Assembly: GCA_937885575.1 (NCBI GenBank)
Contig: CALABO010000013.1
Span: 46,438 to 110,437, forward strand
Length of the DNA stretch: 64,000 nucleotides
Direction of reading: 5' to 3'
Source: an uncultured Pseudomonadota bacterium
GTDB taxonomy: Bacteria; Pseudomonadota; Alphaproteobacteria; Rs-D84
Shown: positions 1-64,000 of the stretch, piece after piece
Layout: every line of letters starts with the position of its first letter
How positions within the stretch are numbered: the first letter of the stretch is position 1
Program-made: the position numbers and the translations under genes
The notes under the pieces: generated by a model
Database searches by the model: none
What the model saw: the letters and a program-made list of their open reading frames with translations, nothing else
Told to the model about the DNA's origin: nothing

Positions 1-224
1 AACCATCGGTGGTTTGCCAAGGTGTGCATGGAAACATAACTGGTATGCGTGCTGATTTAATAATATGCGATGATGTGGAGGTTCCAAATACTTGCAACAC
101 AATAAAAAAACGCGACGGCCTGCGCGAAAGATTGCGTGAACTGGATTTTATACTATCGCCAAACGGCGCAATGATTTATATCGGAACGCCACACACATTG
201 GACACAATATACCGGACAACCTAA
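1..224 (+). pseudogene. Phage terminase large subunit, N-terminal ATPase fragment (open at window edge, stop 222-224)
   Basis: The frame runs from position 1. It contains ..GMRADLIICDDVEVP.. (Walker B-like) and ..MIYIGTPHTLDTIY. The remainder of a terminase is found at 3608-4456. Confidence 0.6.
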
Positions 225-874
225 CTTGCATCATGCGACGGCATAGAACTAAGCAGTCCGTGCAAACGGCGCAACAGTTCCCGGCCTTCGTCACCAAACA
301 TCGGCAGATATGTTTCATATTCCGGCATGTCAACCTGCAAATTCGCGCGCACGCGTTCCGTCACAGGGTGCGACAAAATATCATTTGCACTGTTCCACAA
401 GCGATATGCGGTCGAAACACGAACGATGTCGTCAAGTTTTCGTAACATTTCGGGGTTGTTTGATAATGCATTTTGTGTCATCAAAACCCAATCAGAACCA
501 AATTTTTTAATAATCGGCGTGTCCATAAACCGGTTCATTCCTTCGGAACTTGGGTCAAACGAATCAACCGCGGCAGTAATTTGTTGCAGTTCATCAGGTG
601 AAACATCGGAATTTGCCCCGGATTCAGCCATCATACCACCATATGGCAACAAATCATGTGCAATAGAATCCATTGGCGTTGTGCCATCGCGTAAATTTCT
701 AATATGTTGAATCAACATTTGCCCGGTCGGCAAATCTTGCAATTCGCGTAAGATTTCATCGGTGGCTTCATCAACAAAAACGCGATTTACCGCGGTCCAA
801 CCGCCAGCGATAACGTGTGCCTGGCGATAAAGATTCAAAAGTTTTTGTGCGGTAACACTTGCCTTTGCTTTCAT
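221..874 (-). CDS. Hypothetical protein (217 aa)
   Basis: Clean 654-nt ORF whose stop overlaps the stop of the terminase fragment. Same strand and tight spacing with 899-1912. No motif recognised. Confidence 0.5.
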   Translation of the reverse strand: MKAKASVTAQKLLNLYRQAHVIAGGWTAVNRVFVDEATDEILRELQDLPTGQMLIQHIRNLRDGTTPMDSIAHDLLPYGGMMAESGANSDVSPDELQQITAAVDSFDPSSEGMNRFMDTPIIKKFGSDWVLMTQNALSNNPEMLRKLDDIVRVSTAYRLWNSANDILSHPVTERVRANLQVDMPEYETYLPMFGDEGRELLRRLHGLLSSMPSHDAS

Positions 875-898
875 CCCGATTATTCCCCCCGTGGCGGT

Positions 899-1912
899 TT
901 ATTCGGTAATAACCATTATAACCTTGTGCATTGTTGGTGCAGAGATTTTTTCTTCTGGTGAAACCATTTGCCCATAAATTTTGCCCTTGGAATCCTTGCG
1001 CACGACGGCTATATTGGCGGAAGTTTTTTCTTCGGTTTTTAATGAATCGAAATCTTTATCTATGAACACGGCCAAATCACCCGGAACAACATTTGCCTTG
1101 GTATCGGCAAAAACATAAGATTTTTCAGGTATAAAGCCGCCCAAACGTTTTGAATTCGGAATAACCGCATATACACCGCGCCGACCTTCAAGATTCGCGG
1201 GTGCTGCAATCATTTTCGAATCGGACCGAACAAAACTTATAACCTTGCCATCGGGTTTCCCAAAAACAGGCACCAGTTTGCGCCGCGCATTATCATAAAG
1301 TTTTGCGCCATACAAATGACCATGCATTTCATCCACCAAATCACCGGACGAATCACCGGGAACCAACACAGCCCGAACGCGTTCCTTGGCCTTGTTCATC
1401 TGCTTCGTAAGTTCGCCGGATTTGTAAAGATCCGCGATTTTATCAAACAAACTTTCAACCGAATGCGCAAACGATTTGGCAAGTGGTTCGATTTCGTTTT
1501 TATAAACTTCGCGTTGGCCAACCTCTATCTTATGATAAACCGAAAGCGTCATGCCCGCATCTTTGGCCGCCTGGGCAATGGTTTTACCGGATTGCTGACG
1601 TATCTTGCGAAGCCCGGTGCCAAAGACCTTAAGTCCGCCATCTTCATTATCGTTCATACGACGGTTAATCTCACTTTGCCATTTGGATGCGACCTCGTCA
1701 GTGTCTTTGATGAAAATGTCGGACAATTTGCACCCCAAGATATTGCAGATATTCAACAACTGTTTCTGATTAAGACGGCGCACGCCTTTTTCAATCTTGG
1801 AAACAGCGGACAGCGATAAATTTGAACGCCGTGCCAGTTCGGTCATCTTCATTCCCGCGGCAAGCCGTATGTTACGAATATTATTTGGAAAGATGATTTC
1901 TTCTTGGGCCAT
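899..1912 (-). CDS. XRE-family regulator with two HTH domains and a LexA/S24-like C-terminal domain (no obvious Ser-Lys dyad)
   Basis: Two HTH_XRE-like segments (..IRLAAGMKMTELARRSNLSLSAVSKIEKG.. and ..IRQQSGKTIAQAAKDAGMTLSVYHKIEVG..). C-terminus has ..VVPGDLAVFID.. beta-domain pattern. AAGGAG RBS and a TTGCCT-17-TATTAT promoter lie upstream. Confidence 0.7.
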   Translation of the reverse strand: MAQEEIIFPNNIRNIRLAAGMKMTELARRSNLSLSAVSKIEKGVRRLNQKQLLNICNILGCKLSDIFIKDTDEVASKWQSEINRRMNDNEDGGLKVFGTGLRKIRQQSGKTIAQAAKDAGMTLSVYHKIEVGQREVYKNEIEPLAKSFAHSVESLFDKIADLYKSGELTKQMNKAKERVRAVLVPGDSSGDLVDEMHGHLYGAKLYDNARRKLVPVFGKPDGKVISFVRSDSKMIAAPANLEGRRGVYAVIPNSKRLGGFIPEKSYVFADTKANVVPGDLAVFIDKDFDSLKTEEKTSANIAVVRKDSKGKIYGQMVSPEEKISAPTMHKVIMVITE

Positions 1913-1986
1913 TTAAAAACTCCTTGTGTAAATCTTGACAAAATAATAAGGGATTTTTTTAACCAAGGCAAGGAAAAAGTGACATA

Positions 1987-2068
1987 GTGGTTAGTGTTAG
2001 TGATTAGTGGTTAGTAGTATCTGGAATAAGCCCGTATTTACAAAATTATTCCAGAATATACTAACCAC
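1987..2068. repeat. Palindromic repeat unit, short form (GTGGTTAGTG-type arms + TCTGGAAT / ATTCCAGA core), flanked by TA
   Basis: Left arm gtggttagtgttagtgattagtggttagtagtatctggaat, loop, right arm attccagaatatactaaccac. TA at 1985-1986 and 2069-2070. Related copies lie at 6162, 8323-8603, 22733, 28834, 30005, 60120 and 62021. Confidence 0.85.
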
Positions 2069-3618
2069 TACTCAAATTCATCTGGAATTTCATCGATATC
2101 AATCGATGTTGGTGCGTCTGTTGGTTCGGCCATCGCGGGAACAGCGTTTGTAAATTCGACCGTACGTCCGGCCATTTCGTTCAGGTTATCAAACAAACTA
2201 TATTCCGCCAAGAACGCCACAGTAACCGTATCTGTTCGACCATGACGATTCTTGCCGATGATAATGTCCGCCTTGCCCTTGGCCTTTTCAAGTCGATTTT
2301 GCCACGAATCAACGGATTTTTCACTCGCCGTATTTGAAAGCCGGCGCGACGGGTCGCGATTTTGCAGATAGTATTCTTCACGATATGTGAACATAACAAT
2401 ATCGGCATCCTGTTCAATAGACCCAGATTCACGCAAATCGGCAAGTTGCGGGCGTTTATCATCGCGACTTTCCACACTGCGCGACAATTGCGACAGGGCA
2501 ATAACCGGAACATTAAATTCCTTGGCCATCATTTTAAGGCCGCGTGTAATTTCAGAAAGTTCCTGGACACGATTGTCGTTGCGTTTCCCGCCCGGCAAAG
2601 TCAATAATTGCAAGTAATCGATAACAATAAGTGCAATGCCATTATATTTCCGCGCAAGACGACGCACGCGCGTGCGAATCATCGGCAAAGACATACCCGG
2701 TGTGTCGTCGATGAACAACGGAATACGCCCGATTGCATCGGAAAACTGCGCCATTTTAAGGAAATCTTCATCCGTCAGTGAACCTTCGCGCATTGCGGAC
2801 GACGGGATTCGCGCCTGGGACGCCAAAACGCGTGCCGCCAATTCAGACGCGCCCATTTCCAAACTGAAAAACGCGACCGCACCCTTATATTGTTCATTCG
2901 CGCGCCCAGAATAAATTGCATTTGCGGCGTTGAACGCGATATTCATGGCCAGTGTGGTTTTACCCATACCCGGACGACCCGCGATAATAAGTAAATTCGA
3001 TTTATGCAAACCACTTATTGCGCGGTCTAAATCGGTAAGGCCCGTGGTCAGACCCGAAAGTTTTCCATCGGCCTTGTACGCGATTTCTGCTTCACTCAAC
3101 GCATCTTTTAACGCATTTGCAATTGGCACAACATCGCGCGACGCATCGCCGGTCATGGCAAGGTTGAACAGTTTTTGTTCTGCGGATTCAATCTGTGACG
3201 ACACCGGGTTATCAAGGTCTTCGACAAACGCGGCATCGGTGACCGATTGCCCAAAATCAATAAGTTCGCGCCGCACCGCATTTTCATGAACGATTCGACC
3301 GTATTGTTCGACATTTACGACGGTTGCGCCGGCACCGGCCAATTGGGTCAAGTATTCAACGCCACCAACCGATTCCAATGTCCCTTGCTGGTCAAGGTAG
3401 TTTTTCGCCGTGATTATATCAAATGGGATTCCAGCGGCAAATTGGCGCAGGGCAAGTTTATATATTTCCTGGTGCGCGGGGTGCGAAAAATCTTCAGGCC
3501 GCAAAAATTCGGAAATTTTTTCAAGTGCCCGATTCTTCATTAAAACCGCGGCAAGAACGGCCTGTTCGGCCTCTAAATTCGTTGGCAAAGTTTTGGGAGT
3601 AAAGTCCATGTCAAACAT
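2068..3618 (-). CDS. dnaB: Replicative DNA helicase DnaB
   Basis: 516 aa. N-terminal DnaB domain (LPTNLEAEQAVLAAVL), Walker A GRPGMGKTT, IDYLQL and SQLSR motifs, acidic C-terminal tail. The stop TAG is formed at the repeat edge. Confidence 0.93.
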   Translation of the reverse strand: MFDMDFTPKTLPTNLEAEQAVLAAVLMKNRALEKISEFLRPEDFSHPAHQEIYKLALRQFAAGIPFDIITAKNYLDQQGTLESVGGVEYLTQLAGAGATVVNVEQYGRIVHENAVRRELIDFGQSVTDAAFVEDLDNPVSSQIESAEQKLFNLAMTGDASRDVVPIANALKDALSEAEIAYKADGKLSGLTTGLTDLDRAISGLHKSNLLIIAGRPGMGKTTLAMNIAFNAANAIYSGRANEQYKGAVAFFSLEMGASELAARVLASQARIPSSAMREGSLTDEDFLKMAQFSDAIGRIPLFIDDTPGMSLPMIRTRVRRLARKYNGIALIVIDYLQLLTLPGGKRNDNRVQELSEITRGLKMMAKEFNVPVIALSQLSRSVESRDDKRPQLADLRESGSIEQDADIVMFTYREEYYLQNRDPSRRLSNTASEKSVDSWQNRLEKAKGKADIIIGKNRHGRTDTVTVAFLAEYSLFDNLNEMAGRTVEFTNAVPAMAEPTDAPTSIDIDEIPDEFE

Positions 3619-4456
3619 AGTATACGAAAAAAATGTTTTTTCAACGCCTTTTTTATCAGGTTATTCGGAATTGAAAATTCCAATAATTGACAGTGATGGA
3701 AATCCGGCGTGGCCGGCGGTTTTCCCCATTGAAAAAATCGAAAAAATTCGCGAAACCGTGGGCGACCGACACTTTTCGGCGCAAATGATGTTGCAATATA
3801 TCGCGCCCGATAAAATCCGCCTTGACCCCGGGGGGATAAAGTTTTATGACGCGGACTTTGACCCGCATGGGGGCCGAATTGATGAAACGCCGATAACCGG
3901 CGCAACAATATATTGGGACCCATCGGGCGGCCGGCGAAATTCGGACAACAGTGTTTGTGTCATTATCTATCGCGATGACAAAACGCACCGCGCGTTTATC
4001 CACGATATAATTTACCTTTGCGTGCCGGACGGGGTTGAATACCCACTTGCATATCAATGCGAAAAAGTCCTGTCGTTTGTGCGCATGCACCGGCAAAGAT
4101 TGCTTTGCGTTGAAACCAACGGAATCGGTGCGGCGTTGCCGGAAATCATGCGCGAAACAATTGCGCGCGCGGGTTACGAAATACAAATCCGCCCCATAAC
4201 CAACAGTCGCCGCAAAGAAGACCGAATCCTGGATGCAATCGAACCGTTGCTTACGACCGGGCGACTTTACGCGCATCGGCGCATAACGAAAACCCCGTTT
4301 ATCTCAGAAATGTTGGCATGGACACCGATTGGTGGCGGCGAACATGACGACGGATTGGACGCGGTTGCGGGGGCAATTTTATGTTCGCCCATACCAACGC
4401 GCCCCATTGGAACAAACGTTCGCCCATTTATCGCGAACACAGAATTCAAACTTTAA
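3608..4456 (+). pseudogene. Phage terminase large subunit, C-terminal nuclease fragment
   Basis: ATG 3608 overlaps the divergent dnaB start by 11 nt. ..IYWDPSGG.., ..VETNGIG.. and ..HDDGLDA.. fit RNase H-like terminase nuclease acidic residues. The ORF-track extension 3410-3607 is antisense to dnaB. Confidence 0.65.
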
Positions 4457-4471
4457 CCAAAAGGAAAAAAA

Positions 4472-5698
4472 ATGAAATATGACTTACAACAAATGTATTC
4501 ACATGCATTGGCTCTGCGCGAACCATGGATTAAACGTTGGGCCGACGCGCGCCGTTACACAATGCCGACAACCGACGAAGAAATTGCAACACTGTTCGAT
4601 GGAACGGCGGCGGACGCGGCGGATAATTTGGCGGCGTGTATGTATTCATTACTAACCCCGCCGGAATCATTGTGGTTGAACCTTGTCCCTGAATCCGAAG
4701 AATCACCGGACCCGGTTGCGGCAACGATGGCATTGCGTTCGAATCTTAATGAATCTAACTTTTATACAACCATTCATCAATGCTATATAGATTTGGTCAC
4801 AATGGGAACGGCATGCCTGTTTATGTCCGAATCGCCAATTGGCGCGGCAAGTGCGTTTAACTTTACGGCAATCCCGATGACAGACATTGCGATTTTGCCG
4901 AACGCAGTATTCCACACAGCAACCATGACCGCCCAAGAAGTTGCGCGCCGTTATCCCGAATGGACACCACCGCACGCAATCCTTGACGCGATGAAGCAAA
5001 ATCCGGAATACCAATTGCGCCTGGTCCAGGCATTGGTTGACACGGAATTTACCGCATGGATAGATGTCGGTGGCAATCTTGAAAACAACATTGTGTCGCG
5101 TGGCACATTTGAAACGAACCCATACATCATATTCCGCTGGGCCGTGTCCAGTGGCGAACTGTACGGCCGCGGGCCGGTGCTGCGGGCGCTACCTGATATC
5201 AAAACCGCGAACAAGGTCGTCGAACTTGTCCTGAAAAACGCAACCATCGCGGTCAGTGGCATATGGCAGGCCGACGATGACGGCGTAATAAACCTTGGCA
5301 ACATAAACCTTACCCCCGGTGCGATAATCCCAAAAGCGGTGGGCAGTACCGGCCTTACGCCACTTGCAACGGGTGCAAATTTTGATGTGTCGCAAATAAT
5401 TCTAAAAGACCTGCGCGAACGCATCCGCCACACAATGCTTGCGGACAGAATCGGCACGCTTTCGGACAAAGAAATGACCGCAACGGAAATACTTGCGCGG
5501 AATGCGGACATGTTGCGTATATTGGGCGCGACATACGGACGATTGCTGCACGAATTTATCCGGCCGCTTTGCGACCGCGGATTGCAAATCCTTGCGCGGC
5601 GCGGGGTAATCGACAAAATATCACTGCACAGTGACGCGGAATTAAAATACATCGCCCCGATTGCACAAATGGTCGCGGAAAACGGAACATTGATATAA
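4472..5698 (+). CDS. Phage portal / head-to-tail connector protein (possibly truncated)
   Basis: 408 aa directly after the terminase. The N-terminal region (..REPWIKRWADARRYTMP..DGTAADAADNLAA..) resembles podovirus connector proteins by eye. It is short for a portal. Confidence 0.55.
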   Translation: MKYDLQQMYSHALALREPWIKRWADARRYTMPTTDEEIATLFDGTAADAADNLAACMYSLLTPPESLWLNLVPESEESPDPVAATMALRSNLNESNFYTTIHQCYIDLVTMGTACLFMSESPIGAASAFNFTAIPMTDIAILPNAVFHTATMTAQEVARRYPEWTPPHAILDAMKQNPEYQLRLVQALVDTEFTAWIDVGGNLENNIVSRGTFETNPYIIFRWAVSSGELYGRGPVLRALPDIKTANKVVELVLKNATIAVSGIWQADDDGVINLGNINLTPGAIIPKAVGSTGLTPLATGANFDVSQIILKDLRERIRHTMLADRIGTLSDKEMTATEILARNADMLRILGATYGRLLHEFIRPLCDRGLQILARRGVIDKISLHSDAELKYIAPIAQMVAENGTLI

Positions 5699-5711
5699 GG
5701 GGGAAAAGAAA

Positions 5712-5918
5712 ATGGAAAAAATTGCACACGAATACGCCCGCACCTTTGCGGGCGCATCGGGGCGTGCGGTCATTGAACACCTGCGCCGGATAACAATCGA
5801 AAGGGTGCTGGGGCCACATGCAACGGACGGCGAATTGCGCGCACTGGAAGGTGCGCGCGCAATCGTGCATCAAATCGAAACTTTAATTGAACGGGGGCGC
5901 GACAATGCCAAAATCTAA
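5712..5918 (+). CDS. Small phage protein, Bbp19-like
   Basis: 68 aa. ..FAGASGRAVIEHL...LRALEGARAIV.. resembles the small proteins that follow portal genes in BPP-1-like phages. Recognised from memory only. Confidence 0.35.
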   Translation: MEKIAHEYARTFAGASGRAVIEHLRRITIERVLGPHATDGELRALEGARAIVHQIETLIERGRDNAKI

Positions 5919-6162
5919 TGGATTCGCAAACATCATCGATACATTACGCAGTGGTTGGTTCCTTATCGCGTTTATTGCGGGCATGATATATTGGGTGGCG
6001 CGCCAAGACAATGCTCTGGTGGAACTTGACCGATTGACGACGCGCATAACGACACTTGAAAACCGCACGACAATCCTGGAAACCGGAATAGGGCAATTGC
6101 AACTAAAAATCGACGGCATCAAAGAAGACCTGACCCTTATCAAAACAGCAGTGATAAAATAG
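5905..6162 (+). CDS. Small membrane / coiled-coil protein (85 aa)
   Basis: ATG 5905 overlaps the upstream ORF. One TM helix (WFLIAFIAGMIYWV) followed by a heptad-like region. The stop TAG 6160-6162 is formed at a repeat edge. Confidence 0.45.
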   Translation: MPKSNGFANIIDTLRSGWFLIAFIAGMIYWVARQDNALVELDRLTTRITTLENRTTILETGIGQLQLKIDGIKEDLTLIKTAVIK

Positions 6163-6286
6163 TGTTAGTGTAAGTGGGAAGTGGTTAGTATGCTCTGGAA
6201 TTTGTTCGTAATTACGGATTTATTCCAGAGCGCAAAGTTCTCCTCCTGCGGAGGAGTACGGCGTGGAACGCCGGGAGGTGGTCTTT
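6162..6286. repeat. Composite repeat unit: GTGGTTAGTG arm + TCTGGAAT/ATTCCAGA core + CCTCC-hairpin module
   Basis: 6181-6216 is a perfect inverted copy of 8549-8584. The module ttctcctcctgcggaggag..cggcgtggaacgccg..ggaggtggtctttt spans 6238-6286. Confidence 0.85.
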
Positions 6287-6668
6287 TCCCTCTGTCGCGT
6301 CAAAGACGCGACGAACAGAGGTTCGAAGTCGCGCCCATTTCATTTTTATCGTCATACCGCTGTAAAGCGGTATCTGGTGGTTTCAGCCGTGACGACGGGA
6401 TACCGCGTTTCGGCGGCATGACGGCATTTTTATTAGCCCCTTGCACCAACAATCATTTTATGATACAATTCATGTGCCGGCGGGTGTTCCGTTGGTGGGG
6501 TGTAACGACCCTTTTGAGTTGCGTCCAAATTCTGGATGAAAAGTACTCCAACCAATCGGTTGGAGGGCTGTGAATAATATCGGACCATGTCCGATAAAAT
6601 AAACACACAATTCCAACTCAAATTGTCGTTAACCTCCAACCACTTGAAGTAATTCGGTGGTTTTTTGA

Positions 6669-6719
6669 TTCCCCTTTCTGGGGAAAGGGGTGTCGCCGAA
6701 CGGCGACAGGGTATGGGTG
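6669..6719. repeat. Solo CCTCC-hairpin module (degenerate)
   Basis: Sequence ttcccctttctggggaaaggggtgtcgccgaacggcgacagggtatgggtg. It shows the same two-hairpin layout as the DUF559 cassette termini. Confidence 0.6.
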
Positions 6720-6735
6720 AAAAAAGAGAGAAACC

Positions 6736-8319
6736 ATGAAAAAATTTTTAACCGTTTTATGTTTATGCTTTGTATCAATTGATGTGTCGGCCGCCACGTA
6801 TGCATGTATAATGCAAGAAAAAGAAACTCTTATGCATGGCAGGTTAAGCGCAGGTGGTACGGAATTTTTATATTGTGGACATGTTGAAGACAAAGGGTGT
6901 GATGAAGGTGATGTAGTAAAGGGAGACAGAGAAAATGTGGCTAATCTTTTATGGAAATGTCATAATCATCATTGGATAAAAGTAGGTGAATCAGAGATTA
7001 GAGATTGCTCGTTGACAGAGAATTTAACAAATGAAGCGGTTGATGCGGTAAGCGAGACATCTAAATATGTGTTATATGGTGAATCTGACATGAGAAAACT
7101 TCATGATGGAGAAGAAGTCAAGAGTTGGGCTATCAAAGGTGGAATTGCTGGTGTATGCAAGATTAATTTAGCAGAGGCAAGAAAAGAGTGTGAAAAATCT
7201 GGCGGGACGCTAGAAGGCAGATATTGTAACTGTTCAAAGGATGGATATGCGCAAGGTGCAAATTTGACGGCACCGTGTGAGTGTGCGGATGGTTTGAAAA
7301 GAGGGGCCGATAACAAATGTTGGCCGGCACAATATGTTGATGGAAAGTGCTTGGTATACTTAAACCATATATATGATTGCCCACTTCCCGACGTTGGTCA
7401 CGAAGTAAATGGAATATTGTTTACCTATCTTGATAAGTATCGGTGTTCTTTTGTTTATAAAGATAGTAATTATTATCGTCTTTGTAATGATAATGGTAAA
7501 ATTATTAAAAAAATTGGTGTGGCATGTCCTGGATTTGATGATGAGTTAGCGTGGAATGCTTATGGAGAAGGTCGTTATAATCAGGAGGAAGATAAAGATG
7601 GTTTTCCGTGTATTAAACCTAAACCAGAATCCAAATACAACTATAAATCTTGTTCGGCTGATTCTGATTGCACGGGAATTGATAACACGGTGCGACCGTA
7701 TTTGCATTCGACGGCGTGGCACTGTGCGTGGCAAAGTGCGGGTGTGCGTGTTTGCGCCGCAACCGCGTGTGAATCGGGATGGACGCCGATAAATGGATAT
7801 TGCCAGGAAGACAAAACCGCGCAAACACCACAATCCGAAAATAAAAATGCTAATTCGGTATCCAATATCAAAACCGAAACGAAAGCGGGCACAAAGAAAC
7901 CCTGTACTGATTTGGATAATATGGATTCGAATTGCAAATGCATTGTTGTGGGAACGGTGGAACGTGGTGGAAAGTGCGTGTGTCGTGACGATAACCAAGA
8001 AATCAAAAATGGCAAATGTGAATGGACGGCAAAATATATTGCGGGGTTGGAAAGCGACCTTGATAGCAAATTTAACAATCTGACCGCAACGATTGGCGGG
8101 TTCGAAAAAAATGTATGGCGCGATGAAAATGGCGAATTTAACACCGCGCGCCTTGCGTCGGACAGTATTGCCGGTATTGTGCTGGGGACCGTTGGCGGAA
8201 TTGTGACGGCGAACCTTGTCAAAAAAGCCCAGGTTAAACAGGGATTTGAAGATATCGGTTGCTATATCGGCGGTCAATCCGTCGCCGGTTTCGGTGATGA
8301 ATTTAATGTTGGACGGTAA
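6736..8319 (+). CDS. Cysteine-rich secreted / membrane-anchored protein (527 aa)
   Basis: Signal peptide MKKFLTVLCLCFVSIDVSA. Many Cys in short-spaced clusters (CECADGLKRGADNKC; CKCIVVGTVERGGKCVC). C-terminal hydrophobic helix IAGIVLGTVGGIVTANLV. Visibly AT-richer than neighbours. Confidence 0.7.
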   Translation: MKKFLTVLCLCFVSIDVSAATYACIMQEKETLMHGRLSAGGTEFLYCGHVEDKGCDEGDVVKGDRENVANLLWKCHNHHWIKVGESEIRDCSLTENLTNEAVDAVSETSKYVLYGESDMRKLHDGEEVKSWAIKGGIAGVCKINLAEARKECEKSGGTLEGRYCNCSKDGYAQGANLTAPCECADGLKRGADNKCWPAQYVDGKCLVYLNHIYDCPLPDVGHEVNGILFTYLDKYRCSFVYKDSNYYRLCNDNGKIIKKIGVACPGFDDELAWNAYGEGRYNQEEDKDGFPCIKPKPESKYNYKSCSADSDCTGIDNTVRPYLHSTAWHCAWQSAGVRVCAATACESGWTPINGYCQEDKTAQTPQSENKNANSVSNIKTETKAGTKKPCTDLDNMDSNCKCIVVGTVERGGKCVCRDDNQEIKNGKCEWTAKYIAGLESDLDSKFNNLTATIGGFEKNVWRDENGEFNTARLASDSIAGIVLGTVGGIVTANLVKKAQVKQGFEDIGCYIGGQSVAGFGDEFNVGR

Positions 8320-8350
8320 ATAGTGGTAGTGTAAGTGATAAGTGTTAGTG

Positions 8351-8373
8351 CGGGCGCGGTTGCGCCCGTTTTT
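8351..8373 (+). terminator. Intrinsic terminator after the Cys-rich gene
   Basis: Stem-loop cgggcgc-ggtt-gcgcccg followed by ttttt. Confidence 0.7.
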
Positions 8374-8397
8374 GCGCAAAAATTCCAGAGTACGAGG

Positions 8398-8527
8398 TTC
8401 TCCTCCTGTGGAGGAGTACCCGAAGGGGGAGGTGGTCTTTTATAAATATAAAATATCTGGAATATGAAAGACCACCCCGTCCGCTTTCGCTATCGCTGCA
8501 GCGAGACACCCCTCCACAGGAGGGGAA
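8398..8527. mobile_element. ORF-less inverted pair of CCTCC-hairpin modules (MITE-like shell of the DUF559 cassette)
   Basis: 8398-8441 (..ggaggtggtctttt) and 8467-8527 (aaagaccacc..) are inverted copies separated by 25 nt. The termini have the same architecture as at 37405/37850 and 53665/54190, but there is no ORF. Confidence 0.6.
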
Positions 8528-8602
8528 CTTAGCTTTCTGGAATAACCACGTAATTACGAACAAATTCCAGAGCATACTAACCACTAACACTTACACTACC
8601 CA

Positions 8603-8944
8603 CTAAAACGCATTTTTTGTCCAATCGATATGTCGGCCGTGGACAATTATAACATCGAACCGTGCATCGCCCGTCCATCGCCGTTGCAGTAAAAATGTTT
8701 CCGCCGCCAATCGCAGCCGCCTTTGTTGTGCGGGCGTAATTGCGCCCCAGGCGGTCATTACCTCTTTGCGTTTTTTTACTTCAACAAAAATAATAAGTTT
8801 CCCGCGTTTTGCGATTATATCAATTTCTGCGCGCCCAGTGTTTCGCCCGGTTGTATAACGCCGATGCAAAATCCTAAACCCGTGCAGAATTAAAAACACG
8901 CACGCAAAAAATTCTGAAAAAATTCCGGTCTTGTATGAATCCAT
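8603..8944 (-). CDS. yraN: YraN-family (UPF0102) endonuclease-like protein
   Basis: 113 aa. Contains ..GRAEIDIIAKRGKLIIFVEVKKRK.. PD-(D/E)xK-like pattern typical of YraN. The stop TAG is formed at a repeat edge. Confidence 0.75.
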   Translation of the reverse strand: MDSYKTGIFSEFFACVFLILHGFRILHRRYTTGRNTGRAEIDIIAKRGKLIIFVEVKKRKEVMTAWGAITPAQQRRLRLAAETFLLQRRWTGDARFDVIIVHGRHIDWTKNAF

Positions 8945-8946
8945 AT

Positions 8947-9744
8947 TTAAAAAGCATAAGGTTTCGCGGCAAAATTATCCTGGGCGTGTTGTGCGTTCAG
9001 CGCGCTGTCTTCGGCATGCTTGCCACAGTCAATCAATTCCAGTTCCCCCGAATACGCCGTCATCATCGGGTCAAAAGAATTATCCGAACTTGCCCACCGC
9101 GTCGCGCCCGCATTCGGCGCGCCATATTTATCAACAACATTTTGCCACCAATACATGGTTTTCTTGTCGCGTTGGTTTTCAAACTTTTCCGCGTCGCCCT
9201 CCATTTCATCGGTGTCGTTATGATAGACGATTTTCCACACGACATTATCGGTTGCGTTGCTTGTGAAAAACACATCAATCGTTTCACCCGTGACATCCCG
9301 CACCAGGTGCAATTCCGACGCATACAAAACCCCACGATTCCGCGCAAGTGAATTTATACATTTTTCCAACGCCGCCGGCGCATAGATTTTCTGTTGCCGG
9401 CATTCGTAATCAAGATTATATTTCCAATCCGGGTGTATCGAATACACAACACTATTTTTCGGCCGTTCGGTATAAAGCCCATCGACGGTGGCGATAAATT
9501 TAACCTCGTCAAAATCCATACCCAACATTATCCCCGCAATATCAAAGTCCGCAACCGGCAACGGCACCGCGCCCGCGTTCAATGATACGGTGTTCAAACC
9601 GCATTCAATATCACCACTGTCCGGTGTTTCGATATAGTAATCATCGAAATTTATATTTTCATCGGCCAATACATCATCAAATTCATCCGCGCGCGCGCAG
9701 ATTGAAAGCAAACAGACAAAAATTCCAACAATAATTTTTTTCAA
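8947..9744 (-). CDS. Secreted hypothetical protein (265 aa)
   Basis: Signal peptide MKKIIVGIFVCLLSICARA. 2-nt gaps to both neighbours. No domain recognised. Confidence 0.6.
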   Translation of the reverse strand: MKKIIVGIFVCLLSICARADEFDDVLADENINFDDYYIETPDSGDIECGLNTVSLNAGAVPLPVADFDIAGIMLGMDFDEVKFIATVDGLYTERPKNSVVYSIHPDWKYNLDYECRQQKIYAPAALEKCINSLARNRGVLYASELHLVRDVTGETIDVFFTSNATDNVVWKIVYHNDTDEMEGDAEKFENQRDKKTMYWWQNVVDKYGAPNAGATRWASSDNSFDPMMTAYSGELELIDCGKHAEDSALNAQHAQDNFAAKPYAF

Positions 9745-9746
9745 CT

Positions 9747-10403
9747 TTATTTCTCTTCGACCAAGACCCGTTGCACATTGAACACAAACACCAACGCCGG
9801 ATCAATACCATCTTTTAATGCACCGTGAACATCGCCTTCTCGGACATTGCCGATACTGTTTACCCAATCATCATCGCCCAAATCAAGATACATTGTCCCG
9901 CGCGTTATCTTTGGGCTTTCCGACATGTCATTTGGTTTATACCATGTTTTCAGTTCATAATCAACCCGCCAATAATTACTTGCCGCCGGGCGGTAGATTT
10001 CATTAAACACGATTACAGTCCGCCGGGCGCCGGCCGCGACCAAACCTTCTATTTCCGGCAATTCATTTTGCCGCCAATAATCAAACGCCGCCGCGCCCGA
10101 CATCTGCGCCAGTACTGAACGCCGCGTATCCCGCCTTGCAACATCTTCTTTGTCCGGCACAGCGTAAAAATATTCCGTCACATATTTTTGAACAAGCCAA
10201 TCGCGCAACTTGCGTTTTCCAACCTCGGCCCACGAATGCGGCATTCCAGGCAAATCGTTGGACTGAATACTGGTTCGCAAGAACCGCGGTTCCACGGCAA
10301 ACTTTTCGGAAGTGTCATAGATGGACGCGGCAACATAAATCGCGCCAAAGACCATAATCATGGTCGCAAGTCCGAATAAAAATCCCAAAAGTTTCTTCAT
10401 CAC
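9747..10403 (-). CDS. Membrane-anchored periplasmic protein, VirB8/DotI-like architecture
   Basis: 218 aa with an N-terminal TM helix followed by a roughly 170-aa domain. The C-terminal ..DPALVFVFNVQRV.. is reminiscent of the NPLGF.V motif. 4-nt overlap with the upstream gene. Confidence 0.4.
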   Translation of the reverse strand: MMKKLLGFLFGLATMIMVFGAIYVAASIYDTSEKFAVEPRFLRTSIQSNDLPGMPHSWAEVGKRKLRDWLVQKYVTEYFYAVPDKEDVARRDTRRSVLAQMSGAAAFDYWRQNELPEIEGLVAAGARRTVIVFNEIYRPAASNYWRVDYELKTWYKPNDMSESPKITRGTMYLDLGDDDWVNSIGNVREGDVHGALKDGIDPALVFVFNVQRVLVEEK

Positions 10404-11098
10404 TGTTCCCTGTACGCGTTAAATTCCGCCACATAAAACCCAAGTGTCTGGGGATACCGCTGTGCATCGCGCGCAATTTTGACATACGCAATCACATCAA
10501 AATCGCCGTTCAAATTCGACCGCACCGATGTCCGCACGACCCAGGTTCCGCCATCTTTGGTTGTTTCGCCATTGGGCATAACACTAATTTTTTTCGTATC
10601 AACATACCAACGTTGCCCCATAGATTCATACGACCGATACATCGGCAAAACCTTTTCGACAAAGGAACGAAACATATTGTCGCCCGCCATACAATAAAGG
10701 TCGCAACCGGCATCCGATTCAAAAGTGTTGCTTATGCGGTCGGCGCAATCGGCACCCCGATTACACGTCGCCCAATTTTTTGCATTCAATGTCGGGTTAT
10801 CGGAAATAGTGAACCATTTTTTCGTAAAAATCCCGGCCAATGCACGCTGGGCTGAATCATAATACGGCACAACGATATTCGGCCGAACCTGGCCCACCAA
10901 TTGCCAATTTCCGCGCATACCATCAACATAAATCACATACGGACTGGCGGTGCGGCTGTTCTGCAACCAAGGTATCGCGACACAGCATGCGATGGTTAAA
11001 AAGAACGCAACCATCACCCACACGCCAAACGTGCGGGAAATCGCAACCCGTTTCCCTGCGGGAAATGCGGGCGTATCAAAATCTTCTGGGTAATCCAA
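10400..11098 (-). CDS. VirB8-like protein
   Basis: 232 aa with a cytoplasmic N-terminus and a TM helix (VWVMVAFFLTIACCVAI). ..SPYVIYVDGMRGNW.. and the C-terminal ..PQTLGFYVAEFNAYRE resemble VirB8 signatures. Confidence 0.55.
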   Translation of the reverse strand: MDYPEDFDTPAFPAGKRVAISRTFGVWVMVAFFLTIACCVAIPWLQNSRTASPYVIYVDGMRGNWQLVGQVRPNIVVPYYDSAQRALAGIFTKKWFTISDNPTLNAKNWATCNRGADCADRISNTFESDAGCDLYCMAGDNMFRSFVEKVLPMYRSYESMGQRWYVDTKKISVMPNGETTKDGGTWVVRTSVRSNLNGDFDVIAYVKIARDAQRYPQTLGFYVAEFNAYREQ

Positions 11099-11126
11099 AG
11101 TTCCCCCCTACGCGGCGCGATGTCCC

Positions 11127-11273
11127 CTATGCGCGATAAACCATAATGCATGCGCACGGACTAAGTTTTAATTCGTTTGTGTCATAACCAATTCCAACCG
11201 GTTCGCGGTCATAAATCTGGCCACAGCCAGCAAGCGTCAGTCCCAAAAACATGGCAAGTATAAACTTTTTCAT
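11127..11273 (-). CDS. Small lipoprotein (48 aa), VirB7-like in size and position
   Basis: ATG 11273 with an AAGGGGGA RBS. Lipobox LTLAGC. Located directly downstream of bamA. Confidence 0.5.
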   Translation of the reverse strand: MKKFILAMFLGLTLAGCGQIYDREPVGIGYDTNELKLSPCACIMVYRA

Positions 11274-11345
11274 CACTTTCCCCCTTTGTTTTTTTTGATT
11301 ATAAAAAAATCTTCCGCCCCCGGTCAAGTGTAAATAAAAGGTAAG

Positions 11346-13604
11346 TTAAAACTGGGTTTCAAACGAAAGCAAGAATCGGCGCTCACGGTCATGCGGGCCG
11401 GTTTTTAGTGGCCAACCCCAACTGAAATTCATCGGCCCCATCGGCGTGTTCCAATATATACCAAACCCCGCGGATGTGCGCCACCCACTTTCGATATAAT
11501 TCGGTTGCCCAAGGTAAGTATCCTCACGCGCCGGCGGTTTACCGAGTATTCCATAGTCCATAAACACAAAACCCTTTATTTGATATTCGTCCGGAATAAA
11601 TATCGGGAAATTTAGTTGCGTTGAACCGTTCGCCTTCCACATACCGCCCAATGAATATGACGGGTATGCCCAATTACGACTGCCCACGCCGGCGACATCA
11701 AACCCGCGCAGTGATTCGCCACCCAAAAAGTACCGATACACACGCGGCACATAATCGCCACCAATCGTTTGAATATAACCAAATTCCAGTGAAGAACGCA
11801 ATTGCCACCGGTCGTCCCAAAAATTCACCATTCCAATCACATCGGCATTATACCGGAAAAATTCTTCCGTTCCGCCAAAGCCGGTATATGCCACGCCGAT
11901 ATTTCCAACGATGCCGGTGTGTGTGTTCTGTTCAAAATTCGTATTCAAATTATGATACTTGAAATACGTCCCCAGTGTATATAGCGTTGCATCGCGCCAG
12001 CCACCTTCTTGCAAATCATAGTTTTGATCGAACGCGGCCGAAAGGCGTAAAACCTGGGTCCAATGGTCGGTCAGTTGCCACCCAAGCCGCCCCGCCACCG
12101 TAAGTGAATCGCGGTCGTATCCAAAACCACCAAGTTTTTTATAGTTATACATTGTGTACGACACATCAAATCCGGCCGACAGCGCACGCCCAAACAGGAA
12201 CGGTTCAGTGAAACTGAACAACGCCTGCTTTTGATATTGGGCAAGTGACCCACGCAACTGCACCGTTTGGCCGCGGCCCATAAAGTTATTTTCCGTAATG
12301 CCCGCATCAACCATAAATCCGTTTATATTCGACCAACCAAACCCGCCGGAAAGTTCGCCCGTCGGTTGTTCTTCAACCTTGATATCCAAATTCATCATAT
12401 TCGCGTCGGGAATCCTGCTCGGCACCATTTGAACATCTTTGAAATAGCGCGTGCGCATCAAACGTTGCCGACCTTGCTCTATCGTCTGCAGTGAAAACGG
12501 GTCGCCCGCGCGCATCGGAATCAACTGATTTATCACGGAATCAAACGTCCGCACATTGCCAAGAATATTGATAGAATTCAAATAAATTCGATTTGTTTTT
12601 TGTATTTTGAACTTCAAATCAATCGTGCGCGTGTCATCGTTTTTCTGTGGAATCGGGTCAACACTTATAAACGCGTATCCATAGTCCGCAACCGCACCAC
12701 GAAGCGCGGAAATTGTTGCCTCTACCGCATCAACATTATATGTGTCGCCGGTGGAAATTTTCATAACATCGAATAACTCTTTGTCCGCAACATCTGAAAA
12801 AGGATTATCCAATTCAACCTTGCCAATCTTGTACTTTTCGCCTTCGTCCACATTAAATACAACCGAATAAAATTGCCGATCGGGCGTAAATGTTCCCTTG
12901 GCGCTTTTAACCTGAAAATCAACATAACCGTTACGCAAATAAAATTGACGCAGCATTTGTTGGTCGTATTGAATTCGGTCTTCATCATAGACATCAAATT
13001 GCGACATAAAACGCCACCACGCGTGCTCGCGCGAAAGAATTTCCCCGCGCAGTGTCCGGTCACTAAACCGTTCGTTGCCTTCGAATTCAATTGTATCAAT
13101 ATATGTCGGATGACCTTCGGTAATTTCATAGACAACATTCACGCGATTATCATCAAGCAAGATTTTTTGTGGTTCGATTTTCGTGCCAAAAAAACCCTTG
13201 CGCTGGTAAACCGTAAGCATACGGCCGACATCCGCGCCGATAACGGATTCATCAAACGCGGAACGTTCCGCAAGTTTGATTTCCTTTTTCAAATCATCGG
13301 TTGAAACCTCATCATTACCCTCAACCGTCACCATGTTTACAATCGGTGCCTCGGTCACGCGAATTTCCAACACATCGCCAACTGTTTTAACCGAAACCTT
13401 GGAAAAATATCCGCTTTCTTGCAATTTTTTTGCGATTTGATTTGCGCGTTCCGTGCCGACATTTTCCCCGCGCTTTACCTCCGCCAGAATCCGGACAGAT
13501 TCCGCATCCATACGCTTGTTGCCAATAACATCAATGCGCGAAATACCCGCGTGCGCCACGCCAGCCATAAACAACATCAAACACAAAACAATCTTTTTCA
13601 TCAT
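11346..13604 (-). CDS. bamA: Outer membrane protein assembly factor BamA
   Basis: 752 aa. Signal peptide, POTRA-type repeats, and a C-terminal barrel ending ..FLLSFETQF. Confidence 0.93.
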   Translation of the reverse strand: MMKKIVLCLMLFMAGVAHAGISRIDVIGNKRMDAESVRILAEVKRGENVGTERANQIAKKLQESGYFSKVSVKTVGDVLEIRVTEAPIVNMVTVEGNDEVSTDDLKKEIKLAERSAFDESVIGADVGRMLTVYQRKGFFGTKIEPQKILLDDNRVNVVYEITEGHPTYIDTIEFEGNERFSDRTLRGEILSREHAWWRFMSQFDVYDEDRIQYDQQMLRQFYLRNGYVDFQVKSAKGTFTPDRQFYSVVFNVDEGEKYKIGKVELDNPFSDVADKELFDVMKISTGDTYNVDAVEATISALRGAVADYGYAFISVDPIPQKNDDTRTIDLKFKIQKTNRIYLNSINILGNVRTFDSVINQLIPMRAGDPFSLQTIEQGRQRLMRTRYFKDVQMVPSRIPDANMMNLDIKVEEQPTGELSGGFGWSNINGFMVDAGITENNFMGRGQTVQLRGSLAQYQKQALFSFTEPFLFGRALSAGFDVSYTMYNYKKLGGFGYDRDSLTVAGRLGWQLTDHWTQVLRLSAAFDQNYDLQEGGWRDATLYTLGTYFKYHNLNTNFEQNTHTGIVGNIGVAYTGFGGTEEFFRYNADVIGMVNFWDDRWQLRSSLEFGYIQTIGGDYVPRVYRYFLGGESLRGFDVAGVGSRNWAYPSYSLGGMWKANGSTQLNFPIFIPDEYQIKGFVFMDYGILGKPPAREDTYLGQPNYIESGWRTSAGFGIYWNTPMGPMNFSWGWPLKTGPHDRERRFLLSFETQF

Positions 13605-14656
13605 AGCCCAAACACCCGTGCGATATCATTCCACATAGTCAGCATGAACACAAACCCAAGGAAAATCCAACCGCACACGATTACGATTTCCATTCCCTTG
13701 CCACCCAACTTTTTGCGTGTCACCAATTCAATAAGCAATATCAGCAAATATCCGCCGTCCAACACCGGCAACGGAAGTAAGTTTATCACGCCCAAATTCA
13801 CGGACAGCAACGCGATAATAGATAACAACGCAAAGAATCCCGCCGCCAATGCCTGGCCAGATACCTGGGCAATTGTGATGAATGAACCCAATTGTTTCGA
13901 AGACCGATCGCCGGTTATGATTTGTTTTAACACAACAACCAATGTCCGCGATTGATAATATGTTTCGCGCGCACCGGCATACAATGCGCCAAAGAAACCC
14001 TTTTTGCGCAACTCTGTCCGACTTCCGTCCGCAACAAGTCCCCACCGCGACGCGGGGCTAAGTTTTACATTAACGATTTCGCCATCGCGCGCAATCACAA
14101 CATCTGCATCATGCGTGCCGGCAAGTTCCTTGGCAATAACCAATTCGCCCCAGTTTGTAATATCCGCATCATCAATCTTAACTATAACATCGCCCGGTTT
14201 AACGCCGGCATTAAATGCGACACTTTCCTGAATAACCTGGCCCACGACGGGCAATTGCACATCGCGCGGTTTGAACATAAATATCGCAGAATAAATTGCC
14301 CACGCCAAGACAAAGTTCATAAACACGCCCGCGCCGATTATAATAAATTGCTTCCACGCCGGCGCGGAAAGGTAATGCCCAACCTTTTTTTCTTTTGGCA
14401 ATTCGTTATATTTTTTTCGGTTGAACATATCTTCTTGACCATAAATGGAGACATATCCCCCAAGGGGCAGGCACGCAATCTTCCACACAGTTCCCTTTTT
14501 ATCATGCCACTTTATAATCGCGGGGCCAAACCCAATAGAAAACGCATCAACGCGCACGCCGGCCCACCGCGCCGCCAAAAAATGCCCCAGTTCGTGAATA
14601 AACACCACAACCCCAAGGACAATTAATAACGCAACAATCGTTGTTATCGTATGCAT
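13601..14656 (-). CDS. rseP: RIP zinc metalloprotease RseP
   Basis: HELGH motif, PDZ region, ..NLLPLPVLDGG... 4-nt overlap with bamA. Confidence 0.92.
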   Translation of the reverse strand: MHTITTIVALLIVLGVVVFIHELGHFLAARWAGVRVDAFSIGFGPAIIKWHDKKGTVWKIACLPLGGYVSIYGQEDMFNRKKYNELPKEKKVGHYLSAPAWKQFIIIGAGVFMNFVLAWAIYSAIFMFKPRDVQLPVVGQVIQESVAFNAGVKPGDVIVKIDDADITNWGELVIAKELAGTHDADVVIARDGEIVNVKLSPASRWGLVADGSRTELRKKGFFGALYAGARETYYQSRTLVVVLKQIITGDRSSKQLGSFITIAQVSGQALAAGFFALLSIIALLSVNLGVINLLPLPVLDGGYLLILLIELVTRKKLGGKGMEIVIVCGWIFLGFVFMLTMWNDIARVFGL

Positions 14657-14668
14657 TTTCTTTTCCCC

Positions 14669-15319
14669 CTATGCCAATATCAGCCAAATAAGCGGCAACA
14701 CATAGACCCAACCGTCCATGCGGTCAATGATTCCGCCATGCGCACCAAGCACATGACTAAAATCTTTTATCTTTAATCTGCGTTTTACAAAACTTGCGGT
14801 CAAATCGCCATATTGCGACAGTAACGAAACACTGATACCAATCCACAGCAACTGTGGCGCGAACACACCCATTGTCAAATTTCCATACAGAACCGCAACC
14901 GCCGTTCCGCCAATCACACCGAAAATTTGCCCGGCCCAGGTTTTATGTTCCGAAATTCGTTCCCAAAGTTTATCGCCACCAATTATCCGCCCAAACAGCC
15001 ACGCACAAACATCCGCCGCGCATATCACGCACAACACGAACAGCAACAACATCGGCCGATGGCCCAGTGTCAAAAGCGATACAAAATCAACACCAAGTAA
15101 TGCAAGGAACAATCCGAACAGAACCAAATTTTTCAAACTAAACATAACCGCGCGTGGCGCATGCCAAAGGCAATATGCAATTTCGCCAATCATGGCAAGC
15201 CCAACAACGATGCAAAGCCAATAAACACCGTGAATTCCCAAAAACTCCAACCACGCGGCGATACCGATGACGAACGCCAAACCGGCCGCGACCAAAATCC
15301 TGTTCATTGTATCAGACAT
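14669..15319 (-). CDS. cdsA: Phosphatidate cytidylyltransferase CdsA
   Basis: Polytopic protein with C-terminal ..SFVKRRLKIKDFSHVLGAHGGIIDRMD.. signature. Confidence 0.9.
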   Translation of the reverse strand: MSDTMNRILVAAGLAFVIGIAAWLEFLGIHGVYWLCIVVGLAMIGEIAYCLWHAPRAVMFSLKNLVLFGLFLALLGVDFVSLLTLGHRPMLLLFVLCVICAADVCAWLFGRIIGGDKLWERISEHKTWAGQIFGVIGGTAVAVLYGNLTMGVFAPQLLWIGISVSLLSQYGDLTASFVKRRLKIKDFSHVLGAHGGIIDRMDGWVYVLPLIWLILA

Positions 15320-16082
15320 TTTTTACCCCCGATTTTTTGCCGGAATAATCCACCTTTTTCCCACCACCAAAGCGCCGATTGCGTTTTGCATATTCGTCCA
15401 AAACAAATTGCCAAAGTTTTTCGGACTTTACCAAATCCGGCCAATGCTCTGGCACAAACAGCAATTCCGCATACGCCAATTTCCAAAGCAAGAAATTTGA
15501 AATCCTAAACTCATTACTTGTTCGCACCATTAAATCAATAGGTAACAAATCCCCCGTATCAAGGAAGGTTTCAAATGTTTCACGTGTGACCGGCGCGCCC
15601 GCATCAATCGCGGCATTTACGGCGTTCACAATTTCATCTTGGCCGCCATAATTTAACGCAAACACAACCGTGCCACCGGTGTTTTCTGCGGATTTTTCTT
15701 CCAATTCATCGCACAGTTTTGCCAACCTTTTCGGCAATCTTTCGCGCGTTCCAATTACCCGATAGCGCAGATTTTTTTCAATCGCATGTTTCAAATTCTT
15801 TTCCAATTCGGAATAGAATAAATCCATAAGGAAATCGACTTCTTCGTCCGACCGATTCCAATTTTCGGTTGAAAATATAAAGAAAGTTACCGTCGTAACA
15901 CCGCGCGCGATAAACCAATCAACCAAGTTTTCAAAATTTGAAATTCCGGCGCGATGTCCCATCAGGGGCGGCAGTCCGCGCGCCTCGGCCCAGCGGCGAT
16001 TCCCGTCGCAAATAAACGCAACATGCTTTGGAATCTTCACCGGTTGCGTGGCATTTTCCTTCTTTTTAAGTATTTTGAACAT
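15312..16082 (-). CDS. uppS: Undecaprenyl diphosphate synthase UppS
   Basis: Contains ..HVAFICDGNRRWA.. and ..RTSNEFRISNFLLWKLAYAEL... Confidence 0.93.
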   Translation of the reverse strand: MFKILKKKENATQPVKIPKHVAFICDGNRRWAEARGLPPLMGHRAGISNFENLVDWFIARGVTTVTFFIFSTENWNRSDEEVDFLMDLFYSELEKNLKHAIEKNLRYRVIGTRERLPKRLAKLCDELEEKSAENTGGTVVFALNYGGQDEIVNAVNAAIDAGAPVTRETFETFLDTGDLLPIDLMVRTSNEFRISNFLLWKLAYAELLFVPEHWPDLVKSEKLWQFVLDEYAKRNRRFGGGKKVDYSGKKSGVKNV

Positions 16083-16102
16083 TTTTTTCGCTTTTGGTTT
16101 AG

Positions 16103-16663
16103 TTAGACCGACATAATATCCGCTTCTTTCTGCTTTGCAATCGCATCAACCTCGGCCCCGCGCGCGTCAAACACCTTTTGCAGGTCTGATTCATATTTCC
16201 GCTGGTCATCTTCGGAAATTTCCTTGTCGGTGACGGCGCGTTTGATTTTGCCCATCGCGTCTTGGCGAATATTGCGCATAGAAATTTTTGCTTCTTCGGC
16301 ATATTTGCCCGCAACTTTGGTAAGTTCCCGCCGGCGCTCTTCGGTAAGTGGCGGCATATTGATGCGGATAACCGCACCCGCACTCATCGGGTTCAAACCC
16401 AGGCCCGAATCACGAATCGCTTTTTCCACCGGCCCGACATTTGTCATATCCCAAACAGTAACCGAAAGTGTCTGGTTATCCGGCGTTGATACGGTCGCCA
16501 ATTGATTCAGCGGCATATCGGAACCATACGTTTGCACCCGCACGCCGTCAAGCAAATGAACCGACGCCCGTCCGGTGCGCAACCCCGCATATTCCCCGCG
16601 CAAAACTTCGATAGTTTGTGCCGTTTTTTGTTCAATTTCTGATTTCAAAGATTGATAGTCCAT
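16103..16663 (-). CDS. frr: Ribosome recycling factor
   Basis: 186 aa with a full-length Frr pattern. Sits in the canonical frr-uppS-cdsA context. Confidence 0.93.
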   Translation of the reverse strand: MDYQSLKSEIEQKTAQTIEVLRGEYAGLRTGRASVHLLDGVRVQTYGSDMPLNQLATVSTPDNQTLSVTVWDMTNVGPVEKAIRDSGLGLNPMSAGAVIRINMPPLTEERRRELTKVAGKYAEEAKISMRNIRQDAMGKIKRAVTDKEISEDDQRKYESDLQKVFDARGAEVDAIAKQKEADIMSV

Positions 16664-16705
16664 ATATAAATCTCCTTTATGTCAGGGACAGGTTAGCAAA
16701 TACAT

Positions 16706-16734
16706 TTGACATTTGGCAAGAAGAAATATAAAAT
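16706..16734 (+). promoter_or_regulatory. Sigma70-like promoter of tRNA-Ala
   Basis: TTGACA (16706-16711), 17-nt spacer, TAAAAT (16729-16734). The tRNA starts at 16748. Confidence 0.55.
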
Positions 16735-16747
16735 AGGCATACTATAT

Positions 16748-16823
16748 GGGGTTGTAGCTCAGTTGGTAGAGCACTTGCATGGCATGCAAGGGGTCGTCGG
16801 TTCGAGTCCGATCAGCTCCACCA
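16748..16823 (+). tRNA. tRNA-Ala (anticodon GGC)
   Basis: 76-nt cloverleaf with G3:U70, anticodon loop aTGGCat, T-loop TTCGAGT and encoded CCA. Confidence 0.92.
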
Positions 16824-16963
16824 CGAAATTTTGTTAGCCCGCACAAAAAGAGTGCGGGCTTAAAAAATTTCAGTGCCGCGGCTGAGTGCGCAAAGCGCAC
16901 GAAGACGGGCGTAATCCCAGAAAAATATTTGCAATCCGCGTTTTCCCGTCCTATAATCCACTC

Positions 16964-17575
16964 ATGTTGTATGCACTAAGACATTTTCCCACTGTAAAAT
17001 CCCCCAATATAATTCAGGGAACGGACAATACAATTAAACTAAGCGATGTTGGCGAAGTCCAGGCGGCAAATCTTGCAACAAAGTTAAAACGTTTTAACTT
17101 GGAATATATAGTTTCGTCAAATATCACACGGGCGAAGCAATCCGCCGAAATCATTAGTTCTATGCTAAGAATCCCGATTAAATATGACAGTCGCCTAAAT
17201 GAATATGATTACGGTATTTTGACGGGACACAGTGCAAAGGAAATATCCCCCGCCACGTTACAAAATTTTCTTGTGAATCCGGTTGACGGTTTTGAAGCCG
17301 AACCTTTTGAAAATGCCTTTGTGCGGGTCGGCGATTTTCTTGAATCGGTTGATTATGGCAAAAATATTTTGGCCATTACGCACAGCACAATTTTGTATTT
17401 TATGATGTGCTATTTAGAAGACAAGACCAAATTTGATGTATATTCATGTTGGGAAAAAAGACAAAATTATCCAATCAAAAATGGCGATGTTTTGCGCATC
17501 CGCAATCTGGAATCAGATATGCGAATACTTAGGAATACATATTTCTGTAAAATGCGCCCGCAACGCGGTTTATAA
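16964..17575 (+). CDS. Histidine phosphatase (PGAM-like) family protein
   Basis: Starts MLYALRHFPT (RH motif) and contains ..AITHSTIL... The ORF-track N-terminal extension from GTG 16886 looks non-native. Confidence 0.75.
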   Translation: MLYALRHFPTVKSPNIIQGTDNTIKLSDVGEVQAANLATKLKRFNLEYIVSSNITRAKQSAEIISSMLRIPIKYDSRLNEYDYGILTGHSAKEISPATLQNFLVNPVDGFEAEPFENAFVRVGDFLESVDYGKNILAITHSTILYFMMCYLEDKTKFDVYSCWEKRQNYPIKNGDVLRIRNLESDMRILRNTYFCKMRPQRGL

Positions 17576-18502
17576 AAACAGGTATAAAACATACCCCGCA
17601 TACGCAATCAAAAACAAGACACCGCCCACGCGCGACAACCGTGACCGTCGCGCCACAAAAATCATTAGCATTGTGACCGCCAACAACGCCACCAACCCGT
17701 CCATCACAAATGCGCGTTCAAAGGGCAGGGGGCTTATTGCCGCCGTCGCACCCAGGACGAACAAAATATTGAAAATATTCGACCCAACGATGTTTCCAAC
17801 CGCCATATCATATTCGTGCTTTAATGCCGCCGTAACACACACGACCAATTCCGGCAAACTGGTCCCCAACGCCACAAGTGTAAGTCCGATTACGCGTTCG
17901 GAAACGCCGATACGCACTGCGATATCTGTTGCGGAATCAACGGTTAGGTTGCTGCCGATAACAAGTGCGGCGATGCCGGCGACAATCATAACTATTGTTT
18001 CAACCATCGGAATTTTTCTGTATTCTTCTGCGGGTTCGTTTGATTTTTTTGCGATAAAGATTGTGTAAATTATAAATCCAATAAACAGTGTCAAAAACAT
18101 AGCCCCCGCCCCGCGCGAAATTTCCCCAAACCACAGGCCAATTAAACAGAGCATTAAAGTTATAATCCCAACAAACGGCAATTCAAAGAACTTTGTATTC
18201 TGGCGAATTGGCAACGCGGCGATAACGGCGGTAAGGCCAAGTATAAGAAAGATATTTGTAATATTACTGCCGATTATATTCCCGATTGACACGCCGTCCG
18301 AACCGGCGATTGCGGCGGTGATGCTTATTGCGGCCTCTGGCGCACTGGTGCCGATGGCGACAAGCGTTGTTCCAATTATAATCGGCGGAATGCCAAAGCG
18401 CCGCGCAACACCCGCCGCGCTGTCAACGAAAGTGTCTGCCCCGCGCACCAGCAACACAAAACCGACGACTAATAAAACAAAAGATATCAACATGTAAAAC
18501 AT
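17570..18502 (-). CDS. Ca2+/Na+ antiporter, YrbG/CaCA family
   Basis: 310 aa, polytopic, with two alpha-repeats (GTSAPE and GTSLPE). Confidence 0.85.
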   Translation of the reverse strand: MFYMLISFVLLVVGFVLLVRGADTFVDSAAGVARRFGIPPIIIGTTLVAIGTSAPEAAISITAAIAGSDGVSIGNIIGSNITNIFLILGLTAVIAALPIRQNTKFFELPFVGIITLMLCLIGLWFGEISRGAGAMFLTLFIGFIIYTIFIAKKSNEPAEEYRKIPMVETIVMIVAGIAALVIGSNLTVDSATDIAVRIGVSERVIGLTLVALGTSLPELVVCVTAALKHEYDMAVGNIVGSNIFNILFVLGATAAISPLPFERAFVMDGLVALLAVTMLMIFVARRSRLSRVGGVLFLIAYAGYVLYLFL

Positions 18503-18579
18503 CTTATCATAAAAACACTTTGTTTATAACAATTTTTATGATAAAATATAGGGAACAAAAACGAAGGGGGAATTCTATC

Positions 18580-21500
18580 ATGCCGATAAATCAAAATGTA
18601 GATAAAAAAGAAGCACAAAAAATGTATGATAAAGAGGTTGCGCGCTTTGCAAAGCGAATTGCCGCGGCATACAGCAGTGACAAGATTCGGCTTGTTACGT
18701 CACGCAATGCCCGTCGTGCGGTGCTTTTGCATGATATTGATGCGATAAATGACATTATCAAAGATATTCCCAATATGCCTGCCGGTTTTCAGTCGGATTT
18801 CTGTGATGCATTTATCGGCGAAGATATGGCGGGACTGGACCTGGCAACGCCCGCAATTTTAGGATATGCGTACCGCGCCATTTCTGCGCGTGCGGCCGGG
18901 GGTGAACCGGGGCAACAAGACCGCCTTGATAAACTTGCGGCGCGCATCGACGATTTGTCGGCGGATTTTGCAAATTCCGGTGGTATGGTTGTTCGTCAAA
19001 ATGAATGGCCGCTGATAAATATGACAAATATCGCCAACGAAAATGAAGATTTTAGCATTATGCTTGATGCGCGTATGTCGGATGTTGACGGTGCAAAAAA
19101 AGCCGAAATGGCCGCGAATAAAGAGCATGCAGATATAGTCGCCCAAAATTATGATGAGGCATGGAATCTGGATAATCTGAATCCCGAAGATGTTGATAAA
19201 CTGGCCGACCGCGCGGATGAAGTTTATGAAGTTTTGCATGATGCGACCATTCGTGAAGATGTAATGAAGAAACTCGCAAAGGTCAAAATGCTTGATGCCA
19301 AGGGGCGGGTAATACCACAATTTGCATCCGGAAAACGTGGCGACTATGACGAATATGAAAACTATGAACCTGGTTTTGAAATTTTGCACGATAGTCGTTA
19401 TGAATCAATTGCTGAACTTGTGGAACATGATATTGCGAAAAGGTACATCGCAGATGTTAATGCCGAGATTGATAAAGATACAATTGAAGACGAATTTAAT
19501 GAAACAATCTTAATAAAGTTATACGAAATTTACGCTGCGGACCAGATTGTTCGTGGCGCGGCCGAAACCCCAGAACAATTTGATGACCCGAAATTTCGTA
19601 AAGAGTTTGAAAAAATGCTTGAACCTGACGGTGATGGCGTTGAAATTTCTGATAACGGGTATAATGTTGCAATCGAAACGCAAACCGATGCAACCGTGGG
19701 TTGGTTCGCGCGTCTAAGAAGAAAAATCGGTGGCGATGGCAAGAAACTTGAAAAACTTTGGAAAAAGTTAAACCGTTCACTTGAACGCGTCGATGATATG
19801 GCGGATGTTCGTATGTCGCGTGCGGCGGTAGAGCGGCGCAAAAAACGTCGTAATTTTGCCGGACGTGTCTTAATCGGATTCACCAGTTCGTTTATCGCAA
19901 GTGCGTTTATAACCGTAAGTGCGACCGCGGCGGCGGCAAGGCTGGGCAAATCACTCGCGTGGGGGTCTGTTTACGTCGGTGGTGGTGCGGCGCTTGGAAT
20001 TATGGGATTCCAGATTGCGCGTTGGATACGAAACCAGAAAAAGAATAATCTGCCGGTTAGTTGGGAAGAATTCAAAAAAAATAAACAACTTGTGCGGTCG
20101 CTTATGACCAGTGGCCTTGCGATTGTCGCCATGGTTCTTAGTGCCCTTGGCTTGGCGGGTGTTGGAATGGCCGTTGGTATCGGTGCCGCGGCACTTGGTG
20201 CATATAATAATGGTCGTGGCGTATTCGAAGCGGCGCGTGATGTTAAAATGTCGCGTCGTCAAAGAATCGCATGGACGATTGCAAATGTTGCATCAGTTAT
20301 CTTCGGTGCGCTCGGCGGGAAAAGTTTCGCCCAGTGGGGCATTGGTAAATATAATGAATGGAATCCAGGTAATAAGTGGTTCAATAATAAAACTGCGGTT
20401 CCGGGTGAACCTAAAAAGGTCTCGGACGAAATCACCCATGAAAGGACAATTATGCATTATCCGGATAAAATGTTGCAAAGTGCAAAGGATGCTGTTGAGG
20501 GTTGGTATGCGCACGATTATCCAAATCATCCGGAAATTTTGCAACAGGATATCGATGCCGTAAATCAATATAATCTGGATCACGATACAAACCTTGATCC
20601 GTATCGTATATTGCGAGCAATGAAAATATCACAACCGTCGCGTTTGGCGTACACACCTGCATGGAGTGACACGTACAATGTCCCGCAAGAATTGATTTCT
20701 CAGGCGGCACATGCGGTTGGGGGCGGTGTCTATGATCCCGCCGGTATGGAGGCAGCCAAATTCCTGGATGCAAACTATCTCGGTGAATCCGGAAATGTTG
20801 GCGATGTCCCCATGGGGCATACAATAAACAAAACTTATTCTCCGATTACGGAATTGCCGACCCAAACCACCGAAACTGTGATTGATCAGCCGGCGCGTTA
20901 TGAATCAACGGGTTATGACGTTAGGACAGAACCTGTTGGTGTAAATGCGGGTTACGGTGCATTTGGAAACTATCCAAGACGCGACCGCGCGTCCGCTAAA
21001 ACGACGGTCGGGGACAAGGTTGCATTATTGCATGATCGTATTGGTTCGTTCCTTGATCGGGTTCGTCGTAATCGTCAAAATGAATCTGTGTCAGAAGATG
21101 TTCCACTGGTTGTTCACGATGATGAACTGAAAGATGAAGTGCCACCGATTGTCTTGGATAAACGGGATGAAGAATTGCGTATCCCAGAGGGAAAGACCAC
21201 ATCGCCGGCGCGCCAAAAGGAATATGTGGCACCAGTGGTCAATTTATCACAAACGCAACAGGTGCCCGATTTGCGCTTAAAAGATATGCCGGTTGCGTTG
21301 CCGGATCCCGAAAGCCGGAAATATGAACCATATTATGATTTCGCATTGACCGAAGCGCAGGCCGAACGTTGGAATAATTTGCATAAACAACTTGCGACCA
21401 TTCGTGCAGAAATGAAAAGTCGGTCCACGCGCGCAGATAAATTCCTTAAACTCCGTAAACAGGCAAATCGCCTTACTGATGAAATAAATTCGTTTACGGC

Positions 21501-22695
21501 GGAACTTGGAAACCCAACCGTATTTCAGGTAGAACAGGCGTTGGCTGAAATTGAACGTCGCAAAAAGTTAAAGGATTTGATCGCGCAATACGAACGTCAT
21601 ACGCGTAACGAACCTTCTGGGGACAATGTACCAAAATGGCGTGTCCAAAAATGGGAAGAAGAACTGTCAAAATTAGTTGATAAAATCGAGGCCCTTGGTG
21701 GTGCGGATTCGTTGGATGATTCTAACCTTCGGTTTGCGGCACCAACCCTTGGGCGATTTGAACAAAAACAGGCAGAAGTCGCCCAGCGCGAGAAAGAAAG
21801 ACAAGAACAAAAGCGTGATGTTTTTGTGATGCCGATGCGCGAACAACCAAAAGAAGTGGAAGAACGGCGTTCAACAGAACCTGAAGAGAAAAAGCAAGAT
21901 ACTAACGTTTCATCGAGACCGTTTGATTTTGAACATCAAAAACCAATGTTAAAGTCATTTATGTTGAAAAATTTGATTACTTATCCATTGATGGATGTGC
22001 GCGGGGTCCCGGTTAAACTTTTGGATTTGACGGGTAATGGTAACCCTGTTATGAAAAGTGACGAACATGCAATTGTTGTGGTTGATGTTGATGGATTGCG
22101 TATACCATTTTTCCGTGCCAATGGTGACGAAGAAAGAAATTTGTTAAATCCTGGGTTGCTAATCCCGGGAAATTGGTATCCGGTATTTAGTATAGCAAAT
22201 GATGGTGAACTGTTTATCGGGCCAACATTGGATTATTTGAACAGAATACATAGCGATAAAGAAGAGGTTCGTCTGGCGGCCAAAATTCGATACCTTAATG
22301 AAATAGCCAAAAAATTGGATGCACAAATTGGTAATATAGCCGCTGATGAACAAATTGACGGAAAAAAGCTTATTAAAATTGTAGACCATCAACCAAAACA
22401 ACCGTTGAATACGGATATGCCCAGATTGTTTTGGGGCGGAATAGGCTGTTTAAGTTCGGCATTGCGGGATGTTAAATGGTTTTTCAATAACGTACGTTCG
22501 ATCGATTATACCAAAGAACAAGAAAAACAAGAATGGCGCGAGGAACGTGATGAAAATCGTCGTGAAAATCGTAACTTTCGTCATCAAAAGTGGCAAGGAT
22601 TTGTTTCCGGTATTGGTAATGCTGCCGGGCGCGCCATTGATAGTGTTCGTGGACGTTTCTTTGGATGGGACGAAGATTCAAATGAATACGAATAA
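18580..22695 (+). CDS. Giant hypothetical membrane protein (1371 aa)
   Basis: ATG 18580 with an AAGGGGG RBS. A central cluster of hydrophobic helices is flanked by long charged / coiled regions. No catalytic motif recognised. Confidence 0.7.
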   Translation: MPINQNVDKKEAQKMYDKEVARFAKRIAAAYSSDKIRLVTSRNARRAVLLHDIDAINDIIKDIPNMPAGFQSDFCDAFIGEDMAGLDLATPAILGYAYRAISARAAGGEPGQQDRLDKLAARIDDLSADFANSGGMVVRQNEWPLINMTNIANENEDFSIMLDARMSDVDGAKKAEMAANKEHADIVAQNYDEAWNLDNLNPEDVDKLADRADEVYEVLHDATIREDVMKKLAKVKMLDAKGRVIPQFASGKRGDYDEYENYEPGFEILHDSRYESIAELVEHDIAKRYIADVNAEIDKDTIEDEFNETILIKLYEIYAADQIVRGAAETPEQFDDPKFRKEFEKMLEPDGDGVEISDNGYNVAIETQTDATVGWFARLRRKIGGDGKKLEKLWKKLNRSLERVDDMADVRMSRAAVERRKKRRNFAGRVLIGFTSSFIASAFITVSATAAAARLGKSLAWGSVYVGGGAALGIMGFQIARWIRNQKKNNLPVSWEEFKKNKQLVRSLMTSGLAIVAMVLSALGLAGVGMAVGIGAAALGAYNNGRGVFEAARDVKMSRRQRIAWTIANVASVIFGALGGKSFAQWGIGKYNEWNPGNKWFNNKTAVPGEPKKVSDEITHERTIMHYPDKMLQSAKDAVEGWYAHDYPNHPEILQQDIDAVNQYNLDHDTNLDPYRILRAMKISQPSRLAYTPAWSDTYNVPQELISQAAHAVGGGVYDPAGMEAAKFLDANYLGESGNVGDVPMGHTINKTYSPITELPTQTTETVIDQPARYESTGYDVRTEPVGVNAGYGAFGNYPRRDRASAKTTVGDKVALLHDRIGSFLDRVRRNRQNESVSEDVPLVVHDDELKDEVPPIVLDKRDEELRIPEGKTTSPARQKEYVAPVVNLSQTQQVPDLRLKDMPVALPDPESRKYEPYYDFALTEAQAERWNNLHKQLATIRAEMKSRSTRADKFLKLRKQANRLTDEINSFTAELGNPTVFQVEQALAEIERRKKLKDLIAQYERHTRNEPSGDNVPKWRVQKWEEELSKLVDKIEALGGADSLDDSNLRFAAPTLGRFEQKQAEVAQREKERQEQKRDVFVMPMREQPKEVEERRSTEPEEKKQDTNVSSRPFDFEHQKPMLKSFMLKNLITYPLMDVRGVPVKLLDLTGNGNPVMKSDEHAIVVVDVDGLRIPFFRANGDEERNLLNPGLLIPGNWYPVFSIANDGELFIGPTLDYLNRIHSDKEEVRLAAKIRYLNEIAKKLDAQIGNIAADEQIDGKKLIKIVDHQPKQPLNTDMPRLFWGGIGCLSSALRDVKWFFNNVRSIDYTKEQEKQEWREERDENRRENRNFRHQKWQGFVSGIGNAAGRAIDSVRGRFFGWDEDSNEYE

Positions 22696-22724
22696 AAACA
22701 TGGGGCACAGCCCCATGTTTTTTG
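22696..22724 (+). terminator. Intrinsic terminator
   Basis: aacatgggg-caca-ccccatgtt followed by ttttg. Confidence 0.8.
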
Positions 22725-22732
22725 TTCATGGT

Positions 22733-22766
22733 TACCCCACTAACCACTAACACTTATCACTAACAC
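22733..22766. repeat. Right-arm fragment of the palindromic repeat family
   Basis: Sequence taccccactaaccactaacacttatcactaacac. Confidence 0.7.
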
Positions 22767-22811
22767 TTTTATGTTTCTTATCACAAAAATTTATGATATA
22801 ATACAACCGTT

Positions 22812-23765
22812 ATGAGAAGTAGGATTTTATCTTTTGTCGCTGTTTTATGCGGGCTTTCTGCGGGCACGGCGTTTGCAAATTGGCAATACAGCGGCGGATA
22901 CCTTTATGATTCGGGTTACGGCGATAACGGTTCGCGCGCAACAATATCGATACGTGGTGGCGCGTCACTTGCGTTTTCCAAAATAAAGAACGAGGTTGGG
23001 TCGATAATATATTCATATTGCGTTGACCCCGAAACGGGCGCTGTGTTCCCGACCGATGACACGGGCAGTTGTAATTCATACAGTGGTGCGGAATACGCAG
23101 GAACCGGGTCGCTTGGGGCATTGGGCGCGGAAAATATGGCTGAAATTGGTTTCGCGGCGGGCGCAAGTATCGGTTGGGTTTTGCCAAACACGCCACAGTG
23201 GCGCCTGGAACTGGGGTGGGATCATTTTGCCAAGGTTGATTATAACCATTCACCATTATTTTCAGGCAACATGCCACTTTCCGAAGGGTATTCCGTGCAT
23301 GTAGATAGTGGCAGTGTTCAATCCACAATAACGACCGACATCATAAGTTTTATGGCATTTTATGATTTCTTTGACGGAATCCAAAAACCGATTCGGACGA
23401 TGATTCCGTATATCGGTTTGGGCTTTGGCTACGCCGATACGCAAACAGTTATGAATTTGGCCGACCCATGGGGCGATTTATCCGAAGTCGAAGATTTAAC
23501 CAATTTTGGAACCATGAATGGAAACGGGGTTTTACAATTTAATCGTTCAACAACAAATACAACAAATGTCGCGGGTCTTGCGGCACTTGGAATTTCGTTT
23601 GGAATCGATGAAAATATATTTATCGATTTCGGGTTACGTGCGGCGTATTTACCGCGCGTAAAATATACACTTGTAAATTCTGATGATACGCGTCGTCTTG
23701 ATTGGTTTAGTGCGAAAAACTTGATATACGCAAATGTTATGTTGGGACTGCGTGTTGAATTTTAG
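22812..23765 (+). CDS. Outer-membrane beta-barrel protein
   Basis: Signal peptide ..LSAGTAFA, alternating beta-strand pattern, and terminal ..LGLRVEF. Confidence 0.75.
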   Translation: MRSRILSFVAVLCGLSAGTAFANWQYSGGYLYDSGYGDNGSRATISIRGGASLAFSKIKNEVGSIIYSYCVDPETGAVFPTDDTGSCNSYSGAEYAGTGSLGALGAENMAEIGFAAGASIGWVLPNTPQWRLELGWDHFAKVDYNHSPLFSGNMPLSEGYSVHVDSGSVQSTITTDIISFMAFYDFFDGIQKPIRTMIPYIGLGFGYADTQTVMNLADPWGDLSEVEDLTNFGTMNGNGVLQFNRSTTNTTNVAGLAALGISFGIDENIFIDFGLRAAYLPRVKYTLVNSDDTRRLDWFSAKNLIYANVMLGLRVEF

Positions 23766-25288
23766 TTCTTTAATTTAACGCCATATTTTCCGCGGTTTAT
23801 TGGGCGGTACGAAATCGCTTCGGCCAAATCATCCATCGTGATATCGTTGCCCCCGCGCAGGTCCGCAATCGTTCGCGCAATACGTTTAATACGATTATAT
23901 CCGCGCGCCGACATTCCCATCTTTTCCGCCGCATTATTTAGGAATGTTGTAAGTTCGTCACTTAAAACGACATATTTTTCCAAATCCGCCCCGTCCAGCA
24001 ATGCGTTCACATACCCTTGGCGCGTGATTTGGCGTGCACGGGCGGCAACCACACGTGCGCGTATAGTTTCGCTTGATTCCGATGGCAAATTACTTTTCAT
24101 TTCCCATGGATTGACCGGGTCAACATCAACATGTAAATCAATACGGTCAAGCAATGGCCCCGAAATCTTATTCTGGTACGCTTCGGCACACCGGGGGGCG
24201 CGGGAACAGGACAGGGCGGCGTTGCCCAAATGCCCGCACGGACACGGATTCATCGCGGCAATAAGTTGGAATCGCGCGGGATATGTTGCATTGCGTTTTG
24301 CGCGCGAAATCATAATCTTGCCTGATTCCATCGGTTGCCGCAATATTTCCAATGTCGCGCGATTAAATTCCGGCAATTCGTCCAAAAACAAAACGCCATT
24401 ATGCGCAAGTGATATTTCACCGGGCCGCGCATCCGAACCCCCGCCCGCAAGTGAAACCGGACTTGAAGTGTGATGCACACTGCGGAACGGGCGCCGCGAC
24501 ATCAGTGTTTTATTGTCCAATTTCCCCGCGATGGAGTAAATTATCGATGTTTCCAAAACTTCATCGGCGGTCATTTCCGGCATAATCGTGGGAAGCCGTG
24601 ATGCCAGCATCGTTTTCCCCGATCCCGGTGGCCCAACCATCAACATTGCATGCCCGCCCGCCGCCGCGATTTCCAGGGCCCTTTTCGCCGCCGCCTGGCC
24701 ATGTACTTCGGCCATATCGGCACCAAGATTCGCGGTTTCCATATGCGCCGCCGGCAAATCCGGCAACAAAAGTGGATTTTTCCCATTAAAATGATTGATA
24801 AGTTCCAAAACATGAAACGGCGCAAGCACATCGTTTTGCCCGGCCCAGCGCGCTTCGGCCCCTTGGTCGCCCGGACATATTATGCCGAATCCGTTTTTCT
24901 TGGCCCACACGCCCGCCGCCAAGACCCCGTTTGTCTTTGCAACCGCGCCGTTAAGGCCAACCTCGCCAATAATAATGTATTTCGATAATTTGTCTTCGGG
25001 CAAAATGTCGAATGCGCAAAGTATCCCACACAATATCGGCAAATCAAAATGCGCGCCACTTTTTTCGACATCCGCCGGCGAAAGGTTCACCGTCAACCGC
25101 TTTGGTGGTAATTGCAGGCCCAACGCCGAAAGTACATTTACAATGCGTTCCGCAGATTCTTTGACCGCGCGGTCGGCAAGCCCGATAATTTTGAAGTCAG
25201 GTTTCCCAAGACCCGCGGAAATTTGCACCTGGACATCAATTTTTATCGCATCCATCCCGTTAAAAATAATAGAAGCCAAAGAAATCAT
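23762..25288 (-). CDS. comM: Mg-chelatase-like AAA+ protein YifB/ComM
   Basis: 508 aa. Walker A GPPGSGKT, Walker B LFLDELPEF, and an N-terminal Lon-like domain. Confidence 0.9.
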   Translation of the reverse strand: MISLASIIFNGMDAIKIDVQVQISAGLGKPDFKIIGLADRAVKESAERIVNVLSALGLQLPPKRLTVNLSPADVEKSGAHFDLPILCGILCAFDILPEDKLSKYIIIGEVGLNGAVAKTNGVLAAGVWAKKNGFGIICPGDQGAEARWAGQNDVLAPFHVLELINHFNGKNPLLLPDLPAAHMETANLGADMAEVHGQAAAKRALEIAAAGGHAMLMVGPPGSGKTMLASRLPTIMPEMTADEVLETSIIYSIAGKLDNKTLMSRRPFRSVHHTSSPVSLAGGGSDARPGEISLAHNGVLFLDELPEFNRATLEILRQPMESGKIMISRAKRNATYPARFQLIAAMNPCPCGHLGNAALSCSRAPRCAEAYQNKISGPLLDRIDLHVDVDPVNPWEMKSNLPSESSETIRARVVAARARQITRQGYVNALLDGADLEKYVVLSDELTTFLNNAAEKMGMSARGYNRIKRIARTIADLRGGNDITMDDLAEAISYRPINRGKYGVKLKN

Positions 25289-25333
25289 GGTTTTTGTATT
25301 ATATACTTGCCATAATTGAATTCAAGTCCTAAA

Positions 25334-26248
25334 ATGCAAAACGCAAAATTGACAAAGAAAGGAAAGAAAATGTTAAAAAAGCCCAAAAATCGCCTGCGCG
25401 AATGGTTTGATACTCTGTTTTATGGAATACTTATCGCCATCGGTTTCCGCAGTTTGTTCCTTGAACCGTTTAATATCCCGTCGGGGTCTATGATACCGAC
25501 ACTGCACATCGGTGACCATATTTTTATCACCAAATGGTCATACGGGTATTCGCGGTATTCTTTCCCGTTTGGTTCTTGGCACTTGTGGAACGGGCGGATT
25601 TTCAAAACTATGCCAAAGGTTGGCGATGTTATCGTTTTCCGTAATCCAAAAAATGAATCACTGGATTATGTAAAACGCCTGATTGGCCTGCCGGGTGATA
25701 CGATTCAAATGCGCGAAGGCCGCCTGTATATCAACGGCGAAATGGTTGAACGGCGCGACCCGCGGCCCTATGTCGTTGCGGTTTTGCCACGTTCCCTGCG
25801 CAGCACCGGGTATTACTATGAAAATATGCAGGTTCGCGGGAACAAGATTTATGTCGATGGTGCGCCGGCTGACTTTAATTATACAATTGAATATCGCGCC
25901 GACCATGTTTGCCGCACTACGCCGGGCCTTTGTGGCGTTTTCCCCGCTACGGAATATACCGAGGTTTTACCAAACGGCGTCGAACACAGCATAATTGAAT
26001 ACACCGACGATGGGCCAATGGATAATACGATGGAATACCTTGTGCCGGAAAATCATTTGTTCTTTATGGGCGACAACCGCGACAACAGTAACGACAGCCG
26101 TGCGGATGTTGGATTTGTTCCGGTTGAAAATATGCTTGGGCGCGTCTGGTTTGTGTGGTATTCACATAATTACGCGTCACCAATGGTTGCATTTTGGAAT
26201 TGGAATGCTAAAATGCGCTGGAACAGATTTGGCAAAGGCATAAAATAA
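25334..26248 (+). CDS. lepB: Signal peptidase I
   Basis: Contains ..IPSGSMIPTL.., ..YVKRLIGLPGD.. and ..GDNRDNSNDSR... The start is ambiguous (ATG 25334 or 25370). Confidence 0.9.
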   Translation: MQNAKLTKKGKKMLKKPKNRLREWFDTLFYGILIAIGFRSLFLEPFNIPSGSMIPTLHIGDHIFITKWSYGYSRYSFPFGSWHLWNGRIFKTMPKVGDVIVFRNPKNESLDYVKRLIGLPGDTIQMREGRLYINGEMVERRDPRPYVVAVLPRSLRSTGYYYENMQVRGNKIYVDGAPADFNYTIEYRADHVCRTTPGLCGVFPATEYTEVLPNGVEHSIIEYTDDGPMDNTMEYLVPENHLFFMGDNRDNSNDSRADVGFVPVENMLGRVWFVWYSHNYASPMVAFWNWNAKMRWNRFGKGIK

Positions 26249-26250
26249 AA

Positions 26251-26895
26251 ATGAAATTGAATTATAAATTCAAAGATAAATCGTTGTTGGAACTTGCGCT
26301 GACACAGCGTGGCGTGAACAGTCGCCATAACAACGAACGCCTTGAATTCGTGGGTGACCGCGTATTGGGACTAAGTGTCGCGGCCATGCTTTACGCGATG
26401 TATCCGAACGAAAACGAAGGCGAACTTGCGCGGCGCTTTGCATCGCTGGTATCGACGGAAACATTGGCGGATGTCGCGCGGTCTTTTGATTTGCATAAAG
26501 AGGTTCGGCACAGTCACATGACCGCCGGGCGCACGCGTCACATGCTTGCCAACGCGATGGAGGCGGTAATCGGTGCAATATTCTTTGATGGTGGTTTTGA
26601 TAATGCGCAACGCTTTGTGTGCGGCATTTGGCATGATTTGGCCGCCGCGGAACTAAGGCCGCCAAAGGACCCAAAAACAATGCTCCAAGAATTCGTGCAG
26701 AAAAATGCCGATGGCGCGTTGCCGGTCTATACGGATACCGAGAAAACCGGCGAAGACCACAGCCCGGTGTTCACCGTGACTGTCACTGCCATGGGCGAAA
26801 GTGCAAGTGGCGACGGCCCGTCTAAAAAAGCCGCAGGTTCCGCCGCCGCCGCGGAATTGTTAAAAATACTTGCGGCCAAGAAAAATGATGATTAA
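26251..26895 (+). CDS. rnc: Ribonuclease III
   Basis: ..ERLEFVGDRVLG.. signature plus a C-terminal dsRBD. Confidence 0.92.
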   Translation: MKLNYKFKDKSLLELALTQRGVNSRHNNERLEFVGDRVLGLSVAAMLYAMYPNENEGELARRFASLVSTETLADVARSFDLHKEVRHSHMTAGRTRHMLANAMEAVIGAIFFDGGFDNAQRFVCGIWHDLAAAELRPPKDPKTMLQEFVQKNADGALPVYTDTEKTGEDHSPVFTVTVTAMGESASGDGPSKKAAGSAAAAELLKILAAKKNDD

Positions 26896-26922
26896 AATAT
26901 TGCAAAAATAAAAGGATAAAAT

Positions 26923-27300
26923 ATGTTTTCAATTTTGTTGGTATTACTGATAATCGTTGCGGTATTTATGACCGGAATTATTTTGCTGCAGAAATCAGAG
27001 GGCAGTGGCATGTCCGGTTCGTCCGCGGCATCTATGTTTGGCGGCGCGCTGACCGGTGCGGCTGCTGGGAATTTTTTAACGAAACTGACCACATGGCTTG
27101 CGATAATCTTTTTCGTGTTGTGTGCGGCATTGGCGATTGTGTCGTCCAAAACCGCAAGTAATACGCAAAGCGAACTTCGCACGGAACTTGCGGCGGATGA
27201 ATTGGCAAACGAACCAACCCCCACACCCGACGCGACCGGTGACACAACGCCCGCCGAACCGGTTCAAACAACCGATGCCCCGGCAGAAGCACAAAATTAA
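26923..27300 (+). CDS. secG: Preprotein translocase subunit SecG
   Basis: Contains ..LLQKSEGSGMSG.. and two TM helices, followed by a low-complexity tail. Confidence 0.85.
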   Translation: MFSILLVLLIIVAVFMTGIILLQKSEGSGMSGSSAASMFGGALTGAAAGNFLTKLTTWLAIIFFVLCAALAIVSSKTASNTQSELRTELAADELANEPTPTPDATGDTTPAEPVQTTDAPAEAQN

Positions 27301-27312
27301 TAGAATTACATA

Positions 27313-27344
27313 AAAAAACGCCCCGTTCGGGGCGTTTGTTTTAT
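27313..27344. terminator. Bidirectional intrinsic terminator
   Basis: aaaaaaacgccccg-ttcg-gggcgtttgtttt, located between convergent genes. Confidence 0.8.
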
Positions 27345-28612
27345 ATTCTAACCGGACTATTACGCATAATTTCTGTTTGTCGTTGCCGTGCCGCATTCAG
27401 GTCTTCTTCAATTTGTTTGATATCGACGGCATTTTCTAAATCATTTTCTACGACTTCCTGCAAACCTTTTGCTTTCTTTATCGGCAATTCGCGTTCTTCG
27501 GCGCGCTTTTTAAACGCCGTCAAGAACAATTTAATTTTACCTTTAAGGAAATCAATCGTTGACATCAAATTAGAACTTTCCCGTAACAATTTTGCTTTAT
27601 CGTCTTCTAATTGTGAGATTTTCATATTCGCTTCGTACAACTGACGATTCGCGTCCGAATAAGACTTGCGCAAACCGCCCAATTCTTTTTCCATCGCATT
27701 ATATTGTGGGCGCATTTCGGCAAGTTTTATTTCCGCTTGGTCTGCATATTGTTGAACATAGTTTCCATTTGAAACATCAAGTATCTTGTCCATATCAAAT
27801 TCACGTGCTAACTCATCCGCCACAGATTGCGCTTTTTCAACATCTTCCTTGGTTTGACCGCCTTGTCCTGTTTTTGCCATAAAGTCCACAATCACAACAA
27901 TTTGCCGTGCAATACGTGGTATAGTACCGGCTTCAAACGACTTAATGGTATCCATGTTTGGCGATACACCGCCCTTAGGATTGATTTCTTGTTTCAACTT
28001 GGCCTTTGTTATCGCGGCCAAATCGTTTAATTTTTTCTTGGCATCATCTATGGAACCAATAAATTCCGATTCATCGTTATATTCCCCCATTATGTTATAC
28101 CTTGAATCAACGTAACGGTCCAACCATTTATACACATCGTACGGCGTTGACAAGGGGTTTAAAGCTAATTCACGGGCCACAACAGCATTGTTATGATCGT
28201 ACTCTCTATCAATTCTTCGCAACAATTCGTAACTATTTTGTAGATTTATAACCTTACGTTCTTTTGTTTTTATGGCATCCAGTACAACTTTGGTATATTC
28301 ATCAAGTTTCTGTTGCGGAACTTTTTCATCTGTAAACGCGTTATCAAACGCCGTCAGAACTTGTACGGTATACAGGAAATTCTTGGCGTCCGATGTTCCC
28401 GCCGCTTGCGCCCTGGCTATTTCTGCGTACAATTCTTGCAATTCTGGTGTTTTAATTTGATGTTTATGTTCTTCATACCATTCAAAAAATTTCTGTGGTG
28501 TTTTAGAGGCCTTAGACCAAAAGAAATTATTTCCCCAACCGTACGGATCATTTTTAAATGCGGCAAAATATTTTTCCAAAAATTCATCGACACTCATATA
28601 TTTTTCCATCAA
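27341..28612 (-). CDS. Hypothetical coiled-coil protein (423 aa)
   Basis: Long ORF whose C-terminal third is heptad-rich. No motif recognised. Confidence 0.6.
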   Translation of the reverse strand: MMEKYMSVDEFLEKYFAAFKNDPYGWGNNFFWSKASKTPQKFFEWYEEHKHQIKTPELQELYAEIARAQAAGTSDAKNFLYTVQVLTAFDNAFTDEKVPQQKLDEYTKVVLDAIKTKERKVINLQNSYELLRRIDREYDHNNAVVARELALNPLSTPYDVYKWLDRYVDSRYNIMGEYNDESEFIGSIDDAKKKLNDLAAITKAKLKQEINPKGGVSPNMDTIKSFEAGTIPRIARQIVVIVDFMAKTGQGGQTKEDVEKAQSVADELAREFDMDKILDVSNGNYVQQYADQAEIKLAEMRPQYNAMEKELGGLRKSYSDANRQLYEANMKISQLEDDKAKLLRESSNLMSTIDFLKGKIKLFLTAFKKRAEERELPIKKAKGLQEVVENDLENAVDIKQIEEDLNAARQRQTEIMRNSPVRI

Positions 28613-28667
28613 AAACTCCTTTTGTCCTGTAGAATTATATCATAAAAAAGCCAATTTCAAAATAAAA

Positions 28668-28700
28668 ACGCCGCGCAAGGCGACGTTTTCATTTTTATCC
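28668..28700 (-). terminator. Intrinsic terminator downstream of tRNA-Arg
   Basis: Minus strand reads aacgtcgccttgcgcggcgtt followed by tttatttt. Confidence 0.6.
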
Positions 28701-28777
28701 TGGCGCACCCAGAAGGATTCGAACCCTCAGTCTTCTGATCCGTAGTCAGACGCTTTATCCAGTTGAGCTATGGGTGC
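28701..28777 (-). tRNA. tRNA-Arg (anticodon ACG)
   Basis: 77-nt cloverleaf on the minus strand with anticodon loop cTACGga, T-loop TTCGAAT and encoded CCA. Confidence 0.9.
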
Positions 28778-28833
28778 AACGCGTATTATTCTATACCAAA
28801 ATATCCCGATTGCAAGAAAAAAGATTTCACAAA

Positions 28834-28973
28834 GTGGTTAGTGCTAGTGTAAGTGGTTAGTAGTGTCTGGAATAAATCTGTAATTGCGCAATAATTCCAG
28901 AAAGCAAAGTTCCCCTCTCGAGATGGGTGGCCGAAGGCCGGGGTGTGGTTCTCTAACCACTACCACTAACCAC
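28834..28973. repeat. Composite palindromic repeat, long form (arms + core + embedded CCTCC module 28910-28954)
   Basis: Left arm gtggttagtgctagtgtaagtggttagtagtgtctggaat, then ..attccagaa-agcaaag-ttcccctc..ggggtgtggtt, then right arm taaccactaccactaaccac. TA at 28974-28975. Confidence 0.85.
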
Positions 28974-29899
28974 TACATACTTTCCAATCGTCGAATCCTT
29001 TCCGCAATCGGTGGGTGGGTTGCCATAATTTCGCCAAAAAACGCGCGCGTCCGTGTTGGGTTCGCGATGCATATTGCCGCCATCGTTTTGCGCCCATCAA
29101 GGTTTTTAACAACCGAATGTTCCGAAATTTTACGCAGTGCCGTCGCGAGTGCCCGCGGATTTCGGGTTATGTACGCACCCGTCGCATCCGCCGCATATTC
29201 ACGCCGCCGCGAAATCGCCATATGCAAAATCGGCGAAATCACAACATTGAAAAGTGTGAACGCCAACCACACCATCATTATCACCGCCGCGCCATTGTTT
29301 TTATCATCGCCATCCGAACGCGCATACATCATATTCCGCGCCAGCATATCCGCAATAAAGACCGTCACGCCAATGCCGGTAATGATGAACATGCTAAGCC
29401 GTATGTCGCGATTGCCGATGTGTGCCATTTCGTGGGCGATTACACCCTCCAGTTCCGGTCGGTCCAATTTTTCGATAATTCCACGGGTGAGCGCCACCGT
29501 CGCATCACGCGGCCCGCGCCCCGTTGCGAACGCGTTAAGGCCACCGTCTTCGATAACATAAACCCGTGGTGTTGGCAACCCGGCGGCGATTGCGACATTT
29601 TCCACCGATTTATAAACATACCTGTATTCTGGGTCGGTGTCGCCTATCTGCTTTGCGCCCGCCATGGAAAGCATCATCGAATCCCCAAACGCCCATGATA
29701 TCAGCATCCAAACGGCGCACACAGCAATCGTCGGCACCGCCACCATAGTGGTTGTATTGATTGCATCATTTAACGGTTGCACACACCAAACACAGATGAA
29801 CACCAACGCAATAAAAATAACCGGAAACAGCACCACCAACACCGCGGTTTTTATGTTGTTTGCACGTATATGGTCATAAACAGTTTTGACTTTTTTCAT
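28973..29899 (-). CDS. htpX: Zinc metalloprotease HtpX (M48)
   Basis: 308 aa from ATG 29899. HEMAHIGNRD motif and TM helices. The stop TAG is formed at a repeat edge. The ORF-track 5' extension runs through a repeat. Confidence 0.88.
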   Translation of the reverse strand: MKKVKTVYDHIRANNIKTAVLVVLFPVIFIALVFICVWCVQPLNDAINTTTMVAVPTIAVCAVWMLISWAFGDSMMLSMAGAKQIGDTDPEYRYVYKSVENVAIAAGLPTPRVYVIEDGGLNAFATGRGPRDATVALTRGIIEKLDRPELEGVIAHEMAHIGNRDIRLSMFIITGIGVTVFIADMLARNMMYARSDGDDKNNGAAVIMMVWLAFTLFNVVISPILHMAISRRREYAADATGAYITRNPRALATALRKISEHSVVKNLDGRKTMAAICIANPTRTRAFFGEIMATHPPIAERIRRLESM

Positions 29900-30004
29900 A
29901 CCCCAATCATACCGAAACCATCCCACAGAATTCAAGAAATTTTTGCTTACACCAAACCAGGGCAAAGCCCTGGCACAGTCTCGGCACCGCACCAGCGGTG
30001 ACGG

Positions 30005-30031
30005 ATAACCACTTACACTTGCACTGGCCAC
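30005..30031. repeat. Right-arm fragment of the palindromic repeat family
   Basis: Sequence gataaccacttacacttgcactggccac followed by TA. Confidence 0.6.
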
Positions 30032-30055
30032 TAAATATGATAAAATACATACATA

Positions 30056-30901
30056 ATGTGGGGCGGGGCAATTATTTCTTTTGCGATGGCGATGTTTACA
30101 CACACGGCGGTTTTCGCCGGGTTCCTTGCGCCAATGGAATTTCCAAAGGTTGCGGCCGATTTGTCTTTTGTTGACCGTATGGCACTAAACGCCGCCGGAT
30201 ATGAACCATACGAAAGCGAATACGATGAAAACGGAAAATGTATTTCGGGGTGCGCGTATGCGTTACCAAATATCGAAGATGAAATTGCCGCAATGGAACG
30301 CCGTAATGCGATGGTCCGCCAAAATTTGGTGGACGATTACGGATACACCGAAACCGAAGACGGCGATTTAATCCCGCCGACCGAAGACATGCCTTGGGAT
30401 GATGGCGATGGTGACTTTGATACGCCATTTCCAATCGAATACAAACAATGTGCGATTCAAAACCCAAAGTTCAAAAATACCAATGTGCCGTATGGGTCGC
30501 CACTTGGGTATATAACATGTATAACATCTGACTATGGCGTGCAAAGAAAATTATCTTGGTACAACAAAACAAAGATTCATTATGGTATTGATTTGGCCGC
30601 AAACACGGGAACACCGATATACGCGCCGGCAAATGGGGTTGTTGAAACAGTTTTTAATATGAACAGAACCTGTGGCAACGGAATAATTATAAAACACCCA
30701 AGTGGTTACGCAACACAATACTGTCACCTAAGCCGGGTGTCTGTGTCGCGTGGTGAATCGGTCGCATCGGGTTGCCTTATTGGATACACGGGCAACACCG
30801 GACTTTCAACAGGCCCGCACTTGCATTACGCGGTAAAGAAAGACGGCTATGCGATAAATCCAAGAAACTTTATCGAACCTGGACACAGGATGTGTCACTA
30901 G
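30056..30901 (+). CDS. M23/LytM family peptidase
   Basis: Contains ..HYGIDLAANTGTPIYAPANG.. and ..GNTGLSTGPHLHYAV... Confidence 0.88.
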   Translation: MWGGAIISFAMAMFTHTAVFAGFLAPMEFPKVAADLSFVDRMALNAAGYEPYESEYDENGKCISGCAYALPNIEDEIAAMERRNAMVRQNLVDDYGYTETEDGDLIPPTEDMPWDDGDGDFDTPFPIEYKQCAIQNPKFKNTNVPYGSPLGYITCITSDYGVQRKLSWYNKTKIHYGIDLAANTGTPIYAPANGVVETVFNMNRTCGNGIIIKHPSGYATQYCHLSRVSVSRGESVASGCLIGYTGNTGLSTGPHLHYAVKKDGYAINPRNFIEPGHRMCH

Positions 30902-31269
30902 TCGTCGTTCAATTTGCGGAATTTGACGGCGAAACTGCCGTTATTTATCGGTGTGCATGAAACGACATATGGCGAAAGCAAACTTTCGCGCACCCATTCT
31001 TGGAATTTGATTTTCAGTACCCCACTTGCCCCCGTTATGATTTTTGCATCTTTTACCCCCGATAACGCAAGTTCCATGATTTCATCCCATGACTGTTCGA
31101 TTGTTTTCATATGCAAATCAAGTGTCGCGTGTTCGGGAACATGCACGGGCGCGGGAATCCGCGTTGACAGGTGTAATTCGGTTCTAACGCGCCGGCGCGT
31201 CACGGAATCATCCGGCGAAAAATTCGCATCGATCATTTCGGCAATATCTTGGTCCGTAAGTTTGCGCAT
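30898..31269 (-). CDS. Smr domain protein
   Basis: 123 aa with C-terminal ..LDLHMKT..KIITGASG.. Smr pattern. Confidence 0.7.
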   Translation of the reverse strand: MRKLTDQDIAEMIDANFSPDDSVTRRRVRTELHLSTRIPAPVHVPEHATLDLHMKTIEQSWDEIMELALSGVKDAKIITGASGVLKIKFQEWVRESLLSPYVVSCTPINNGSFAVKFRKLNDD

Positions 31270-31272
31270 CGA

Positions 31273-32001
31273 TTATTTATCTTTCAGTTTTTTCGCCCAT
31301 TTGCCGTCCGGAAAGTTTAGTTTTAACATTTCGGCAAACCCGTCCGCTTGTTCGGATAAACCAATTGCGGTATATGCCTCGGTAAGTCTATACATCGCCT
31401 CTTCGGGCATGACGGTTTCGGGTGCATCGGTTATAACAGATTGAAACTTTGTAATCGCACTTGCCCAGTTTTCTTTACGCATATCGTTGCGCGCGGAATA
31501 CATAACCTTGCCCGCGATATAGTTTTTTAGGATATTGATTTTGTTTTTTGAATTTTCGGCATATGGCGACCGCGGAAACCGGTCAACGATTTGCTGAAAT
31601 TGTTGTAATGCATAGACCGACATTCCCGGTTCACGGCGGACATCACTAACCTGGCGATAATAGCACATCCCGCGCAGGTATAATACATATGGCACATCCC
31701 GATGCCCCGGGTGAAACCGCATAAACCGGTCGGCGGTAAGGATTGCGCCTGGAAAATCATCGTCCAAGTATTGTGAATATGCCGCCATAATCAACGCGTC
31801 CGCCGACCAACTGCTTGCCGGGTATTGTGTTTCAACCATTTGAAACTTTTCGGCCGCATCGTCATAGTTTTCTTTTTCAAATTCGCCGTACGCATCGTCA
31901 TAGAGTTCCGTAATCGATTTGTTCGTTATAATTTTATCGGCATCACCGCTGCATCCGGCAACGGCAATCCCCAGTAAAAGCGGTAAAAATAATTTTTTCA
32001 T
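31273..32001 (-). CDS. bamD: Outer membrane assembly lipoprotein BamD (YfiO)
   Basis: Lipobox IAVAGC and TPR-like repeats. Confidence 0.85.
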   Translation of the reverse strand: MKKLFLPLLLGIAVAGCSGDADKIITNKSITELYDDAYGEFEKENYDDAAEKFQMVETQYPASSWSADALIMAAYSQYLDDDFPGAILTADRFMRFHPGHRDVPYVLYLRGMCYYRQVSDVRREPGMSVYALQQFQQIVDRFPRSPYAENSKNKINILKNYIAGKVMYSARNDMRKENWASAITKFQSVITDAPETVMPEEAMYRLTEAYTAIGLSEQADGFAEMLKLNFPDGKWAKKLKDK

Positions 32002-32055
32002 TTCTTTTTATTCCTGTCTTGATTTTGTTTGTTCGCATTTAGTATAATCCAAACT

Positions 32056-33519
32056 ATGAAACTTGGCAAACATATTTTCGGCGTTGGCGCCATGACGGGA
32101 ATAAGTCGCATATTCGGATTCATTCGTGATATGCTGATTGCGCGCGTGCTGGGCGCGGGGCGGCTTTCGGATATTTTTTTGGCGGCATTCAAATTGCCGA
32201 ATTTGTTTCGTGACCTGCTTGGCGAAGGGGCATTGTCGGCGATATTTATTCCAATGTATGCGGATTCACGACACGATGAATCTTTTGCAAAAAATGTTTT
32301 TTCGTGGCTTTTTGTCATATTGCTTGGAATAACACTGGTCTTTGAAATTTTTATGCCACTTGTTGTGTGGGGTTTGGCGCCCGGGTTTGCGGATGTGCCG
32401 GGTAAAATGGAAATGACCGTTGTTATATCGCGCATAATGTTTTTCTATGTTATTTTCATTTGCGCGGCGGCGTTTTTGTCGGCGGTGTTAAACGCGTTTT
32501 CGCGGTTTATGCTTGCGGCGTTTATGCCGGTGTTGTTAAATATAATGCTTATCGGCGCGTTGCTGTTTTCAATGCACATTGGCGCATCGGATACGGTCCT
32601 GTATATAATGGCGGGGACGGTCGTTTTGTCCGGAATAATTCAATGTTTGGTACTGCTGTGGCGAATACACAGAAAACATTTCGGTTTGCGCCTTGTGGTG
32701 CCGCGATGGACGCCGGCGATAAAGACGATGTTCAAACGTTTTGGTGTAAGTTTGATTGGCAACGGCTTTTATCAAATTACTATAATTCTTGGGACATTGG
32801 TGGCAAGTTTTGAAAGTGGTGCGGTGTCGTGGCTTTATTATTCCGACCGAATTGTTCAGTTGCCATTTGCAATGATTGGACTTGCGGTTGGAACGGTTTT
32901 AATGTCGTCGATATCAAATGCAATCGCCGAAAAAAATATGCGCAGTGTCCATATCCAACAAAATTCTTCGATGCGCCAATCAATGATGTTGATTATGCCG
33001 TGCGTGGCGGGATTGTTCGTGTTGGCGGAACCGATAATAAAATATCTTTTTGAATACGGCGCATGGACGGCGCATTCAACGCACGCGGTTGCAATCGCAA
33101 TTATGATTCAGGTTTTTGTTCTGCCCGCAATGCTGATAAGTCAGATTTACAGTAAAACCCTTTATGCGTCCCAGGATGTAAAAACCCCGGTTAAAACAAG
33201 TATTGTATCGCTTGGTGTTGCATCGGTGATATATATCGGACTTTTTTGGTTCGTTGGATATTTGGCGATTCCGATTGGCGTGGTGGTAAGTGGTTATGTG
33301 AAAAATTACCTGCTGGGGCGCGCGTGTCGTCGGCGTGGACTTGCCAAAATTGATGGCCAAACGGTTCGTGCAATTGTTGTGTTTGGTGTAATTGCGGCGG
33401 CGCTTGGGGTTGGACTTTGGTTTGTTCCGGTGACAAGTATTTTTGCACTGGGGCTTGCGATTGCGGGTTATGGGATAATCTATATGCCAATTGCGTTTTT
33501 AATAAATCGTAAAATATAA
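32056..33519 (+). CDS. murJ: Lipid II flippase MurJ
   Basis: Contains ..SRIFGFIRDMLIARVLGAG.. and is polytopic. Start taken as ATG 32056. Confidence 0.9.
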   Translation: MKLGKHIFGVGAMTGISRIFGFIRDMLIARVLGAGRLSDIFLAAFKLPNLFRDLLGEGALSAIFIPMYADSRHDESFAKNVFSWLFVILLGITLVFEIFMPLVVWGLAPGFADVPGKMEMTVVISRIMFFYVIFICAAAFLSAVLNAFSRFMLAAFMPVLLNIMLIGALLFSMHIGASDTVLYIMAGTVVLSGIIQCLVLLWRIHRKHFGLRLVVPRWTPAIKTMFKRFGVSLIGNGFYQITIILGTLVASFESGAVSWLYYSDRIVQLPFAMIGLAVGTVLMSSISNAIAEKNMRSVHIQQNSSMRQSMMLIMPCVAGLFVLAEPIIKYLFEYGAWTAHSTHAVAIAIMIQVFVLPAMLISQIYSKTLYASQDVKTPVKTSIVSLGVASVIYIGLFWFVGYLAIPIGVVVSGYVKNYLLGRACRRRGLAKIDGQTVRAIVVFGVIAAALGVGLWFVPVTSIFALGLAIAGYGIIYMPIAFLINRKI

Positions 33520-33587
33520 AAATAAAAAGTTGAAACCACCTTTTTTATATGGTATAATACCGTCATAAAGAATGTAAGGAGTAATCA

Positions 33588-34496
33588 ATGAAAAAATTGG
33601 TATCTTTGGCGGTGTTGACCGCGTTGGTCGCGGGTTGCGCCGATTTGTCACAGACAGGCAGTTCGGATTATGGTTCCGATGGTATCGGTGAAGAAACCCT
33701 TGCCACAGAGGCAAAAACCACACCGGCGCCGGTAAATGACGATTCGTATCTGCTTGCGGCGGCACCACGTTATTATGTTGGAAATGCGTACAAGGTCGAA
33801 GATACTCAATACATCCCGGCCGAAGATTGGACATATAACCAGGTTGGCATGGCGGGTATAATTCCAACTGAATTAAACGGCACGAAAACAAGCAACGGTG
33901 AAACATACAACATGAACCAAATGTTGGGAACAAGCAAAACTTTGCCACTGCCCACGATTGCCAAGGTCACAAATTTGGAAAACGGCGAATCGGTTGTTGT
34001 TCGTATAAACAATCGTGGTCCGTTTGTTAATACGCGTATCATAGATTTATCTGCGGCGGCGGCGGAAAAGATTGGCGTAACCAATCAATCCAAGGTCCAG
34101 GTTCAGATTATGCCTGAACAAACAATGTTGGTTAAAACCGCAACGGTTGGCAAAACCGCGATGGTGCCGGCCACGGAAACGGTTGCAAAGCAACAGGTTG
34201 TTGCGGAACCCGTTCAAACATCCGAACCTGCGCCCGCACCGGCACCGGTCGCATCCGGCGACTACAGTGTCCAAGTTGCGGCGTTCTATGCCGAAGATAG
34301 TGCGAACACATTATTGCAAAAAATGCGCACCTATGGTGATGCGATTGTCGTAAAGGAAGGCGATATGTACAAGGTTCGTATTGTAAATCTTGATGCGGCC
34401 GGCGCGCGTCGTGTGATTGACGCACTGCGTAACGGCGAAGGCATGGCGCCGGGTCTGTTAAAGAACGGTCGCTGGATAAACGCCGACAGCATATAA
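33588..34496 (+). CDS. rlpA: Septal ring lytic transglycosylase RlpA (DPBB + SPOR)
   Basis: Lipobox LVAGC, DPBB block ..LPLPTIAKVTNLENGESVVVRINNRGPF.., and a C-terminal SPOR domain. Confidence 0.88.
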   Translation: MKKLVSLAVLTALVAGCADLSQTGSSDYGSDGIGEETLATEAKTTPAPVNDDSYLLAAAPRYYVGNAYKVEDTQYIPAEDWTYNQVGMAGIIPTELNGTKTSNGETYNMNQMLGTSKTLPLPTIAKVTNLENGESVVVRINNRGPFVNTRIIDLSAAAAEKIGVTNQSKVQVQIMPEQTMLVKTATVGKTAMVPATETVAKQQVVAEPVQTSEPAPAPAPVASGDYSVQVAAFYAEDSANTLLQKMRTYGDAIVVKEGDMYKVRIVNLDAAGARRVIDALRNGEGMAPGLLKNGRWINADSI

Positions 34497-34520
34497 AAGA
34501 GTTCTCGTGTGTGTACCTCC

Positions 34521-34549
34521 GGATCCCCGTTGCAAAACGGGGATTTTTT
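34521..34549 (+). terminator. Intrinsic terminator after rlpA
   Basis: atccccgt-tgcaaa-acggggat followed by tttttt. Confidence 0.8.
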
Positions 34550-35039
34550 AGTGCGTTTTTGCATTTGGGGTAATTGATTTATATATAACACCGGCTTCAT
34601 CAAACATTTTAAGAGATAAATCTAAACTATCGCGCCAACCTGGTATTTGTTTCTGTTCTTCTGGTTCCATATAAATTACTTCCTTAATCCCGGCCTGAAT
34701 AATCGCGCCTGCGCAACGCATGCATGGTGGCATAGTCACATATAAAATCGCCCGGCTAAGGTTGGTTCCGTTTCTGGCGGCATTTAATACGGCGTTCACT
34801 TCAGCATGAACAACGTATTCATATTTTATTGGGCGTGTCCATCTTTGCGGAATATCATCATTCACCCCGCGTGGAAAACCGTTGAATCCCATGGAACGAA
34901 CCTCTTTATCAGGCCCTATGATAACACAACCAACCTTGGTGCTGTTATCCTTGGACCAGGTCGCGATAAGTTTAGCCATTTCCATAAATCGCAGATTCCA
35001 TTTTTCATTAAATGTAAAATTTTGCTTTGTTTCGGTCAT
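34548..35039 (-). CDS. dCMP deaminase (ComEB type)
   Basis: HAEVNA ... PCMRCA zinc-binding motifs. Confidence 0.88.
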   Translation of the reverse strand: MTETKQNFTFNEKWNLRFMEMAKLIATWSKDNSTKVGCVIIGPDKEVRSMGFNGFPRGVNDDIPQRWTRPIKYEYVVHAEVNAVLNAARNGTNLSRAILYVTMPPCMRCAGAIIQAGIKEVIYMEPEEQKQIPGWRDSLDLSLKMFDEAGVIYKSITPNAKTH

Positions 35040-35118
35040 GATAAATCCTTTTGTGCTTTCTTAACCACAATTTACAATAACCGCGGGATTTTGCAAGTTT
35101 TTTGTTCACTTTTGAAAT

Positions 35119-36033
35119 ATGTGTGCTATTGTTTATGGTATGAGTAAGACATATTCTGGATTTATCGCGATTGCGGGGCCGACAAACGCCGGCAAAAGCA
35201 CCCTGTTGAATCAAATCATGGGGCGCAAGGTTTCAATTGTTTCGCACAAGGTTCAAACAACGCGAACGAACCTGCGTGCCGTGAAAATGGTTGGGACACG
35301 ACAATTGATTTTTGTTGATACCCCTGGGATTTTCCGACCCGCCCGTCGCCTTGACCGCGCAATGGTTTCGGCGGCGATGACCGCGCTTTCCGATGCGGAT
35401 GCGGTTTTGTTGATCATCGATGCGACCAAGGGAATTACCGATACGGTGCGCGAAATCATCGGAAAAATCCGCGAACATAAAAATCTGTTTGTTGCGCTAA
35501 ATAAAACCGATGCGGTAAAGAAAAGTGAACTTTTGCCGATTGCCGCGGAATTAAACGAAATGGCGAATTTTCGTGAAATCTTTATGATTTCGGCAATGAA
35601 AAATGACGGTGTTGCGGAAATGTTGACGTCGTTGGCGGCGGTTATGCCGGCATCGCCATATTTGTTTGATGCGGCGGACGCAACCGATGTGCCGGATAAT
35701 TTATACCTTGCGGAATTGACGCGGGAAAAGGTTTATCGTTATATTCACCAAGAATTGCCGTATCACATAAATGTCGTAACGGAACGTGTTGATGTCGATG
35801 CCGACGGGGTACTTGATATTTATCAGAAAATCGTTGTGCAAAGTGATGCACATAAAAAGATTGTGATTGGACGCGCAGGGGCGCAACTTAAAAAAATTGG
35901 AACGGCGGCGCGGCATGATATCCAAGATCAATGGGGCGTGAACGCGCGTTTGCATTTGTTCGTGCGCGTGGAACCGGATTGGGAAAACACCGCCGAAAAT
36001 TACACCGACCAAGGTTTAGAGTTTAAGAAATAA
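35119..36033 (+). CDS. era: GTPase Era
   Basis: GPTNAGKST, DTPG and NKTD motifs plus a C-terminal KH domain. The start could also be ATG 35140. Confidence 0.92.
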   Translation: MCAIVYGMSKTYSGFIAIAGPTNAGKSTLLNQIMGRKVSIVSHKVQTTRTNLRAVKMVGTRQLIFVDTPGIFRPARRLDRAMVSAAMTALSDADAVLLIIDATKGITDTVREIIGKIREHKNLFVALNKTDAVKKSELLPIAAELNEMANFREIFMISAMKNDGVAEMLTSLAAVMPASPYLFDAADATDVPDNLYLAELTREKVYRYIHQELPYHINVVTERVDVDADGVLDIYQKIVVQSDAHKKIVIGRAGAQLKKIGTAARHDIQDQWGVNARLHLFVRVEPDWENTAENYTDQGLEFKK

Positions 36034-36157
36034 AAGGACATAAAAATGAAAATTTGTATGTGAGAACGAGTGTAAACGAAGTTCGAACAACTACAAATTT
36101 GCGCGCAAGGCGCAAGCCGAGCGAAAAAATATAAACAAATAACAAAGGAATCAAAAT

Positions 36158-36622
36158 ATGAAAGTTAATCAAAATATAAAAATCAATCCAAAATATAAAT
36201 TGATGGCGTTGTTATCATTGCTGTTGGCGATGGGGTGCGCACGATATGAACACAAGAATGTCATTCAGGGAATTAGTAAAAAGGATAAAACCAGAATATT
36301 TTTACTAAAGGATGCCGAAACCAACGAAGAAAGAATTTTATCGATTGAACCCGCATGGAACTCTTATGTTGATATTTATGCGGATTATGATTATCTGCAA
36401 CCTGGTGATACGGTGGTGGTTTATGTTAGGGGGCTTTTATCTGATGGGTATTATTCGCACTCCAAGGTTTTGTCACCGGAAAAAACTTATGGCGATGTTG
36501 GAATGGTGTATGAATATATGTCAGATACGCTTGCCGCACGTAAAATCCGTGCCGGATTTAATAAAGAATGCGAAACTTTTGAAGCATTAAAGCAAGATAT
36601 GCAACATACTACAAAAAGATAA
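36158..36622 (+). CDS. Lipoprotein (154 aa)
   Basis: Lipobox LLAMGC. AT-rich. The stop abuts the queA ATG (TAAATG). Confidence 0.65.
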   Translation: MKVNQNIKINPKYKLMALLSLLLAMGCARYEHKNVIQGISKKDKTRIFLLKDAETNEERILSIEPAWNSYVDIYADYDYLQPGDTVVVYVRGLLSDGYYSHSKVLSPEKTYGDVGMVYEYMSDTLAARKIRAGFNKECETFEALKQDMQHTTKR

Positions 36623-38185
36623 ATGCTGCACACATCGGATTTTGATTTTGAATTGCCACCGGAACTTATCGCATCGCACCCGCTTGCGCGCCGTGACGCA
36701 TCACGTATGTTGGTGGTGGAACCCAGCGGGACCGGGGGAAAACTATCCATTTCTGACAAACATATTCGGGATTTTTTAGATTACCTGCGCCCCGGCGATG
36801 TTGTTGTGTTTAACAATTCGCGGGTAATTCCGGCGCGCTTTGATGCGGACGGTCACGAAATCACGCTGCATACCGCGGTTGACGATAAAAATTGGTGGGG
36901 CCTGTGTAAAAAGTTCAACAAAATAAACATTGGCGACACGCTGACCATGGCGGACGGCACAACAATAACCGTTATGGATAAAGACGACGAAAGTGGCCTT
37001 TTGCTGCGGTTTAATTGCGATAATGTGTTCGATGTCTTGAACCGCGTTGGCAAAATGCCGCTGCCACCGTATATGAAGCGCGATGCCGAAATCGCCGATC
37101 AAACGCGTTATCAAACGGTCTATGCCGACCCATTGGGGTCGATGGCGGCACCGACGGCGGGGTTGCACTTTACCGATGAATTGATGCATGAAATAGAGGC
37201 GCGCGGCGCAAAAATAGTAAAAATCACATTGCATGTTGGCGCGGGAACATGGATGCCGGTTAAAACTGAAAATCTTTCCGAACATAAAATGCACAGTGAA
37301 TGGTGCCAAATCACACCCGCCCAGGCCGACATTATAAACGCCGCAACGCGTGTAATCGCCGTCGGCACAACAACGCTCCGCACATTGGAATCCGCCGCGT
37401 CAAGTTCCCCTCCTTTGGAGGGGTGGCGGGTAGCACCCGCCGGGGTGGTTAGAGACACCGCAAACTATCGCACATTACCATTTAATCCAAACCTGAAACA
37501 ACGCGCCCGCGAATTGCGCCACGCAGGCAGCCTGCCCGAAGCATTATTGTGGCGTGAAATATCCGGCAAAAAAATAAACGGATTAAATTTTAATCGCCAA
37601 ACGGTAATTGGGAATTATATTGTTGATTTCTTTTGTCCCAAAACAGGGCTGGTTATTGAAATAGATGACAAAGCGTCGCATGATATCAAGGGCGCATACG
37701 ATGAAAAACGCGAAAAATTTTTGACTTCATTGGGGCTGACGACTTTGCATATTCCCGCCGCAGATGTGTTAAAAGATGTGTCGTCTGTTGCAAGCATGAT
37801 TGCGCGACACCCCGTCGCCGTTCGGCGCCACCCCTCTGGCCAGAGGGGAACTTGCTTCGGTTTCCAAACGAACACAACCATAAAGACATCGCGGCCCAAT
37901 TCCCCTCTGGCCAGAGGGGTGGCGGGTGGAACCCGCCGGAGTGTCGCCCCGCGTGTTGCACCGTTTTGTGGTACGACGGATATTTTTATCACACCGGGAT
38001 ATAAATTCCGTGCGGTTGACGTGTTGCTTACGAATTTTCATTTGCCCAAAAGTACACTCTTCATGTTGGTGTCGGCGTTTAGTGGACTTGAGCAGATGAA
38101 AGCCGCATACGCCCACGCCGTCGCCGAAAAATACCGTTTTTTCAGTTATGGCGATTGCTGTTTATTGTTTAGAAAGGATTCATAA
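36623..38185 (+). CDS. queA: S-adenosylmethionine:tRNA ribosyltransferase-isomerase QueA carrying an in-frame insertion of roughly 180 aa
   Basis: Single 520-aa ORF. It has canonical QueA blocks (..PLPPYM.., ..YQTVYA.., ..GLHFT.., ..VGTTTLRTLESAA and ..TDIFITPGYKFRAVDVLLTNFHLPKSTL..) with foreign sequence between the last two. Confidence 0.9.
   Translation: MLHTSDFDFELPPELIASHPLARRDASRMLVVEPSGTGGKLSISDKHIRDFLDYLRPGDVVVFNNSRVIPARFDADGHEITLHTAVDDKNWWGLCKKFNKINIGDTLTMADGTTITVMDKDDESGLLLRFNCDNVFDVLNRVGKMPLPPYMKRDAEIADQTRYQTVYADPLGSMAAPTAGLHFTDELMHEIEARGAKIVKITLHVGAGTWMPVKTENLSEHKMHSEWCQITPAQADIINAATRVIAVGTTTLRTLESAASSSPPLEGWRVAPAGVVRDTANYRTLPFNPNLKQRARELRHAGSLPEALLWREISGKKINGLNFNRQTVIGNYIVDFFCPKTGLVIEIDDKASHDIKGAYDEKREKFLTSLGLTTLHIPAADVLKDVSSVASMIARHPVAVRRHPSGQRGTCFGFQTNTTIKTSRPNSPLARGVAGGTRRSVAPRVAPFCGTTDIFITPGYKFRAVDVLLTNFHLPKSTLFMLVSAFSGLEQMKAAYAHAVAEKYRFFSYGDCCLLFRKDS
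37405..37943 (+). mobile_element. DUF559-nuclease cassette inserted in frame in queA (TIR 37405-37450, DUF559 domain, inverted TIR 37808-37850, solo module 37900-37943)
   Basis: Left end ttcccctcctttggaggggtggcgggtagcacccgccggggtggtt. Internal ..LPEALLWREI..GLNFNRQTVIGNYIVDFFCPKTGLVIEIDDKASHD.. is homologous to the 53727-54071 protein. Right end gccacccctctggccagaggggaa. Confidence 0.8.
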
Positions 38186-38643
38186 TGCAAGATAGAAAAT
38201 TAGATCTTCATCGTGGCAGTAAAGATTTTAAGATGTTGGGTTGGCCATTTGTTACGGCCTTGTTTTTCGAGATTGATTTTTATGAAAGTGATTTAAATTC
38301 TATAAATTATATAAAATCACACCCCTTATTTCGATATGTAAACGGAAATGTTTTTGGCAATACAATGGGTATAAGTATGGACGTATATTTTGTTCGGACA
38401 GTTTTTTATGAACAATTTTTTGATGACCAAAATTTAACACCAAGGGCTCAATTTTGGTTGAGAACATATCTTGGAAATATGTATAAGATTATGGAAAGCT
38501 TCGGTATAGAGATAACTGATAAAGAAGGTAATTATGTATTTGACGAAAAAGGTGAAATAAAAACTACGTCATATGCTGAAATATTCGCACTTCGCCGACC
38601 ACTTATTGAAAGATGGCTTGAACGCGGTAAAGCATGGAGTTAG
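38185..38643 (+). CDS. Hypothetical protein (152 aa) wedged between queA and tgt
   Basis: The ATG overlaps the queA stop (TAATG), and its stop lies 3 nt before the tgt ATG. Visibly AT-rich. No motif recognised. Confidence 0.6.
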   Translation: MQDRKLDLHRGSKDFKMLGWPFVTALFFEIDFYESDLNSINYIKSHPLFRYVNGNVFGNTMGISMDVYFVRTVFYEQFFDDQNLTPRAQFWLRTYLGNMYKIMESFGIEITDKEGNYVFDEKGEIKTTSYAEIFALRRPLIERWLERGKAWS

Positions 38644-38646
38644 AAA

Positions 38647-39753
38647 ATGTCACTAAAATTTTGTCTTTTAGCAACGGATGGGAATGCACGGCGGGGCAGT
38701 GTGGAAACCGCACATGGAACTTTTCAAACGCCGGCGTTTATGGCGGTTGGTACGGCGGCAACGGTCAAGGCACTTACCATGGACCAAGTGGCGGCGACGG
38801 GAACCCAGGTTATTTTGGGCAACACATATCATCTGATGATGCGGCCCGGCGGTGAATTGGTGGAACGCATGGGCGGGCTGCATAAATTCAGTGGTTGGCA
38901 CGGGCCGATTTTGACGGACAGTGGCGGTTTTCAGGTTATGTCGCTTTCGAACCTTGTTAAAATGAAGGAAGAGGGCGTAGAATTCACATCGCACATTGAC
39001 GGCGGAATTAAACATTTCCTGCGGCCCGAAGATTCTGTGCATATTCAACATCAATTGGATTCCAATATCACAATGGTTTTGGACGAATGTTTGAAATTAC
39101 CGACAACGCGCGAACGCGCGGAAAAAAATGTTGATATGGTGACGCGTTGGGCGGCGCGCAGTAAAAACGCGTTTGTTGATCGCCCTGGCTATGGTATTTT
39201 CGGCATTGTCCAAGGTGCGGATTATCCCGACCTGCGTGAAAAGTCCGCACGGGAACTGACCGCAATTGGGTTTGACGGGTATGCAATTGGCGGATTGGCC
39301 GTTGGTGAACCGCAAAGCGTTATGTTTGATATGATATCGGTTGTTGCGCCAATGTTGCCAACGGATAAACCGCGGTATTTAATGGGCGTTGGAACACCAC
39401 TGGATATTTTGGGTGCGGTGGAACGCGGTGTCGATATGTTTGATTGTGTTATGCCAACGCGCGCGGGTCGCACCGCGATGGCGTTTACGCGCCATGGCAC
39501 AATGAATATGCGCAACGCGAAATACCGCGATGATGATGCGCCATTGGACGACAAATGTGGTTGCCCGGCGTGTAAACTTTCGCGCGCGTATTTGCACCAC
39601 CTTATAAAGTGCAATGAAATTTTGGGTGCAACGCTTCTCACGCAACACAACCTTTGGTTCTATCAAGACCTGATGCGCGACATTCGCGAAAGCATAGAGC
39701 AGGGCCGTTTTGCCGAATTCAAGGCAGAGTTTATAAAGAATTATACCGAATAA
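38647..39753 (+). CDS. tgt: tRNA-guanine transglycosylase
   Basis: Contains ..TDSGGFQV.., ..GLAVGE.. and the zinc site CGCPAC. Confidence 0.93.
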   Translation: MSLKFCLLATDGNARRGSVETAHGTFQTPAFMAVGTAATVKALTMDQVAATGTQVILGNTYHLMMRPGGELVERMGGLHKFSGWHGPILTDSGGFQVMSLSNLVKMKEEGVEFTSHIDGGIKHFLRPEDSVHIQHQLDSNITMVLDECLKLPTTRERAEKNVDMVTRWAARSKNAFVDRPGYGIFGIVQGADYPDLREKSARELTAIGFDGYAIGGLAVGEPQSVMFDMISVVAPMLPTDKPRYLMGVGTPLDILGAVERGVDMFDCVMPTRAGRTAMAFTRHGTMNMRNAKYRDDDAPLDDKCGCPACKLSRAYLHHLIKCNEILGATLLTQHNLWFYQDLMRDIRESIEQGRFAEFKAEFIKNYTE

Positions 39754-39807
39754 AAAAACTGGACAAAATAAAATATTGCGCTATTATGCCCGTAAAAGGA
39801 CACTATT

Positions 39808-41697
39808 ATGAGCAAGGCGTTTGTTGTTGAATGGTCACCCATGGTTTATGGTTGTCCAATAGTTGGTAAAATTGATTATGCCCGCAGGTTCTATCATTAT
39901 GACGACCCTGATCCGCGAAGAAATGAATGTAATTTTGCGTTCAATTGGTTTGGCGTGCTGCACAAATGTTCTTACCTTGTGAACAGTGCGTACGAGGCCA
40001 AGGTTTTGACACGTTTATTAAAGTGTGTTTCAAATTTCCAAATGTATTGCGACGTTCATGATGAAATTAATAACAAAAATAATAATCTGGGCGCGTATTT
40101 ATACAATTTCAAAAAAGAAATTGAATCTTTGGGAAATGAAGAGGGGCGTAGAGGTTGGCGGTATGTTTATAATCGTGCCGAAAACCAAAATATTCACAAA
40201 GATGTGCCGTTTGATATATCAGAAATAGAGCAACCATTAAAACTGGGGCCCTGCTTTTTCTATGACCAATATAAAATGCACGATGAAAACGGCCATCCAT
40301 TATACATGGCGGTGGCTGTTGAAAGGAAAAATGATGGCACGGAAGATGCCGACTTGTTTAATTACAAAGTAAAATTTATTGGTTCGGGCCAACCGTTACC
40401 AAAACAATGGCAACCTATTTCATTGTGTAATGATGTGGCATGTTACAATCAGAAATCTGCGAAATATAAACGCGAACACGCGGCTGAATATGAAAATTAT
40501 GCAAATAAAATTTGGGCACGGATAACAGATTCAGATTATAAAAAGAAGTTTGAAACATATAGTTATAAAGAAGCACTAGAGTGGGATGGATGTGAAGCCA
40601 CAAGAAAAGGAATATCTTGTCCTAATGCTTCGCGTGCGTGGGGTGTTGGAAAGTTAGAGTGTTGTGATCCCTGGTGCGGTCTCAGAAAAATAAAATATCG
40701 TACCATACATCATGATGGAAAAGCTTTTTATAATAATTTTGAACATATTTTTGGCTCGGAACTGGCGCAACTGGCCAAAAATGGTGCGCTTAAGGACCAA
40801 CACAAATCTTTGATGCCAGATTTTTCGGACCCAGAATTCATAGATAAATTTAATAAGGCCCAAGGTGGTATTCAGTGCCTTAGTTATTTTGATGATAACG
40901 GCAATATTCAAAACCGTCGAAAACATTTGTATGGAACGCTGCAACATATAAAATATTGGGCGCAACATCCTGATTTTGATGTTTTGCGGTTTGTATATTG
41001 TGGTGAAGTTCATACAATATCAAGCCTGAACACAAAAACGGAACAAATTGAACCCGAAGTCACGGAAGATCCGGCAATATTCCCAACGGATTTAAAAACA
41101 CGATTGTTATGGCATAATATGGATCGTGTAGAATATCCAGCAATATATATGAAAAGCCCCGGGTGTACAAGAATAGTAGAAAGCGACCTATATGCCGCAT
41201 ATGATTATGTTAACGTGGACGAGCACATATATTATGACAATACGGAGACACATGTAGTATACGCAAAACCAAAGTCAAAAGGCAAAAAAGAAACAACATA
41301 CTATTTCCCGCATCCATGGAACAGGTTGGGGTATAATTTGGAATATTTAATGTGTGAGGTGCATGATATTCAAACACATGACACCAATCTTAGATGGGCA
41401 CCATCAAAATTATTCCCAGAAGACAAAGAAAGAATAGAAGTTATGCGGGCCAATGTTGATTATAATGGTATAACAATATTGAATCCACAAAAAATGTCCC
41501 CAATCAAATGTGAATACTATGAGATACGACCCTCGCTATATGATACAGTGGTGCATGCACAAACAGGGGCCCGAATCTATTGCAATAATATTTTCTTGTT
41601 CGATCAAAAAGGACAGGTGTCGGGGATTATTCATACTTGGCATGCCGATAAGATAATTCCGCATATAATTGCGCGCAACATGGTGCCCCAAAAATAA
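39808..41697 (+). CDS. Hypothetical protein (629 aa), Cys/Trp/Tyr-rich, no signal peptide
   Basis: Long uninterrupted AT-rich ORF. No motif recognised. Confidence 0.6.
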   Translation: MSKAFVVEWSPMVYGCPIVGKIDYARRFYHYDDPDPRRNECNFAFNWFGVLHKCSYLVNSAYEAKVLTRLLKCVSNFQMYCDVHDEINNKNNNLGAYLYNFKKEIESLGNEEGRRGWRYVYNRAENQNIHKDVPFDISEIEQPLKLGPCFFYDQYKMHDENGHPLYMAVAVERKNDGTEDADLFNYKVKFIGSGQPLPKQWQPISLCNDVACYNQKSAKYKREHAAEYENYANKIWARITDSDYKKKFETYSYKEALEWDGCEATRKGISCPNASRAWGVGKLECCDPWCGLRKIKYRTIHHDGKAFYNNFEHIFGSELAQLAKNGALKDQHKSLMPDFSDPEFIDKFNKAQGGIQCLSYFDDNGNIQNRRKHLYGTLQHIKYWAQHPDFDVLRFVYCGEVHTISSLNTKTEQIEPEVTEDPAIFPTDLKTRLLWHNMDRVEYPAIYMKSPGCTRIVESDLYAAYDYVNVDEHIYYDNTETHVVYAKPKSKGKKETTYYFPHPWNRLGYNLEYLMCEVHDIQTHDTNLRWAPSKLFPEDKERIEVMRANVDYNGITILNPQKMSPIKCEYYEIRPSLYDTVVHAQTGARIYCNNIFLFDQKGQVSGIIHTWHADKIIPHIIARNMVPQK

Positions 41698-41760
41698 TTT
41701 ATATTGCAATGAAATTTGTTTCTTTGTTAGAATAAGAATAATGAAAGCAAAGGAGAAAAC

Positions 41761-42735
41761 ATGCCAAAGAAAAAAGAAATCGAAGTAATCGACCGCGGTG
41801 GCGCGAAAACCGTCGCGAAAAAAACATCTGTGGTGACACACGCGCGGCGCATATTTTTAATCGTGTCTGTTTTGTGGATTGCGTTCGTTGTGTGGTTTCC
41901 GTTGCATGTCAAAAATAAATATTCTGATTCGATAAAGCAATCGACCGTTGTTGCAATTTTCTATGACTTGCAACGCAATGTTGCGGAACAATATGAACGG
42001 ATGCTGAACGGAATTAAAAATGCGATAAACCTTGAAAAGCCGGTTGCGATTGCGATTGACAAGGTAAAGATGGTTGAAAATCAAGTGAACAAAGTGACCG
42101 ATACAACGGCCAAAGCCAAAGAACAAACCGCCAAGGTCAAAGAACAAACATCGGGTGTTCGTGGTCTTACCGGTCTTGCCAATCGTTTCGGAATCAATAC
42201 CGACGCGGTGGATAATGCCTTGGACCGTGCGGACGGTGCTGTGGATCGGGCTAACGCGGCGGTCGATAAAGTCGATAATGTCGCAAAAATGGTAAATGAA
42301 AAATTGGACGGCGTTGAAAAAGAACTGACCCGCGTCACACAGTTAGAGGTTGATAAAGTAATCGACACCGCAATCAAAAGCCAAATGGATTCGGCGGTTG
42401 CGATGCTGTTCACGAAATATGACGTAAAGCATGTGTACCCGTGGGAACCATCGTCTTGGCCGACCGCGCGCAAGATTTATCGCGAACTGGCGAATTCCAA
42501 TCTGGATTTTGTTCAAACGATTATCAAGACCGTGAACAAATATTTCGGCTATGTGATTTGGACTTTCGTAATCGCGGCATGGGCGCTGGGGCTTTATATC
42601 TGGACATTTATGAACAGGTGGTACAAAGCGACGATTGCGCCGTTCATCGTGTGCCCACGCTGTGGCCACACATTTGCGGATCGACGCACAGCAATGAGTT
42701 TCTTGAAATTATTGCAGCCGTGGAAATGGTTTTAA
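41761..42735 (+). CDS. Hypothetical membrane / coiled-coil protein (324 aa)
   Basis: N-terminal TM (IFLIVSVLWIAFVVWF), repetitive Ala/Asp/Lys helical middle, C-terminal TM pair, and a CPRCGH motif. Confidence 0.6.
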   Translation: MPKKKEIEVIDRGGAKTVAKKTSVVTHARRIFLIVSVLWIAFVVWFPLHVKNKYSDSIKQSTVVAIFYDLQRNVAEQYERMLNGIKNAINLEKPVAIAIDKVKMVENQVNKVTDTTAKAKEQTAKVKEQTSGVRGLTGLANRFGINTDAVDNALDRADGAVDRANAAVDKVDNVAKMVNEKLDGVEKELTRVTQLEVDKVIDTAIKSQMDSAVAMLFTKYDVKHVYPWEPSSWPTARKIYRELANSNLDFVQTIIKTVNKYFGYVIWTFVIAAWALGLYIWTFMNRWYKATIAPFIVCPRCGHTFADRRTAMSFLKLLQPWKWF

Positions 42736-42750
42736 TGGTTATTTACCAAC

Positions 42751-42775
42751 ACCGCCCCATCCGGGGCGGTTTTTG
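42751..42775 (+). terminator. Intrinsic terminator
   Basis: accgcccc-atcc-ggggcggt followed by ttttg. Confidence 0.8.
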
Positions 42776-42832
42776 TATGAATATTTTTTGCTTGCAAATT
42801 GAATTTTTGTGTGTAAAAATACTTCACACAGT

Positions 42833-42909
42833 GCGAGCGTAGCTCAGTTGGCTAGAGCGCAACCTTGCCAAGGTTGAGGTCGAGGGTTCGAGCCCCTTTG
42901 CTCGCACCA
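42833..42909 (+). tRNA. tRNA-Gly (anticodon GCC)
   Basis: 77-nt cloverleaf with anticodon loop tTGCCaa, T-loop TTCGAGC and encoded CCA. A TTGCAA promoter-like hexamer lies at 42792. Confidence 0.9.
42893..42909 (+). repeat. attL core (tRNA-Gly 3' end)
   Basis: Identical 17-mer recurs at 51873-51889. Confidence 0.85.
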
Positions 42910-43042
42910 AAGTTTTTTATTAGAAATCCGGGCGTTTGCACCGGATTTTTTGTTTTTTATGCAAAATTACTGGTGCGGATAATGTTTTGAATTTTCAACA
43001 TTTTTTGCTTTGACACACTTGAAAAATAAAGGAAAATTAACT

Positions 43043-44578
43043 ATGTTCAGGAAGTGTAAAGCAAATTGTCAAGCAAATGACAACCTTTATATTAGAGGCA
43101 ATGTGTTTTATTATATGGTTGAATTACCGCGTCAAGATGGTAAACGCCGATATTTTATAAAATCGTTGCATACGAAAAATTATTATGAAGCGTTGGAAAA
43201 GACAAAAAACATGAAAAAAGCGGTGGAATTGCATACCATGGATACGAAAAGATTGTTAAAACGTGCCAAAGAATTGATGGGTAGAGTCGTTTTTGATACC
43301 ATTGACGTTAACGTGGATAATGGAAATGGACAGATTATCACCACGCAGCAAAGGCGTATTTCTGCAAAAACAGATGTTAAAGTGGTTGAGGAATTATGGG
43401 ATGTTATTTCAAAATTATATCAACCACATACCAACAGAACGCTTGATGACGATGATTTAAAACTGATTGCCGAAATTGTAAATATGCGTGTTGATGCAGA
43501 AAATGAAAAATTGATGGAAATGCTGCAATCTAAATTGAACGGCGTATTAAATAACACTCCGCCATCGGCAAATGAAACGATTGTGGACATTTTAACCAAA
43601 TGGAAAAATAGTATATCAACCAAAAATTGCGAAACGGAAGCGAAACGCAAAGAAAGCGTAATAATTAAAATGGTTGATTGGGTTGGTCTGAAATTGACCG
43701 ATAAATACTTGGATTTTTACAACCTTGATAACATCCAGAAAATTTGTAAATGTATCAAAGAAAATGACGACGTTAAGGGGAACACAAAGCGAAAATATGC
43801 TAGATACTTGCGTGAATTTATTAAATATGCGCCAAGGGTAAATTCAGCATATCAAACAGATTTGGCGGAAGAAATAAGTGATTTTGATAAAACTTCTGCT
43901 ATTGATACCAAAGGCCATATGCAATATACGCGTGAACATTTAATGCAGATATTTGACCCAAAGCAAACGTTTTTTAATGAAAATGAAGACCAGTTCTGGT
44001 TTGTGATAATCGCTTTATTTACTGGCGCACGTCGTAATGCGGCAACAACACTGCAATATGGCGATGTTATAAATAAGGATGGTATCGATTGTATCCAGTT
44101 TAGGCGGAATCATCCAATTAAAATGTTAAAAAACGATGAATCAGAGCGTTTGGTTCCAATGGCACAACAATTATTAAATTTGGGATTTGTTGATTACATA
44201 AATCGCCGTAAAGCCAAGTTAAATGCCGAAGATACGGATTTTATATTCCCAAATTGTCAGCGTAAGGACGGTAAATATAACACTAATGTTGTTCAAAAGG
44301 GGTTCTTGCAATATATCAAAGATTTAGGAATAAAACAACCTGATGGCGACCAGTATGATTTTCATTCATTGCGGAATAATGCAACGGAAATATTGGAAAA
44401 TGCAGGTGTTTCACAGATATTTATCAACAAGATAATTGGTTGGAAAGGTCAAAACACTATGCAACAACATTATTCCAAACGCAGATTGGACGAAATTAAA
44501 ATAGAAGTCGATAAATTGCGGTATGATTTTTTACAACCAGAATTTGACGTCTGGGCGGAAATAATGGCGAAAAAATAA
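43043..44578 (+). CDS. int: Tyrosine recombinase / phage-type integrase
   Basis: 511 aa from ATG 43043 (AAGGA RBS). Catalytic pattern ..TGARRNA.., ..FHSLRNN.. and ..GWKGQNTMQQHYSK... Confidence 0.85.
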   Translation: MFRKCKANCQANDNLYIRGNVFYYMVELPRQDGKRRYFIKSLHTKNYYEALEKTKNMKKAVELHTMDTKRLLKRAKELMGRVVFDTIDVNVDNGNGQIITTQQRRISAKTDVKVVEELWDVISKLYQPHTNRTLDDDDLKLIAEIVNMRVDAENEKLMEMLQSKLNGVLNNTPPSANETIVDILTKWKNSISTKNCETEAKRKESVIIKMVDWVGLKLTDKYLDFYNLDNIQKICKCIKENDDVKGNTKRKYARYLREFIKYAPRVNSAYQTDLAEEISDFDKTSAIDTKGHMQYTREHLMQIFDPKQTFFNENEDQFWFVIIALFTGARRNAATTLQYGDVINKDGIDCIQFRRNHPIKMLKNDESERLVPMAQQLLNLGFVDYINRRKAKLNAEDTDFIFPNCQRKDGKYNTNVVQKGFLQYIKDLGIKQPDGDQYDFHSLRNNATEILENAGVSQIFINKIIGWKGQNTMQQHYSKRRLDEIKIEVDKLRYDFLQPEFDVWAEIMAKK

Positions 44579-44698
44579 TATGCGCTGGATGGTCGTCTGT
44601 ATTTAATTTGCAAATACATATTTACCATCCAGGCGTATCGACCCAATGCAATTTAGAGAAAACGCGCTTAGGGGCAAATAGTGATTTATTTACTCCTG

Positions 44699-46498
44699 TT
44701 ATTCAGTAGGTGTATGTAACCCTGGGACTTTTGAATTCATTTCCTTTATTTCCGCCAGTTGTTTTTCTTCAAATTTTTGTAATTCCTTTTGGGTTTTGAA
44801 CCCAAGAATTTCCATATATTTTGTTTGGATGGTTTGATAAAATATTGTGGCTTTTTCTTCAAGCCGTTGAACAAGCATTCGTAAAAATCTATTGCAGCAG
44901 ACGCATTGGCAAAATTCGTAAGTAATATATTCATCAAAAATATGGTTTGCAGCTTCATAAAAATTATCCGGCATATTTGTGCATTTGGTTGTATCTTCTG
45001 CTTGTTTCAAACGTCGGAATAAATCCAATGCTAATATACCGCCACGGTCTTTGGTCCAAGATGTTTGTAAAATCACTTGTTCGCTTAATAGCGTATCGTC
45101 ATCATCTTCTTCCCAATAATCTGCTTCCGTTGGTTCGGGGCATTCTATCTGTGGCAGTTCAGCTGGATTCGATATTGCGGTGAAATATGGCAACAAGCAA
45201 TCATATAATTCGACTTTGGAAATTTTGCTGATTTTTTCATATTTGGTGTTCAGAACATCAAATTTTTCACGTATCTTTAAATACTGTTCACCATACACTA
45301 TATACCACTTCGTGCTGCAATTTCCATAATCTGTTTTTCTATAAATTAAACCTTGTTCTGCCAGATATTCCAACGCATCTGGTACTGCATCTCGACGTTC
45401 TGGATTTATTAATTGTGTATGGCGAGAGTTTTTAATATGTTCATAAATATAACTTGGTGTTAACAATACGGTTTGATTCATTGTCGTCGGATTAGCAGGA
45501 CACGTAAGTTCCATATTTTGATGTATGTATGCTAAAATATCCGCCATTGCGGTCATACTGACGGCATTTTCATTATTTATTGATACGACCTTATATAAAT
45601 CGTGGTAATGTTCAAAATTTGGCAAAGAATCCATAATATTTGTTATAATTTTTGTTAGTGTGCCTTCGCCTAATGGGCGACAGTTTAATCTTTTGCCAAA
45701 TTTAATGGTGGCAATACGTCGTTGCCTTAAATAAACCATATCGTTTGATGCAAAAATGACGTTGGTATTCACGTGGAATAAATATTGTCGTTTATTCTTT
45801 GGGTTGAGTTCGGTGTCACCACCATTTATTAAATTCAACACATTTTCACGTTGAATATCAGCAGATTTTGCTTCATCAAAATAAACAACATGGGTTTTAT
45901 ATATTCTCTCTTCGTGTGGCGATAATAAAAGTTTAACAGAATTCGCTTTAAATACTGGACCATATTGTTCTTCTACTTTCATAATAGCCTTGGCGGTTGC
46001 AGATTTGCCATTATGTGCAACACCGTTGAAAAACACACATAATTTATCGTCTTGTTCAAGTTCGCCATCGCGTAAATACTTCACTTGCATTAAAAAACAC
46101 ACCAACCCAAGATAACTTTTTTCATCAACCAGATTCAACCGATACAGATTATCCACCAATTTATTGATGTCAGGACATGTGTTTTCTTTCGCTTTTACAA
46201 TATTTTGATTGTATTTTTCGTGTTGAATTTCTTCTTTTTTGCGTTCGATTTTATCGGCAATACGGTCAATCGTTTTTGGTTGCCTTTCAATCAACGTTGC
46301 AATTCGTGGGGTGATATTATAATTCCGTTCTTCGCCAGTAATATCATCCGTGGTTTTATACCTAATCGGGTTTTCTTTGAACGCTTCCATTGTGATGTCG
46401 TATGCGTTCGCCTGATTAAATTCAATGTTTCTGTATGCACAATAAATAGCAATTATGCTTTCGTGTTCGTGCGTTAGCGATATTTTACTCTTCGCCAT
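44699..46498 (-). CDS. P-loop NTPase, SF3 helicase-like (primase-helicase of satellite/plasmid type)
   Basis: 599 aa. Walker A GVAHNGKS, Walker B VVYFDEA, then ..NVIFASND... Confidence 0.55.
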   Translation of the reverse strand: MAKSKISLTHEHESIIAIYCAYRNIEFNQANAYDITMEAFKENPIRYKTTDDITGEERNYNITPRIATLIERQPKTIDRIADKIERKKEEIQHEKYNQNIVKAKENTCPDINKLVDNLYRLNLVDEKSYLGLVCFLMQVKYLRDGELEQDDKLCVFFNGVAHNGKSATAKAIMKVEEQYGPVFKANSVKLLLSPHEERIYKTHVVYFDEAKSADIQRENVLNLINGGDTELNPKNKRQYLFHVNTNVIFASNDMVYLRQRRIATIKFGKRLNCRPLGEGTLTKIITNIMDSLPNFEHYHDLYKVVSINNENAVSMTAMADILAYIHQNMELTCPANPTTMNQTVLLTPSYIYEHIKNSRHTQLINPERRDAVPDALEYLAEQGLIYRKTDYGNCSTKWYIVYGEQYLKIREKFDVLNTKYEKISKISKVELYDCLLPYFTAISNPAELPQIECPEPTEADYWEEDDDDTLLSEQVILQTSWTKDRGGILALDLFRRLKQAEDTTKCTNMPDNFYEAANHIFDEYITYEFCQCVCCNRFLRMLVQRLEEKATIFYQTIQTKYMEILGFKTQKELQKFEEKQLAEIKEMNSKVPGLHTPTE

Positions 46499-47009
46499 CG
46501 TATTACTCCTTTTAAATTATTAACAAATCGCGCACAGAATTTCCCCGTGCATATATATAGAATGTGTAAAAATTTGATGACCCCGAAAAAAATTTTTCTT
46601 TTTTATGATTTGGACGGTTCGACCTGCGTTTTTTTTAAAATCTCATTTTGATGTTTTTAATTTATTTTTTGCATAAATTGTCGAACAAAAAAATCTTGTT
46701 TTGTTCGTAAATTCAATTAGTTATATGATTTCTTCACTAGACTTTTTAATATATTTTTCTTTTCGCACACGTGATATAAGTGCAAAAAGTATCACAAAAT
46801 AACCCCTAAAAGTGCCAATCCAAAAAATTTGATTTTGGTTCAGTGTCGATTAAAAAGTGGTTCAATAAATTATAAGGTTCGGTTGGTATTACAGGCTGCA
46901 AATCGCTGTGATTATTAACCACCTATCTGAAAAAAACACTAAAAACGCTGAAAACCATAATATAAACACCAAAAGTAAGCGTTTGTAATGTTATATACCA
47001 AATTTAACC

Positions 47010-47549
47010 ATGGGGATTGAAAAAATGACTACGATTTGTAATACCATTTGCTGTAATACCAATACGACCATCCAAACAAAAAGTATATTACAATCGTGGT
47101 TCAGTAATATCAATCCCCAATATTTTTTGTCGGTTCAGTTTCCAAAGTATCTTCGTTCGATGGACTTGATAAAATCCAATCAAAAATTACGCAAAATAAT
47201 GTTCAACTTGGAAAAATTGCTGCTTGGTCGGCATTGGAATCGCAAACATATCCCATTTGTTGCTGTTGCTGAACACGGTAAATCTGTTCATTGGCATTAT
47301 CACATCTATGTTTATGATTGTCCTTTTACTCCCTTTGAAATGCAACAAAAGGTTCACAATCTTTTGGAAAAATTGGGATTACCACAGGAAACGTTGGATA
47401 TTAAACCCATATTAACATCGGGGGTATATTCGTATACATCCAAAGAATTTATTACCGATGTTAATTACCACTTTGATTCAAACCGCATAATTACATCTGA
47501 AATTCTGTTTGACCTTCAACGTAAATTACCGACGCATATCAAAGGATGA
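47010..47549 (+). CDS. HUH-type rolling-circle replication initiator (small Rep)
   Basis: 179 aa. Motifs appear in the canonical order: FLSVQF (I), HWHYHIYVY (II, HUH), YSYTSKE (III, catalytic Tyr). Confidence 0.55.
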   Translation: MGIEKMTTICNTICCNTNTTIQTKSILQSWFSNINPQYFLSVQFPKYLRSMDLIKSNQKLRKIMFNLEKLLLGRHWNRKHIPFVAVAEHGKSVHWHYHIYVYDCPFTPFEMQQKVHNLLEKLGLPQETLDIKPILTSGVYSYTSKEFITDVNYHFDSNRIITSEILFDLQRKLPTHIKG

Positions 47550-47650
47550 CAGAGACATACCACAGGACAACGGAAATAATTTTTTTGATAACTTATACAC
47601 CGGTCAAAATTGGAGCAATTTAGGAACAATTATTTAAAAAGTAATTAAAA

Positions 47651-47682
47651 ACCACCAATTTTTATCTTGGTGGTCTTTTTTT
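47651..47682. terminator. Bidirectional intrinsic terminator
   Basis: accaccaa-tttttatc-ttggtggt flanked by A-run and T-run. Confidence 0.7.
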
Positions 47683-47821
47683 ATGCATTCACGATATTAA
47701 CGCACATCGCAATGTTATTATCTTTTAACTTTTGACGTGCGATACATGCTTGGTCGTATCGAAAATATATTTCCGGCAACACGATTCCATTTGCAACCAA
47801 TTTAAAACAAGTGCAATTCAT
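47681..47821 (-). CDS. Possible small ORF (46 aa), below the ORF-track cutoff
   Basis: The ATG lies 2 nt after the stop of 47824-48102. Translation is MNCTCFKLVANGIVLPEIYFRYDQACIARQKLKDNNIAMCVNIVNA. The stop sits inside the terminator. Confidence 0.3.
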   Translation of the reverse strand: MNCTCFKLVANGIVLPEIYFRYDQACIARQKLKDNNIAMCVNIVNA

Positions 47822-47823
47822 AA

Positions 47824-48102
47824 TTATGCCACCTTTGATTCCATAACGAATTTGTTAAACTGGGCCAATCCGCAGCGCACAGCTCTGGACTTACACCTAC
47901 CTCTTACACTGTGCTCGCCAGTATTACAATATTTTGGATATATTTCGGATATCGAATCTGCTAACTGTTCGATTGTTTTATTTTCCCATTCACAGACATA
48001 ACGAACACCGGTCAAATAATCGAACACGGTGGATGGTTGGTTATTATCTGTGAACAATTTATAACCGTTGTTAATTAACCAATTTTTAAAGTTTTTTGTC
48101 AT
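47824..48102 (-). CDS. Hypothetical protein (92 aa)
   Basis: ORF with no recognised motif. The opposite-strand ORF 47732-48001 is judged a shadow. Confidence 0.45.
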   Translation of the reverse strand: MTKNFKNWLINNGYKLFTDNNQPSTVFDYLTGVRYVCEWENKTIEQLADSISEIYPKYCNTGEHSVRGRCKSRAVRCGLAQFNKFVMESKVA

Positions 48103-48265
48103 GATTTATACCTCTTTGTTTATCATTACAGATATAATCCTACCGTGTAAAAATTGCTTTGCACACAAAAAAATGGCTAAAATCTGCCACTTTTAATAAT
48201 TTACTATTTAATTTGAATAGGTTATCAGGAATAAACTATTTGATTTAAATAGTTTATAATGCTTT

Positions 48266-48553
48266 CTACGCCAACATGATACAAAAGCATATAAACAATA
48301 CACCAAGACATATAAAATATTGCGTAAATTTCTTAAAATTTGTCGGTATTTTGAAAAACATCGTCCAAAATGTAAATAACATGTCCATTAACCACATAAA
48401 TAGATACACCGACTTTTTGATGTTCGGTTTGATGATTCTTAACATAATGATTGTGGAGTTAACCACACATGCTAATAATCCGGCTAAAACAAGTGCTTTT
48501 GCAGCATGAATAGACCAAATTATCCACAATAAAACAGATAAAATCGTTATCAT
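48266..48553 (-). CDS. Small integral membrane protein (95 aa, about 3 TM)
   Basis: Three hydrophobic helices. Starts 4 nt after the HNH gene stop. Confidence 0.55.
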   Translation of the reverse strand: MITILSVLLWIIWSIHAAKALVLAGLLACVVNSTIIMLRIIKPNIKKSVYLFMWLMDMLFTFWTMFFKIPTNFKKFTQYFICLGVLFICFCIMLA

Positions 48554-48557
48554 TATT

Positions 48558-49658
48558 TTACCCCTTCAATAAAATATACCCCATCAATATTGGTATTACT
48601 ATGTATAAAAAGATACGGAAATACGATAATAATTTTGCTTTTAATAATTCACGTTGCATATATACTTGGATTCGTTTTTGTTCAACGTATTTATTGTATT
48701 TTATTATGCCATTATTATAAACCTTCACACATTTGTCGCATTGAGAAATCAAAATATTTCCAGAAGAATTTGAATTATGTATAACGGTTAAGGTTTCTAA
48801 TACTGTTTTGTATTCTTGTAATTCGGTTAATCTATCTTGCAAATAAGTCAACCCCACTTCATCAATATCGATTTTTGATGTCATTTCATATATATCACTT
48901 AAAACAGTTTGAATACGTTTACCTATCTGTGTCCGTATATTTGCAATCAATGCCGTTATGTGTTCGCATAAATCATTTGTTGAAATTTTTAATGTAGCCA
49001 ATATATCGTTTAATAATGCTAAATCATCCAATATTATACTATCCAATGTATTGTATAATTTCAAACCGGTTTCCGTATAAACATCCAAAGAATCTATTTT
49101 GCCCCTTGGCATATTATAATTAAACATTTGCTTTTGTTGCTCTTGTGATAACAATTCTTTTAATGCACCATGTTTATCGTATTGTGGATTTTCTTTTAAA
49201 AATTCTATGATATTCTTTTCTAAGGTATTTATAAAATAAACTTTTTCAGAAGGTTTTATTAAATTTTTATTACAAAACAGTGTGTGTTCTATGCTGTTAT
49301 AAAATCGACTTTCTTCGTATTTTCCGGTCATTTTTAAAAATGCATACTCGGCATACCCCATTGAATTCAAGATTTCATGGCATTTTATGTGTTCATAACG
49401 GGTTAAAAGAACCAAATTATATTTATAATCATACCCGCCACAACATTTTGGCACAATATGGTGTATTTCATATCGATTTTCTATATATTCCCCATTTTGT
49501 AAAGAATACCTTGGTGGTCTTTTTAACCCACGTTGTTTTGCTTTGTTTACAATCGCAGCATATTCGTCATTGGCCATGAATTTATTGTATAACGCAATAA
49601 ATTGGTCATGTTTCTTTGCCTTACATGCTCTTAAATAACCATAATTACAATATCTCAT
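48558..49658 (-). CDS. HNH endonuclease with helical extension and C-terminal membrane anchor
   Basis: Contains ..EIHHIVPKCCGGYDYKYNLVLLTRYEHIKCH.. and a terminal TM FRIFLYIVIPILMGYILL. Confidence 0.7.
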   Translation of the reverse strand: MRYCNYGYLRACKAKKHDQFIALYNKFMANDEYAAIVNKAKQRGLKRPPRYSLQNGEYIENRYEIHHIVPKCCGGYDYKYNLVLLTRYEHIKCHEILNSMGYAEYAFLKMTGKYEESRFYNSIEHTLFCNKNLIKPSEKVYFINTLEKNIIEFLKENPQYDKHGALKELLSQEQQKQMFNYNMPRGKIDSLDVYTETGLKLYNTLDSIILDDLALLNDILATLKISTNDLCEHITALIANIRTQIGKRIQTVLSDIYEMTSKIDIDEVGLTYLQDRLTELQEYKTVLETLTVIHNSNSSGNILISQCDKCVKVYNNGIIKYNKYVEQKRIQVYMQRELLKAKLLSYFRIFLYIVIPILMGYILLKG

Positions 49659-49794
49659 ATCATCCCTTTATACTGTATATATAATACATAATGACATTTT
49701 GTCAATACAATAAGATAATTTTATTACCAAATCTTTTTGTTTGATATAAAAAATGCCCCTGGGGGCATTTAATATCATTCTGTTTTGTATACAT

Positions 49795-50466
49795 TTATTT
49801 ACCGTTCAAAAGTTTTATTGTTTTCGGATGTTTTTTACCGCAATTTTCCATTTCTTTGTTCATTTTATCTTTTGCCTGTTTCATTTCGTCTAATGTTGCA
49901 TCTGTTCCATAAAGCACAGCACCTTTCGCACTATCGGCCACACAATTGCACCATTCCATACCGTCTATTTTTAACTGTTGTTTTTCTTTTGTTGTTTGTT
50001 TGCTTTTTTTCAAGGCTTCTTCAACATTTGAATAACATTCAAATTGTGTGTTTTCAATCTCGTTCATTGTCCTTGAATAAACTTCTTCTGATGAATTTGC
50101 CCAGTATTCGTAATCAAAATCTAAAATCGGCACTGTTTTGGTGTCATTACCTTTTGTTTCGTATTCTATTGTATCTTTATATATGAAACACTTGCCTTCT
50201 GGTGGAGTCACAATTTTTTCATCCCACAACTTCAAGTCCCATTTTTTAGGTATCACAACTGTCATACCATAACAATTATCTGTATTTCCGCCTTTACATA
50301 CACTTGCTAATGCCCCATTAGAAAAAGTCTGAAAAACTTTTACTTTTTTAAAATCAGCACACATAGTGTTTGCCATTGGTTTCTTAATTTGGGTTGTTTG
50401 TTGTGGTTCAGAATCTACAACACAAGCCGATAAAAACAATGCAAATAATATAAAAGTTTTTTTCAT
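49795..50466 (-). CDS. Lipoprotein (223 aa)
   Basis: Signal peptide plus lipobox LFLSAC. Confidence 0.6.
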   Translation of the reverse strand: MKKTFILFALFLSACVVDSEPQQTTQIKKPMANTMCADFKKVKVFQTFSNGALASVCKGGNTDNCYGMTVVIPKKWDLKLWDEKIVTPPEGKCFIYKDTIEYETKGNDTKTVPILDFDYEYWANSSEEVYSRTMNEIENTQFECYSNVEEALKKSKQTTKEKQQLKIDGMEWCNCVADSAKGAVLYGTDATLDEMKQAKDKMNKEMENCGKKHPKTIKLLNGK

Positions 50467-50485
50467 AAAAATCTCCTTTAACTGT

Positions 50486-50896
50486 TTAATAATCCAAAAC
50501 TTCCGAACATCTTGATGTGACCCAAGCCCCGATGCTATCTCTGGTTATTTTTATAGATTGTATCTTATTTGATTCATCAACTAGTATATCCATTTCGCAT
50601 ACCATATTTATGCTACCACCAGAACTATAAGATGTATAGTTAGCAGTTCCATAACCTGTATTATATACTGTTCCATTTGTTGTGACAGGCATACTTACAG
50701 TATCTACACCCGAACTCCATTTATATAACGTTGAACCGCTTTGTAATTTAAAACTTGAATATGGTACGCCATACGTTAATACAAATTCATCAAAATCCCT
50801 ATTAACCCACAATGGATAAAAACCGTCTATTACACTTTGAGTAGATACGCATGCCGTAAGTAATGCAGCACATAAAAAACCAATAATTTTTTTCAT
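50486..50896 (-). CDS. Lipoprotein (136 aa)
   Basis: Signal peptide plus lipobox ALLTAC. Confidence 0.6.
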   Translation of the reverse strand: MKKIIGFLCAALLTACVSTQSVIDGFYPLWVNRDFDEFVLTYGVPYSSFKLQSGSTLYKWSSGVDTVSMPVTTNGTVYNTGYGTANYTSYSSGGSINMVCEMDILVDESNKIQSIKITRDSIGAWVTSRCSEVLDY

Positions 50897-50971
50897 ATCG
50901 TTCTCTCCTTGATATTAGGTATTATATCATACAATTCACAACAGTTCAAAATATCGGGTAATTTTTTAATA

Positions 50972-51505
50972 TTATTCATTATAAACACCCCATAAGTATT
51001 GAAACCTTTGTGAATATTCTTGGTTCGGTTGCTTAAAAAACAAACAATTTTCGCTATTATTCATACTTGCGCTGGTTGTCCAATTATACGACCCAGACAC
51101 AACTATATCATCATCAAACACAGCAAATTTATTGTGTTCAATTTTATATTTTTTATTGGTTGATACAGGAATCCCTGATTTTTTAATATCTGCAACCAAC
51201 GATTTTTTACCTTTTGCTTGGGTTTTATCCGTAATAATCCGGATGTTTGCACCTTTTTTATACGCACCAATTATAGCATTTGTAATCTTTGGATTTGTAA
51301 TCGAATAAACAGCAATGTCTATCTTGCCGGATTCATTTATTCTTTTTATGATGTTATTTTCACAATCTGGACTAGGCGTAAAAAAGATTTCAATATCATT
51401 ATGTTGAATCTGTTTTTCTGCAACCGGTTTTGACCCAATCGATACACAGCCCGTTAAAAACAGAATCAATATGTTTAAGAAAAAAATCCCAACTGTTTTA
51501 ACCAT
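50972..51505 (-). CDS. PLD-family (Nuc-like) endonuclease, lipoprotein-type signal
   Basis: 177 aa from ATG 51505. Signal ILILFLTGC and a single HKD motif ..HNKFAVFDDDIVVSGSYNWT... Confidence 0.75.
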   Translation of the reverse strand: MVKTVGIFFLNILILFLTGCVSIGSKPVAEKQIQHNDIEIFFTPSPDCENNIIKRINESGKIDIAVYSITNPKITNAIIGAYKKGANIRIITDKTQAKGKKSLVADIKKSGIPVSTNKKYKIEHNKFAVFDDDIVVSGSYNWTTSASMNNSENCLFFKQPNQEYSQRFQYLWGVYNE

Positions 51506-51726
51506 AAAAAAGACCACTGTTTTAAGGTGGTCGGGAGTTAGACAGTTTGCATAGAAACTTCGTTGCTTTTGGTAAAACCTTATCACAACGACATCCCGAC
51601 CGACAGTCGGGATATAAACATCGTATGCTATGCTTGGGTGTCTAAACCCGTTCACGCTTGTTATATCACAAGATTCTTTTTCAGAACCTCGAACATATTA
51701 TATACCATAACGCATACATTTTGCAA
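51506..51726 (-). promoter_or_regulatory. Promoter plus roughly 180-nt structured leader (or sRNA) ending in an intrinsic terminator that abuts the nuc start
   Basis: Minus strand carries TTGCAA (51726-51721), an 18-nt spacer and TATAAT (51702-51697). Three mutually exclusive pairing segments tcccgac/gtcggga/tcccgac are followed by gaccac-cttaaaaca-gtggtc-tttttt-ATG. Confidence 0.45.
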
Positions 51727-51872
51727 GTGAAGTCGAAAAAAACAGTTTACTTTTGCCAAAAAACACGATAAATTCAAAAAGTGTCAGGCAAAATGTCAGG
51801 CAAACTGGTAAAAAACGAATATTTTGCGGTCAAAAAGGTATCAAAAACAGCCCTTAAAAGTGGTTTTGCGTT

Positions 51873-51889
51873 CCCCTTTGCTCGCACCA
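51873..51889 (+). repeat. attR core (copy of the tRNA-Gly 3' end)
   Basis: cccctttgctcgcacca is identical to 42893-42909. Confidence 0.85.
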
Positions 51890-51897
51890 GAATTTTT

Positions 51898-51922
51898 AAA
51901 AACCACCATTTGGTGGTTTTTT
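51898..51922. terminator. Bidirectional intrinsic terminator
   Basis: aaaaaccacc-attt-ggtggtttttt. Confidence 0.75.
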
Positions 51923-52985
51923 ATTTTGTGGCACCAAGATATTTTTCAATATTCTTTGTAAATTGTTCAAGCATGCCATCGGTGATAGAGCAATAGGGTT
52001 CATGGCAAAAATAATGGCAATCCATCGGTGGAAATTCGCCGGATTCATAGGTATATTTTGTACCTTTTTTTGAATACTCTTTTATCCAATATGTAAATGT
52101 TTTTGAATATCTTGGCATACGTCCCAATTTATTTAACAAATATGAAAACCGTTGAATATCTGCGACTTTTTGTTTTTCCATTCTTTTATCGTAATCAACG
52201 ATGTTTGATAAAGTATTTTCATGTCGATTATAAAAATAAATAACATCTTTGACCGTTGCCACATGTTCGGCATACAACACCGCCAGCATACAAAATAACA
52301 TATCTTCATCAAGTTTCATATTCGTCATAAAACGCAAATTATGTTTATCCAACATTTCACGACTATATAGCGCAAAATTGGCGTTTTCGCGTCTATCGGC
52401 CTGGCGAAGTAAAATATCTTTATTATTGGGTGCGGAATCATATACAAAATCATTTTCATAAACATTACGACGCATATACATTTCATCCCGGTTCACCGTG
52501 ATTTTTCCACCAAGAACTACATCTGCATTTGTGTCACACGTGGCACGCAACATATTCACAAAATATCCATCATCAAAATGCGCATCTGTCATCAAAGGCA
52601 ACACATTATGCGCTGTTGTTATTTTCATATTGCCGATATTTGAAATGTTGCTTGGTGATATAAAGTATTTATCAAAGGCGTCAATATTCAATCCCACCAT
52701 ATCATCCGCATCGACAAAGGTTATATATTTGCCACGCGATGCGGTGATTCCATTATTACGTGCAACGGAAACACCGCCGTTTTTCTGATGTATAACACGA
52801 ATGTTTTTATACACATTCGCGGCCGCATCCAAAATTTTTGGTGTATCATCGGTCGAACCATCATCAACAATAATGATTTCGTATTGGTCTGCACCCTGTT
52901 GTCGCATAATACTATCCACACAGCGGACAATATAATCTTGTCCGTTATAAACTGGGATAATAATAGATAGTTCTTTGTCTTTCAT
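51921..52985 (-). CDS. Family 2 glycosyltransferase
   Basis: 354 aa from ATG 52985. Contains ..LSIIIPVYNG.., ..IIVDDGSTD.. and ..FVDADD... Confidence 0.85.
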   Translation of the reverse strand: MKDKELSIIIPVYNGQDYIVRCVDSIMRQQGADQYEIIIVDDGSTDDTPKILDAAANVYKNIRVIHQKNGGVSVARNNGITASRGKYITFVDADDMVGLNIDAFDKYFISPSNISNIGNMKITTAHNVLPLMTDAHFDDGYFVNMLRATCDTNADVVLGGKITVNRDEMYMRRNVYENDFVYDSAPNNKDILLRQADRRENANFALYSREMLDKHNLRFMTNMKLDEDMLFCMLAVLYAEHVATVKDVIYFYNRHENTLSNIVDYDKRMEKQKVADIQRFSYLLNKLGRMPRYSKTFTYWIKEYSKKGTKYTYESGEFPPMDCHYFCHEPYCSITDGMLEQFTKNIEKYLGATK

Positions 52986-53104
52986 ACCGATATGTATAGC
53001 ACAAAAAACACAAATGTCAATGCTTTGTTTTGCTTGACTTTGGACTGGTTGTGGGTACAATTCAAGACGAATTGTTTTTTTGTAAAAATAATAAAGGTGA
53101 TAAG

Positions 53105-53605
53105 ATGATCGTTATGCCCCCAAATATAATTTGGCGAATGCATGGTGTTGAACCTGGGTTCGATTTTGATTTTTCAAAGAAAGATTCTTTAATCGCCTTT
53201 GGCGCGTTCATAATACTTAGCGGGGCATTAGTTGCGTATATGCTTTGTCAAAAAACCGACTGGGAAAAGGATTGTAAAAAGGCGCGTGAACAAGGTAACG
53301 AACAGTTAATAACCTATGCGTATTCACTTGCGGCGAAATCCGTAGATACGGTTGATTTTGCAAATTATAAAATTATTCCACAAAGACAAGCCGAACGCGA
53401 TTCTGTGCGTTCTGCGAGAAAGATTCGCAAATTTGTTAAAAAAACTGGTATACAATACATAGGGTACAACCGACAATGGGCACCAGTTCTTAGGACGGGC
53501 GCCGTAGTCAGAGATCCTGAATTTCAAAAACTTTCAAAAAAATACCAAACAGCTGCGCAAAGACTGATTGTTCAGCGTAAAATTTTGTCCTCCGAACATA
53601 AATGA
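53105..53605 (+). CDS. Hypothetical membrane protein (166 aa)
   Basis: ATG 53105 with an AAGGTGA RBS. One TM helix (LIAFGAFIILSGALVAYML). Confidence 0.5.
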   Translation: MIVMPPNIIWRMHGVEPGFDFDFSKKDSLIAFGAFIILSGALVAYMLCQKTDWEKDCKKAREQGNEQLITYAYSLAAKSVDTVDFANYKIIPQRQAERDSVRSARKIRKFVKKTGIQYIGYNRQWAPVLRTGAVVRDPEFQKLSKKYQTAAQRLIVQRKILSSEHK

Positions 53606-53612
53606 TTTTATG

Positions 53613-53660
53613 TTATGCCAATGCGCCGACGGACATAGTTATCCGGCGGATGCCACTGCT
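53613..53660 (-). pseudogene. Detached second copy of the alaS 3' terminus (15 codons + TAA)
   Basis: The minus-strand translation is SSGIRRITMSVGALA*, identical to the live alaS end at 54191-54238. There are 6 nucleotide differences, all synonymous third positions. Confidence 0.85.
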
Positions 53661-54190
53661 CAAATTCCCCTTCACACAGTGAAGGGGTGGCCATGGCACC
53701 GCTTGCGGTAACAGGCCGGGGTAGTTTTACAATATTCCGTTAATCGTTGAATAATCGTGTTCAATGTTACGTTTTACATCAATATCTGCAATATGCCAAA
53801 TTTTCAAGTTCCATGACGCCAAATAATCATCGCGTGCCCGATCATATTCTTGCTTATTATCATGTGATTCGCCATCTATTTCTATCACAAGGTTTAATTC
53901 TGCACAATAAAAGTCAACGATATAATTGCCAATGATTCTCTGACGGTCAAAATCCAATCCGCAGATTTGTTTGTTTTTTACCGCGTTCCAAAATAATACT
54001 TCCGCCAGTGTGGAATTTTTTCTTAACTCTCGCGCACGTTCTTTCAAAGACATGTTTGCTGGAAACTTCATTATAAACTATCTCGCTTCACATATTGAAA
54101 AACTACCCCACCGGCTTTCGCCGGTCCCCCCCTTCACAAAATCGGGCCCCGCAAAATTTGAAAAATTTTGTGGGTGATAGCCGAAGGGGA
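53661..54190 (-). mobile_element. DUF559-nuclease cassette with hairpin-type terminal inverted repeats
   Basis: Termini lie at 53665-53728 (ttccccttcac-aca-gtgaagggg..ggccggggtagtttt) and 54097-54190 (aaaactacccc..ccccttcac..gaagggga) around ORF 53727-54071. Confidence 0.75.
53727..54071 (-). CDS. DUF559 / Vsr-like PD-(D/E)xK endonuclease domain protein
   Basis: 114 aa containing ..STLAEVLFWNAV..GLDFDRQRIIGNYIVDFYCAELNLVIEIDGESHD... Confidence 0.8.
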   Translation of the reverse strand: MKFPANMSLKERARELRKNSTLAEVLFWNAVKNKQICGLDFDRQRIIGNYIVDFYCAELNLVIEIDGESHDNKQEYDRARDDYLASWNLKIWHIADIDVKRNIEHDYSTINGIL

Positions 54191-56266
54191 TTAGGCCAAT
54201 GCGCCGACGGACATTGTGATACGGCGAATTCCACTGCTGATGGATTTTTCCTTGTTTATCTTTGCGCGCAAAATTTCGCCGGTGTGATTTACATGCGTTC
54301 CGCCACACAGTTCGCATGACACATCGCCCGCGGTTATCACGCGCACGACATCGCCATACTTTTCCCCGAACAGTGCCATCGCCCCGCGCTTTTTCGCCGC
54401 ATCAATCGGCATCTCTTCGTGTTTAACGGGTATATCGGCCGCAATCCATTTATTCACCAAATCTTCAACCGCCGTTTTTTCTTCCGCCGTCATTGCGCGC
54501 CCAAATGAAAAGTCAAACCGCACGGAATCCGGCGCGACCCGCGAGCCACGTTGTTCCACATCGGTATTCAGAACTTGTCGCAATGCGGCTTGCAACAAAT
54601 GTGTTGCGGTATGCGCGCGCGCCGTCTGTGCCCGAACATCCGCGTTTATAACCGGCGTCACAGTGTCACCCACAGAAATTTTTCCAACAACCGTTCCGCG
54701 ATGCAAAACAACATTATTCGCACGCGTGGCATCCGTCACATCAAGAACGACGTTGTCGCCGATTTTCAATTTGCCGCTGTCGCCAACCTGGCCACCCTGG
54801 GTGCCATAGAAATTTGTTTTATCCAAAGCAACCTCTACCACATCGCCGTCGGTTGCGGTGTCCACGAATTCTTCGCCACGCAGTATCGCCAAAACGCGCG
54901 ATTGCATATCGGCAATGGGTGCATACTTTGCCATGTCATCCGTCGCCACAACATCGGTGCGCGATTCCCAAAGTATTTTTGTTCCGCGTGTGTCGGCGCG
55001 ACTGCGTTCCTTTTGCGCCGCCATTTCGGATTCGAATTCCGCGACATCGACATCAATGCCACGTTCGCGCAAAATCATTTGCGTTAAATCAAGCGGAAAC
55101 CCATACGTATCAAATAACTTAAACGCGACCGCACCCGGCAAAGTTTTCCCCGAAAGTTTCGGCAATTCGTTGTCCAATAATTTCATACCATTGTTCAACA
55201 TATCGGCAAAGGCGTTTTCTTCGTTCGTTATGATTTCAACAACGTGCGCTTGGTTTTTGGCAAGTTCCGGATATGTTTCGCCCATCTGTTCCACCAATGC
55301 CGGATAAAGTTTCGACAGCAACGCGCCCGAATGCCCAAGCAGCTGACCATGCCGCATCGCGCGCCGCAAAATACGGCGAATCACATAACCACGGTCGGTG
55401 TTCGAAGGAATCACACCGTCCGCAATCGCAAATCCAACCGAACGCAAGTGGTCAGTGATAACCTTGAAACTGGTTTTATTCGTGTCGGTTTCTTTAACAC
55501 CCGTCACGTCACTCACCGCGCGTTTAAGGTTCCGGAATAAATCGGTGTCATAGTTATCAAATTTACCTTGCAACATTGCCGCCCATCGTTCCAGTCCCGC
55601 ACCCGTATCAACATTTTGCTTTGGCAATTTTGTTAAATTCCCATTTGCATCGCGGTCGTATTGCATAAACACATCGTTCCAAATTTCAACAAAACGCCCG
55701 CCGTCTTCGTCCGGTGTGCCCGGCAGCCCCCCCGGAATATCCGCACCAAAGTCATAGAAAATTTCACTGCACGGGCCACACGGGCCGGTGTCGCCCGCCG
55801 ACCACCAGTTATCTTTATCCAAACGAATTGCATCCTTGCCCGCGACTTTTTTCCAAATTTCCGTTGCTTCATCATCGGAAATATGTGTCGTCACGACAAG
55901 GCGCGCCGGGTCAATCCCAATAACACGCGTCAATAAATCCCACGACATTTCGATTGCACCGTCCTTGAAATAATCGCCAAACGACCAATTCCCCATCATT
56001 TCAAAGAAAGTATGATGCCGACCGTCAAAACCAACATCTTCCAAATCATTATGTTTTCCGCCCGCACGAATACACTTTTGCACGTCGGCCACACGCGGCG
56101 CCGGTGCGGGTTCAAGCCCCTGTAATATCCCCTTCCACGGAACCATGCCGGCGACAGTGAACAATAATGTCGGGTCGTTCGGTATAAGTGACGCAGACGG
56201 TACAATTTTATGCCCGTGCGATTCAAAATAATCCAAGAAAACTTTTCTAATTTCATCATATGTCAT
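54191..56266 (-). CDS. alaS: Alanine--tRNA ligase (short form, ends after the editing domain)
   Basis: 691 aa. Class II catalytic core plus ..HTATHLLQAAL.. and ..CGGTHV.. editing-site motifs. No C-Ala region. Confidence 0.92.
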   Translation of the reverse strand: MTYDEIRKVFLDYFESHGHKIVPSASLIPNDPTLLFTVAGMVPWKGILQGLEPAPAPRVADVQKCIRAGGKHNDLEDVGFDGRHHTFFEMMGNWSFGDYFKDGAIEMSWDLLTRVIGIDPARLVVTTHISDDEATEIWKKVAGKDAIRLDKDNWWSAGDTGPCGPCSEIFYDFGADIPGGLPGTPDEDGGRFVEIWNDVFMQYDRDANGNLTKLPKQNVDTGAGLERWAAMLQGKFDNYDTDLFRNLKRAVSDVTGVKETDTNKTSFKVITDHLRSVGFAIADGVIPSNTDRGYVIRRILRRAMRHGQLLGHSGALLSKLYPALVEQMGETYPELAKNQAHVVEIITNEENAFADMLNNGMKLLDNELPKLSGKTLPGAVAFKLFDTYGFPLDLTQMILRERGIDVDVAEFESEMAAQKERSRADTRGTKILWESRTDVVATDDMAKYAPIADMQSRVLAILRGEEFVDTATDGDVVEVALDKTNFYGTQGGQVGDSGKLKIGDNVVLDVTDATRANNVVLHRGTVVGKISVGDTVTPVINADVRAQTARAHTATHLLQAALRQVLNTDVEQRGSRVAPDSVRFDFSFGRAMTAEEKTAVEDLVNKWIAADIPVKHEEMPIDAAKKRGAMALFGEKYGDVVRVITAGDVSCELCGGTHVNHTGEILRAKINKEKSISSGIRRITMSVGALA

Positions 56267-56305
56267 GGCAATTTTCCTTTTTTATTATGGCAAGATTATA
56301 GAACA

Positions 56306-57115
56306 TTATTGCGCAACCGCAACCATATTTTGCGCCGCGGCGCGTTCAAACATTTCGGTAAATTTTTTAATAACATTATTGTTGAAAGTCCGCGCGGATG
56401 TTGCCGGCACCACGCGCACACCGTATTTCTGTGCTGCCCGCCCAAGTTTTATGGAAACATAATTTGTTTGATTCATATAAATTGCTGACATTTCCGGATA
56501 TCGCACGCGCATAAAGGTTTTTAACCCCACCCACATGATTGCCCCCACCGGCACGCGATATTTGAAACCGTGTTCGATTTTTTTTATTTCTGGTAATACC
56601 TTGCGCATAAAGTGTGCAAATTCAATTGCCACATCCCGCCGAACAAGTGTCCCCGTGATATCAAAATGTGCACCCGTCTTGCCATATTCCGAACCGGCCG
56701 TCCATTTTGGGCTAATTTTAAATATGTCTGTTATGTTATCCGAAATTGTTGTTGCGTTTTGAACAACCGCAAAGGAGCTTGCCGAAACATTCGGCACGGT
56801 TGCATCAATCAGTGCATCGTCATCATCAACAAACAAAATCCAATTGCCGGGAATCTTTTCCCGGTCGATATATTCCAACACCGCGATTCTTGATTCAAAT
56901 TCACCAAGATTATTTTTTTCATTTATAATATGCAACGCACCGCGCCACCCAATCCCGCGCACAAAATCACGCGAAAGTTCGGCGCCCGGATTGTCGTTAT
57001 GTATAACCAGTGTTGCATCGCGCGCGCACCGCCGCACCGCCGGTATGGACAGGCGCAACGCATCAATATCGTATGTGGTTATCGCGATAACAAGGTCTGA
57101 TTTCCGATTAAACAT
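56306..57115 (-). CDS. Putative glycosyltransferase-like protein (269 aa)
   Basis: Contains ..ILFVDDDDALID.. DxD-like motif. Assignment is weak. Confidence 0.45.
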   Translation of the reverse strand: MFNRKSDLVIAITTYDIDALRLSIPAVRRCARDATLVIHNDNPGAELSRDFVRGIGWRGALHIINEKNNLGEFESRIAVLEYIDREKIPGNWILFVDDDDALIDATVPNVSASSFAVVQNATTISDNITDIFKISPKWTAGSEYGKTGAHFDITGTLVRRDVAIEFAHFMRKVLPEIKKIEHGFKYRVPVGAIMWVGLKTFMRVRYPEMSAIYMNQTNYVSIKLGRAAQKYGVRVVPATSARTFNNNVIKKFTEMFERAAAQNMVAVAQ

Positions 57116-57198
57116 AATTAGATGTTAAATAAAACTTTCAAAAATTGCAATTGGTTAGTTTTTTGTGGTATAATATAACAACAAAGGAAAAATCCCAC

Positions 57199-57678
57199 AT
57201 GAAAAAGTCAATGATTTCGGTAATAACTTTTTTAACCATCATTGTTTTGATGGCGGCGTTTGATTTTTCACTGGGGCCCGATACGGTGATAAATGTCCCG
57301 GCGGATATGCGGGGAAAGGCTTTATTCATATGTCCCGCCGAAAGCAGTTTATGGGACGCACTTGCCGCCGGGTTCGGACATTTTTATAAATATATAACAA
57401 TCGGATTTTTCTTTGCGGCGATTATATTGGTGTTTGTTTGGGGGTGGGCGCTGTATCAAAATTTATTAAAAGATTCATTTAAGAAAGATGATTTTTCCAA
57501 ACCGTGGGGATTTACCAAGTTGCTTTTTTGGGCCGGCGTTATAATGATGCTTGTGTTTAACACACCAAACAAATATCGCACGGTTAGTGTCACGAACAAA
57601 CCGGGAAACTGGGTTTTATGCGAAAGTTCATCGGACGGTGCGCGCGCCGTGAACAGCAACCTTGTCCACGCAAGATAA
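57199..57678 (+). CDS. Hypothetical membrane protein (159 aa)
   Basis: ATG 57199 with an AAAGGAAA RBS. N-terminal signal/TM plus further TM helices. Confidence 0.55.
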   Translation: MKKSMISVITFLTIIVLMAAFDFSLGPDTVINVPADMRGKALFICPAESSLWDALAAGFGHFYKYITIGFFFAAIILVFVWGWALYQNLLKDSFKKDDFSKPWGFTKLLFWAGVIMMLVFNTPNKYRTVSVTNKPGNWVLCESSSDGARAVNSNLVHAR

Positions 57679-57707
57679 TAAAAATTTCGGTTTTTTATAA
57701 ATACATC

Positions 57708-57736
57708 TTGACTTGCACGGCGGAATTCTCTACGAT
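57708..57736 (+). promoter_or_regulatory. Sigma70-like promoter upstream of hup
   Basis: TTGACT, 17-nt spacer, TACGAT. About 140 nt upstream of the hup ATG. Confidence 0.45.
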
Positions 57737-57882
57737 TCGGTCAGGCGTTTCGGGCAATGCCCCTGAAAATTGCTTGGTTGCGTTTCGTTATGTTTTGTAA
57801 TGGGCGCAAATACAATGATTTTCATGGGCATTGCCAACGGAACGTTGGACACCTTAAATAAATTTATGAAAGGAGAAAACAA

Positions 57883-58155
57883 ATGAACAAAATGCAATTA
57901 ATCGAAGCAATCGCAAACGAAGTTGACATCACCAAAGCAACCGCGGCGGCATGTCTTGATGCGTTTATCAACACCGTCACGAAAGTTCTGAAAAAGAAGG
58001 GTGACGTTCGTTTGGTCGGTTTTGGAACATTCACAACCGCAAAACGCAAGGCCACAACCGGCCGCAACCCACAAACGGGTGCCGCTATCAAAATTCCGGC
58101 CTCTACTCAGCCGAAATTTAAAGCTGGCAAGGCTTTGAAAGATGCTTTGAATTAA
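57883..58155 (+). CDS. hup: DNA-binding protein HU
   Basis: 90 aa containing ..[28 protein letters not shown]... Confidence 0.93.
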
Positions 58156-58176
58156 ACTATTGTTTGATTTATTGCG

Positions 58177-58203
58177 CACCCCGCAATTGCGGGGTGTTTT
58201 TTT
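58177..58203 (+). terminator. Intrinsic terminator after hup
   Basis: caccccgc-aatt-gcggggtg followed by ttttttt. Confidence 0.85.
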
Positions 58204-58278
58204 GATACTATTTTCCTTGTGTTTATTATAAAAAATCTGTAATATTCCTGCTGAATTTTTAACAAAGGACTTTATAAT

Positions 58279-60120
58279 ATGGTAAAATTACACGAATATA
58301 TTGAACCCGAAGATAACCTTGAACCGGATCTTGAATTGGATTCTGATACAGGGGAAGATTTATCTGTGCATGTTTCAAACGAAAAACCGGGCAAAAAGAA
58401 AAAAAACGCGGCATCAAATTCAAATGATGAACGGGTGTATTTTATGGCGCTTGGCGGATTGGAACACGTTGGGCAAAATATGTACCTTTACAAATACAAG
58501 AATAAATTTATCGTGGTTGATTGCGGCATGGGATTTTTGGAAGAGGAAATCGGTGCCGGCGATGTGCAGTATTGCGATACAAAATGGCTTGAAAAACATA
58601 AGAAAGATGTTATCGCGTTCGTTATCACGCATGGGCACGAAGATCATATTGGCGCACTTAAATACATTTGGCCAAAATTCCGCAAACCGATTTATTGCAC
58701 GCGTTTTCCGGCGGAAATTTTGCGTCAAACTTTTCGTGGCATTGAATTGGACTTTGACCCAAAGCGCGACATTATTGAATTTGATGCGGCGGGCGCGACA
58801 TTGAAACTTGACCCTTTTGAAATTGAAACTTTCCACGTAAGTCATTCTGTGCCAGAGGCGCAAATGTTAATTATCAAAACCGGCGCGGGCAAGATTTTAC
58901 ACACTGGCGATTGGACATTTAATGATGATAATCCGATTGAACCGGGGACGGATTATGCGCGCCTGCGTGAAATTGGTTCGGATCCGCGGCTTATTGCGTG
59001 CGCGTGTGATTCGACATCTGTGTCGCGCCAAAATCCGCAAACAACGGAAATTCAGGTTCGTGACACACTGACGCAAATTATGCGTGACGCGCCGGGGCGC
59101 GTTATTGTCACGGGCTATTCACGCAGTATCGCGCGATTGAAGATGTTTGCCGAGGCCGCACGCGCAACGGGCCGTATGGCGGCGATAAAGGAACGCAGTA
59201 ATCCAAATCCCGTGCCATACGTTGGTTTGCCGGAATTCCGTGAAATGGGAATTGAATTCAAATATTTGGCCGAAAATGATATTTACCAATATTCGGAAAT
59301 CAAAGATTTGCCGGCGGAAAAACAGGCGATATTCCTAACGGGATCCCAGGGCGAAAAATACGCAATGCTTACGCGCCTTTGCCGCGGCCAGGTAAAGGAA
59401 ATGAAACTTATGCCGACGGACACGGTCGTGTTCAGTGCGATTATTATTCCCGGCCGCGAACAAGATGTTTCGTTCCTGTATAACAAACTTGCGAAAATGG
59501 GAATTCGGACTCACACGATTTACGACACCGACCATGTGCACGCCAGTGGCCACGCCGGCCGGCCAGAACTTGAACGATTCTATGATATGGTCCATCCCCA
59601 GGTTTCAATCCCGATGCATGGCGATTATATAAACGAAATGCTGAACGGGAAAATGGCGATGGAACGCGGCGGCGCAAAGCATATGATGTTGGTGCGAAAT
59701 GGCGAAATGATTGCACTGGGCGATGGTGCGGAACCATATGTATGCGAAACAATCGAAACCGGATATGTTGTGATGGAGGGCGAAACCGAACGCAGTGCCA
59801 ATGACCCTGTTTACAAAAATCGCAAGAAAATCGCATCGAACGGCGCGATATTTGTGACATTACCGGTGGACAAGCGCGGATACCTGAAGGGCACGCCAGA
59901 GGTTTCCAGTGCGGGCATTTTTGAATCTGATACGACCGGGTTTATGAAGCGTCAAATTCAAATCGAAATTACCAAGGCGATTGATGAATTGTCGAAAACC
60001 GAACGCAAATCCCAAGATAACCTGATTCGTGCGGTTCAAACGGCGGCGAACAAGGTTGTGCGCGCATCGCTTGGCGCGGATAAAAAACCGCAATACAGTG
60101 TGCACTTTGTGCAGAAGTAG
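58279..60120 (+). CDS. rnj: Ribonuclease J
   Basis: 613 aa. HGHEDH metallo-beta-lactamase motif and beta-CASP layout, with a charged N-terminal extension. The stop TAG is formed at a repeat edge. Confidence 0.88.
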   Translation: MVKLHEYIEPEDNLEPDLELDSDTGEDLSVHVSNEKPGKKKKNAASNSNDERVYFMALGGLEHVGQNMYLYKYKNKFIVVDCGMGFLEEEIGAGDVQYCDTKWLEKHKKDVIAFVITHGHEDHIGALKYIWPKFRKPIYCTRFPAEILRQTFRGIELDFDPKRDIIEFDAAGATLKLDPFEIETFHVSHSVPEAQMLIIKTGAGKILHTGDWTFNDDNPIEPGTDYARLREIGSDPRLIACACDSTSVSRQNPQTTEIQVRDTLTQIMRDAPGRVIVTGYSRSIARLKMFAEAARATGRMAAIKERSNPNPVPYVGLPEFREMGIEFKYLAENDIYQYSEIKDLPAEKQAIFLTGSQGEKYAMLTRLCRGQVKEMKLMPTDTVVFSAIIIPGREQDVSFLYNKLAKMGIRTHTIYDTDHVHASGHAGRPELERFYDMVHPQVSIPMHGDYINEMLNGKMAMERGGAKHMMLVRNGEMIALGDGAEPYVCETIETGYVVMEGETERSANDPVYKNRKKIASNGAIFVTLPVDKRGYLKGTPEVSSAGIFESDTTGFMKRQIQIEITKAIDELSKTERKSQDNLIRAVQTAANKVVRASLGADKKPQYSVHFVQK

Positions 60121-60228
60121 TGGATAGTGGTTAGTGTAAGTGGGTAGTGGTTAGTAGTGTCTGGAATTGGTTCGTAATTGCGGATTTATTCCAAGATACT
60201 ACTAACTACTAACACTCCCCACCAACAC
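60120..60228. repeat. Palindromic repeat unit, short form, flanked by TA
   Basis: Left arm gtggatagtggttagtgtaagtgggtagtggttagtagtgtctggaat, loop, right arm attccaagatactactaactactaacactccccaccaacac. TA at 60118-60119 and 60229-60230. Confidence 0.85.
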
Positions 60229-60298
60229 TAATAACTTTTCTCTGGACATTGAAATTTAATTTCTATACAATGAAAACGCAAAACAAAAAGGAAGGAAA

Positions 60299-60718
60299 AT
60301 GCAAAAAAAATCACCTGCTAAAAAAACCGTGAAACGCGCGGTAAAACGCCCAACCATGGCCGAAATCCCGGCTCCGGAAATGCACGAATGTCATTGTGGC
60401 ACATCGTGCGGATGCGGTTGCCATTGCGGTAAGTTCAAGAAATTTATCGTATTGTTAATCGTGTTTATCTTGGGATTCGCGGTTGCAAAAATCACATGTT
60501 GCCGTGGCCGTCATCACATGCCGAAAATGGAACCAAAGTTTGAAAATGGTTGCTTGGTTGTGGATTCTATTAAATGTCCAAAAATGCAACAGGAATTGAT
60601 CTTTGCTGATACCGATATGAATGGTTGCATCACGCGCATGGAATTTGATTCGGTAAAAAAATCAATGGACAAAAGAATGCGCGAACATCGCAGACACGAA
60701 GAACGCGACGATGATTAA
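60299..60718 (+). CDS. Small membrane protein with Cys/His cluster and EF-hand-like loop
   Basis: Contains CHCGTSCGCGCHCG, a TM helix (FIVLLIVFILGFAVA) and DTDMNGCITRMEF. Confidence 0.6.
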   Translation: MQKKSPAKKTVKRAVKRPTMAEIPAPEMHECHCGTSCGCGCHCGKFKKFIVLLIVFILGFAVAKITCCRGRHHMPKMEPKFENGCLVVDSIKCPKMQQELIFADTDMNGCITRMEFDSVKKSMDKRMREHRRHEERDDD

Positions 60719-60780
60719 TCAAGTTTTTTTGAAAAGTGCACCGCCCAATCGGGCGGTTTCAAATTTTATAAAAAATCGTC

Positions 60781-61401
60781 TTATCGTCCGATTTTGTTTA
60801 CATTTTGTGTAATACCCGCATATTTATCTGTGCCTGGGAAACCGGTGGTTAATTGCAATAATTTATCAATGTTAACACCCTGCGGTCCAATACAATTTTT
60901 CAGTACATATGAAATATTTTCGTTTGATTCGTTTGACCGTTTGCACCATTCAATATATTCTACGCCCGCGCGATAGTATTTATTGTGCCCCGCGTTGCAC
61001 ATATTTATTAGTTCCGTGATATCCTGATTAATCATTCCAGGACTCTGACAGAGATCTTCTTTTTTACGTTTCCCAATTAACTCATGCGCATACTTTTCTA
61101 TATCATAATCAAACGTGGCTATATCAAGTGCGATTTGTTCTGGTGTAAAACCAAACTGTGATGCCGATTCCCCAAGTTTATTAAAAAACGTGCGCACATT
61201 TAATATATTCGCCGTTGCTGTTGAATTATCGATAAGATTTATAATTTCGTGGCCACCCATTCCATGTTGCCAAAGTGCAATTGAATAATCCACAACATTT
61301 TTTGGAACATCACATCCCATCGCAACTTCGTCCGCCAAATCGTCCGGCATTCCCACATTACGCAGAGTTTTTCGCGCAATTAGTCCATCAATCATTCGCA
61401 T
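60781..61401 (-). CDS. Hypothetical protein (206 aa)
   Basis: ORF with no recognised motif. Confidence 0.5.
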   Translation of the reverse strand: MRMIDGLIARKTLRNVGMPDDLADEVAMGCDVPKNVVDYSIALWQHGMGGHEIINLIDNSTATANILNVRTFFNKLGESASQFGFTPEQIALDIATFDYDIEKYAHELIGKRKKEDLCQSPGMINQDITELINMCNAGHNKYYRAGVEYIEWCKRSNESNENISYVLKNCIGPQGVNIDKLLQLTTGFPGTDKYAGITQNVNKIGR

Positions 61402-61410
61402 CGCATATAC

Positions 61411-61980
61411 CTATTTGAAACTAACGCGCGGATTTGCACGTTCAGATTCATCAATTTCAAACAACTTTTCATGCGTAAATCCAAACATGCGCGCAACAAT
61501 ATTGCTTGGGAATTGGTCGATTTGCGTGTTTAGGCCCATAACCACGGTATTATAAAACTGGCGTGCAGATTGAATTTTCGTTTCCGTGTCGGTCAATTCG
61601 CGTTGCAATTCCAAAAAATTTTCATTCGCGCGCAGTGCGGGATACGCCTCGCCCAAGGCGAACAATTTATTTAACGCACTGGCCAGTCCGGTTTCTGCAC
61701 TTGATTTACCATCAACCCCGCGTGCAGACATTGCGGCATTGCGTGCCGCGATAACCGCGGAAAGCGTGTCTTTTTCATGCGCCGCCGCCCCGCGCACGGT
61801 TTCAACCAAATTCGGAATTAAATCATACCGTCGTTTAAGTTGCGTATCAATCGTTGCCCATGCCTCACGTACTTGATTCCGTCGCGCGGCAAGGCCATTA
61901 TAAACCGCAATAAAATACAAAATCAAAACCGCAATAATACCAATCGCCGTCCACATATAAAACTCCTTTTGCTGATGCAT
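61411..61980 (-). CDS. lemA: LemA family protein
   Basis: N-terminal TM and ..YNGLAARRNQVREAWATIDTQLKRRYDLIPNLVETV... Confidence 0.88.
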   Translation of the reverse strand: MHQQKEFYMWTAIGIIAVLILYFIAVYNGLAARRNQVREAWATIDTQLKRRYDLIPNLVETVRGAAAHEKDTLSAVIAARNAAMSARGVDGKSSAETGLASALNKLFALGEAYPALRANENFLELQRELTDTETKIQSARQFYNTVVMGLNTQIDQFPSNIVARMFGFTHEKLFEIDESERANPRVSFK

Positions 61981-62020
61981 AAATTATATCACAAAAATTG
62001 TGCGAAAATCAACTAAACTT

Positions 62021-62072
62021 GCCACTAACACTGACACTAAAAAAAATCCCGCATGCGCGGGATTTTTTATTT
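62021..62072. terminator. Right-arm repeat fragment followed by a bidirectional terminator downstream of cspA
   Basis: gccactaacactgacac followed by aaaaaaaatcccgc-atgc-gcgggatttttt. Confidence 0.7.
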
Positions 62073-62399
62073 CTTCCAGAAAGCAAATCCAGAATGTTTT
62101 TCTTCTTTTTTGCTTTCTTCGCGGGCACGCCGTCTTTCGGCGCGGCGTTCCTGAAATCGCTTCGCGGATTCTTCGTCGCGTTGAACAAGTTTCAATGTTG
62201 TGACCGATAACTTGCCATTACGAACTTCTTCATCAAATTCAACGATATCGCCTTCGTTCAAATATCGCAAATCCGCATTTTTAAGTGAACTTGAATGAAC
62301 AAATACATCATCCGTGTTGCCGTCCGCATCCGGTGTATCCGGCGCAATAAAGCCATAACACTTTTTGCCGTTGTACCATTTTACTTTACCTTGGCGCAT
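62067..62399 (-). CDS. cspA: Cold-shock domain protein with charged C-terminal tail
   Basis: Contains ..GKVKWYNGKKCYGFI.. and ..DVFVH... Confidence 0.88.
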   Translation of the reverse strand: MRQGKVKWYNGKKCYGFIAPDTPDADGNTDDVFVHSSSLKNADLRYLNEGDIVEFDEEVRNGKLSVTTLKLVQRDEESAKRFQERRAERRRAREESKKEEKHSGFAFWKK

Positions 62400-62524
62400 C
62401 TTTTTTTCCTTTACTAATCTTGTTGATGATTCAATCGTTTGATTAAATCTGATTCAATCTTGTCACAATGAAAAAGTAAAATCAAGAAAATAACGCATGT
62501 GCCAAAAAGGACATTTGTCCCCAA

Positions 62525-63931
62525 TTACATATTGCGTTCGGAATTATAATATCGCGAAACTTCATTCATAATAAAATTAAACAGCCGTGTGGCAAGTGTA
62601 TCACCATCAACCCCGCATCCGGCACGCGTATACGGCATTGCCGACACCAAAACAAATCGTGCCATAAAACGGAAAATTGCAATCTCTTGTGTTTTATCCA
62701 ACTTTGATGAAGAATTTGTCACAACAAAAATTTCATTTTTCACCGCGGCATCCAATTTATTCATAATTTTTTCAACGATTGAATGCGGATAATAAAGTTT
62801 GCATTCACGCGGGAACCCTTCGAACAGTGACACATCATTACCGCGACTGTATAAAATATTCCAACCAACGCGTTCAAGCAAATCGTCCAAACACCTGCAT
62901 ATCATTTTATTGTATTGTTCGATTCCGTTTTCCATCATTTCGGCGGCCTCGGTTTCGATTTTCGCGTTTGTTGCACTTGGATCTTCGCGCAACGCGGCAT
63001 AGTAATCATGCGTCCGGCGTTCAAATTCAAAGAACGTTCGAACCTGGCATATAATCTCCATCGGAATAACATTATCCACAGTGCCGATATTCAGAATAAT
63101 TTTCGAATCGCGATAGTTGCGTGGATTTGTGATATCATAGAACTTATCGCGCACCGATATAATTCTTTCTGGCATCATATCGCGCAGTCGTTCGATAAAA
63201 GTTCGCGCTTGGGGAATTAAATCGAACAAGCATTTTACGCGCCACACATCATTTAGGTGCAAGTAAGGTTTCTTAATCTTATCCAATTCGCGCACAAGTT
63301 TCACAACCAAGCAATCTTCACTTTGCCCCATGATGGATAAAACCTCTTCGGCGGCATTCGTCACATAATGGTCCGCAAAAGTTTTGCGAATTTTATCTTC
63401 CATTTTTTTAACCTGCTTGTCACGCCCCGTTTCCGTAAACACACGCGTGACCGCCGATATAACATCATTGATAAAGAACTGATAATATTTCCCGGTTACC
63501 TTGTCCAATGCGCGTTCGACATTTTTCTGGGCGGCAACAATAACCGTCACAATCGATGACACCGACAAATCAATTCTATGCGATGCGCAACATGTAAAAA
63601 ACTGATTCCGCATGGGGTCCGCATCCAAACGATGATTGACCAGGTAGGAACAAAGCGGATTTATATCGACAATCTTTATCGGCCTATCCACCGACAAATC
63701 TGTCGCTGGGTCATATTCGGTCACCGCTGTTTTCGGCGCCCCAAAGCATTTACCCAAAACGTGAAACACATCGCGATAGCAATTCATACCATCAGTGTAA
63801 AGCCGCCGCAAATACTTCGCCGTTTCATTATCTATGCGGCCATCATCGCACGCCTTGTCAATGAACGCGATGTTATGCCGGTCATGGTCGGCGGTCAAAA
63901 TATCAACATCTGGGACGGTTGTTTTTACCAT
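62525..63931 (-). CDS. Divergent RelA/SpoT-like nucleotidyltransferase domain protein (468 aa)
   Basis: Contains ..DVWRVKCLF.. and ..NYRDSKIILNI..IPMEIICQVRTFFEFERRTHDYY.., compared with GYxSxH...EIQIRT...H..Y of alarmone synthetases. Confidence 0.4.
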   Translation of the reverse strand: MVKTTVPDVDILTADHDRHNIAFIDKACDDGRIDNETAKYLRRLYTDGMNCYRDVFHVLGKCFGAPKTAVTEYDPATDLSVDRPIKIVDINPLCSYLVNHRLDADPMRNQFFTCCASHRIDLSVSSIVTVIVAAQKNVERALDKVTGKYYQFFINDVISAVTRVFTETGRDKQVKKMEDKIRKTFADHYVTNAAEEVLSIMGQSEDCLVVKLVRELDKIKKPYLHLNDVWRVKCLFDLIPQARTFIERLRDMMPERIISVRDKFYDITNPRNYRDSKIILNIGTVDNVIPMEIICQVRTFFEFERRTHDYYAALREDPSATNAKIETEAAEMMENGIEQYNKMICRCLDDLLERVGWNILYSRGNDVSLFEGFPRECKLYYPHSIVEKIMNKLDAAVKNEIFVVTNSSSKLDKTQEIAIFRFMARFVLVSAMPYTRAGCGVDGDTLATRLFNFIMNEVSRYYNSERNM

Positions 63932-63943
63932 GCATTCATCCGT

Positions 63944-64000
63944 TTATTTCATTATCGGGAACAGGATAACATCACGCGCAGTTGGTTGATCAAACACAAT
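63944..64000 (-). CDS. C-terminal end of a class II aminoacyl-tRNA synthetase (LysS-like), partial
   Basis: ..IVFDQPTARDVILFPIMK* matches the ..IRDVILFP.. C-terminal signature of LysRS/AspRS-type enzymes. Confidence 0.45.
   Translation of the reverse strand: MVFDQPTARDVILFPIMK

Follow-up and report, generated by a model that had tools for sequence, protein, structure and literature searches.

A TA-ended palindromic repeat family of rumen Candidatus Enterousia that supplies TAG stop codons to neighbouring genes

Repeat sites in the window

The window, that is, the whole 64-kb stretch of DNA analysed here, carries the Pfam-identified genes for DnaB (2068-3618, minus strand), UPF0102/YraN (8603-8944, minus strand), M48/HtpX (28973-30103, minus strand) and RNase J (58279-60120, plus strand), together with orf85 (5887-6162, 91 aa from a TTG start), for which no Pfam match was obtained. 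Eight sites of one repeat family are distributed over this stretch (Table 1). All of them had been listed in an earlier, sequence-only reading, and each listed site was confirmed; the coordinates given there were correct overall, except that the rnj element ends at 60230 and not at 60228.

Forward arrays of AGTG units are located at 1978-2016, 6161-6190, 8322-8350, 28833-28862 and 60119-60156, and reverse arrays of CACT units at 8575-8604, 22738-22767, 28958-28981, 30010-30032, 60200-60216 and 62023-62038. No array appeared in 20 dinucleotide-preserving shuffles of the window, and the core octamer TCTGGAAT is present 14 times against 1.5 expected, a count that none of 100 shuffles reached. These shuffles, and the absence of arrays from ~1 Mb of DNA of more distant, array-free relatives, rule out chance or a low-complexity artefact. 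Further arrays of at least three units were not found elsewhere in the window. Outside the eight sites, single units show no excess (TAGTGGT once against 8 expected, GTGGTTAG once against 1.8) and therefore DNA uptake sequences (DUS/USS) could be ruled out as well.

Table 1. Positions of the repeat elements and their component parts in the window
Feature	Position	Strand	Remarks
dnaB element, long arm distal from dnaB	1978..2019		AAGTGACA TAGTGGT TAGTGT TAGTGAT TAGTGGT TAGTAGTA; orthologous copies known; adjoins -35 region of downstream HTH gene promoter
dnaB element, central palindrome	2020..2055		TCTGGAAT-N20-ATTCCAGA
dnaB element, short arm	2059..2070	-	TACTAACCACTA; last unit TAG TGG (minus strand) = dnaB stop, 2068-2070
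orf85 arm	6160..6193	+	first TAG (6160-6162) = orf85 stop
orf85-side central palindrome	6194..6229		inverted relative to 8536-8571; 36 nt GTGGTTAGTATGCTCTGGAATTTGTTCGTAATTACG common to yraN-side copy
Module 2, double GC-rich hairpin	6230..6287	+	GTTCTCCTCC..GGAGGAG.., GGCGTGGAACGCC, GGAGGTGG
Arm after ORF 6736-8319	8321..8350	+	begins 1 nt past TAA stop (8317-8319) of secreted Cys-rich ORF
Composite core	8351..8535		terminator-like hairpin CGGGCGCGGTTGCGCCCG+T5, 8351-8373; half palindrome ATTCCAGA, 8382-8389; module 2 forward, 8390-8441
Composite core, remainder	8456..8535		lone TCTGGAAT, 8456-8463; module 2 reverse, 8464-8535
yraN-side central palindrome	8536..8571		
yraN arm	8572..8605	-	outermost unit (CTA 8603-8605, minus-strand TAG) = yraN stop
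Solo reverse-orientation array	22735..22768		just downstream of intrinsic terminator 22700-22724 following ORF 18520-22695
htpX element, distal arm	28832..28862		adjoins tRNA-Arg (28701-28777)
htpX element, central palindrome	28866..28901		
Module 2 copy within htpX element	28903..28951		
htpX arm	28951..28975	-	outermost unit 28973-28975 (minus-strand TAG) = htpX stop
Solo degenerate array	30008..30035		divergent region, htpX / M23 peptidase gene
rnj arm	60118..60159	+	first TAG (60118-60120) = rnj stop
rnj element, central palindrome	60160..60195		3' half decayed to ATTCCAAG
rnj element, decayed distal arm	60197..60230		TACTACTAACTACTAACACTCCCCACCAACACTA
Solo array	62021..62040		abuts A/T runs of bidirectional terminator 62041-62069, downstream of cold-shock gene 62067-62399 (minus strand)

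Anatomy of the element

The elements are non-coding and have a median length of ~118 nt, most copies ranging from 79 to 180 nt. Two inverted arms of ~30 nt each, in which 7-nt and 6-nt units alternate (TAGTGGT / TAGTGT / AAGTGN), enclose a 36-nt palindrome of the form TCTGGAAT-N20-ATTCCAGA, to which extra modules may be added. Terminal inverted repeats are thus present, the left arm having the consensus TAGTGGTTAGTGTAAGTGGATAGTGGTTAGTA and the right arm being its reverse complement, and 90% of the arm units carry a stop codon. Alignment comprised 89 hairpin-bearing copies from the window and from the loci L001-L075. Consensus of the 36-nt palindrome across copies is TCTGGAATAATTTCGTAATTACGAAATTATTCCAGA, a perfect palindrome, and the differences between copies are one-sided transitions, in line with descent from a palindromic master copy.

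Nested modules are seen in some copies, either module 2, which is a GC-rich palindrome, or an intrinsic terminator. Module 2 is a separate repeat family that occurs also in array-free relatives; the composite sites at 6162, 8323-8603 and 28834 carry it as a second, independent module. The terminator-carrying composite variant is present at four or more different sites within one MAG, so composites themselves have been copied.

Stop codons supplied by the element

For dnaB, orf85, yraN, htpX and rnj, the stop is found where the sequence-only reading had placed it, and in each case it is the TAG of the outermost arm unit. Every one of these TAGs (CTA on the plus strand for the three minus-strand genes) is followed by TGG or TGT, and therefore the five stops are the first unit of an arm. 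In a sixth gene (6736-8319), a TAA stop and one A precede the arm.

DnaB terminates in ..IPDD.. and its stop is TAA in nearly all array-free relatives. The C-termini of YraN (..KNAF/KNAI), orf85 (..TAVIK), HtpX (..RLESM) and RNase J (..HFVQK) are likewise conserved up to the stop, which is mostly TAA in array-free relatives and TAG followed by TGG or TGT in array-bearing genomes. Among the stops of the array-free relatives, only 12% are TAG. Since array-free orthologues of all five proteins end at the same residue with identical C-termini, mostly at a TAA, the element swaps the stop codon and leaves the protein unchanged; its terminal TA plus G replaces the native stop, in agreement with the earlier suggestion of a regenerated TAG. 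At locus L077 a single element of ~105 nt exactly fills a convergent gap and supplies TAG to both genes. An altered C-terminus is seen in L017, where the protein ends in ..IKVDSVSG compared to ..IKVGN in L061.

Distribution and turnover among genomes

The family is confined to one subclade of rumen Candidatus Enterousia, which are Alphaproteobacteria with genomes <1 Mb; 74 of the 75 loci (L001-L075) come from 20 MAG species of rumen Alphaproteobacteria / Ca. Enterousia. Arrays are also lacking from the loci of relatives with 88-89% identity in RNase J. The element is present at the dnaB, yraN/orf85, htpX and rnj sites in some lineages and missing there in others, and even strains with 96-98% identical DnaB vary in module content and at the junction, which reads TAG TGG, TAA TTAGTG, TAG TAGTGG or retains only a remnant. 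Copies within the genome are only 75-90% alike, and many sites are common to several species. Signs of current transposition were not seen. Two matches were obtained in IMG/VR, both being the same dnaB/portal contigs as L076 and L077, and carriage by phages was therefore rejected. Exact-protein look-ups of five window proteins returned nothing on record.

Element ends and candidate empty sites

TA is found at ~70% of the ends (50 of the 71 left and 51 of the 71 right ones). The left TA is preceded by T in 25 of 34 elements and the right TA is followed by A in 22 of 34 (T-TA-A context). The first unit is preceded by A or T in 113 of 129 arrays. No target duplication longer than TA was detected for 1-4 extra bases. 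The TA ends pointed out in the sequence-only reading are therefore real for most copies, but the duplication proposed from them was not matched by any clean empty/filled pair among the flanks compared. Moreover, because TA also belongs to the repeat unit, its presence at the ends is not independent evidence of duplication. An A after the far-end TA, as predicted from an ancestral TAA, is found in 13 of 20 elements; this does not discriminate, since the same 65% holds across all elements.

Pairwise comparison of flanks yielded no clean empty sites, each candidate being diverged or containing unit-like remnants. Sites that lack the element in close relatives keep such remnants (AAGTGGGTA in L061, TAGTAGTGGTTAGTGTT in L078) and look like products of deletion rather than virgin targets. 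The rnj and orf85/yraN elements are not simple insertions, because ~60 nt of the ancestral terminator is missing.

Enrichment at gene ends

A census of 139 independent arrays was compiled from the window, loci L001-L075 and close dnaB relatives after removal of orthologous duplicates. Two arrays fall within called genes. An array is present in 34% of convergent gaps, in 15% of tandem and in 8% of divergent ones. Among the 97 gene-facing arrays, the stop is the first TAG of the array in 35, lies 1-8 nt upstream of the array in 28 and deeper inside it in 13. Under a model in which all TA dinucleotides of 3' intergenic DNA are hit with equal probability, the exact-stop class would be expected to make up 14% overall and 25% in convergent gaps, giving binomial probabilities of 3e-8 and 0.009, respectively, for the observed 35 of 97. 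There is thus an enrichment of arrays both at the 3' ends of genes and at stop codons, as had been anticipated, in agreement with the earlier proposal of gene termini as neutral landing sites. The excess over this TA-only model is modest, only ~1.5-2.5 fold.

RNA structure and transcription termination

The strong 3'-end bias, especially in convergent gaps, raises the possibility that the element is kept by host selection as 3'-end punctuation, combining a stop in all frames and on both strands with a stable RNA hairpin. Such a hairpin might end or insulate transcripts, protect mRNA 3' ends or provide an RNase III site, replacing intrinsic terminators in a shrinking genome. The predicted hairpins range from -35 to -55 kcal/mol with z-scores of -4.3 to -7.7. 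Canonical terminators lie between orf85 and yraN and after rnj in array-free relatives, whereas array-bearing genomes have only the element at these two places. One subfamily carries a bidirectional intrinsic terminator between its arms at several sites. The element of L077 serving two convergent genes and the conservation of many sites across species are also consistent with selection by the host.

However, the inner stem does not show compensatory evolution and pairs less often than shuffled controls do, with 324 paired cells compared to a control mean of 358, and the arms have not co-evolved, their complementarity to each other (15.7) being no higher than to foreign arms (17.4). Rfam gave no match in the search except tRNAs. 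A conserved RNA structure was rejected on these grounds. Selection for stops in the arms was rejected too, as the stop content of the units (0.90) is what base conservation predicts (0.91). The basic element lacks the features of an intrinsic (rho-independent) terminator, having an AT-rich stem and no T-run or U-tract; U-tract terminators are confined to the terminator-bearing subfamily (half-palindrome plus terminator) and some composites. In addition, copies decay or get deleted between close strains. The role as terminator or insulator that had been suggested for the hairpins has circumstantial support from the two places where elements stand instead of terminators and from one subfamily, while the evolution of the hairpin itself speaks against it, and we regard host-selected punctuation as possible though rather unlikely.

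A related reading, which we consider unlikely, is that a selfish foldback repeat has been domesticated as the standard gene-end signal of these <1-Mb genomes. It would then provide the stop for one or both convergent genes, an all-frame ribosome block and a replacement for the terminator, acting either through its long hairpin, RNase III-processed or not, or through AGTG-periodic binding sites for a host protein. The AGTG periodicity is conserved without arm-to-arm co-evolution, which hints at recognition of sequence rather than structure.

Possible targeting of stop codons

The preference for stops could also reflect structure- or sequence-directed homing, in which the element or a lost enzyme would specifically recognise stop codons or the foot of terminator hairpins, comparable to insertion sequences with REPs or terminators as their targets. 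Arrays of the exact-stop class (35) are far more numerous than those whose ORF continues into the arm by one or two further frames (7 at +6/+7 and 5 at +11 to +20), a second large class begins exactly past the T-run of a terminator (TTTTTT followed by TAGTG), and the T-TA-A context equals T plus TAA. Nevertheless, an excess of ~1.5-2.5 fold can be obtained from selection against insertion into promoters, ribosome-binding sites and terminator stems, and some copies are located in 5' regions or change the C-terminus, as in L017. Special homing to stop codons is not needed, because TA targeting and purifying selection in very short intergenic regions explain the modest enrichment, and we consider it improbable.

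Search for a transposase and other repeat classes

Neither an IS630/Tc1-like transposase, for which the sequence-only reading had proposed a search, nor any other transposase turned up in the window or in the ~0.7 Mb of clade DNA fragments that were sampled. Genes flanked by inverted arrays are all housekeeping where Pfam identifies them (peroxiredoxin, UDG, aldolase, MFS, M48), and the remaining ones have no Pfam match. Insertion sequences, sought as long within-MAG repeats, were not detected; this search gave only paralogous secreted proteins. ORF 6736-8319, which lies between inverted copies, was considered as a transposase or as part of a composite transposon and both readings were rejected, since it encodes a Cys-rich secreted protein with a signal peptide; it has no Pfam or PHROG match, and its slot contains a different ORF or none in other strains. 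Tyrosine recombinases are represented in the window by a single one, which is part of a tRNA-Gly island 35 kb away from this variable slot. Integron attC cassettes were ruled out by eye, as the GTTAGTG/CACTAAC units misfit the inverse core RYYYAAC and the core GTTRRRY.

A further improbable reading would class the family as REP/REPIN-type, in which a single-copy RAYT (IS200/IS605-like tyrosine transposase) would have spread the short palindromes and the arms would be accessories. It is in line with a 36-nt palindrome at gene 3' ends in the order of 100 copies per genome (extrapolated), with BIME-like mosaic clustering, with the GTAG that many copies have immediately 5' of the palindrome (TTAGTAGNNTCTGGAAT) and with the lack of a DDE transposase in the DNA searched. 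However, GTAG does not adjoin all copies (TTAGTATGC, TTAGTAAAA), the long symmetric TA-ended inverted arms are typical of DDE-type MITEs and not of REPs, and none of the proteins scanned, whether from the window or from arm-flanked genes, has a Y1_Tnp match.

Proposed origin

Taken together, the family is probably a lineage-specific, small non-coding mobile repeat of foldback type, a MITE-like and TA-ended mosaic for which stop codons are neutral landing sites. It may have been amplified in the ancestor of the rumen Candidatus Enterousia subclade, inserting at TA in a T-TA-A context. The transposase would probably have been of a TA-duplicating DDE type (IS630/Tc1-mariner-like) and may since have been lost. 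G is the first base of the element proper, so that an insertion at the TA of TAA or TAG would rebuild TAG and leave the protein untouched. Surviving copies would accumulate at stops and at the TA after a terminator T-run, as intergenic gaps of 20-50 nt offer few harmless targets. Later, arm units may have been gained and lost by slippage, modules may have nested into one another, and palindromes may have been deleted to leave remnants of one or two units, while native terminators beside the elements appear to have been lost at some sites.

The family has practical consequences. Gene callers will report TAG stops and small spurious ORFs within the repeats, TAG will be inflated in the stop-codon usage statistics of these MAGs, and palindromes of 100 nt about every 8 kb will break contigs during MAG assembly. 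If the elements also replace terminators, they would offer a compact model of how reduced genomes recycle selfish DNA as gene punctuation.

Comparison with known systems

The BOX, RUP and SPRITE elements of Streptococcus pneumoniae are close precedents. In S. pneumoniae ATCC 700669, the extreme 3' end and stop of 36 CDSs lie in BOX, with no evidence of protein truncation (PMC3049150), and pneumococcal repeats cluster and insert into one another (PMC10969869). BOX and the present family are both modular mosaics of non-coding repeats at gene ends with a variable number of internal subunits. However, they belong to different phyla and share no sequence similarity, BOX is organised as boxA-boxB(n)-boxC instead of inverted arms of 6-7-nt units around a palindrome, and here it is the very first triplet of the element that forms the overlapping stop. 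Another pneumococcal interspersed repeat has a terminator-like hairpin (PMC10969869) and resembles our subfamily of half-palindrome plus terminator, although only a minority of the elements here carries a canonical terminator.

RUP is an IS630-Spn1-dependent MITE of ~107 nt with terminal inverted repeats, TA insertion, stops in six frames and an intergenic location (PMC2229807), all of which parallel the family described here. In contrast, a partner insertion sequence with matching ends has been identified for RUP and none was found here, the RUP arms are not tandem subrepeats, and the regular overlap with stop codons, common here, was not found reported for RUP.

According to the accounts cited, the Correia/NEMIS elements of Neisseria are TA-flanked MITEs of 100-155 nt near genes, whose transcript hairpins can be cleaved by RNase III and whose 155-bp form has stops in all frames (PMC2229807, PMC2649163). 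They differ in occurring in Betaproteobacteria and in carrying an IHF site and promoter elements in addition to a defined 26-nt inverted repeat. The Correia inverted repeat starts with TATAGTGGATTAA, similar to TA+TAGTGGATAG here, but this resemblance over the first 10 nt may be due to chance. Copies of QMITE1 and QMITE2 of Coxiella burnetii, also a reducing genome, extend 1-50 bp into the 3' ends of functional genes with little change in protein size (PMC5896051). Their overlap is variable and C-terminal residues are changed, whereas here an exact 3-nt overlap without change is the commonest.

REPs can influence translation when they lie no further than ~15 nt from a stop codon. In enterobacteria, REP/BIME sequences are described in the cited account as high-copy extragenic palindromes at 3' ends with a mosaic arrangement (PMC2817692); our family differs in its long TA-ended inverted arms, in its unit structure and in that no RAYT was found. 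Its architecture, and only that, is also similar to the foldback transposons of eukaryotes, which are kilobase-scale. Their inverted arms consist of short tandem subrepeats in variable number around a small loop. Galileo, in the account cited, is an example with long foldback-like TIRs (PMC3688188).

The literature found to mention Candidatus Enterousia consists of MAG surveys and metabolic reconstructions only, and the family has apparently not been described before. The principle is already documented, with stop-encoding repeats, TA-ended MITEs and terminator-bearing repeats known from pneumococcus, Neisseria and Coxiella; the family presented here adds an unusually clean natural case of a mobile repeat sitting on the stop codon at no cost.

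Repeat arrays in the window

All eight repeat sites claimed by the sequence-only reading are present in the window, a density of 8 sites in 64 kb which, extrapolated, would give about 100 sites per genome. The arm unit is a degenerate stretch of 6-7 nt with an invariant AGTG core. Forward and reverse arrays (runs of such units) were located by scanning for it and are listed in the table with other features; no further arrays were found elsewhere in the window. A chance origin is ruled out by 20 dinucleotide-preserving shuffles of the window, which gave 0 comparable arrays, together with the excess of the octamer TCTGGAAT (14 occurrences in the window versus 1.5 expected). Stops of dnaB, orf85 (the ORF at 5887-6162), yraN, htpX and rnj (the RNase J gene) lie exactly at the coordinates which that reading gave, and Pfam confirmed the products DnaB, YraN (UPF0102), HtpX (M48) and RNase J. 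In all five, the stop TAG runs on into TGG or TGT, so each represents the outermost arm unit. A sixth gene, at 6736-8319, ends in TAA-A and the arm begins directly after it.

Coordinates of arrays, module 2 copies and low-GC island genes in the window
Feature	Position	Strand or orientation	Remark
Forward arrays	1978-2016, 6161-6190, 8322-8350, 28833-28862, 60119-60156	forward	unit scan of window
Reverse arrays	8575-8604, 22738-22767, 28958-28981, 30010-30032, 60200-60216, 62023-62038	reverse	unit scan of window
Module 2	6230-6287, 8390-8441, 8464-8535, 28903-28951		within arm-bearing elements
Module 2	53663-53725, 54100-54190		without arms
Tyrosine integrase	43010-44578		low-GC island
DUF5906 protein	44699-46498	-	low-GC island
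Rep ORF2/G2P-like protein	47010-47549		low-GC island
PLD-like protein	50972-51655	-	low-GC island

Architecture of the element

A pattern scan with the 19-base AGTGGTTAGTANNNTCTGGAAT, taking one genome per species, returned 75 loci (L001-L075), 74 of them from 20 rumen Alphaproteobacteria / Candidatus Enterousia MAG species; the remaining one, in a Bacillus, was set aside as a chance match. Alignment of 89 element copies and counting of their units revealed two inverted arms of ~30 nt each, made of 7-nt TAGTGGT and 6-nt TAGTGT or AAGTGT units in alternation. The consensus is TAGTGGTTAGTGTAAGTGGATAGTGGTTAGTA for the left arm, the reverse complement of this for the right arm and TCTGGAATAATTTCGTAATTACGAAATTATTCCAGA for the central palindrome. 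Median element length is 118 nt, and the predicted hairpins are very stable (-35 to -55 kcal/mol, z-scores -4.3 to -7.7). Across all copies (e.g. window 2028-2047 and 6202-6221), variation in the palindrome consists almost wholly of one-sided transitions at two CG dinucleotides (CG to TG or CA) and the adjacent T/A, a pattern that would be compatible with methylated cytosines in TCGT/ACGA having been deaminated.

Modules are optional. Among 86 complete copies sorted by core type, 40 have a simple core, 19 a core with module 2 and at least 6 half a palindrome with a bidirectional intrinsic terminator. Four terminator-bearing copies stand at different sites of one MAG, so the composite itself was copied. 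Several of the 86 carry a GC-rich palindrome in an arm, always at TTAGT^GTGTTAG. This palindrome is 33 nt long (CCGTCACGACCGCGGCGCGGCGTGCCGCGACGG; L020, L023, L027, L069, L082 and L003) and absent from the window. It represents either a nested insertion at a specific site or an arm variant that was propagated.

Module 2 is a double GC-rich hairpin of sequence AAGTTCCCCTC..GAGGGGTG..GGGGTGG. It occurs without arms and also in array-free relatives (L120, L098 and L119; in tandem after orf85 in L120), and is therefore a separate, older repeat family. Two copies of 48 nt from the 3' end of alaS (53613-53660 and 54191-54238, 87.5% identity) enclose module-2-like repeats and a small gene (53727-54071, minus strand), a flanking duplication that suggests insertion at the end of alaS.

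Replacement of native stop codons

After removal of orthologous duplicates, 139 independent arrays remained, 97 of them facing ORFs of 100 codons or more. The ORF stop coincides exactly with the array's first TAG in 35 of the 97, lies 1-8 nt upstream in 28 (several resembling a decayed first unit, e.g. TAATGAT or TAGTCGA), deeper within the array in 13, further upstream in 19 and at another position in 2. Fourteen of the 19 fall at 26-48 nt, a range in which the full array listing mostly shows a terminator with its T-run abutting the array. Were every TA of the 3' intergenic sequence in array-free relatives an equally probable target, 14% of insertions would be expected to hit a stop codon, or 25% for convergent gaps. 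At 36%, the observed share is above both values (P = 3e-8 and 0.009, respectively), by no more than 1.5 to 2.5 fold. Arrays are present in 34% of convergent, 15% of tandem and 8% of divergent gaps, and two lie inside called genes.

YraN (...KNAF/KNAI*), orf85 (...TAVIK*), HtpX (...RLESM*) and RNase J (...HFVQK*) have the same C-termini with or without the element; their stops are mostly TAA in array-free relatives, where TAG makes up only 12% of all stops, and always TAG, the first arm unit, in array-bearing ones. Array-free DnaB ends in ...IPDD(xx)* with TAA, and the next gene's promoter follows directly, at nearly all of ~70 loci; array-bearing dnaB junctions read TAG TGG..., TAG TAGTG..., TAA TAGTGG... 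or TAA TTAGTG.... Identical C-termini with TAA exchanged for TAG indicate that the native stop gives way to the TAG of the element with no change to the protein. This comparison of orthologue ends supports the earlier proposal that the element regenerates a stop, and, together with the excess of exact-stop positions, the proposal that gene termini are neutral landing sites. Insertions are not always silent, as one pair ends in ...IKVGN* (L061) and ...IKVDSVSG* (L017).

Target site and mobility

Elements terminate in TA at 50 of 71 left and 51 of 71 right ends. Just outside this TA, 25 of 34 elements have a T on the left and 22 of 34 an A on the right, giving a T|TA|A context; in 113 of 129 arrays, an A or T stands immediately ahead of the first unit. 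No direct repeat longer than TA was found flanking the element. The pattern agrees with insertion at TA accompanied by TA duplication, the mode of IS630/Tc1-mariner-derived MITEs, RUP among them. The TA ends are no proof of duplication because TA is also part of the repeat unit. Of the TA target duplication that had been suggested, the TA at ~70% of ends stands and the duplication itself is unproven, with no clean empty site among close relatives lacking the element. Such relatives carry unit-like remnants (AAGTGGGTA in L061; TAGTAGTGGTTAGTGTT fused to the distal flank in L078; a decayed stub in L081), which look like palindrome deletions and not virgin targets.

A search for an IS630/Tc1-like transposase, which the sequence-only reading had envisaged, found no transposase by Pfam among 37 window and locus proteins. 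Pfam-identified genes between inverted arms are all housekeeping (peroxiredoxin, UDG, aldolase, MFS transporter, M48), and the remaining ones had no Pfam match. The ORF at 6736-8319, between inverted copies of arm, palindrome and module, is not an enzyme; it encodes a Cys-rich secreted protein.

Long within-MAG repeats comprise only paralogous secreted proteins. Several secreted paralogues in one MAG, JAZLAT (L014:2096-4390 and 4743-5702; L051; L074:1537-2931), have a ~190-aa N-terminal region in common and divergent C-termini, and may belong to a variable family of surface proteins or adhesins. The orf85-yraN gap is a variable slot (window 6230-8535; L077:7345-7475; L079:1200-2800), holding a 527-aa Cys-rich secreted protein gene between inverted arm, palindrome and module 2 copies in the window, an unrelated ORF in L079 and one simple element only in L077. 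Repeats at this slot may be recombination points for surface-protein gene swaps.

Distribution and genomic surroundings

Candidatus Enterousia, placed within the uncultured order Rs-D84 in the taxonomy record, has genomes mostly <1 Mb (PMC12306168). Searching metagenomes with DnaB yielded 80 loci that form a graded series, with identities falling from 98% to 67%. At DnaB identity of at least 84%, arrays of at least three units occur at five loci (L076, L077, L079, L082 and L085), remnants of one or two units only at L078, L081 and L083, and no array at L080, L086 and L087. Zero arrays were found in L086 to L155, ~1 Mb, and none in the 21.8-kb loci of lineages with 88-89% identical RNase J. Element copies in the window are 75-90% alike and many sites are common to several species, so amplification is old; present-day variation concerns unit number, module content and deletion.

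A low-GC island (42833-51700; 31-39% versus ~46% elsewhere) adjoins tRNA-Gly (42833-42909) and looks like an integrated mobile element; it holds no element copies. Beside dnaB lies a T7-type portal / head-tail connector gene (4472-5698; Pfam Head-tail_con, E = 3e-81), whose neighbour orf85 stays next to dnaB throughout the graded series. IMG/VR lists contigs from here as viral (L156 = L077, L157 = L076); possible explanations are a domesticated phage or GTA-like remnant and misclassification.

Possible role at RNA 3' ends

Canonical terminators are present between orf85 and yraN in array-free L088, L087 and L081, and after rnj in array-free L065 and L159-L168. At both sites, array-bearing genomes have the element alone, or an arm with a new terminator (L158). 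In L077, one ~105-nt element exactly fills the convergent orf85-yraN gap and provides TAG for both genes. These site differences and the terminator-carrying subfamily point to a possible role at RNA 3' ends, and the same observations make exaptation of the element as terminator or insulator a secondary possibility. However, inner-stem variation consists of one-sided transitions (paired cells 324 versus 358 in shuffles), the arms of one element show no closer match to each other than to foreign arms, and the stop content of units equals the prediction from base frequencies; no Rfam family matched the element. Because these three tests argue against selection for structure, we prefer a mobile-repeat history, in which stop codons would have served as neutral landing sites.

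Comparison with known repeat families

The sequence-only reading is thus confirmed in its observation and partly supported in its interpretation, and every trait of the family has precedent. BOX, in which the stop codon of 36 pneumococcal CDSs lies within the element without truncation (PMC3049150), is a precedent for repeat-supplied stops, and RUP, a MITE of 107 nt that targets TA and carries stop codons in each of the six frames (PMC2229807), for TA targeting by a stop-rich element. SPRITE is a precedent for a terminator-like repeat, and pneumococcal repeats, which nest within one another, for nesting (PMC10969869). The hairpin traits are paralleled by Correia/NEMIS, whose hairpins RNase III binds and either cuts or protects (PMC2229807; PMC2649163), and overlap with gene 3' ends by QMITEs in Coxiella (PMC5896051). 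Arms built of 6-7-nt tandem units resemble the architecture of eukaryotic foldback elements. Particular to the present family are these tandem-unit arms, the very regular exact 3-nt stop overlap and the uncultured, genome-reduced rumen alphaproteobacterial host.

Follow-up and report, generated by a model that had tools for sequence, protein, structure and literature searches.

The window analysed here is a stretch of 64,000 nt from an uncultured Pseudomonadota bacterium (Rs-D84; assembly GCA_937885575.1, contig CALABO010000013.1, positions 46,438–110,437 of the forward strand). At 8397–8528, between the convergent ends of ORF 6736–8319 (+) and a yraN-like gene (8603–8944, −), it carries an intergenic back-to-back pair of modules of about 130 bases with no gene between the arms. 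The module is a 41–60-nt single-strand folding unit. In it, a pyrimidine arm (CCCCTCC) is followed, after a loop of 3 nt, by a purine arm (GGAGGGG); a short linker, which a hairpin of variable make-up closes, then leads to a final G/T/A strand (GGGGTGG) that would lie antiparallel on the purine arm. The left arm of the pair (8397–8437, +) is a variant "B" module, with the pyrimidine arm CTCCTCC at 8400–8406, the first loop at 8407–8409, the purine arm GGAGGAG at 8410–8416, a linker containing a 3-bp hairpin (CCC-GAA-GGG) at 8417–8428 and the third strand GAGGTGG at 8429–8435. The right arm (8470–8528, −) differs in subtype, being a canonical "A" module (CCCCTCC/GGAGGGG/GGGGTGG); its pyrimidine arm, purine arm and third strand are the reverse complements of 8519–8525, 8509–8515 and 8472–8478, respectively, with the loop at 8516–8518 and an unusually long linker/hairpin at 8479–8508. 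In the spacer between the two tails (8438–8469), the inverted bases extend further (CTTTTAT/ATGAAAG) and the motif TCTGGAAT occurs at 8456–8463, but there is no nuclease reading frame. The letters agree with the first-pass annotation of 8398–8527, which had placed the arms 25 nt apart; this holds if CTTT(T)/AAAG is counted with the arms, whereas by the model boundaries used here the spacer is 32 nt. As single-stranded DNA, 8392–8532 folds at −35.9 kcal/mol (z = −7.2 versus shuffles). No target-site duplication was found at the pair, the outer bases (gtacgag and cttagct) not being direct repeats. Rfam, run on the window at the gathering threshold and on the pair and two cassettes at an E-value threshold, returned only tRNAs and sub-threshold chance matches.

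A covariance model, R1, was built from 114 modules taken from the flanks of DUF559 genes of other genomes and included no window sequence. With filters off, it gave ten full-length matches in the whole window (E values of 3e-15 to 0.02), exactly the ten copies listed in the first-pass annotation; all remaining matches with E < 1 were partial, opposite-strand readings of the palindromic first hairpin in the same ten copies. When nhmmer replaced the covariance model, a threshold of 10 bits was required to come near this list. The left and right arms of the pair scored 27.6 bits (E = 3e-6) and 44.7 bits (E = 1.3e-11), and since R1 also finds the modules flanking both DUF559 genes of the window, the earlier claim that the arms and these flanks are one and the same module is borne out.

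Five of the matches belong to two cassettes, each laid out as a module, a small Vsr-like DUF559 gene and an inverted module. The first cassette (37404–37946, +) lies in frame within queA (host ORF 36623–38185) and consists of an upstream module at 37404–37450 (+, 56 bits), a DUF559 coding part at about 37475–37777 (+), an inverted downstream module at 37805–37851 (−) and, beyond a 47-nt piece, a third module at 37899–37946 (+) that travels with the cassette. The second, decaying cassette (53664–54192, −) is found just past the stop codon of alaS (54191–56266), with the DUF559 ORF at 53727–54071 (−), the downstream end at 53664–53726 (+) and the upstream end at 54101–54192 (−); R1 matched the latter at 54101–54142, later extended to 54192, and it has an insertion of about 45 nt within the first loop. 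The last ~15 codons of alaS and its stop occur again, displaced, at 53617–53663 (−); this copy is a direct repeat, with seven differences, of 54192–54238 across the cassette, both copies translating to SSGIRRITMSVGALA*. The remaining three matches are single modules: a "B" type at 6237–6283 (+, 21.8 bits), the variant also seen in the left arm of the pair; a TT type (CCCCTTT/AAAGGGG/(A)GGGTAT) at 6668–6716 (+, 36.3 bits), directly upstream of ORF 6736–8319; and a CT type at 28909–28948 (+), next to tRNA-Arg and with an orthologous copy at 14430–14469 of L001, a genome about 90% identical.

Several of these copies are joined to a second repeat family, characterized by GTTAGTG arms plus TCTGGAAT...ATTCCAGA. 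The left flank of the pair (8325–8390, +) is connected to the left module arm by 7 nt and contains a GTTAGTG-rich arm (8325–8350), a terminator-like hairpin with a T-run (8348–8377) and ATTCCAGAG (8382–8390). The right flank (8536–8600, −), delimited by inverted repeats and alignment, contains a TCTGGAAT-N20-ATTCCAGAG core (8536–8572) and a CACTAAC-rich arm (8576–8600). As this flank corresponds to the left one in inverted orientation, 8325–8600 forms one composite palindrome of ~275 nt. Alignment revealed that the modules at 6237, 8397, 8470–8528 and 28909 are each fused to the second repeat via a conserved junction; a GTTAGTG/TCTGGAAT unit at 6150–6232 is fused to the module at 6237–6283, and in the element at 28836–28975 the module separates the core from the right arm. 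Both arms of the pair and the modules at 6237 and 28909 are thus parts of composites and not independent solo insertions. The first-pass annotation had listed four solo modules; R1 detected all four, but the copy at 37899 belongs with the queA cassette and those at 6237 and 28909 with composites.

Both window nucleases contain Pfam PF04480 (85.8 and 98.1 bits versus a cut-off of 20.6), located in the queA-borne copy at aa 291–394 of the product of ORF 36623–38185. The acidic and histidine residues of the active site (D53, E64, D66 and H70, as numbered in the alaS-linked copy) do not vary in the alignment, both window copies included; compared with close relatives, the alaS-linked ORF has a frameshift near its 3' end, after about residue 100. 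The nuclease matched PDB 3hrl (E = 8e-23) and NCBIfam PRK09767, the latter with a score under its equivalog cut-off. DUF559 is a predicted Vsr-like PD-(D/E)xK nuclease of the YcjD type and not an HUH transposase. PADLOC gave weak partial matches to the nuclease domains of DpdF and of a methyl-directed restriction enzyme and reported zero defence systems, and an exact look-up of the window DUF559 protein returned no record. The family is very large, a single search yielding 4,534 related protein clusters. We know of no activity of DUF559 proteins on module-type DNA.

The association of module and nuclease gene, proposed from the window, extends well beyond it. In loci from more than 10 phyla, an inward-facing module was present upstream of 78 of 85 DUF559 genes, downstream of 65 and on both sides of 62, and a regular expression detected at least one module in 72/80 DUF559 loci. 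Module density was 4.0/kb within 260 nt of a DUF559 gene and 0.087/kb beyond, a difference of about 46-fold. The upstream and downstream cassette ends differ systematically in type. At their N and C termini, DUF559 homologues are extended by translated modules, for instance SPSLEGVARSDGVV and TTPSLRATPSKEGE. Gene and inward-facing ends are therefore tightly linked across phyla. A test for co-evolution of nuclease and ends was significant, a result confounded by joint inheritance. Literature searches on the family name, on sequence strings and on the concept turned up no paper tying DUF559 to flanking repeats. When loci were picked by module instead, 27 of 28 viral-contig stretches had modules but no DUF559 gene in the examined stretch, so that modules, which far outnumber DUF559 genes in such sampling, may also spread without DUF559.

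The module had been described as two hairpins; its 3' tail, however, covaries with the first hairpin in the manner of a triplex third strand. The module hairpins were 91.7% paired, with 180 double-change cells versus 55 in shuffles. Allowing only the triplets C.G*G, T.A*A and T.A*T, 775/798 cells (97.1%) conformed at shift 0 and 46–57% with the third strand slid, although Fisher p-values overstate independence here since the sequences of an element family are akin. We found four consistent three-way variants across many taxa, and where the two arms disagree the tail tracks the purine arm; the variants arose in several nuclease lineages. The rule held for 356/368 cells in an independent module set and for 67/70 in the window copies, among which are five three-way-consistent variants; both arms of the pair and the module at 6237 have 7/7 allowed triplets and the module at 6668 has 6/7. 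By its covariation, the module follows the rules of a putative class II purine-motif intrastrand triplex that carries a hairpin at its side, the stem of 7 triplets being short, and this triplex signature is new here. While the first loop spans 3 nt, the second connector (12–30+ nt) exceeds the short loops expected of intrastrand triplexes; it has its own hairpin and geometrically would form a closed linker at the stem base.

Repeats of this kind, named boxC/PIT/TM_ECO, were already known from E. coli in the 1990s (Hoyne and Maher 2000; Holder et al. 2015; PMC4666352). They form class II triplexes, with folding demonstrated in vitro; no mobility gene was found for them, and their origin and spread were left "unanswered" (PMC4666352). 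The window module shares with them the strand order (pyrimidine arm, loop, purine arm, reverse-Hoogsteen G-rich strand), the allowed triplets, the multi-copy state and the association with local rearrangements. Their pairs are inverted, mostly tail-to-tail, with spacers of 16–27 nt and always two subtypes; the window pair is A + B with 32 nt. They differ from the window module in that i) they have 9 triplets instead of 7, ii) a second loop takes the place of the hairpin-closed linker of 12–30+ nt, iii) window-type modules occur not only between genes but also in frame inside them, and iv) no gene is associated with them in the literature, whereas window-type modules bracket a nuclease gene. 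With such a linker, the module would be missed by the published triplex finders, which allow loops of 1–6 nt (ITxF) or 0–10 nt (Hoyne et al.). TM_ECO no. 9, one of 18 loci in K-12, lies 165 nt from ycjD, the sole DUF559 gene of that strain; among 5,426 complete E. coli genomes, ycjD and TM_ECO were counted in 3,378 and 4,605, respectively, these being marginal counts. At the ycjD locus R1 did not match the TM_ECO copy, and the module, differing in sequence and stem length, does not follow the TM_ECO consensus (CCCTCNCCC-N3-6-GGGNGAGGG-N3-GGGNGAGGG). Module and TM_ECO therefore appear to be of the same kind but of different families.

The analogy to RAYT/REP systems drawn at first pass applies to the layout only, since DUF559 is a predicted Vsr-like PD-(D/E)xK nuclease and RAYT a Y1 HUH transposase. 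REP/REPIN systems likewise have a short folded repeat in inverted doublets, a single-copy presumed mover gene between inverted repeats, and gene-less doublets far commoner than the gene. In contrast to REPs, the module has no GTAG/CGTC tag and its fold is a putative triplex plus hairpin, and window-type elements cross phyla and occupy genes in frame. Pfam detected no Y1 transposase in the ORFs at 5.9–9.7 kb or in the tRNA-Gly island. Like a MITE, the pair has terminal inverted repeats resembling those of a gene-carrying element, no coding capacity and relatives at non-orthologous sites; unlike MITEs, it has no fixed target-site duplication and its partner gene is no known transposase. DUF559 shares its nuclease superfamily with the Vsr-like (EDxHD) homing endonucleases, such as I-Bth0305I, and with those of the "fractured gene" loci (PMC3239194, PMC2677866). 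Both show selfish spread into conserved genes and presence or absence at fixed sites of housekeeping genes, here queA, but the DUF559 cassette has neither intron nor intein, being an unspliced internal segment of a host protein or free-standing, and its gene is bracketed by folded repeats in many different host genes. The palindromic elements of Rickettsia have no sequence relation to the window module; to our knowledge, neither an associated gene nor a triplex signature has been described for them.

An in-frame position within a host gene is common among the cassettes: a stop-free frame of more than 100 codons extends to either side for 32 of the 85 DUF559 genes, the host genes including queA in the window and hsdR, hsdS and methylases elsewhere. 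Also in line with tolerated insertion, the modules of arrays are spaced 39, 42, 48, 51 or 54 nt from start to start in most loci. An intein or intron was rejected as the vehicle of the queA insert, the 520-aa product containing no Hint domain (only Queuosine_synth and DUF559) and no Rfam intron being detected. AlphaFold2, run on the QueA-DUF559 product with a 17-row alignment, gave a mean pLDDT of 37, and tolerance of the insert in QueA is thus deduced only from in-frame conservation. Among queA alleles with 92–97% identity, the cassette is present at site 1, site 2, both or neither, and module-only alleles are known at both sites; such presence and absence at fixed sites among close relatives is the pattern of homing endonucleases. 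One cassette lineage occupies site 2 in the window and site 1 in P0127, and L001 has two tandem cassettes behind alaS. No target-site duplication of fixed length was found, in-frame cassettes having none and others having duplications of 27–58 nt that are host-gene 3' ends. Gene-less tail-to-tail pairs recur: the DUF559-selected loci contain ten whose spacers are shorter than 60 nt, and the 28 viral contigs a further four. An A+B pair homologous to that of the window, without the second repeat, occurs at a non-orthologous site in L001, where 2608–2665 is 96.6% identical to the right arm (8470–8528); this is consistent with copies moving as ends-only units. At four loci (L055, L071, L076 and L080), the spacers of gene-less pairs match the leader that occupied cassettes carry. 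In queA-type cassettes, the inner-end inverted bases GGTGGTTAGAGA...TCTCTAACCACC encode the first and last nuclease residues, and they are kept in the L001 pair. The first-pass division into autonomous and non-autonomous copies therefore stands as far as gene-less pairs recur, also at a non-orthologous site, but that such pairs are derivatives is one of two readings.

Taking these data together, we consider that 8397–8528 may be the gene-less, ends-only form of a widespread DUF559 cassette whose nuclease acts on the folded ends, a reading to which we assign a probability of about 0.5. In single-stranded or supercoiled DNA the module ends would fold, and the DUF559 nuclease would recognise the folded or palindromic end and nick or cut there. 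A lone PD-(D/E)xK nuclease is incapable of joining DNA, and the sequence between the ends would be spread or deleted by break repair or by recombination between copies. Polymerase stalling at the triplex may induce extra template switches, which would account for the tandem cassettes and for the 27–58-nt duplications. Only host-sparing insertions would survive, namely those in frame and those that directly follow a stop codon and come with a duplicate of the gene end. For the pair, which has no nuclease of its own, the enzyme would be supplied in trans, the candidate in the window being the intact queA-borne copy. Against an ends-only derivative stands the conserved junction to the other repeat, from which the pair could instead be an inverted duplication of a composite.

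Alternatively, though in our estimation improbable, the pair may be an empty landing site: pairs would be primary and would spread by other means, and DUF559 would be a homing-type endonuclease that cleaves pairs without the gene and enters their spacer when the break is repaired from an occupied copy, leaving the window pair as an uninvaded or cured target. The gene does lie exactly between tail-to-tail modules wherever both sides carry one, sampling by module yields more gene-less pairs and single modules than occupied ones, the in-frame cassettes lack target duplications and queA has module-only alleles at both insertion sites; Vsr-like nucleases are, moreover, an established homing endonuclease family (PMC2677866, PMC3239194). 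The match of four spacers to the cassette leader is compatible with insertion just behind the leader but is equally expected under internal deletion, and the retention in the L001 pair of bases encoding the nuclease termini looks more like a remnant. How pairs would arrive in new genes is also left unexplained by such a landing site.

That the modules multiply through host replication and recombination errors which their own structure provokes, a route already put forward for boxC/TM_ECO, with DUF559 a passenger and the pair an inverted duplication of a composite, appears still harder to sustain, and we regard it as distinctly unlikely. The single long palindrome at 8325–8600 and the one second-repeat junction shared by both arms and two of the "solos" would fit such an origin, as would the frequency of modules with no DUF559 in the same stretch and the long duplications and tandem arrays at cassettes, which suggest template switching. 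The TM_ECO loci are likewise rearrangement-prone with no mobility gene found (PMC4666352). However, a passenger would not be expected to be bracketed by near-identical ends in one fixed orientation in more than 10 phyla, nor would the upstream and downstream ends be expected to differ systematically in type, and the homologous A+B pair of L001 has no second repeat. As REP-type repeats can act as terminators, mRNA stabilisers or protein-binding sites, the strong fold between convergent genes could also serve the host as a signal that ends transcription in both directions, stabilises mRNA ends or binds a protein. This is very improbable, since the T-run hairpin is separate, a terminator scan gives the pair no score, modules of the identical kind are in frame within coding regions, no Rfam family was matched, and PIT elements showed neither promoter nor terminator activity (PMC4666352).

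DUF559 is a family with a solved structure but without an assigned function, for which a fixed DNA partner would offer a testable substrate. In a survey of programmed inversions, "DUF559 domain-containing protein" appears among the enriched targets without an explanation (PMC9881135), and this enrichment would be explained by the inverted ends on either side of the gene. In annotation, many "fusion proteins" and odd N- and C-terminal extensions (PLEG/RGV peptides) would be translated repeat DNA. It is possible, although we put it forward only tentatively, that DUF559/YcjD nucleases are the long-missing protein partners of triplex repeats of the boxC/PIT/TM kind. The two would form a new class of selfish element, a structure-specific nuclease within inverted triplex-forming ends that crosses phyla, leaves many ends-only copies and persists in essential and restriction-modification genes by keeping the frame; the window pair would be a non-autonomous copy and ycjD the enterobacterial counterpart. 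Triplex repeats that bracket a nuclease would then be the first candidate for how such repeats originate and spread.

The pair at 8398–8527 lies between two convergent genes, as indicated by ORF and Pfam scans: a cysteine-rich ORF of 527 aa without a Pfam match (6736–8319, + strand) and a YraN/UPF0102-like gene (8603–8944, − strand). A repeat finder placed it inside a nest of inverted repeats (8325–8600). The small ORFs overlapping it (41 and 81 aa) are translated repeat DNA, and an ORF resembling them begins in the copy at 6181. Re-reading the sequence confirmed how the first-pass annotation had read this pair, and both DUF559 reading frames of the window were verified by Pfam. The annotation had also held that the arms of the pair are the same module as that flanking the two DUF559 genes, with ten copies in all. 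For an independent model, 80 loci with relatives of the window's DUF559 were fetched from species-representative genomes (handles beginning with L), and 114 distinct flanking modules, excised by a loose regular expression, served as the sole input of a covariance model, R1. With filters off, R1 gave ten full-length matches over the entire window (E 3e-15 to 0.02), exactly the ten copies listed, including the right arm, of the canonical A type (8470–8528, − strand; 44.7 bits, E 1.3e-11), and the left arm, of the variant B type (8397–8437, + strand; 27.6 bits, E 3e-6). The remaining matches at E < 1 were all partial, representing the palindromic first hairpin on the opposite strand of the same ten copies.

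The module had been described as two hairpins, and covariation supports both (91.7% of cells paired; 180 double-change cells vs 55 in shuffles). The 3' tail, however, is not a simple flank, since it is conserved and covaries, in mirror fashion, with the first hairpin: modules with arms CCCCTCC/GGAGGGG have the tail GGGGTGG, those with CCCCTTC/GAAGGGG have GGGGTAG, those with CCCCTCT/AGAGGGG have GGGGTGT, and those with CCCCTTT/AAAGGGG have GGGGTAT. In the B type (CTCCTCC/GGAGGAG/GAGGTGG), one further position, a third, is altered in all three strands. With the tail antiparallel to the purine arm, each position in these types is C.G*G, T.A*T or T.A*A, the set of triplets permitted in a purine-motif triple helix. 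Allowed triplets occupy 775 of 798 cells, vs 46–57% with the tail slid by one to three bases; since the collecting regular expression admitted every combination of these letters, the pattern was not imposed by collection. An independent set, taken from viral contigs and aligned by the model, has 356/368 allowed triplets, and the ten window copies, which comprise five different consistent variants including the B type, have 67/70. Where the hairpin arms disagree, the tail agrees with the purine arm. The two ends of one cassette can be of different types (L029, L067), and the closest relatives of nucleases that adjoin non-canonical modules have canonical ends, so the changes of type arose repeatedly. 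At the base of the stem the purine arm stops and the third strand begins, with the variable second hairpin closing the connector. This geometry agrees with the reading deduced from the covariation, in which the module is a class II purine-motif intrastrand triplex that carries a side hairpin.

The link to the nuclease extends over many phyla. The 80 loci come from Alphaproteobacteria, Beta- and Gammaproteobacteria, Desulfobacterota, Bacteroidota, Cyanobacteria, Spirochaetota, Saccharibacteria, Cloacimonadota, Chloroflexota and others, the alphaproteobacterial ones ('Candidatus Enterousia' and other gut/rumen MAGs) being the likely relatives of the window. Nearly all carry ATTCCCCTCC-N3-GGAGGGGTG-hairpin-GGGGTGGT 5' of the gene and its inverse 3' of it. 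By regular expression, an inward-facing module was found within 260 nt of the gene in 72 of 80 loci, at a density of 4.0 per kb within that distance vs 0.087 per kb in the remaining flanks; by profile search, an inward module lies upstream of 78 of 85 DUF559 genes and downstream of 65, with both sides occupied in 62. The proposed tie between the nuclease and a repeat family is thus borne out in layout. The linker differs systematically between upstream and downstream ends, indicating that the cassette has a distinct left end and right end. Many DUF559-family proteins in databases carry translated modules as terminal extensions, for example SPSLEGVARSDGVV or TTPSLRATPSKEGE. We know of no biochemical activity for DUF559.

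Many cassettes lie in frame within other genes, 32 of 85 DUF559 genes having stop-free frames of >100 codons on both sides. The queA gene of the window (36623–38185) is a 520-aa ORF with an in-frame insert of ~180 aa after TLESAA, consisting in order of a module, DUF559, an inverted module, a 47-nt piece and a third module. Its homologues in the same uncultured lineage vary in this respect: some carry a cassette here, some carry one at a second site that follows MLVVEPGG (near residue 43), some have both sites occupied, and some have neither. Empty alleles share 92–97% identity with that of the window, and module-only alleles also occur. The cassette lineage of the window's queA, including its 3' extension, was found at the other site in the homologue P0127, and queA-DUF559 fusions of this sort make up about 100 of the 120 best-scoring database clusters. 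Other typical in-frame hosts are type II methylase-restriction genes and hsdR, where the insertion directly precedes helicase motif I. A Pseudomonadales hsdS (L025:971–2977) has in-frame module pairs around both target-recognition domains, followed by a DUF559 gene, and a 943-aa methylase-restriction gene of a MAG (L014:711–3542) keeps its reading frame through modules, gene-less pairs and a DUF559 cassette. Module arrays in most loci have start-to-start distances of 39, 42, 48, 51 or 54 nt, each divisible by three (L056:2849–2973, L057:9–199, L065:3351–3561, L064:3328–3453, L052, L020 and L081); in an array of L006 the distance is 53 nt. DUF559 genes are among the enriched predicted inversion targets in a published survey, which did not comment on them (PMC9881135). 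Such enrichment is, indirectly, the outcome that inverted ends would produce, and the hsdS and methylase-restriction arrangements may explain it.

In the Enterousia-like lineage, free-standing cassettes are located directly 3' of the stop codon of a host gene and are followed by a second copy of its last 27–58 nt. This was seen at alaS in the window, in L001 (the closest relative of the window, with syntenic DNA about 90% identical), L002 and L023, as well as behind three or four further genes; similar 27–58-nt duplications of host 3' ends flank cassettes in L003, L005, L007, L019, L023 and L024, and two tandem cassette-plus-repeat units are present at L001:9875–10994. In the window, the last ~15 codons and stop of alaS stand on either side of the cassette (53617–53663 and 54192–54238), differing at seven positions but both translating to SSGIRRITMSVGALA and a stop. 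The DUF559 copy here (53672–54192) looks decayed, with a frameshift near codon 100 that places the C-terminus typical of the family in a different frame (ORF 53672–53764), and its upstream module has a ~45-nt insertion in the first loop. The repeat differences, the frameshift near the end of the nuclease and the module insertion mark this cassette as old. The encoded AlaRS is only 691 aa long, ending just past the tRNA_SAD editing-domain motif (window 54191–56266; L001:7847–9922), and no C-terminal C-Ala domain is encoded downstream of alaS in the window or L001. The window also contains an ~8.9-kb low-GC (29–40%) island adjoining tRNA-Gly (42833–51900), with a tyrosine integrase (43010–44578), a DUF5906 protein, a Rep-like protein and a PLD-family nuclease, which is absent at the syntenic place in L001.

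Tail-to-tail gene-less pairs with spacers of <60 nt recur, ten in the DUF559-selected loci and others in four of 28 viral contigs chosen by module pattern. L001 carries a pair of the same two arm types as the window, its A arm 96.6% identical, odd long linker included, and its B arm of the 6237/8397 type. As its flanks are unrelated to the 8.4-kb region of the window, the A+B pair exists as a unit at non-orthologous places. The inner ends of the L001 pair keep GGTGGTTAGAGA...CTCTAACCACC, which in queA-type cassettes code for the initial and final residues of the nuclease segment, and in another group of loci the gene-less spacer matches the leader of occupied cassettes. Both features fit an internal deletion of an occupied cassette, and they are equally compatible with an empty site into which a nuclease gene inserts. 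The earlier view of such pairs as ends-only copies of the nuclease cassette stands as to layout, with the mechanism unproven. Modules are much commoner than the gene, 27 of the 28 viral-contig stretches, sampled by module, having modules without DUF559; this excess is expected for non-autonomous copies, and is also expected if the repeats spread on their own without DUF559.

It is also possible that the window pair arose by inverted duplication of a composite unit. A second repeat family, with GTGGTTAGTG/GTAAGTG-rich inverted arms around a (T/C)CTGGAAT-N6-CGTAATTRCG-N5-ATTCCAGA core (N20 between ends), was found in the window at 1983–2075, 6150–6232, 8325–8390, 8536–8600, 28836–28975 and 60120–60240, with a half copy at 22738–22765, and in L001 at 10985–11030 and 14358–14450. 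TCTGGAAT occurs 14 times on the two strands of the 64 kb, vs a rough 8-mer expectation of roughly 2. Four copies of this family are fused to the triplex module by one conserved 7-nt junction following ATTCCAGA(A/G). The ten modules of the first-pass annotation are real, but the fused ones, namely both arms of the pair and the supposed solos at 6237 and 28909, adjoin a second repeat that it missed. Since both arms are joined to this repeat through the shared junction, two such units together make 8325–8600 a composite palindrome. Another hairpin-rich repeat, about 85 nt long (tatcgtcataccgc...gcggtatc), is present at 6330–6430 and at L001:3860–3943 and 2555–2590, with about 80% identity between the window and L001.

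The closest known counterpart is the boxC repeat of E. coli, renamed PIT (Hoyne and Maher) and then TM_ECO (Holder et al. 2015), which forms a triplex in vitro (PMC4666352). K-12 has 23 copies at 18 loci, with inverted pairs at five, four of them tail-to-tail with spacers of 16–27 nt, and every pair consists of one A-type and one B-type copy; that study did not find a gene for their mobility and did not settle where the repeats came from (PMC4666352). The strand order and triplet set are alike in TM_ECO and our module; folding was shown in vitro for the former and is deduced from covariation for the latter. The window pair has the same layout, canonical plus variant arm, tail-to-tail, with a spacer of 32 nt. 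TM_ECO no. 9 (1,351,239–1,351,204) is located 165 nt 3' of ycjD, the sole DUF559 gene of K-12, and the 3' end of ycjD, 40 nt of which are duplicated, enters a truncated inverted TM (about 4200–4480 of L083, K-12 NC_000913.3:1347000–1354000). Of 5,426 complete E. coli genomes, 3,378 have ycjD and 4,605 contain the type-A TM 36-mer. Searching the E. coli repeat near ycjD with R1 gave no match, so the window module and TM_ECO are different families of one kind. The hairpin-closed connector and the dedicated DUF559 nuclease gene between the ends are new with respect to the literature searched, and the window elements are best filed with the intrastrand-triplex repeats and their inverted pairs.

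Follow-up and report, generated by a model that had tools for sequence, protein, structure and literature searches.

The Rickettsia palindromic elements (RPEs), reportedly described by Ogata et al. in 2000, are palindromic repeats that lie in frame in host genes and are translated with the host protein. They are non-autonomous and fall into classes RPE-1 to RPE-8; to our knowledge they encode no protein, nor do we know of an enzyme for them. Inteins are likewise in-frame selfish insertions in conserved proteins, often with a homing endonuclease domain. The ShiLan-type insertion in actinophage DNA methylases is unspliced, stop-free in the host frame and without intein or intron features; it shows a homing-like pattern of presence and absence, has an associated endonuclease and, by prediction, loops out from its host protein (PMC11855218). 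Among the Vsr-like 'EDxHD' homing endonucleases, a group known also from 'fractured genes', I-Bth0305I cuts a pseudopalindromic target adjoining its insertion site and drives homing (PMC3239194, PMC2677866). The EDxHD enzymes reside in group I introns, within inteins or between the halves of split inteins; since these are splicing elements, splicing restores the host product. We compare with these systems a queA gene that contains a DUF559 nuclease domain between hairpin-forming repeats, and we think it probable that this insert is a selfish mobile cassette, driven by its nuclease, that survives in coding sequence by being translated rather than by being spliced out.

The gene lies in a 64,000-nt stretch of DNA (the window) from an uncultured gut alphaproteobacterium (assembly GCA_937885575.1, contig CALABO010000013.1, positions 46,438-110,437 of the forward strand); this and all other sequences considered are metagenome assemblies. 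As the original prediction stated, queA is one 520-aa ORF (36623-38185, + strand, in the ORF list), without a stop in the queA frame and with the frame restored after the insert; more than 100 alleles from independent assemblies keep the frame intact. The host parts, aa 1-259 and 444-520, enclose the cassette. The Pfam profile PF02547 (Queuosine_synth, E 1e-116) matches in two pieces, aa 4-268 and a C-terminal part, the NCBIfam QueA equivalog NF001140 scores 417 bits against a cut-off of 324, and the solved QueA structures 1yy3 and 1vky are matched, with the break between residues 269 and 279 of 1yy3. The neighbours of queA are era, a small ORF and tgt (38647-39753), the last in synteny with queA; the related loci L002, L003, L005 and L007 share this neighbourhood.

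G+C-rich palindromes can confuse assemblers, and with data that are metagenomic throughout it may be asked whether so long an ORF arose through misassembly or is a pseudogene in decay. We regard this as extremely improbable, given that many assemblies, made independently in different projects, contain the same architecture and that both the insert and the downstream segment of queA are under strong purifying selection. The dN/dS ratio is 0.06-0.07 for DUF559 (against copies of the same variant) and 0.02-0.07 for host queA; for the 66 codons downstream of the insert it is 0.02-0.13 among insert-bearing alleles, even at dS >2. Read at the level of sequence, this selection analysis shows that ribosomes read through the cassette and that QueA with a tethered, folded nuclease domain stays functional.

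Alignments of filled and empty alleles, both as DNA and as protein, place the foreign block at 37400-37951 (+ strand): 552 nt or 184 codons (aa 260-443), open in the queA frame. It stands in place of the native 7-residue loop QNAVPGE that empty alleles have between ..TLESAA and RVAP.., so the predicted size of about 180 foreign residues holds, but the event was not a pure insertion. Repeat and pattern searches bore out the predicted series of a hairpin module, an inverted module, a 49-nt spacer and a third module, and refined their coordinates. The left terminal module (37400-37449, + strand, nhmmer E 2e-9) has the outer end AAGTTCCCC, is translated as SSSPPLEGWRVAPAGVV and comprises hairpin 1 (37407-37423, CCCCTCC/GGAGGGG), hairpin 2 (37425-37441) and the box GGGGTGGT (37442-37449), all on the + strand. 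The DUF559 domain, a Vsr-like PD-(D/E)xK nuclease, follows at 37493-37804 (+ strand, aa 291-394, Pfam E 2e-24). The right terminal module is inverted (37803-37856, - strand, nhmmer E 4e-6, inverted repeats I6, I8 and I9), with hairpin 1 at 37831-37848, outer end GGGGAACTT and translation HPVAVRRHPSGQRG. The 49-nt spacer TCFGFQTNTTIKTSRPN (37851-37899, + strand) lies between the 25-nt perfect arms of inverted repeat I1; it travels with the cassette variant, being present in P0001, P0003 and P0005, and at site A in P0007/L005. The third module (37895-37948, + strand, nhmmer E 8e-8, repeats D1 and I1), translated as NSPLARGVAGGTRRSVA, is direct with respect to the left one (30 nt, 90% identical) and has hairpin 1 at 37902-37919 and hairpin 2 at 37921-37937 (+ strand). 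By pattern search the window holds four occurrences of CCCCTC-N-GAGGGG (0.00 expected) and two of GGCGGG-N-CCCGCC (0.02 expected). The embedded DUF559 has neither an ATG nor a stop of its own. The prediction that it lacks a start codon is correct for ATG, none being found in frame ahead of the domain, but an in-frame TTG (37415) and GTG (37445) are present there. Predicted junction-spanning peptides of the QueA fusion are TLESAASSSPPLEGWR and ...SVAPRVAPFCGTTDIFITPGYK.

The empty site was found by aligning queA orthologues, as suggested with the original prediction. Four QueA proteins of 342-360 aa (P0090, P0099, P0100 and P0103), with 92-97% identity in the part that aligns, lack the insert, so orthologues do not universally carry the domain. 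A native QueA domain is ruled out by these near-identical orthologues without it and by the occupation of different loops; because near-identical alleles do without it, DUF559 is dispensable in QueA. In 120 related QueA clusters, the cassette occupies site A only in 40, site B only in 29 and both in 8; just 11 clusters have all three insertion sites empty. The queA insert is, judging by these allele comparisons, a mobile element foreign to its host gene.

The cassette variants are not confined to one position. The REISGKKINGLNFNRQTV variant, together with the 49-nt spacer, occupies site B in the window and site A in L005, and the NEIKNKKLNGLDFDRQKI variant is likewise present at both queA sites; one site-specific nuclease lineage per queA site is thereby ruled out. 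The site B variants differ between the window and L003, the hosts being apart by dS 0.37, sites A and B are filled or empty among alleles at dS 0.4-0.8, and solo modules and tandem module arrays also occur. Cassette dS (0.27-0.49) is near host dS (0.43-0.59), so that movement has not been very recent. A recent horizontal arrival of the window's cassette is unsupported for the same reason, and much of the cassette distribution could be due to vertical descent together with homologous recombination between alleles. Junction comparison found no target-site duplication at queA sites A or B. At the site B junctions 15 nt of the native loop are lost, and GGGGAAC is shared at the right junction, but in only some of the empty alleles.

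The insert might instead be removed by splicing of an unrecognised kind, either a new intein or an RNA excision through module pairing, leaving a mature QueA of normal size. The inverted modules could pair in mRNA and so bring the junctions together, and Vsr-like nucleases are known within inteins and group I introns (PMC2677866, PMC3239194), which counts for this idea. An intein, however, is ruled out by the absent Hint domain and the wrong junction residues. A Pfam scan at E up to 0.01 gives only PF02547 and PF04480, and neither a Hint nor an intein domain; the first residue of the insert is S and its end reads ..SVAP, followed by R, and these A-S...P-R junctions do not conform to the intein pattern (C/S/T first, His-Asn last, C/S/T at +1), in agreement with the claim that intein junction motifs are missing. 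Scanned with Rfam at E up to 1, the region 36000-39000 revealed no group I or group II intron or other known ribozyme, only two chance miRNA matches on the palindrome. The queA insertions fall, by alignment, in variable surface loops and not in conserved catalytic motifs, which are the typical location of inteins. Finally, an element excised as RNA need not stay open in frame, yet in 80 loci that we found in public genomes by the nuclease alone, at least 100 open codons in the nuclease frame were present on both sides in 29 and on at least one side in 47. The modules themselves are open in all three frames, and the frame translated differs between copies. Splicing is therefore very unlikely in our estimation, and we return to a cassette that is retained in the protein. 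The structure prediction proposed as a check for a surface excursion gives a folded DUF559 domain modelled with confidence by AF2 (pLDDT 75-90) and module-encoded linkers of low confidence (<50); the two linkers that would tether the nuclease at the QueA surface loop are probably flexible.

The nuclease belongs to PF04480 (DUF559): the match in QueA scores 85.8 bits against a cut-off of 20.6 and covers 103 of 109 profile positions. The AF2 model of the domain (pLDDT 88) superimposes on 3hrl with TM 0.79, on the homing endonuclease I-Bth0305I (3r3p) with TM 0.70 and on Vsr (1vsr) with TM 0.40. The first two are its best solved structural relatives; 3r3p has a Foldseek probability of 1.0, and 3hrl is matched by sequence too. 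The original prediction had named ..VDF..EID..H residues as kept, and D, E-x-D and H-D are indeed present on invariant family columns: the core residues D54, E65, D67 and H72 do not vary in alignment A3 and occur in the window copy, and 46 embedded copies likewise show no variation at these D, E, D and H residues. The queA nuclease also has the E, D, H and D of the I-Bth0305I family's composite motif (PMC3239194). The DUF559 profile is matched, at E up to 0.001, by 32,413 clusters at 50% identity. We know of no activity of DUF559, and of no demonstrated transposase or homing activity. DUF559 is the only domain besides QueA that Pfam finds in the queA unit, which encodes no known transposase of the DDE, HUH, serine or tyrosine type.

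The fold and the E, D, H, D residues are thus common to the cassette nuclease and the EDxHD enzymes. The latter possess an extra N-terminal DNA-binding region, whereas the cassette nuclease has only about 115 aa plus linkers, and the cassette is without a splicing element. Presence and absence at a fixed site, as expected of a homing endonuclease, was found at QueA sites A and B; the queA copy does not reside in an intron or intein or between genes, and a second copy in the window is free-standing. With RPEs, as originally suggested, the parallel is supported: the modules are palindromic repeats translated in frame, unspliced, and the solo modules are alike in this. Here, however, the repeats form the two ends of an element whose conserved nuclease is also read in the host frame; the modules appear to differ in sequence from RPEs, and they occur in many phyla rather than one genus, so that by description the cassettes are set apart from RPEs. 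The ShiLan-type insertion resembles the cassettes in its host, a DNA methylase, which is the host of many DUF559 cassettes as well. Its nuclease is of the HNH type and is encoded out of frame, with a GTG and a stop of its own, and no hairpin termini are described for it (PMC11855218), whereas the nuclease here is DUF559/Vsr-like, shares the host frame and lies between hairpin modules in inverted orientation. Unlike inteins, the cassette has no Hint domain or intein junction residues, sits in variable loops and is evidently kept in the mature protein. REPtrons (REP with RAYT) and IS200/IS605 elements also have an enzyme gene between small inverted G+C-rich hairpins, with many scattered enzyme-less hairpins, and in both cases the hairpins probably act as single-stranded DNA; but their enzymes are HUH tyrosine transposases and their location is extragenic, whereas the cassette has a PD-(D/E)xK nuclease and lies inside ORFs. 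Terminal inverted repeats at both ends are shared with IS elements and MITEs. Duplications at the insertion sites were not seen at queA sites A and B, and a 48-nt duplication flanks the copy adjacent to alaS.

That alaS-adjacent copy is the second, free-standing cassette (53613-54238, - strand), in which the DUF559 gene (53727-54071) has an ATG and a TAA of its own and the nuclease is 48% identical to the queA copy (tblastn E 2e-29). Its inverted modules, of the CCCCTTC/GAAGGGG variant, were read from the sequence at 54101-54190 and 53661-53726. Two 48-nt copies of the alaS 3' end (54191-54238 and 53613-53660) bracket it and differ at 6 of 48 positions, every difference being synonymous. No in-frame alaS-DUF559 allele or filled alaS site was seen in the metagenome scan of 80 loci, and the closest eight alaS relatives, read directly, have one tail each and no cassette. 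An intergenic, nuclease-less module pair at 8391-8534 (left, + strand, 8391-8444; right, - strand, 8473-8534; nhmmer E 1e-9 and 2e-7), with an A+T-rich spacer of about 30 nt, is a MITE-like derivative, and solo modules lie at 6232-6290, 6668-6718 and 28904-28954 (nhmmer E 7e-5, 4e-3 and 0.016). Beyond the queA insert that had originally been noted, the window therefore holds this second cassette and at least five more modules.

The inverted repeats that bracket the cassette also raise the question of whether the DUF559 segment is an invertible phase-variation switch whose flipping turns queA and other hosts off. A survey of predicted programmed-inversion targets found 'DUF559 domain-containing protein' 14-fold enriched (PMC9881135), which favours such a switch; however, that enrichment is expected of any gene flanked by inverted repeats. 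No allele with inverted orientation was seen among more than 100 queA alleles, the perfect stretches common to the left and right queA modules are short (10-12 nt), and no invertase gene adjoins queA. We give a switch even less credence than splicing.

The loci found by the nuclease alone are informative about the termini. In the 76 scored for flanking hairpins, hairpin 1 is upstream of DUF559 in 69, inverted downstream in 61 and on both sides in 56; the background is 28 of 2238 windows. The left-module consensus recurs upstream of DUF559 in loci from many phyla. Each module has the invariant hairpin 1 (AAGTTCCCCTCC-N3-GGAGGGG), then hairpin 2 and then the GGGGTGGT box. The stem sequence of hairpin 2 varies freely with pairing kept (covariation): perfect stems of at least 4 bp are present in 76% of 131 unique segments, against 12% when shuffled, with 65 different stems, and 53 of 118 loops are C-GNA-G, which forms an extraordinarily stable DNA mini-hairpin (PMC13037366, PMC3201870). 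An ATG follows the GGGGTGGT box by 1-6 nt in 13 of 21 free-standing copies with the box versus 2 of 38 embedded ones. The nuclease is fused in frame to a host ORF in 47 of the 80 loci. Among the hosts are type ISP/IIG enzymes; those confirmed by Pfam include PriA, HsdR, Eco57I-type, type ISP, N6_N4 methylases and radical SAM enzymes; unrelated housekeeping hosts include QueA, PriA, Mur ligase, iPGM, fumarase and an aminotransferase. A single fixed HsdR site is filled in 19 loci. There is a strong excess of restriction-modification genes among the hosts, which a purely selfish model does not predict. Full-text literature searches found no description of a hairpin-ended DUF559 cassette, and the in-frame cassette appears to be previously undescribed; the published systems that come closest are the ShiLan-type insertion (PMC11855218) and the Vsr-like homing endonucleases (PMC3239194, PMC2677866).

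A possible objection is that the modules are REP- or MITE-like repeats moved by another enzyme or by host recombination, with DUF559 as cargo or as an exapted domain (a repair, defence or addiction nuclease). In line with this, DUF559 is without known activity, solo modules and nuclease-less pairs are common, and the purifying selection on DUF559 is equally consistent with a function beneficial to the host. Restriction-modification proteins, to which an additional nuclease could be of use, are also strongly over-represented among the hosts. But the same inverted modules flank this DUF559 subfamily in the 56 loci with hairpins on both sides, over many phyla, and no cargo other than DUF559 was seen between modules. 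The domain is moreover dispensable in QueA, and because the hosts include unrelated housekeeping enzymes there is no plausible common function that DUF559 would add. We consider this explanation unlikely, though it is the foremost of the rivals.

Returning to a nuclease that drives the mobility of its own cassette, we infer the following course. The nuclease would be the element's own mobility enzyme, expressed through the transcription and translation of the host gene. It would most likely recognise the hairpin or palindromic modules, or target sites that bear modules or are empty; because of the C-GNA-G mini-hairpins, recognition would probably be as single-stranded or extruded DNA. A nick or cut, followed by recombinational repair from a filled copy, would spread the cassette by homing, and the cassette may now and then jump to a new site similar to its outer end (GGGGAAC). 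If direct modules (left and third) recombined, the nuclease would be lost and a solo module would remain, as in P0106. Our wider proposal, plausible but held tentatively, is that this DUF559 subfamily may be the enzyme of an unrecognised, phylum-spanning class of autonomous elements in ORFs. Their hairpin termini (single-stranded DNA mini-hairpins) would be stop-free in every frame, and the nuclease, lacking start and stop, would be made by host read-through. Such elements might switch between embedded and free-standing forms, with GGGGTGGT as a ribosome-binding site plus ATG, and might prefer restriction-modification genes, possibly to their own advantage.

If true, the very large family DUF559 would gain a role, that of supplying hairpin-ended mobile cassettes with their nuclease, and many odd 'X-DUF559' domain architectures would be accounted for by insertion. 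HsdR-DUF559, methylase-DUF559 and QueA-DUF559 chimeras would then be insertions and not designed fusions, which calls for caution in inferring function from them. Besides introns and inteins, there would be a third route by which a nuclease-bearing selfish element is tolerated in an essential-type gene, namely as a tethered, translated domain at a loop that can accommodate it. The cassettes would mark natural sites tolerant of domain insertion in many enzymes, and their nuclease would have practical interest, being compact (about 115 aa) and perhaps able to recognise DNA that is structured or palindromic. A conflict between mobile elements and defence systems is a question raised by the preference for restriction-modification genes.

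In the window, queA is a single ORF of 520 aa (36623-38185, + strand) that matches the NCBIfam QueA equivalog, and its Pfam Queuosine_synth match falls in two pieces, with DUF559 at aa 291-394 (E 2e-24). Alignment to the solved QueA 1yy3 (B. subtilis) is interrupted between residues 269 and 279, and comparison with solved structures matched the segment between the two QueA parts to the DUF559 structure 3hrl. ORF, Pfam and NCBIfam agree with the original prediction of one 520-aa frame holding a DUF559 block. Alignment of filled and empty alleles (with and without the cassette) maps the block to 37400-37951 (+), or 184 codons, and refines the idea of an insertion into queA: the block is indeed foreign, but it substitutes for a 7-residue loop that reads QNAVPGE in empty alleles. 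Its three hairpin modules are confirmed: the window contains four copies of CCCCTC-N-GAGGGG where none would be expected, and three of the four are inside queA, each followed by a second hairpin. The proposal that the domain lacks a start codon of its own holds for ATG, none being in frame ahead of it in the window queA, but in-frame TTG (37415) and GTG (37445) codons do lie upstream.

The GTG at 37445 (+) falls within the GGGGTGGT box, which with hairpins 1 and 2 makes up a module, and a strong GGAGGGG lies 21-28 nt upstream of it, beyond hairpin 2; speculatively, a folded hairpin 2 would give a spacing fit for internal initiation of a product comprising DUF559 and the QueA C-terminus. The queA stop overlaps the start of the next ORF (ATAATG). 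Between queA and tgt (38185-38643, +) gene content varies among close relatives (loci L001, L002, L003, L005 and L007), some having a 152-160-aa ORF without Pfam match, as in the window, and others an M16 peptidase.

Whole-protein search found more than 100 QueA clusters with DUF559 (480-730 aa), along with normal-length orthologues of 342-360 aa, 92-97% identical over the aligned part and without the insert, so the domain is not universal in QueA. Among named genomes, the nearest are MAGs from the gut, belonging to Candidatus Enterousia and other uncultured Alphaproteobacteria. Aligning 120 QueA clusters revealed two different loops that hold the cassette: site A after ..SRMLVV (alone in 40 clusters) and site B, used in the window, after ..TLESAA (alone in 29), with eight clusters filled at both. 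A third loop, after ..ARFDA, has only solo modules (modules without the nuclease); these are present in many of the 120 clusters, and just 11 are empty at every site. Site A of L005 (protein P0007) holds the window's cassette variant complete with 49-nt spacer and third module; the window itself, L006 and L007 have this variant at site B. Another variant also uses both sites, and different variants occupy one site in hosts only dS 0.37 apart (window versus L003). Some "empty" alleles retain a footprint-like sequence, e.g. LVVRSSNGGELLD. The left and third modules of the window cassette repeat each other in direct orientation (30 nt, 90% identity); recombination between the two would leave exactly the solo module of P0106. 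Comparative genomics shows the queA insert to be foreign and mobile.

A second, unrelated-looking cassette family lies in the same QueA loops (P0037, P0088, P0095, P0101 and P0108), with solo forms in P0090/L001, P0118 and P0112. Its termini are translated as PALAAGSQSASxNDARCGGG and its nuclease is a more divergent, DUF559/MTES_1575-like one (..HHQYRSxxIK..). At least two element families thus hit these loops.

In comparisons with same-variant copies (dS 0.27-0.49), the DUF559 core has dN/dS of 0.06-0.07, matching host queA in the same pairs (0.02-0.07). Where every allele compared carries a cassette at site B, dN/dS over the 66 queA codons that follow it is 0.02-0.13, even at dS >2. Such constraint downstream implies that translation proceeds in frame through the cassette and that QueA is still useful; on this evidence of selection, the insert is both translated and functional. 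AlphaFold2 models DUF559 confidently (pLDDT 75-90 in the fusion, 88 alone) and gives pLDDT <50 for the module-encoded segments at aa 264-280 and 399-440, which suggests that these form flexible tethers. Nothing suggests splicing: neither a Hint domain (Pfam) nor an Rfam match was found, and the junctions read A|S...P|R, bearing out the predicted lack of intein motifs. The overall reading of a foreign, in-frame, translated palindromic-element insertion with a nuclease is supported.

A second cassette (53613-54238, -) lies directly 3' of alaS. Its DUF559 gene (53727-54071, -), directly after alaS, is free-standing with its own ATG, and its modules (54101-54190 and 53661-53726, -) are inverted and of a CCCCTTC/GAAGGGG variant. 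The last 48 nt of alaS stand on both sides with six differences, all synonymous, and the nuclease frame continues in frame, its own TAA aside, into the second tail. In the closest eight alaS relatives read, the cassette is absent and the tail single. This looks like a "released" former in-frame insertion or a Campbell-type integration. Another small, A+T-stemmed palindrome, CCCACAAAATTTTTCAAATTTTGCGGGGCCC, sits within the left-module hairpin-1 loop (54141-54181, -); related copies are found right after alaS in L094 and L095, and it may be another repeat family.

Nuclease-less modules occur at 6232-6290, 6668-6718, 8391-8444, 8473-8534 and 28904-28954. A gene at 6736-8319, encoding a Cys-rich protein of 527 aa with a signal-like N-terminus, is flanked by hairpin modules (6232-6290, 6668-6718, 8391-8534) and a 37-nt perfect inverted repeat (6180-6216 / 8549-8585); this segment could be invertible or mobile. 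The repeat unit there also has a conserved TTATTCCAGA flank together with short repeats of the AACCACTA type, which recur at 28880-28975.

A genome scan anchored on the nuclease alone found at least 557 relatives, of which the best 80 loci were analyzed; these span Alphaproteobacteria, Bacteroidota, Cloacimonadota, Calditrichota, Chloroflexota, Bacillota, Saccharibacteria and other phyla. In 76 nuclease-anchored loci, hairpin 1 was upstream in 69, inverted downstream in 61 and on both sides in 56, against a background of 28/2238 windows. The module consensus is almost unchanging across phyla: AATTCCCCTCC-N3-GGAGGGGTGG-[stem-loop]-CGGGGTGGT. Up to four modules in tandem are commonly found beside the nuclease (L020-L077, P0241-P0384). 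Of the 80 cassette copies, 47 form an in-frame fusion with a larger ORF, and in 29 the frame stays open for 100 codons or more on both sides. Searching 1.84 billion representative proteins with the profile gave matches in 32,413 clusters at E <=0.001 and 16,181 at E <=1e-10.

In 48 of the best 150 of these clusters the protein is 300 aa or longer and has DUF559 in its interior; 46 of the 48 were scanned for host domains. Restriction-modification hosts were type ISP (12), HsdS (9), Eco57I (5) and other methylases; housekeeping hosts were iPGM, Mur ligase, aminotransferase, fumarase and aldolase. Pfam confirmed PriA, HsdR, Eco57I-type and type ISP enzymes, N6_N4 methylases and one radical-SAM enzyme as hosts, and protein search added a GNAT acetyltransferase, a Bro-N protein and XseA in frame. 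HsdR is the host in 19 loci, all at a single site. That fixed site is between its nuclease and motor domains. Across L020-L077 and P0241-P0384, embedded-cassette hosts are mainly restriction-modification proteins, including HsdR, HsdS, type ISP, Eco57I/MmeI-type enzymes and N6_N4 methylases.

Modules are translated in all three frames among copies (SPPLEGW, FPSxGGV or VPLLRRG), and their conservation is at the DNA rather than the peptide level. A perfect stem of 4 bp or longer forms in 76% of 131 unique hairpin 2 segments versus 12% when shuffled, and hairpin 2 covaries, with 65 different stem sequences. Its loops are mostly C-GNA-G (CGAAG 31, CGCAG 11, CGTAG 6, CGGAG 5); d(GCGNAGC)-type loops form an extraordinarily stable DNA mini-hairpin (PMC13037366, PMC3201870), and the hairpin 2 loops suggest that the active form is DNA in a single-stranded or extruded state. 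There are two expression forms: an ATG lies 1-6 nt past the GGGGTGGT box in 13/21 free-standing copies with the box but in 2/38 embedded ones. The box may serve to bind ribosomes; embedded copies rely on host translation. Among solved structures, the nuclease is nearest to 3hrl and to the I-Bth0305I catalytic domain (TM 0.70), with Vsr more distant; I-Bth0305I is a homing endonuclease that cleaves a pseudopalindromic site next to its own insertion point (PMC3239194). Filled versus empty junctions show no target duplication at queA sites A or B, and the native loop is missing 15 nt at site B. Some empty alleles, at both queA sites, have GGGGAAC precisely where the cassette's outer end (..GGAGGGGAAC) meets the host. 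From the hairpin, expression-form, nuclease-relative and junction clues we infer homing, in which the nuclease would start copying and repair would mediate spread, with occasional jumps to new sites that microhomology may guide.

Solo modules behave like the Rickettsia palindromic elements to which the insert had been likened, but the full cassette differs in carrying its own conserved nuclease. REP/RAYT elements share the layout of an enzyme with inverted hairpins, although the cassette enzyme is of another class and the cassette lies inside genes. Of the published analogues found, the nearest is the ShiLan insertion of actinophage methylases, which is unspliced, lacks stops in the host frame and conceals an HNH gene lying out of that frame (PMC11855218). 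Vsr-like homing endonucleases have so far been seen only in introns, inteins or "fractured genes" (PMC3239194, PMC2677866), and a survey of programmed inversions noted, without explanation, enrichment of DUF559 proteins among inverted-repeat-bracketed genes (PMC9881135). Full-text searches of openly accessible literature yielded no description of a hairpin-ended DUF559 cassette. We conclude that the feature in queA is a translated-through, hairpin-ended DUF559 cassette encoding a putative nuclease; its family, which appears not to have been described before, is widespread and favours restriction-modification genes as hosts.
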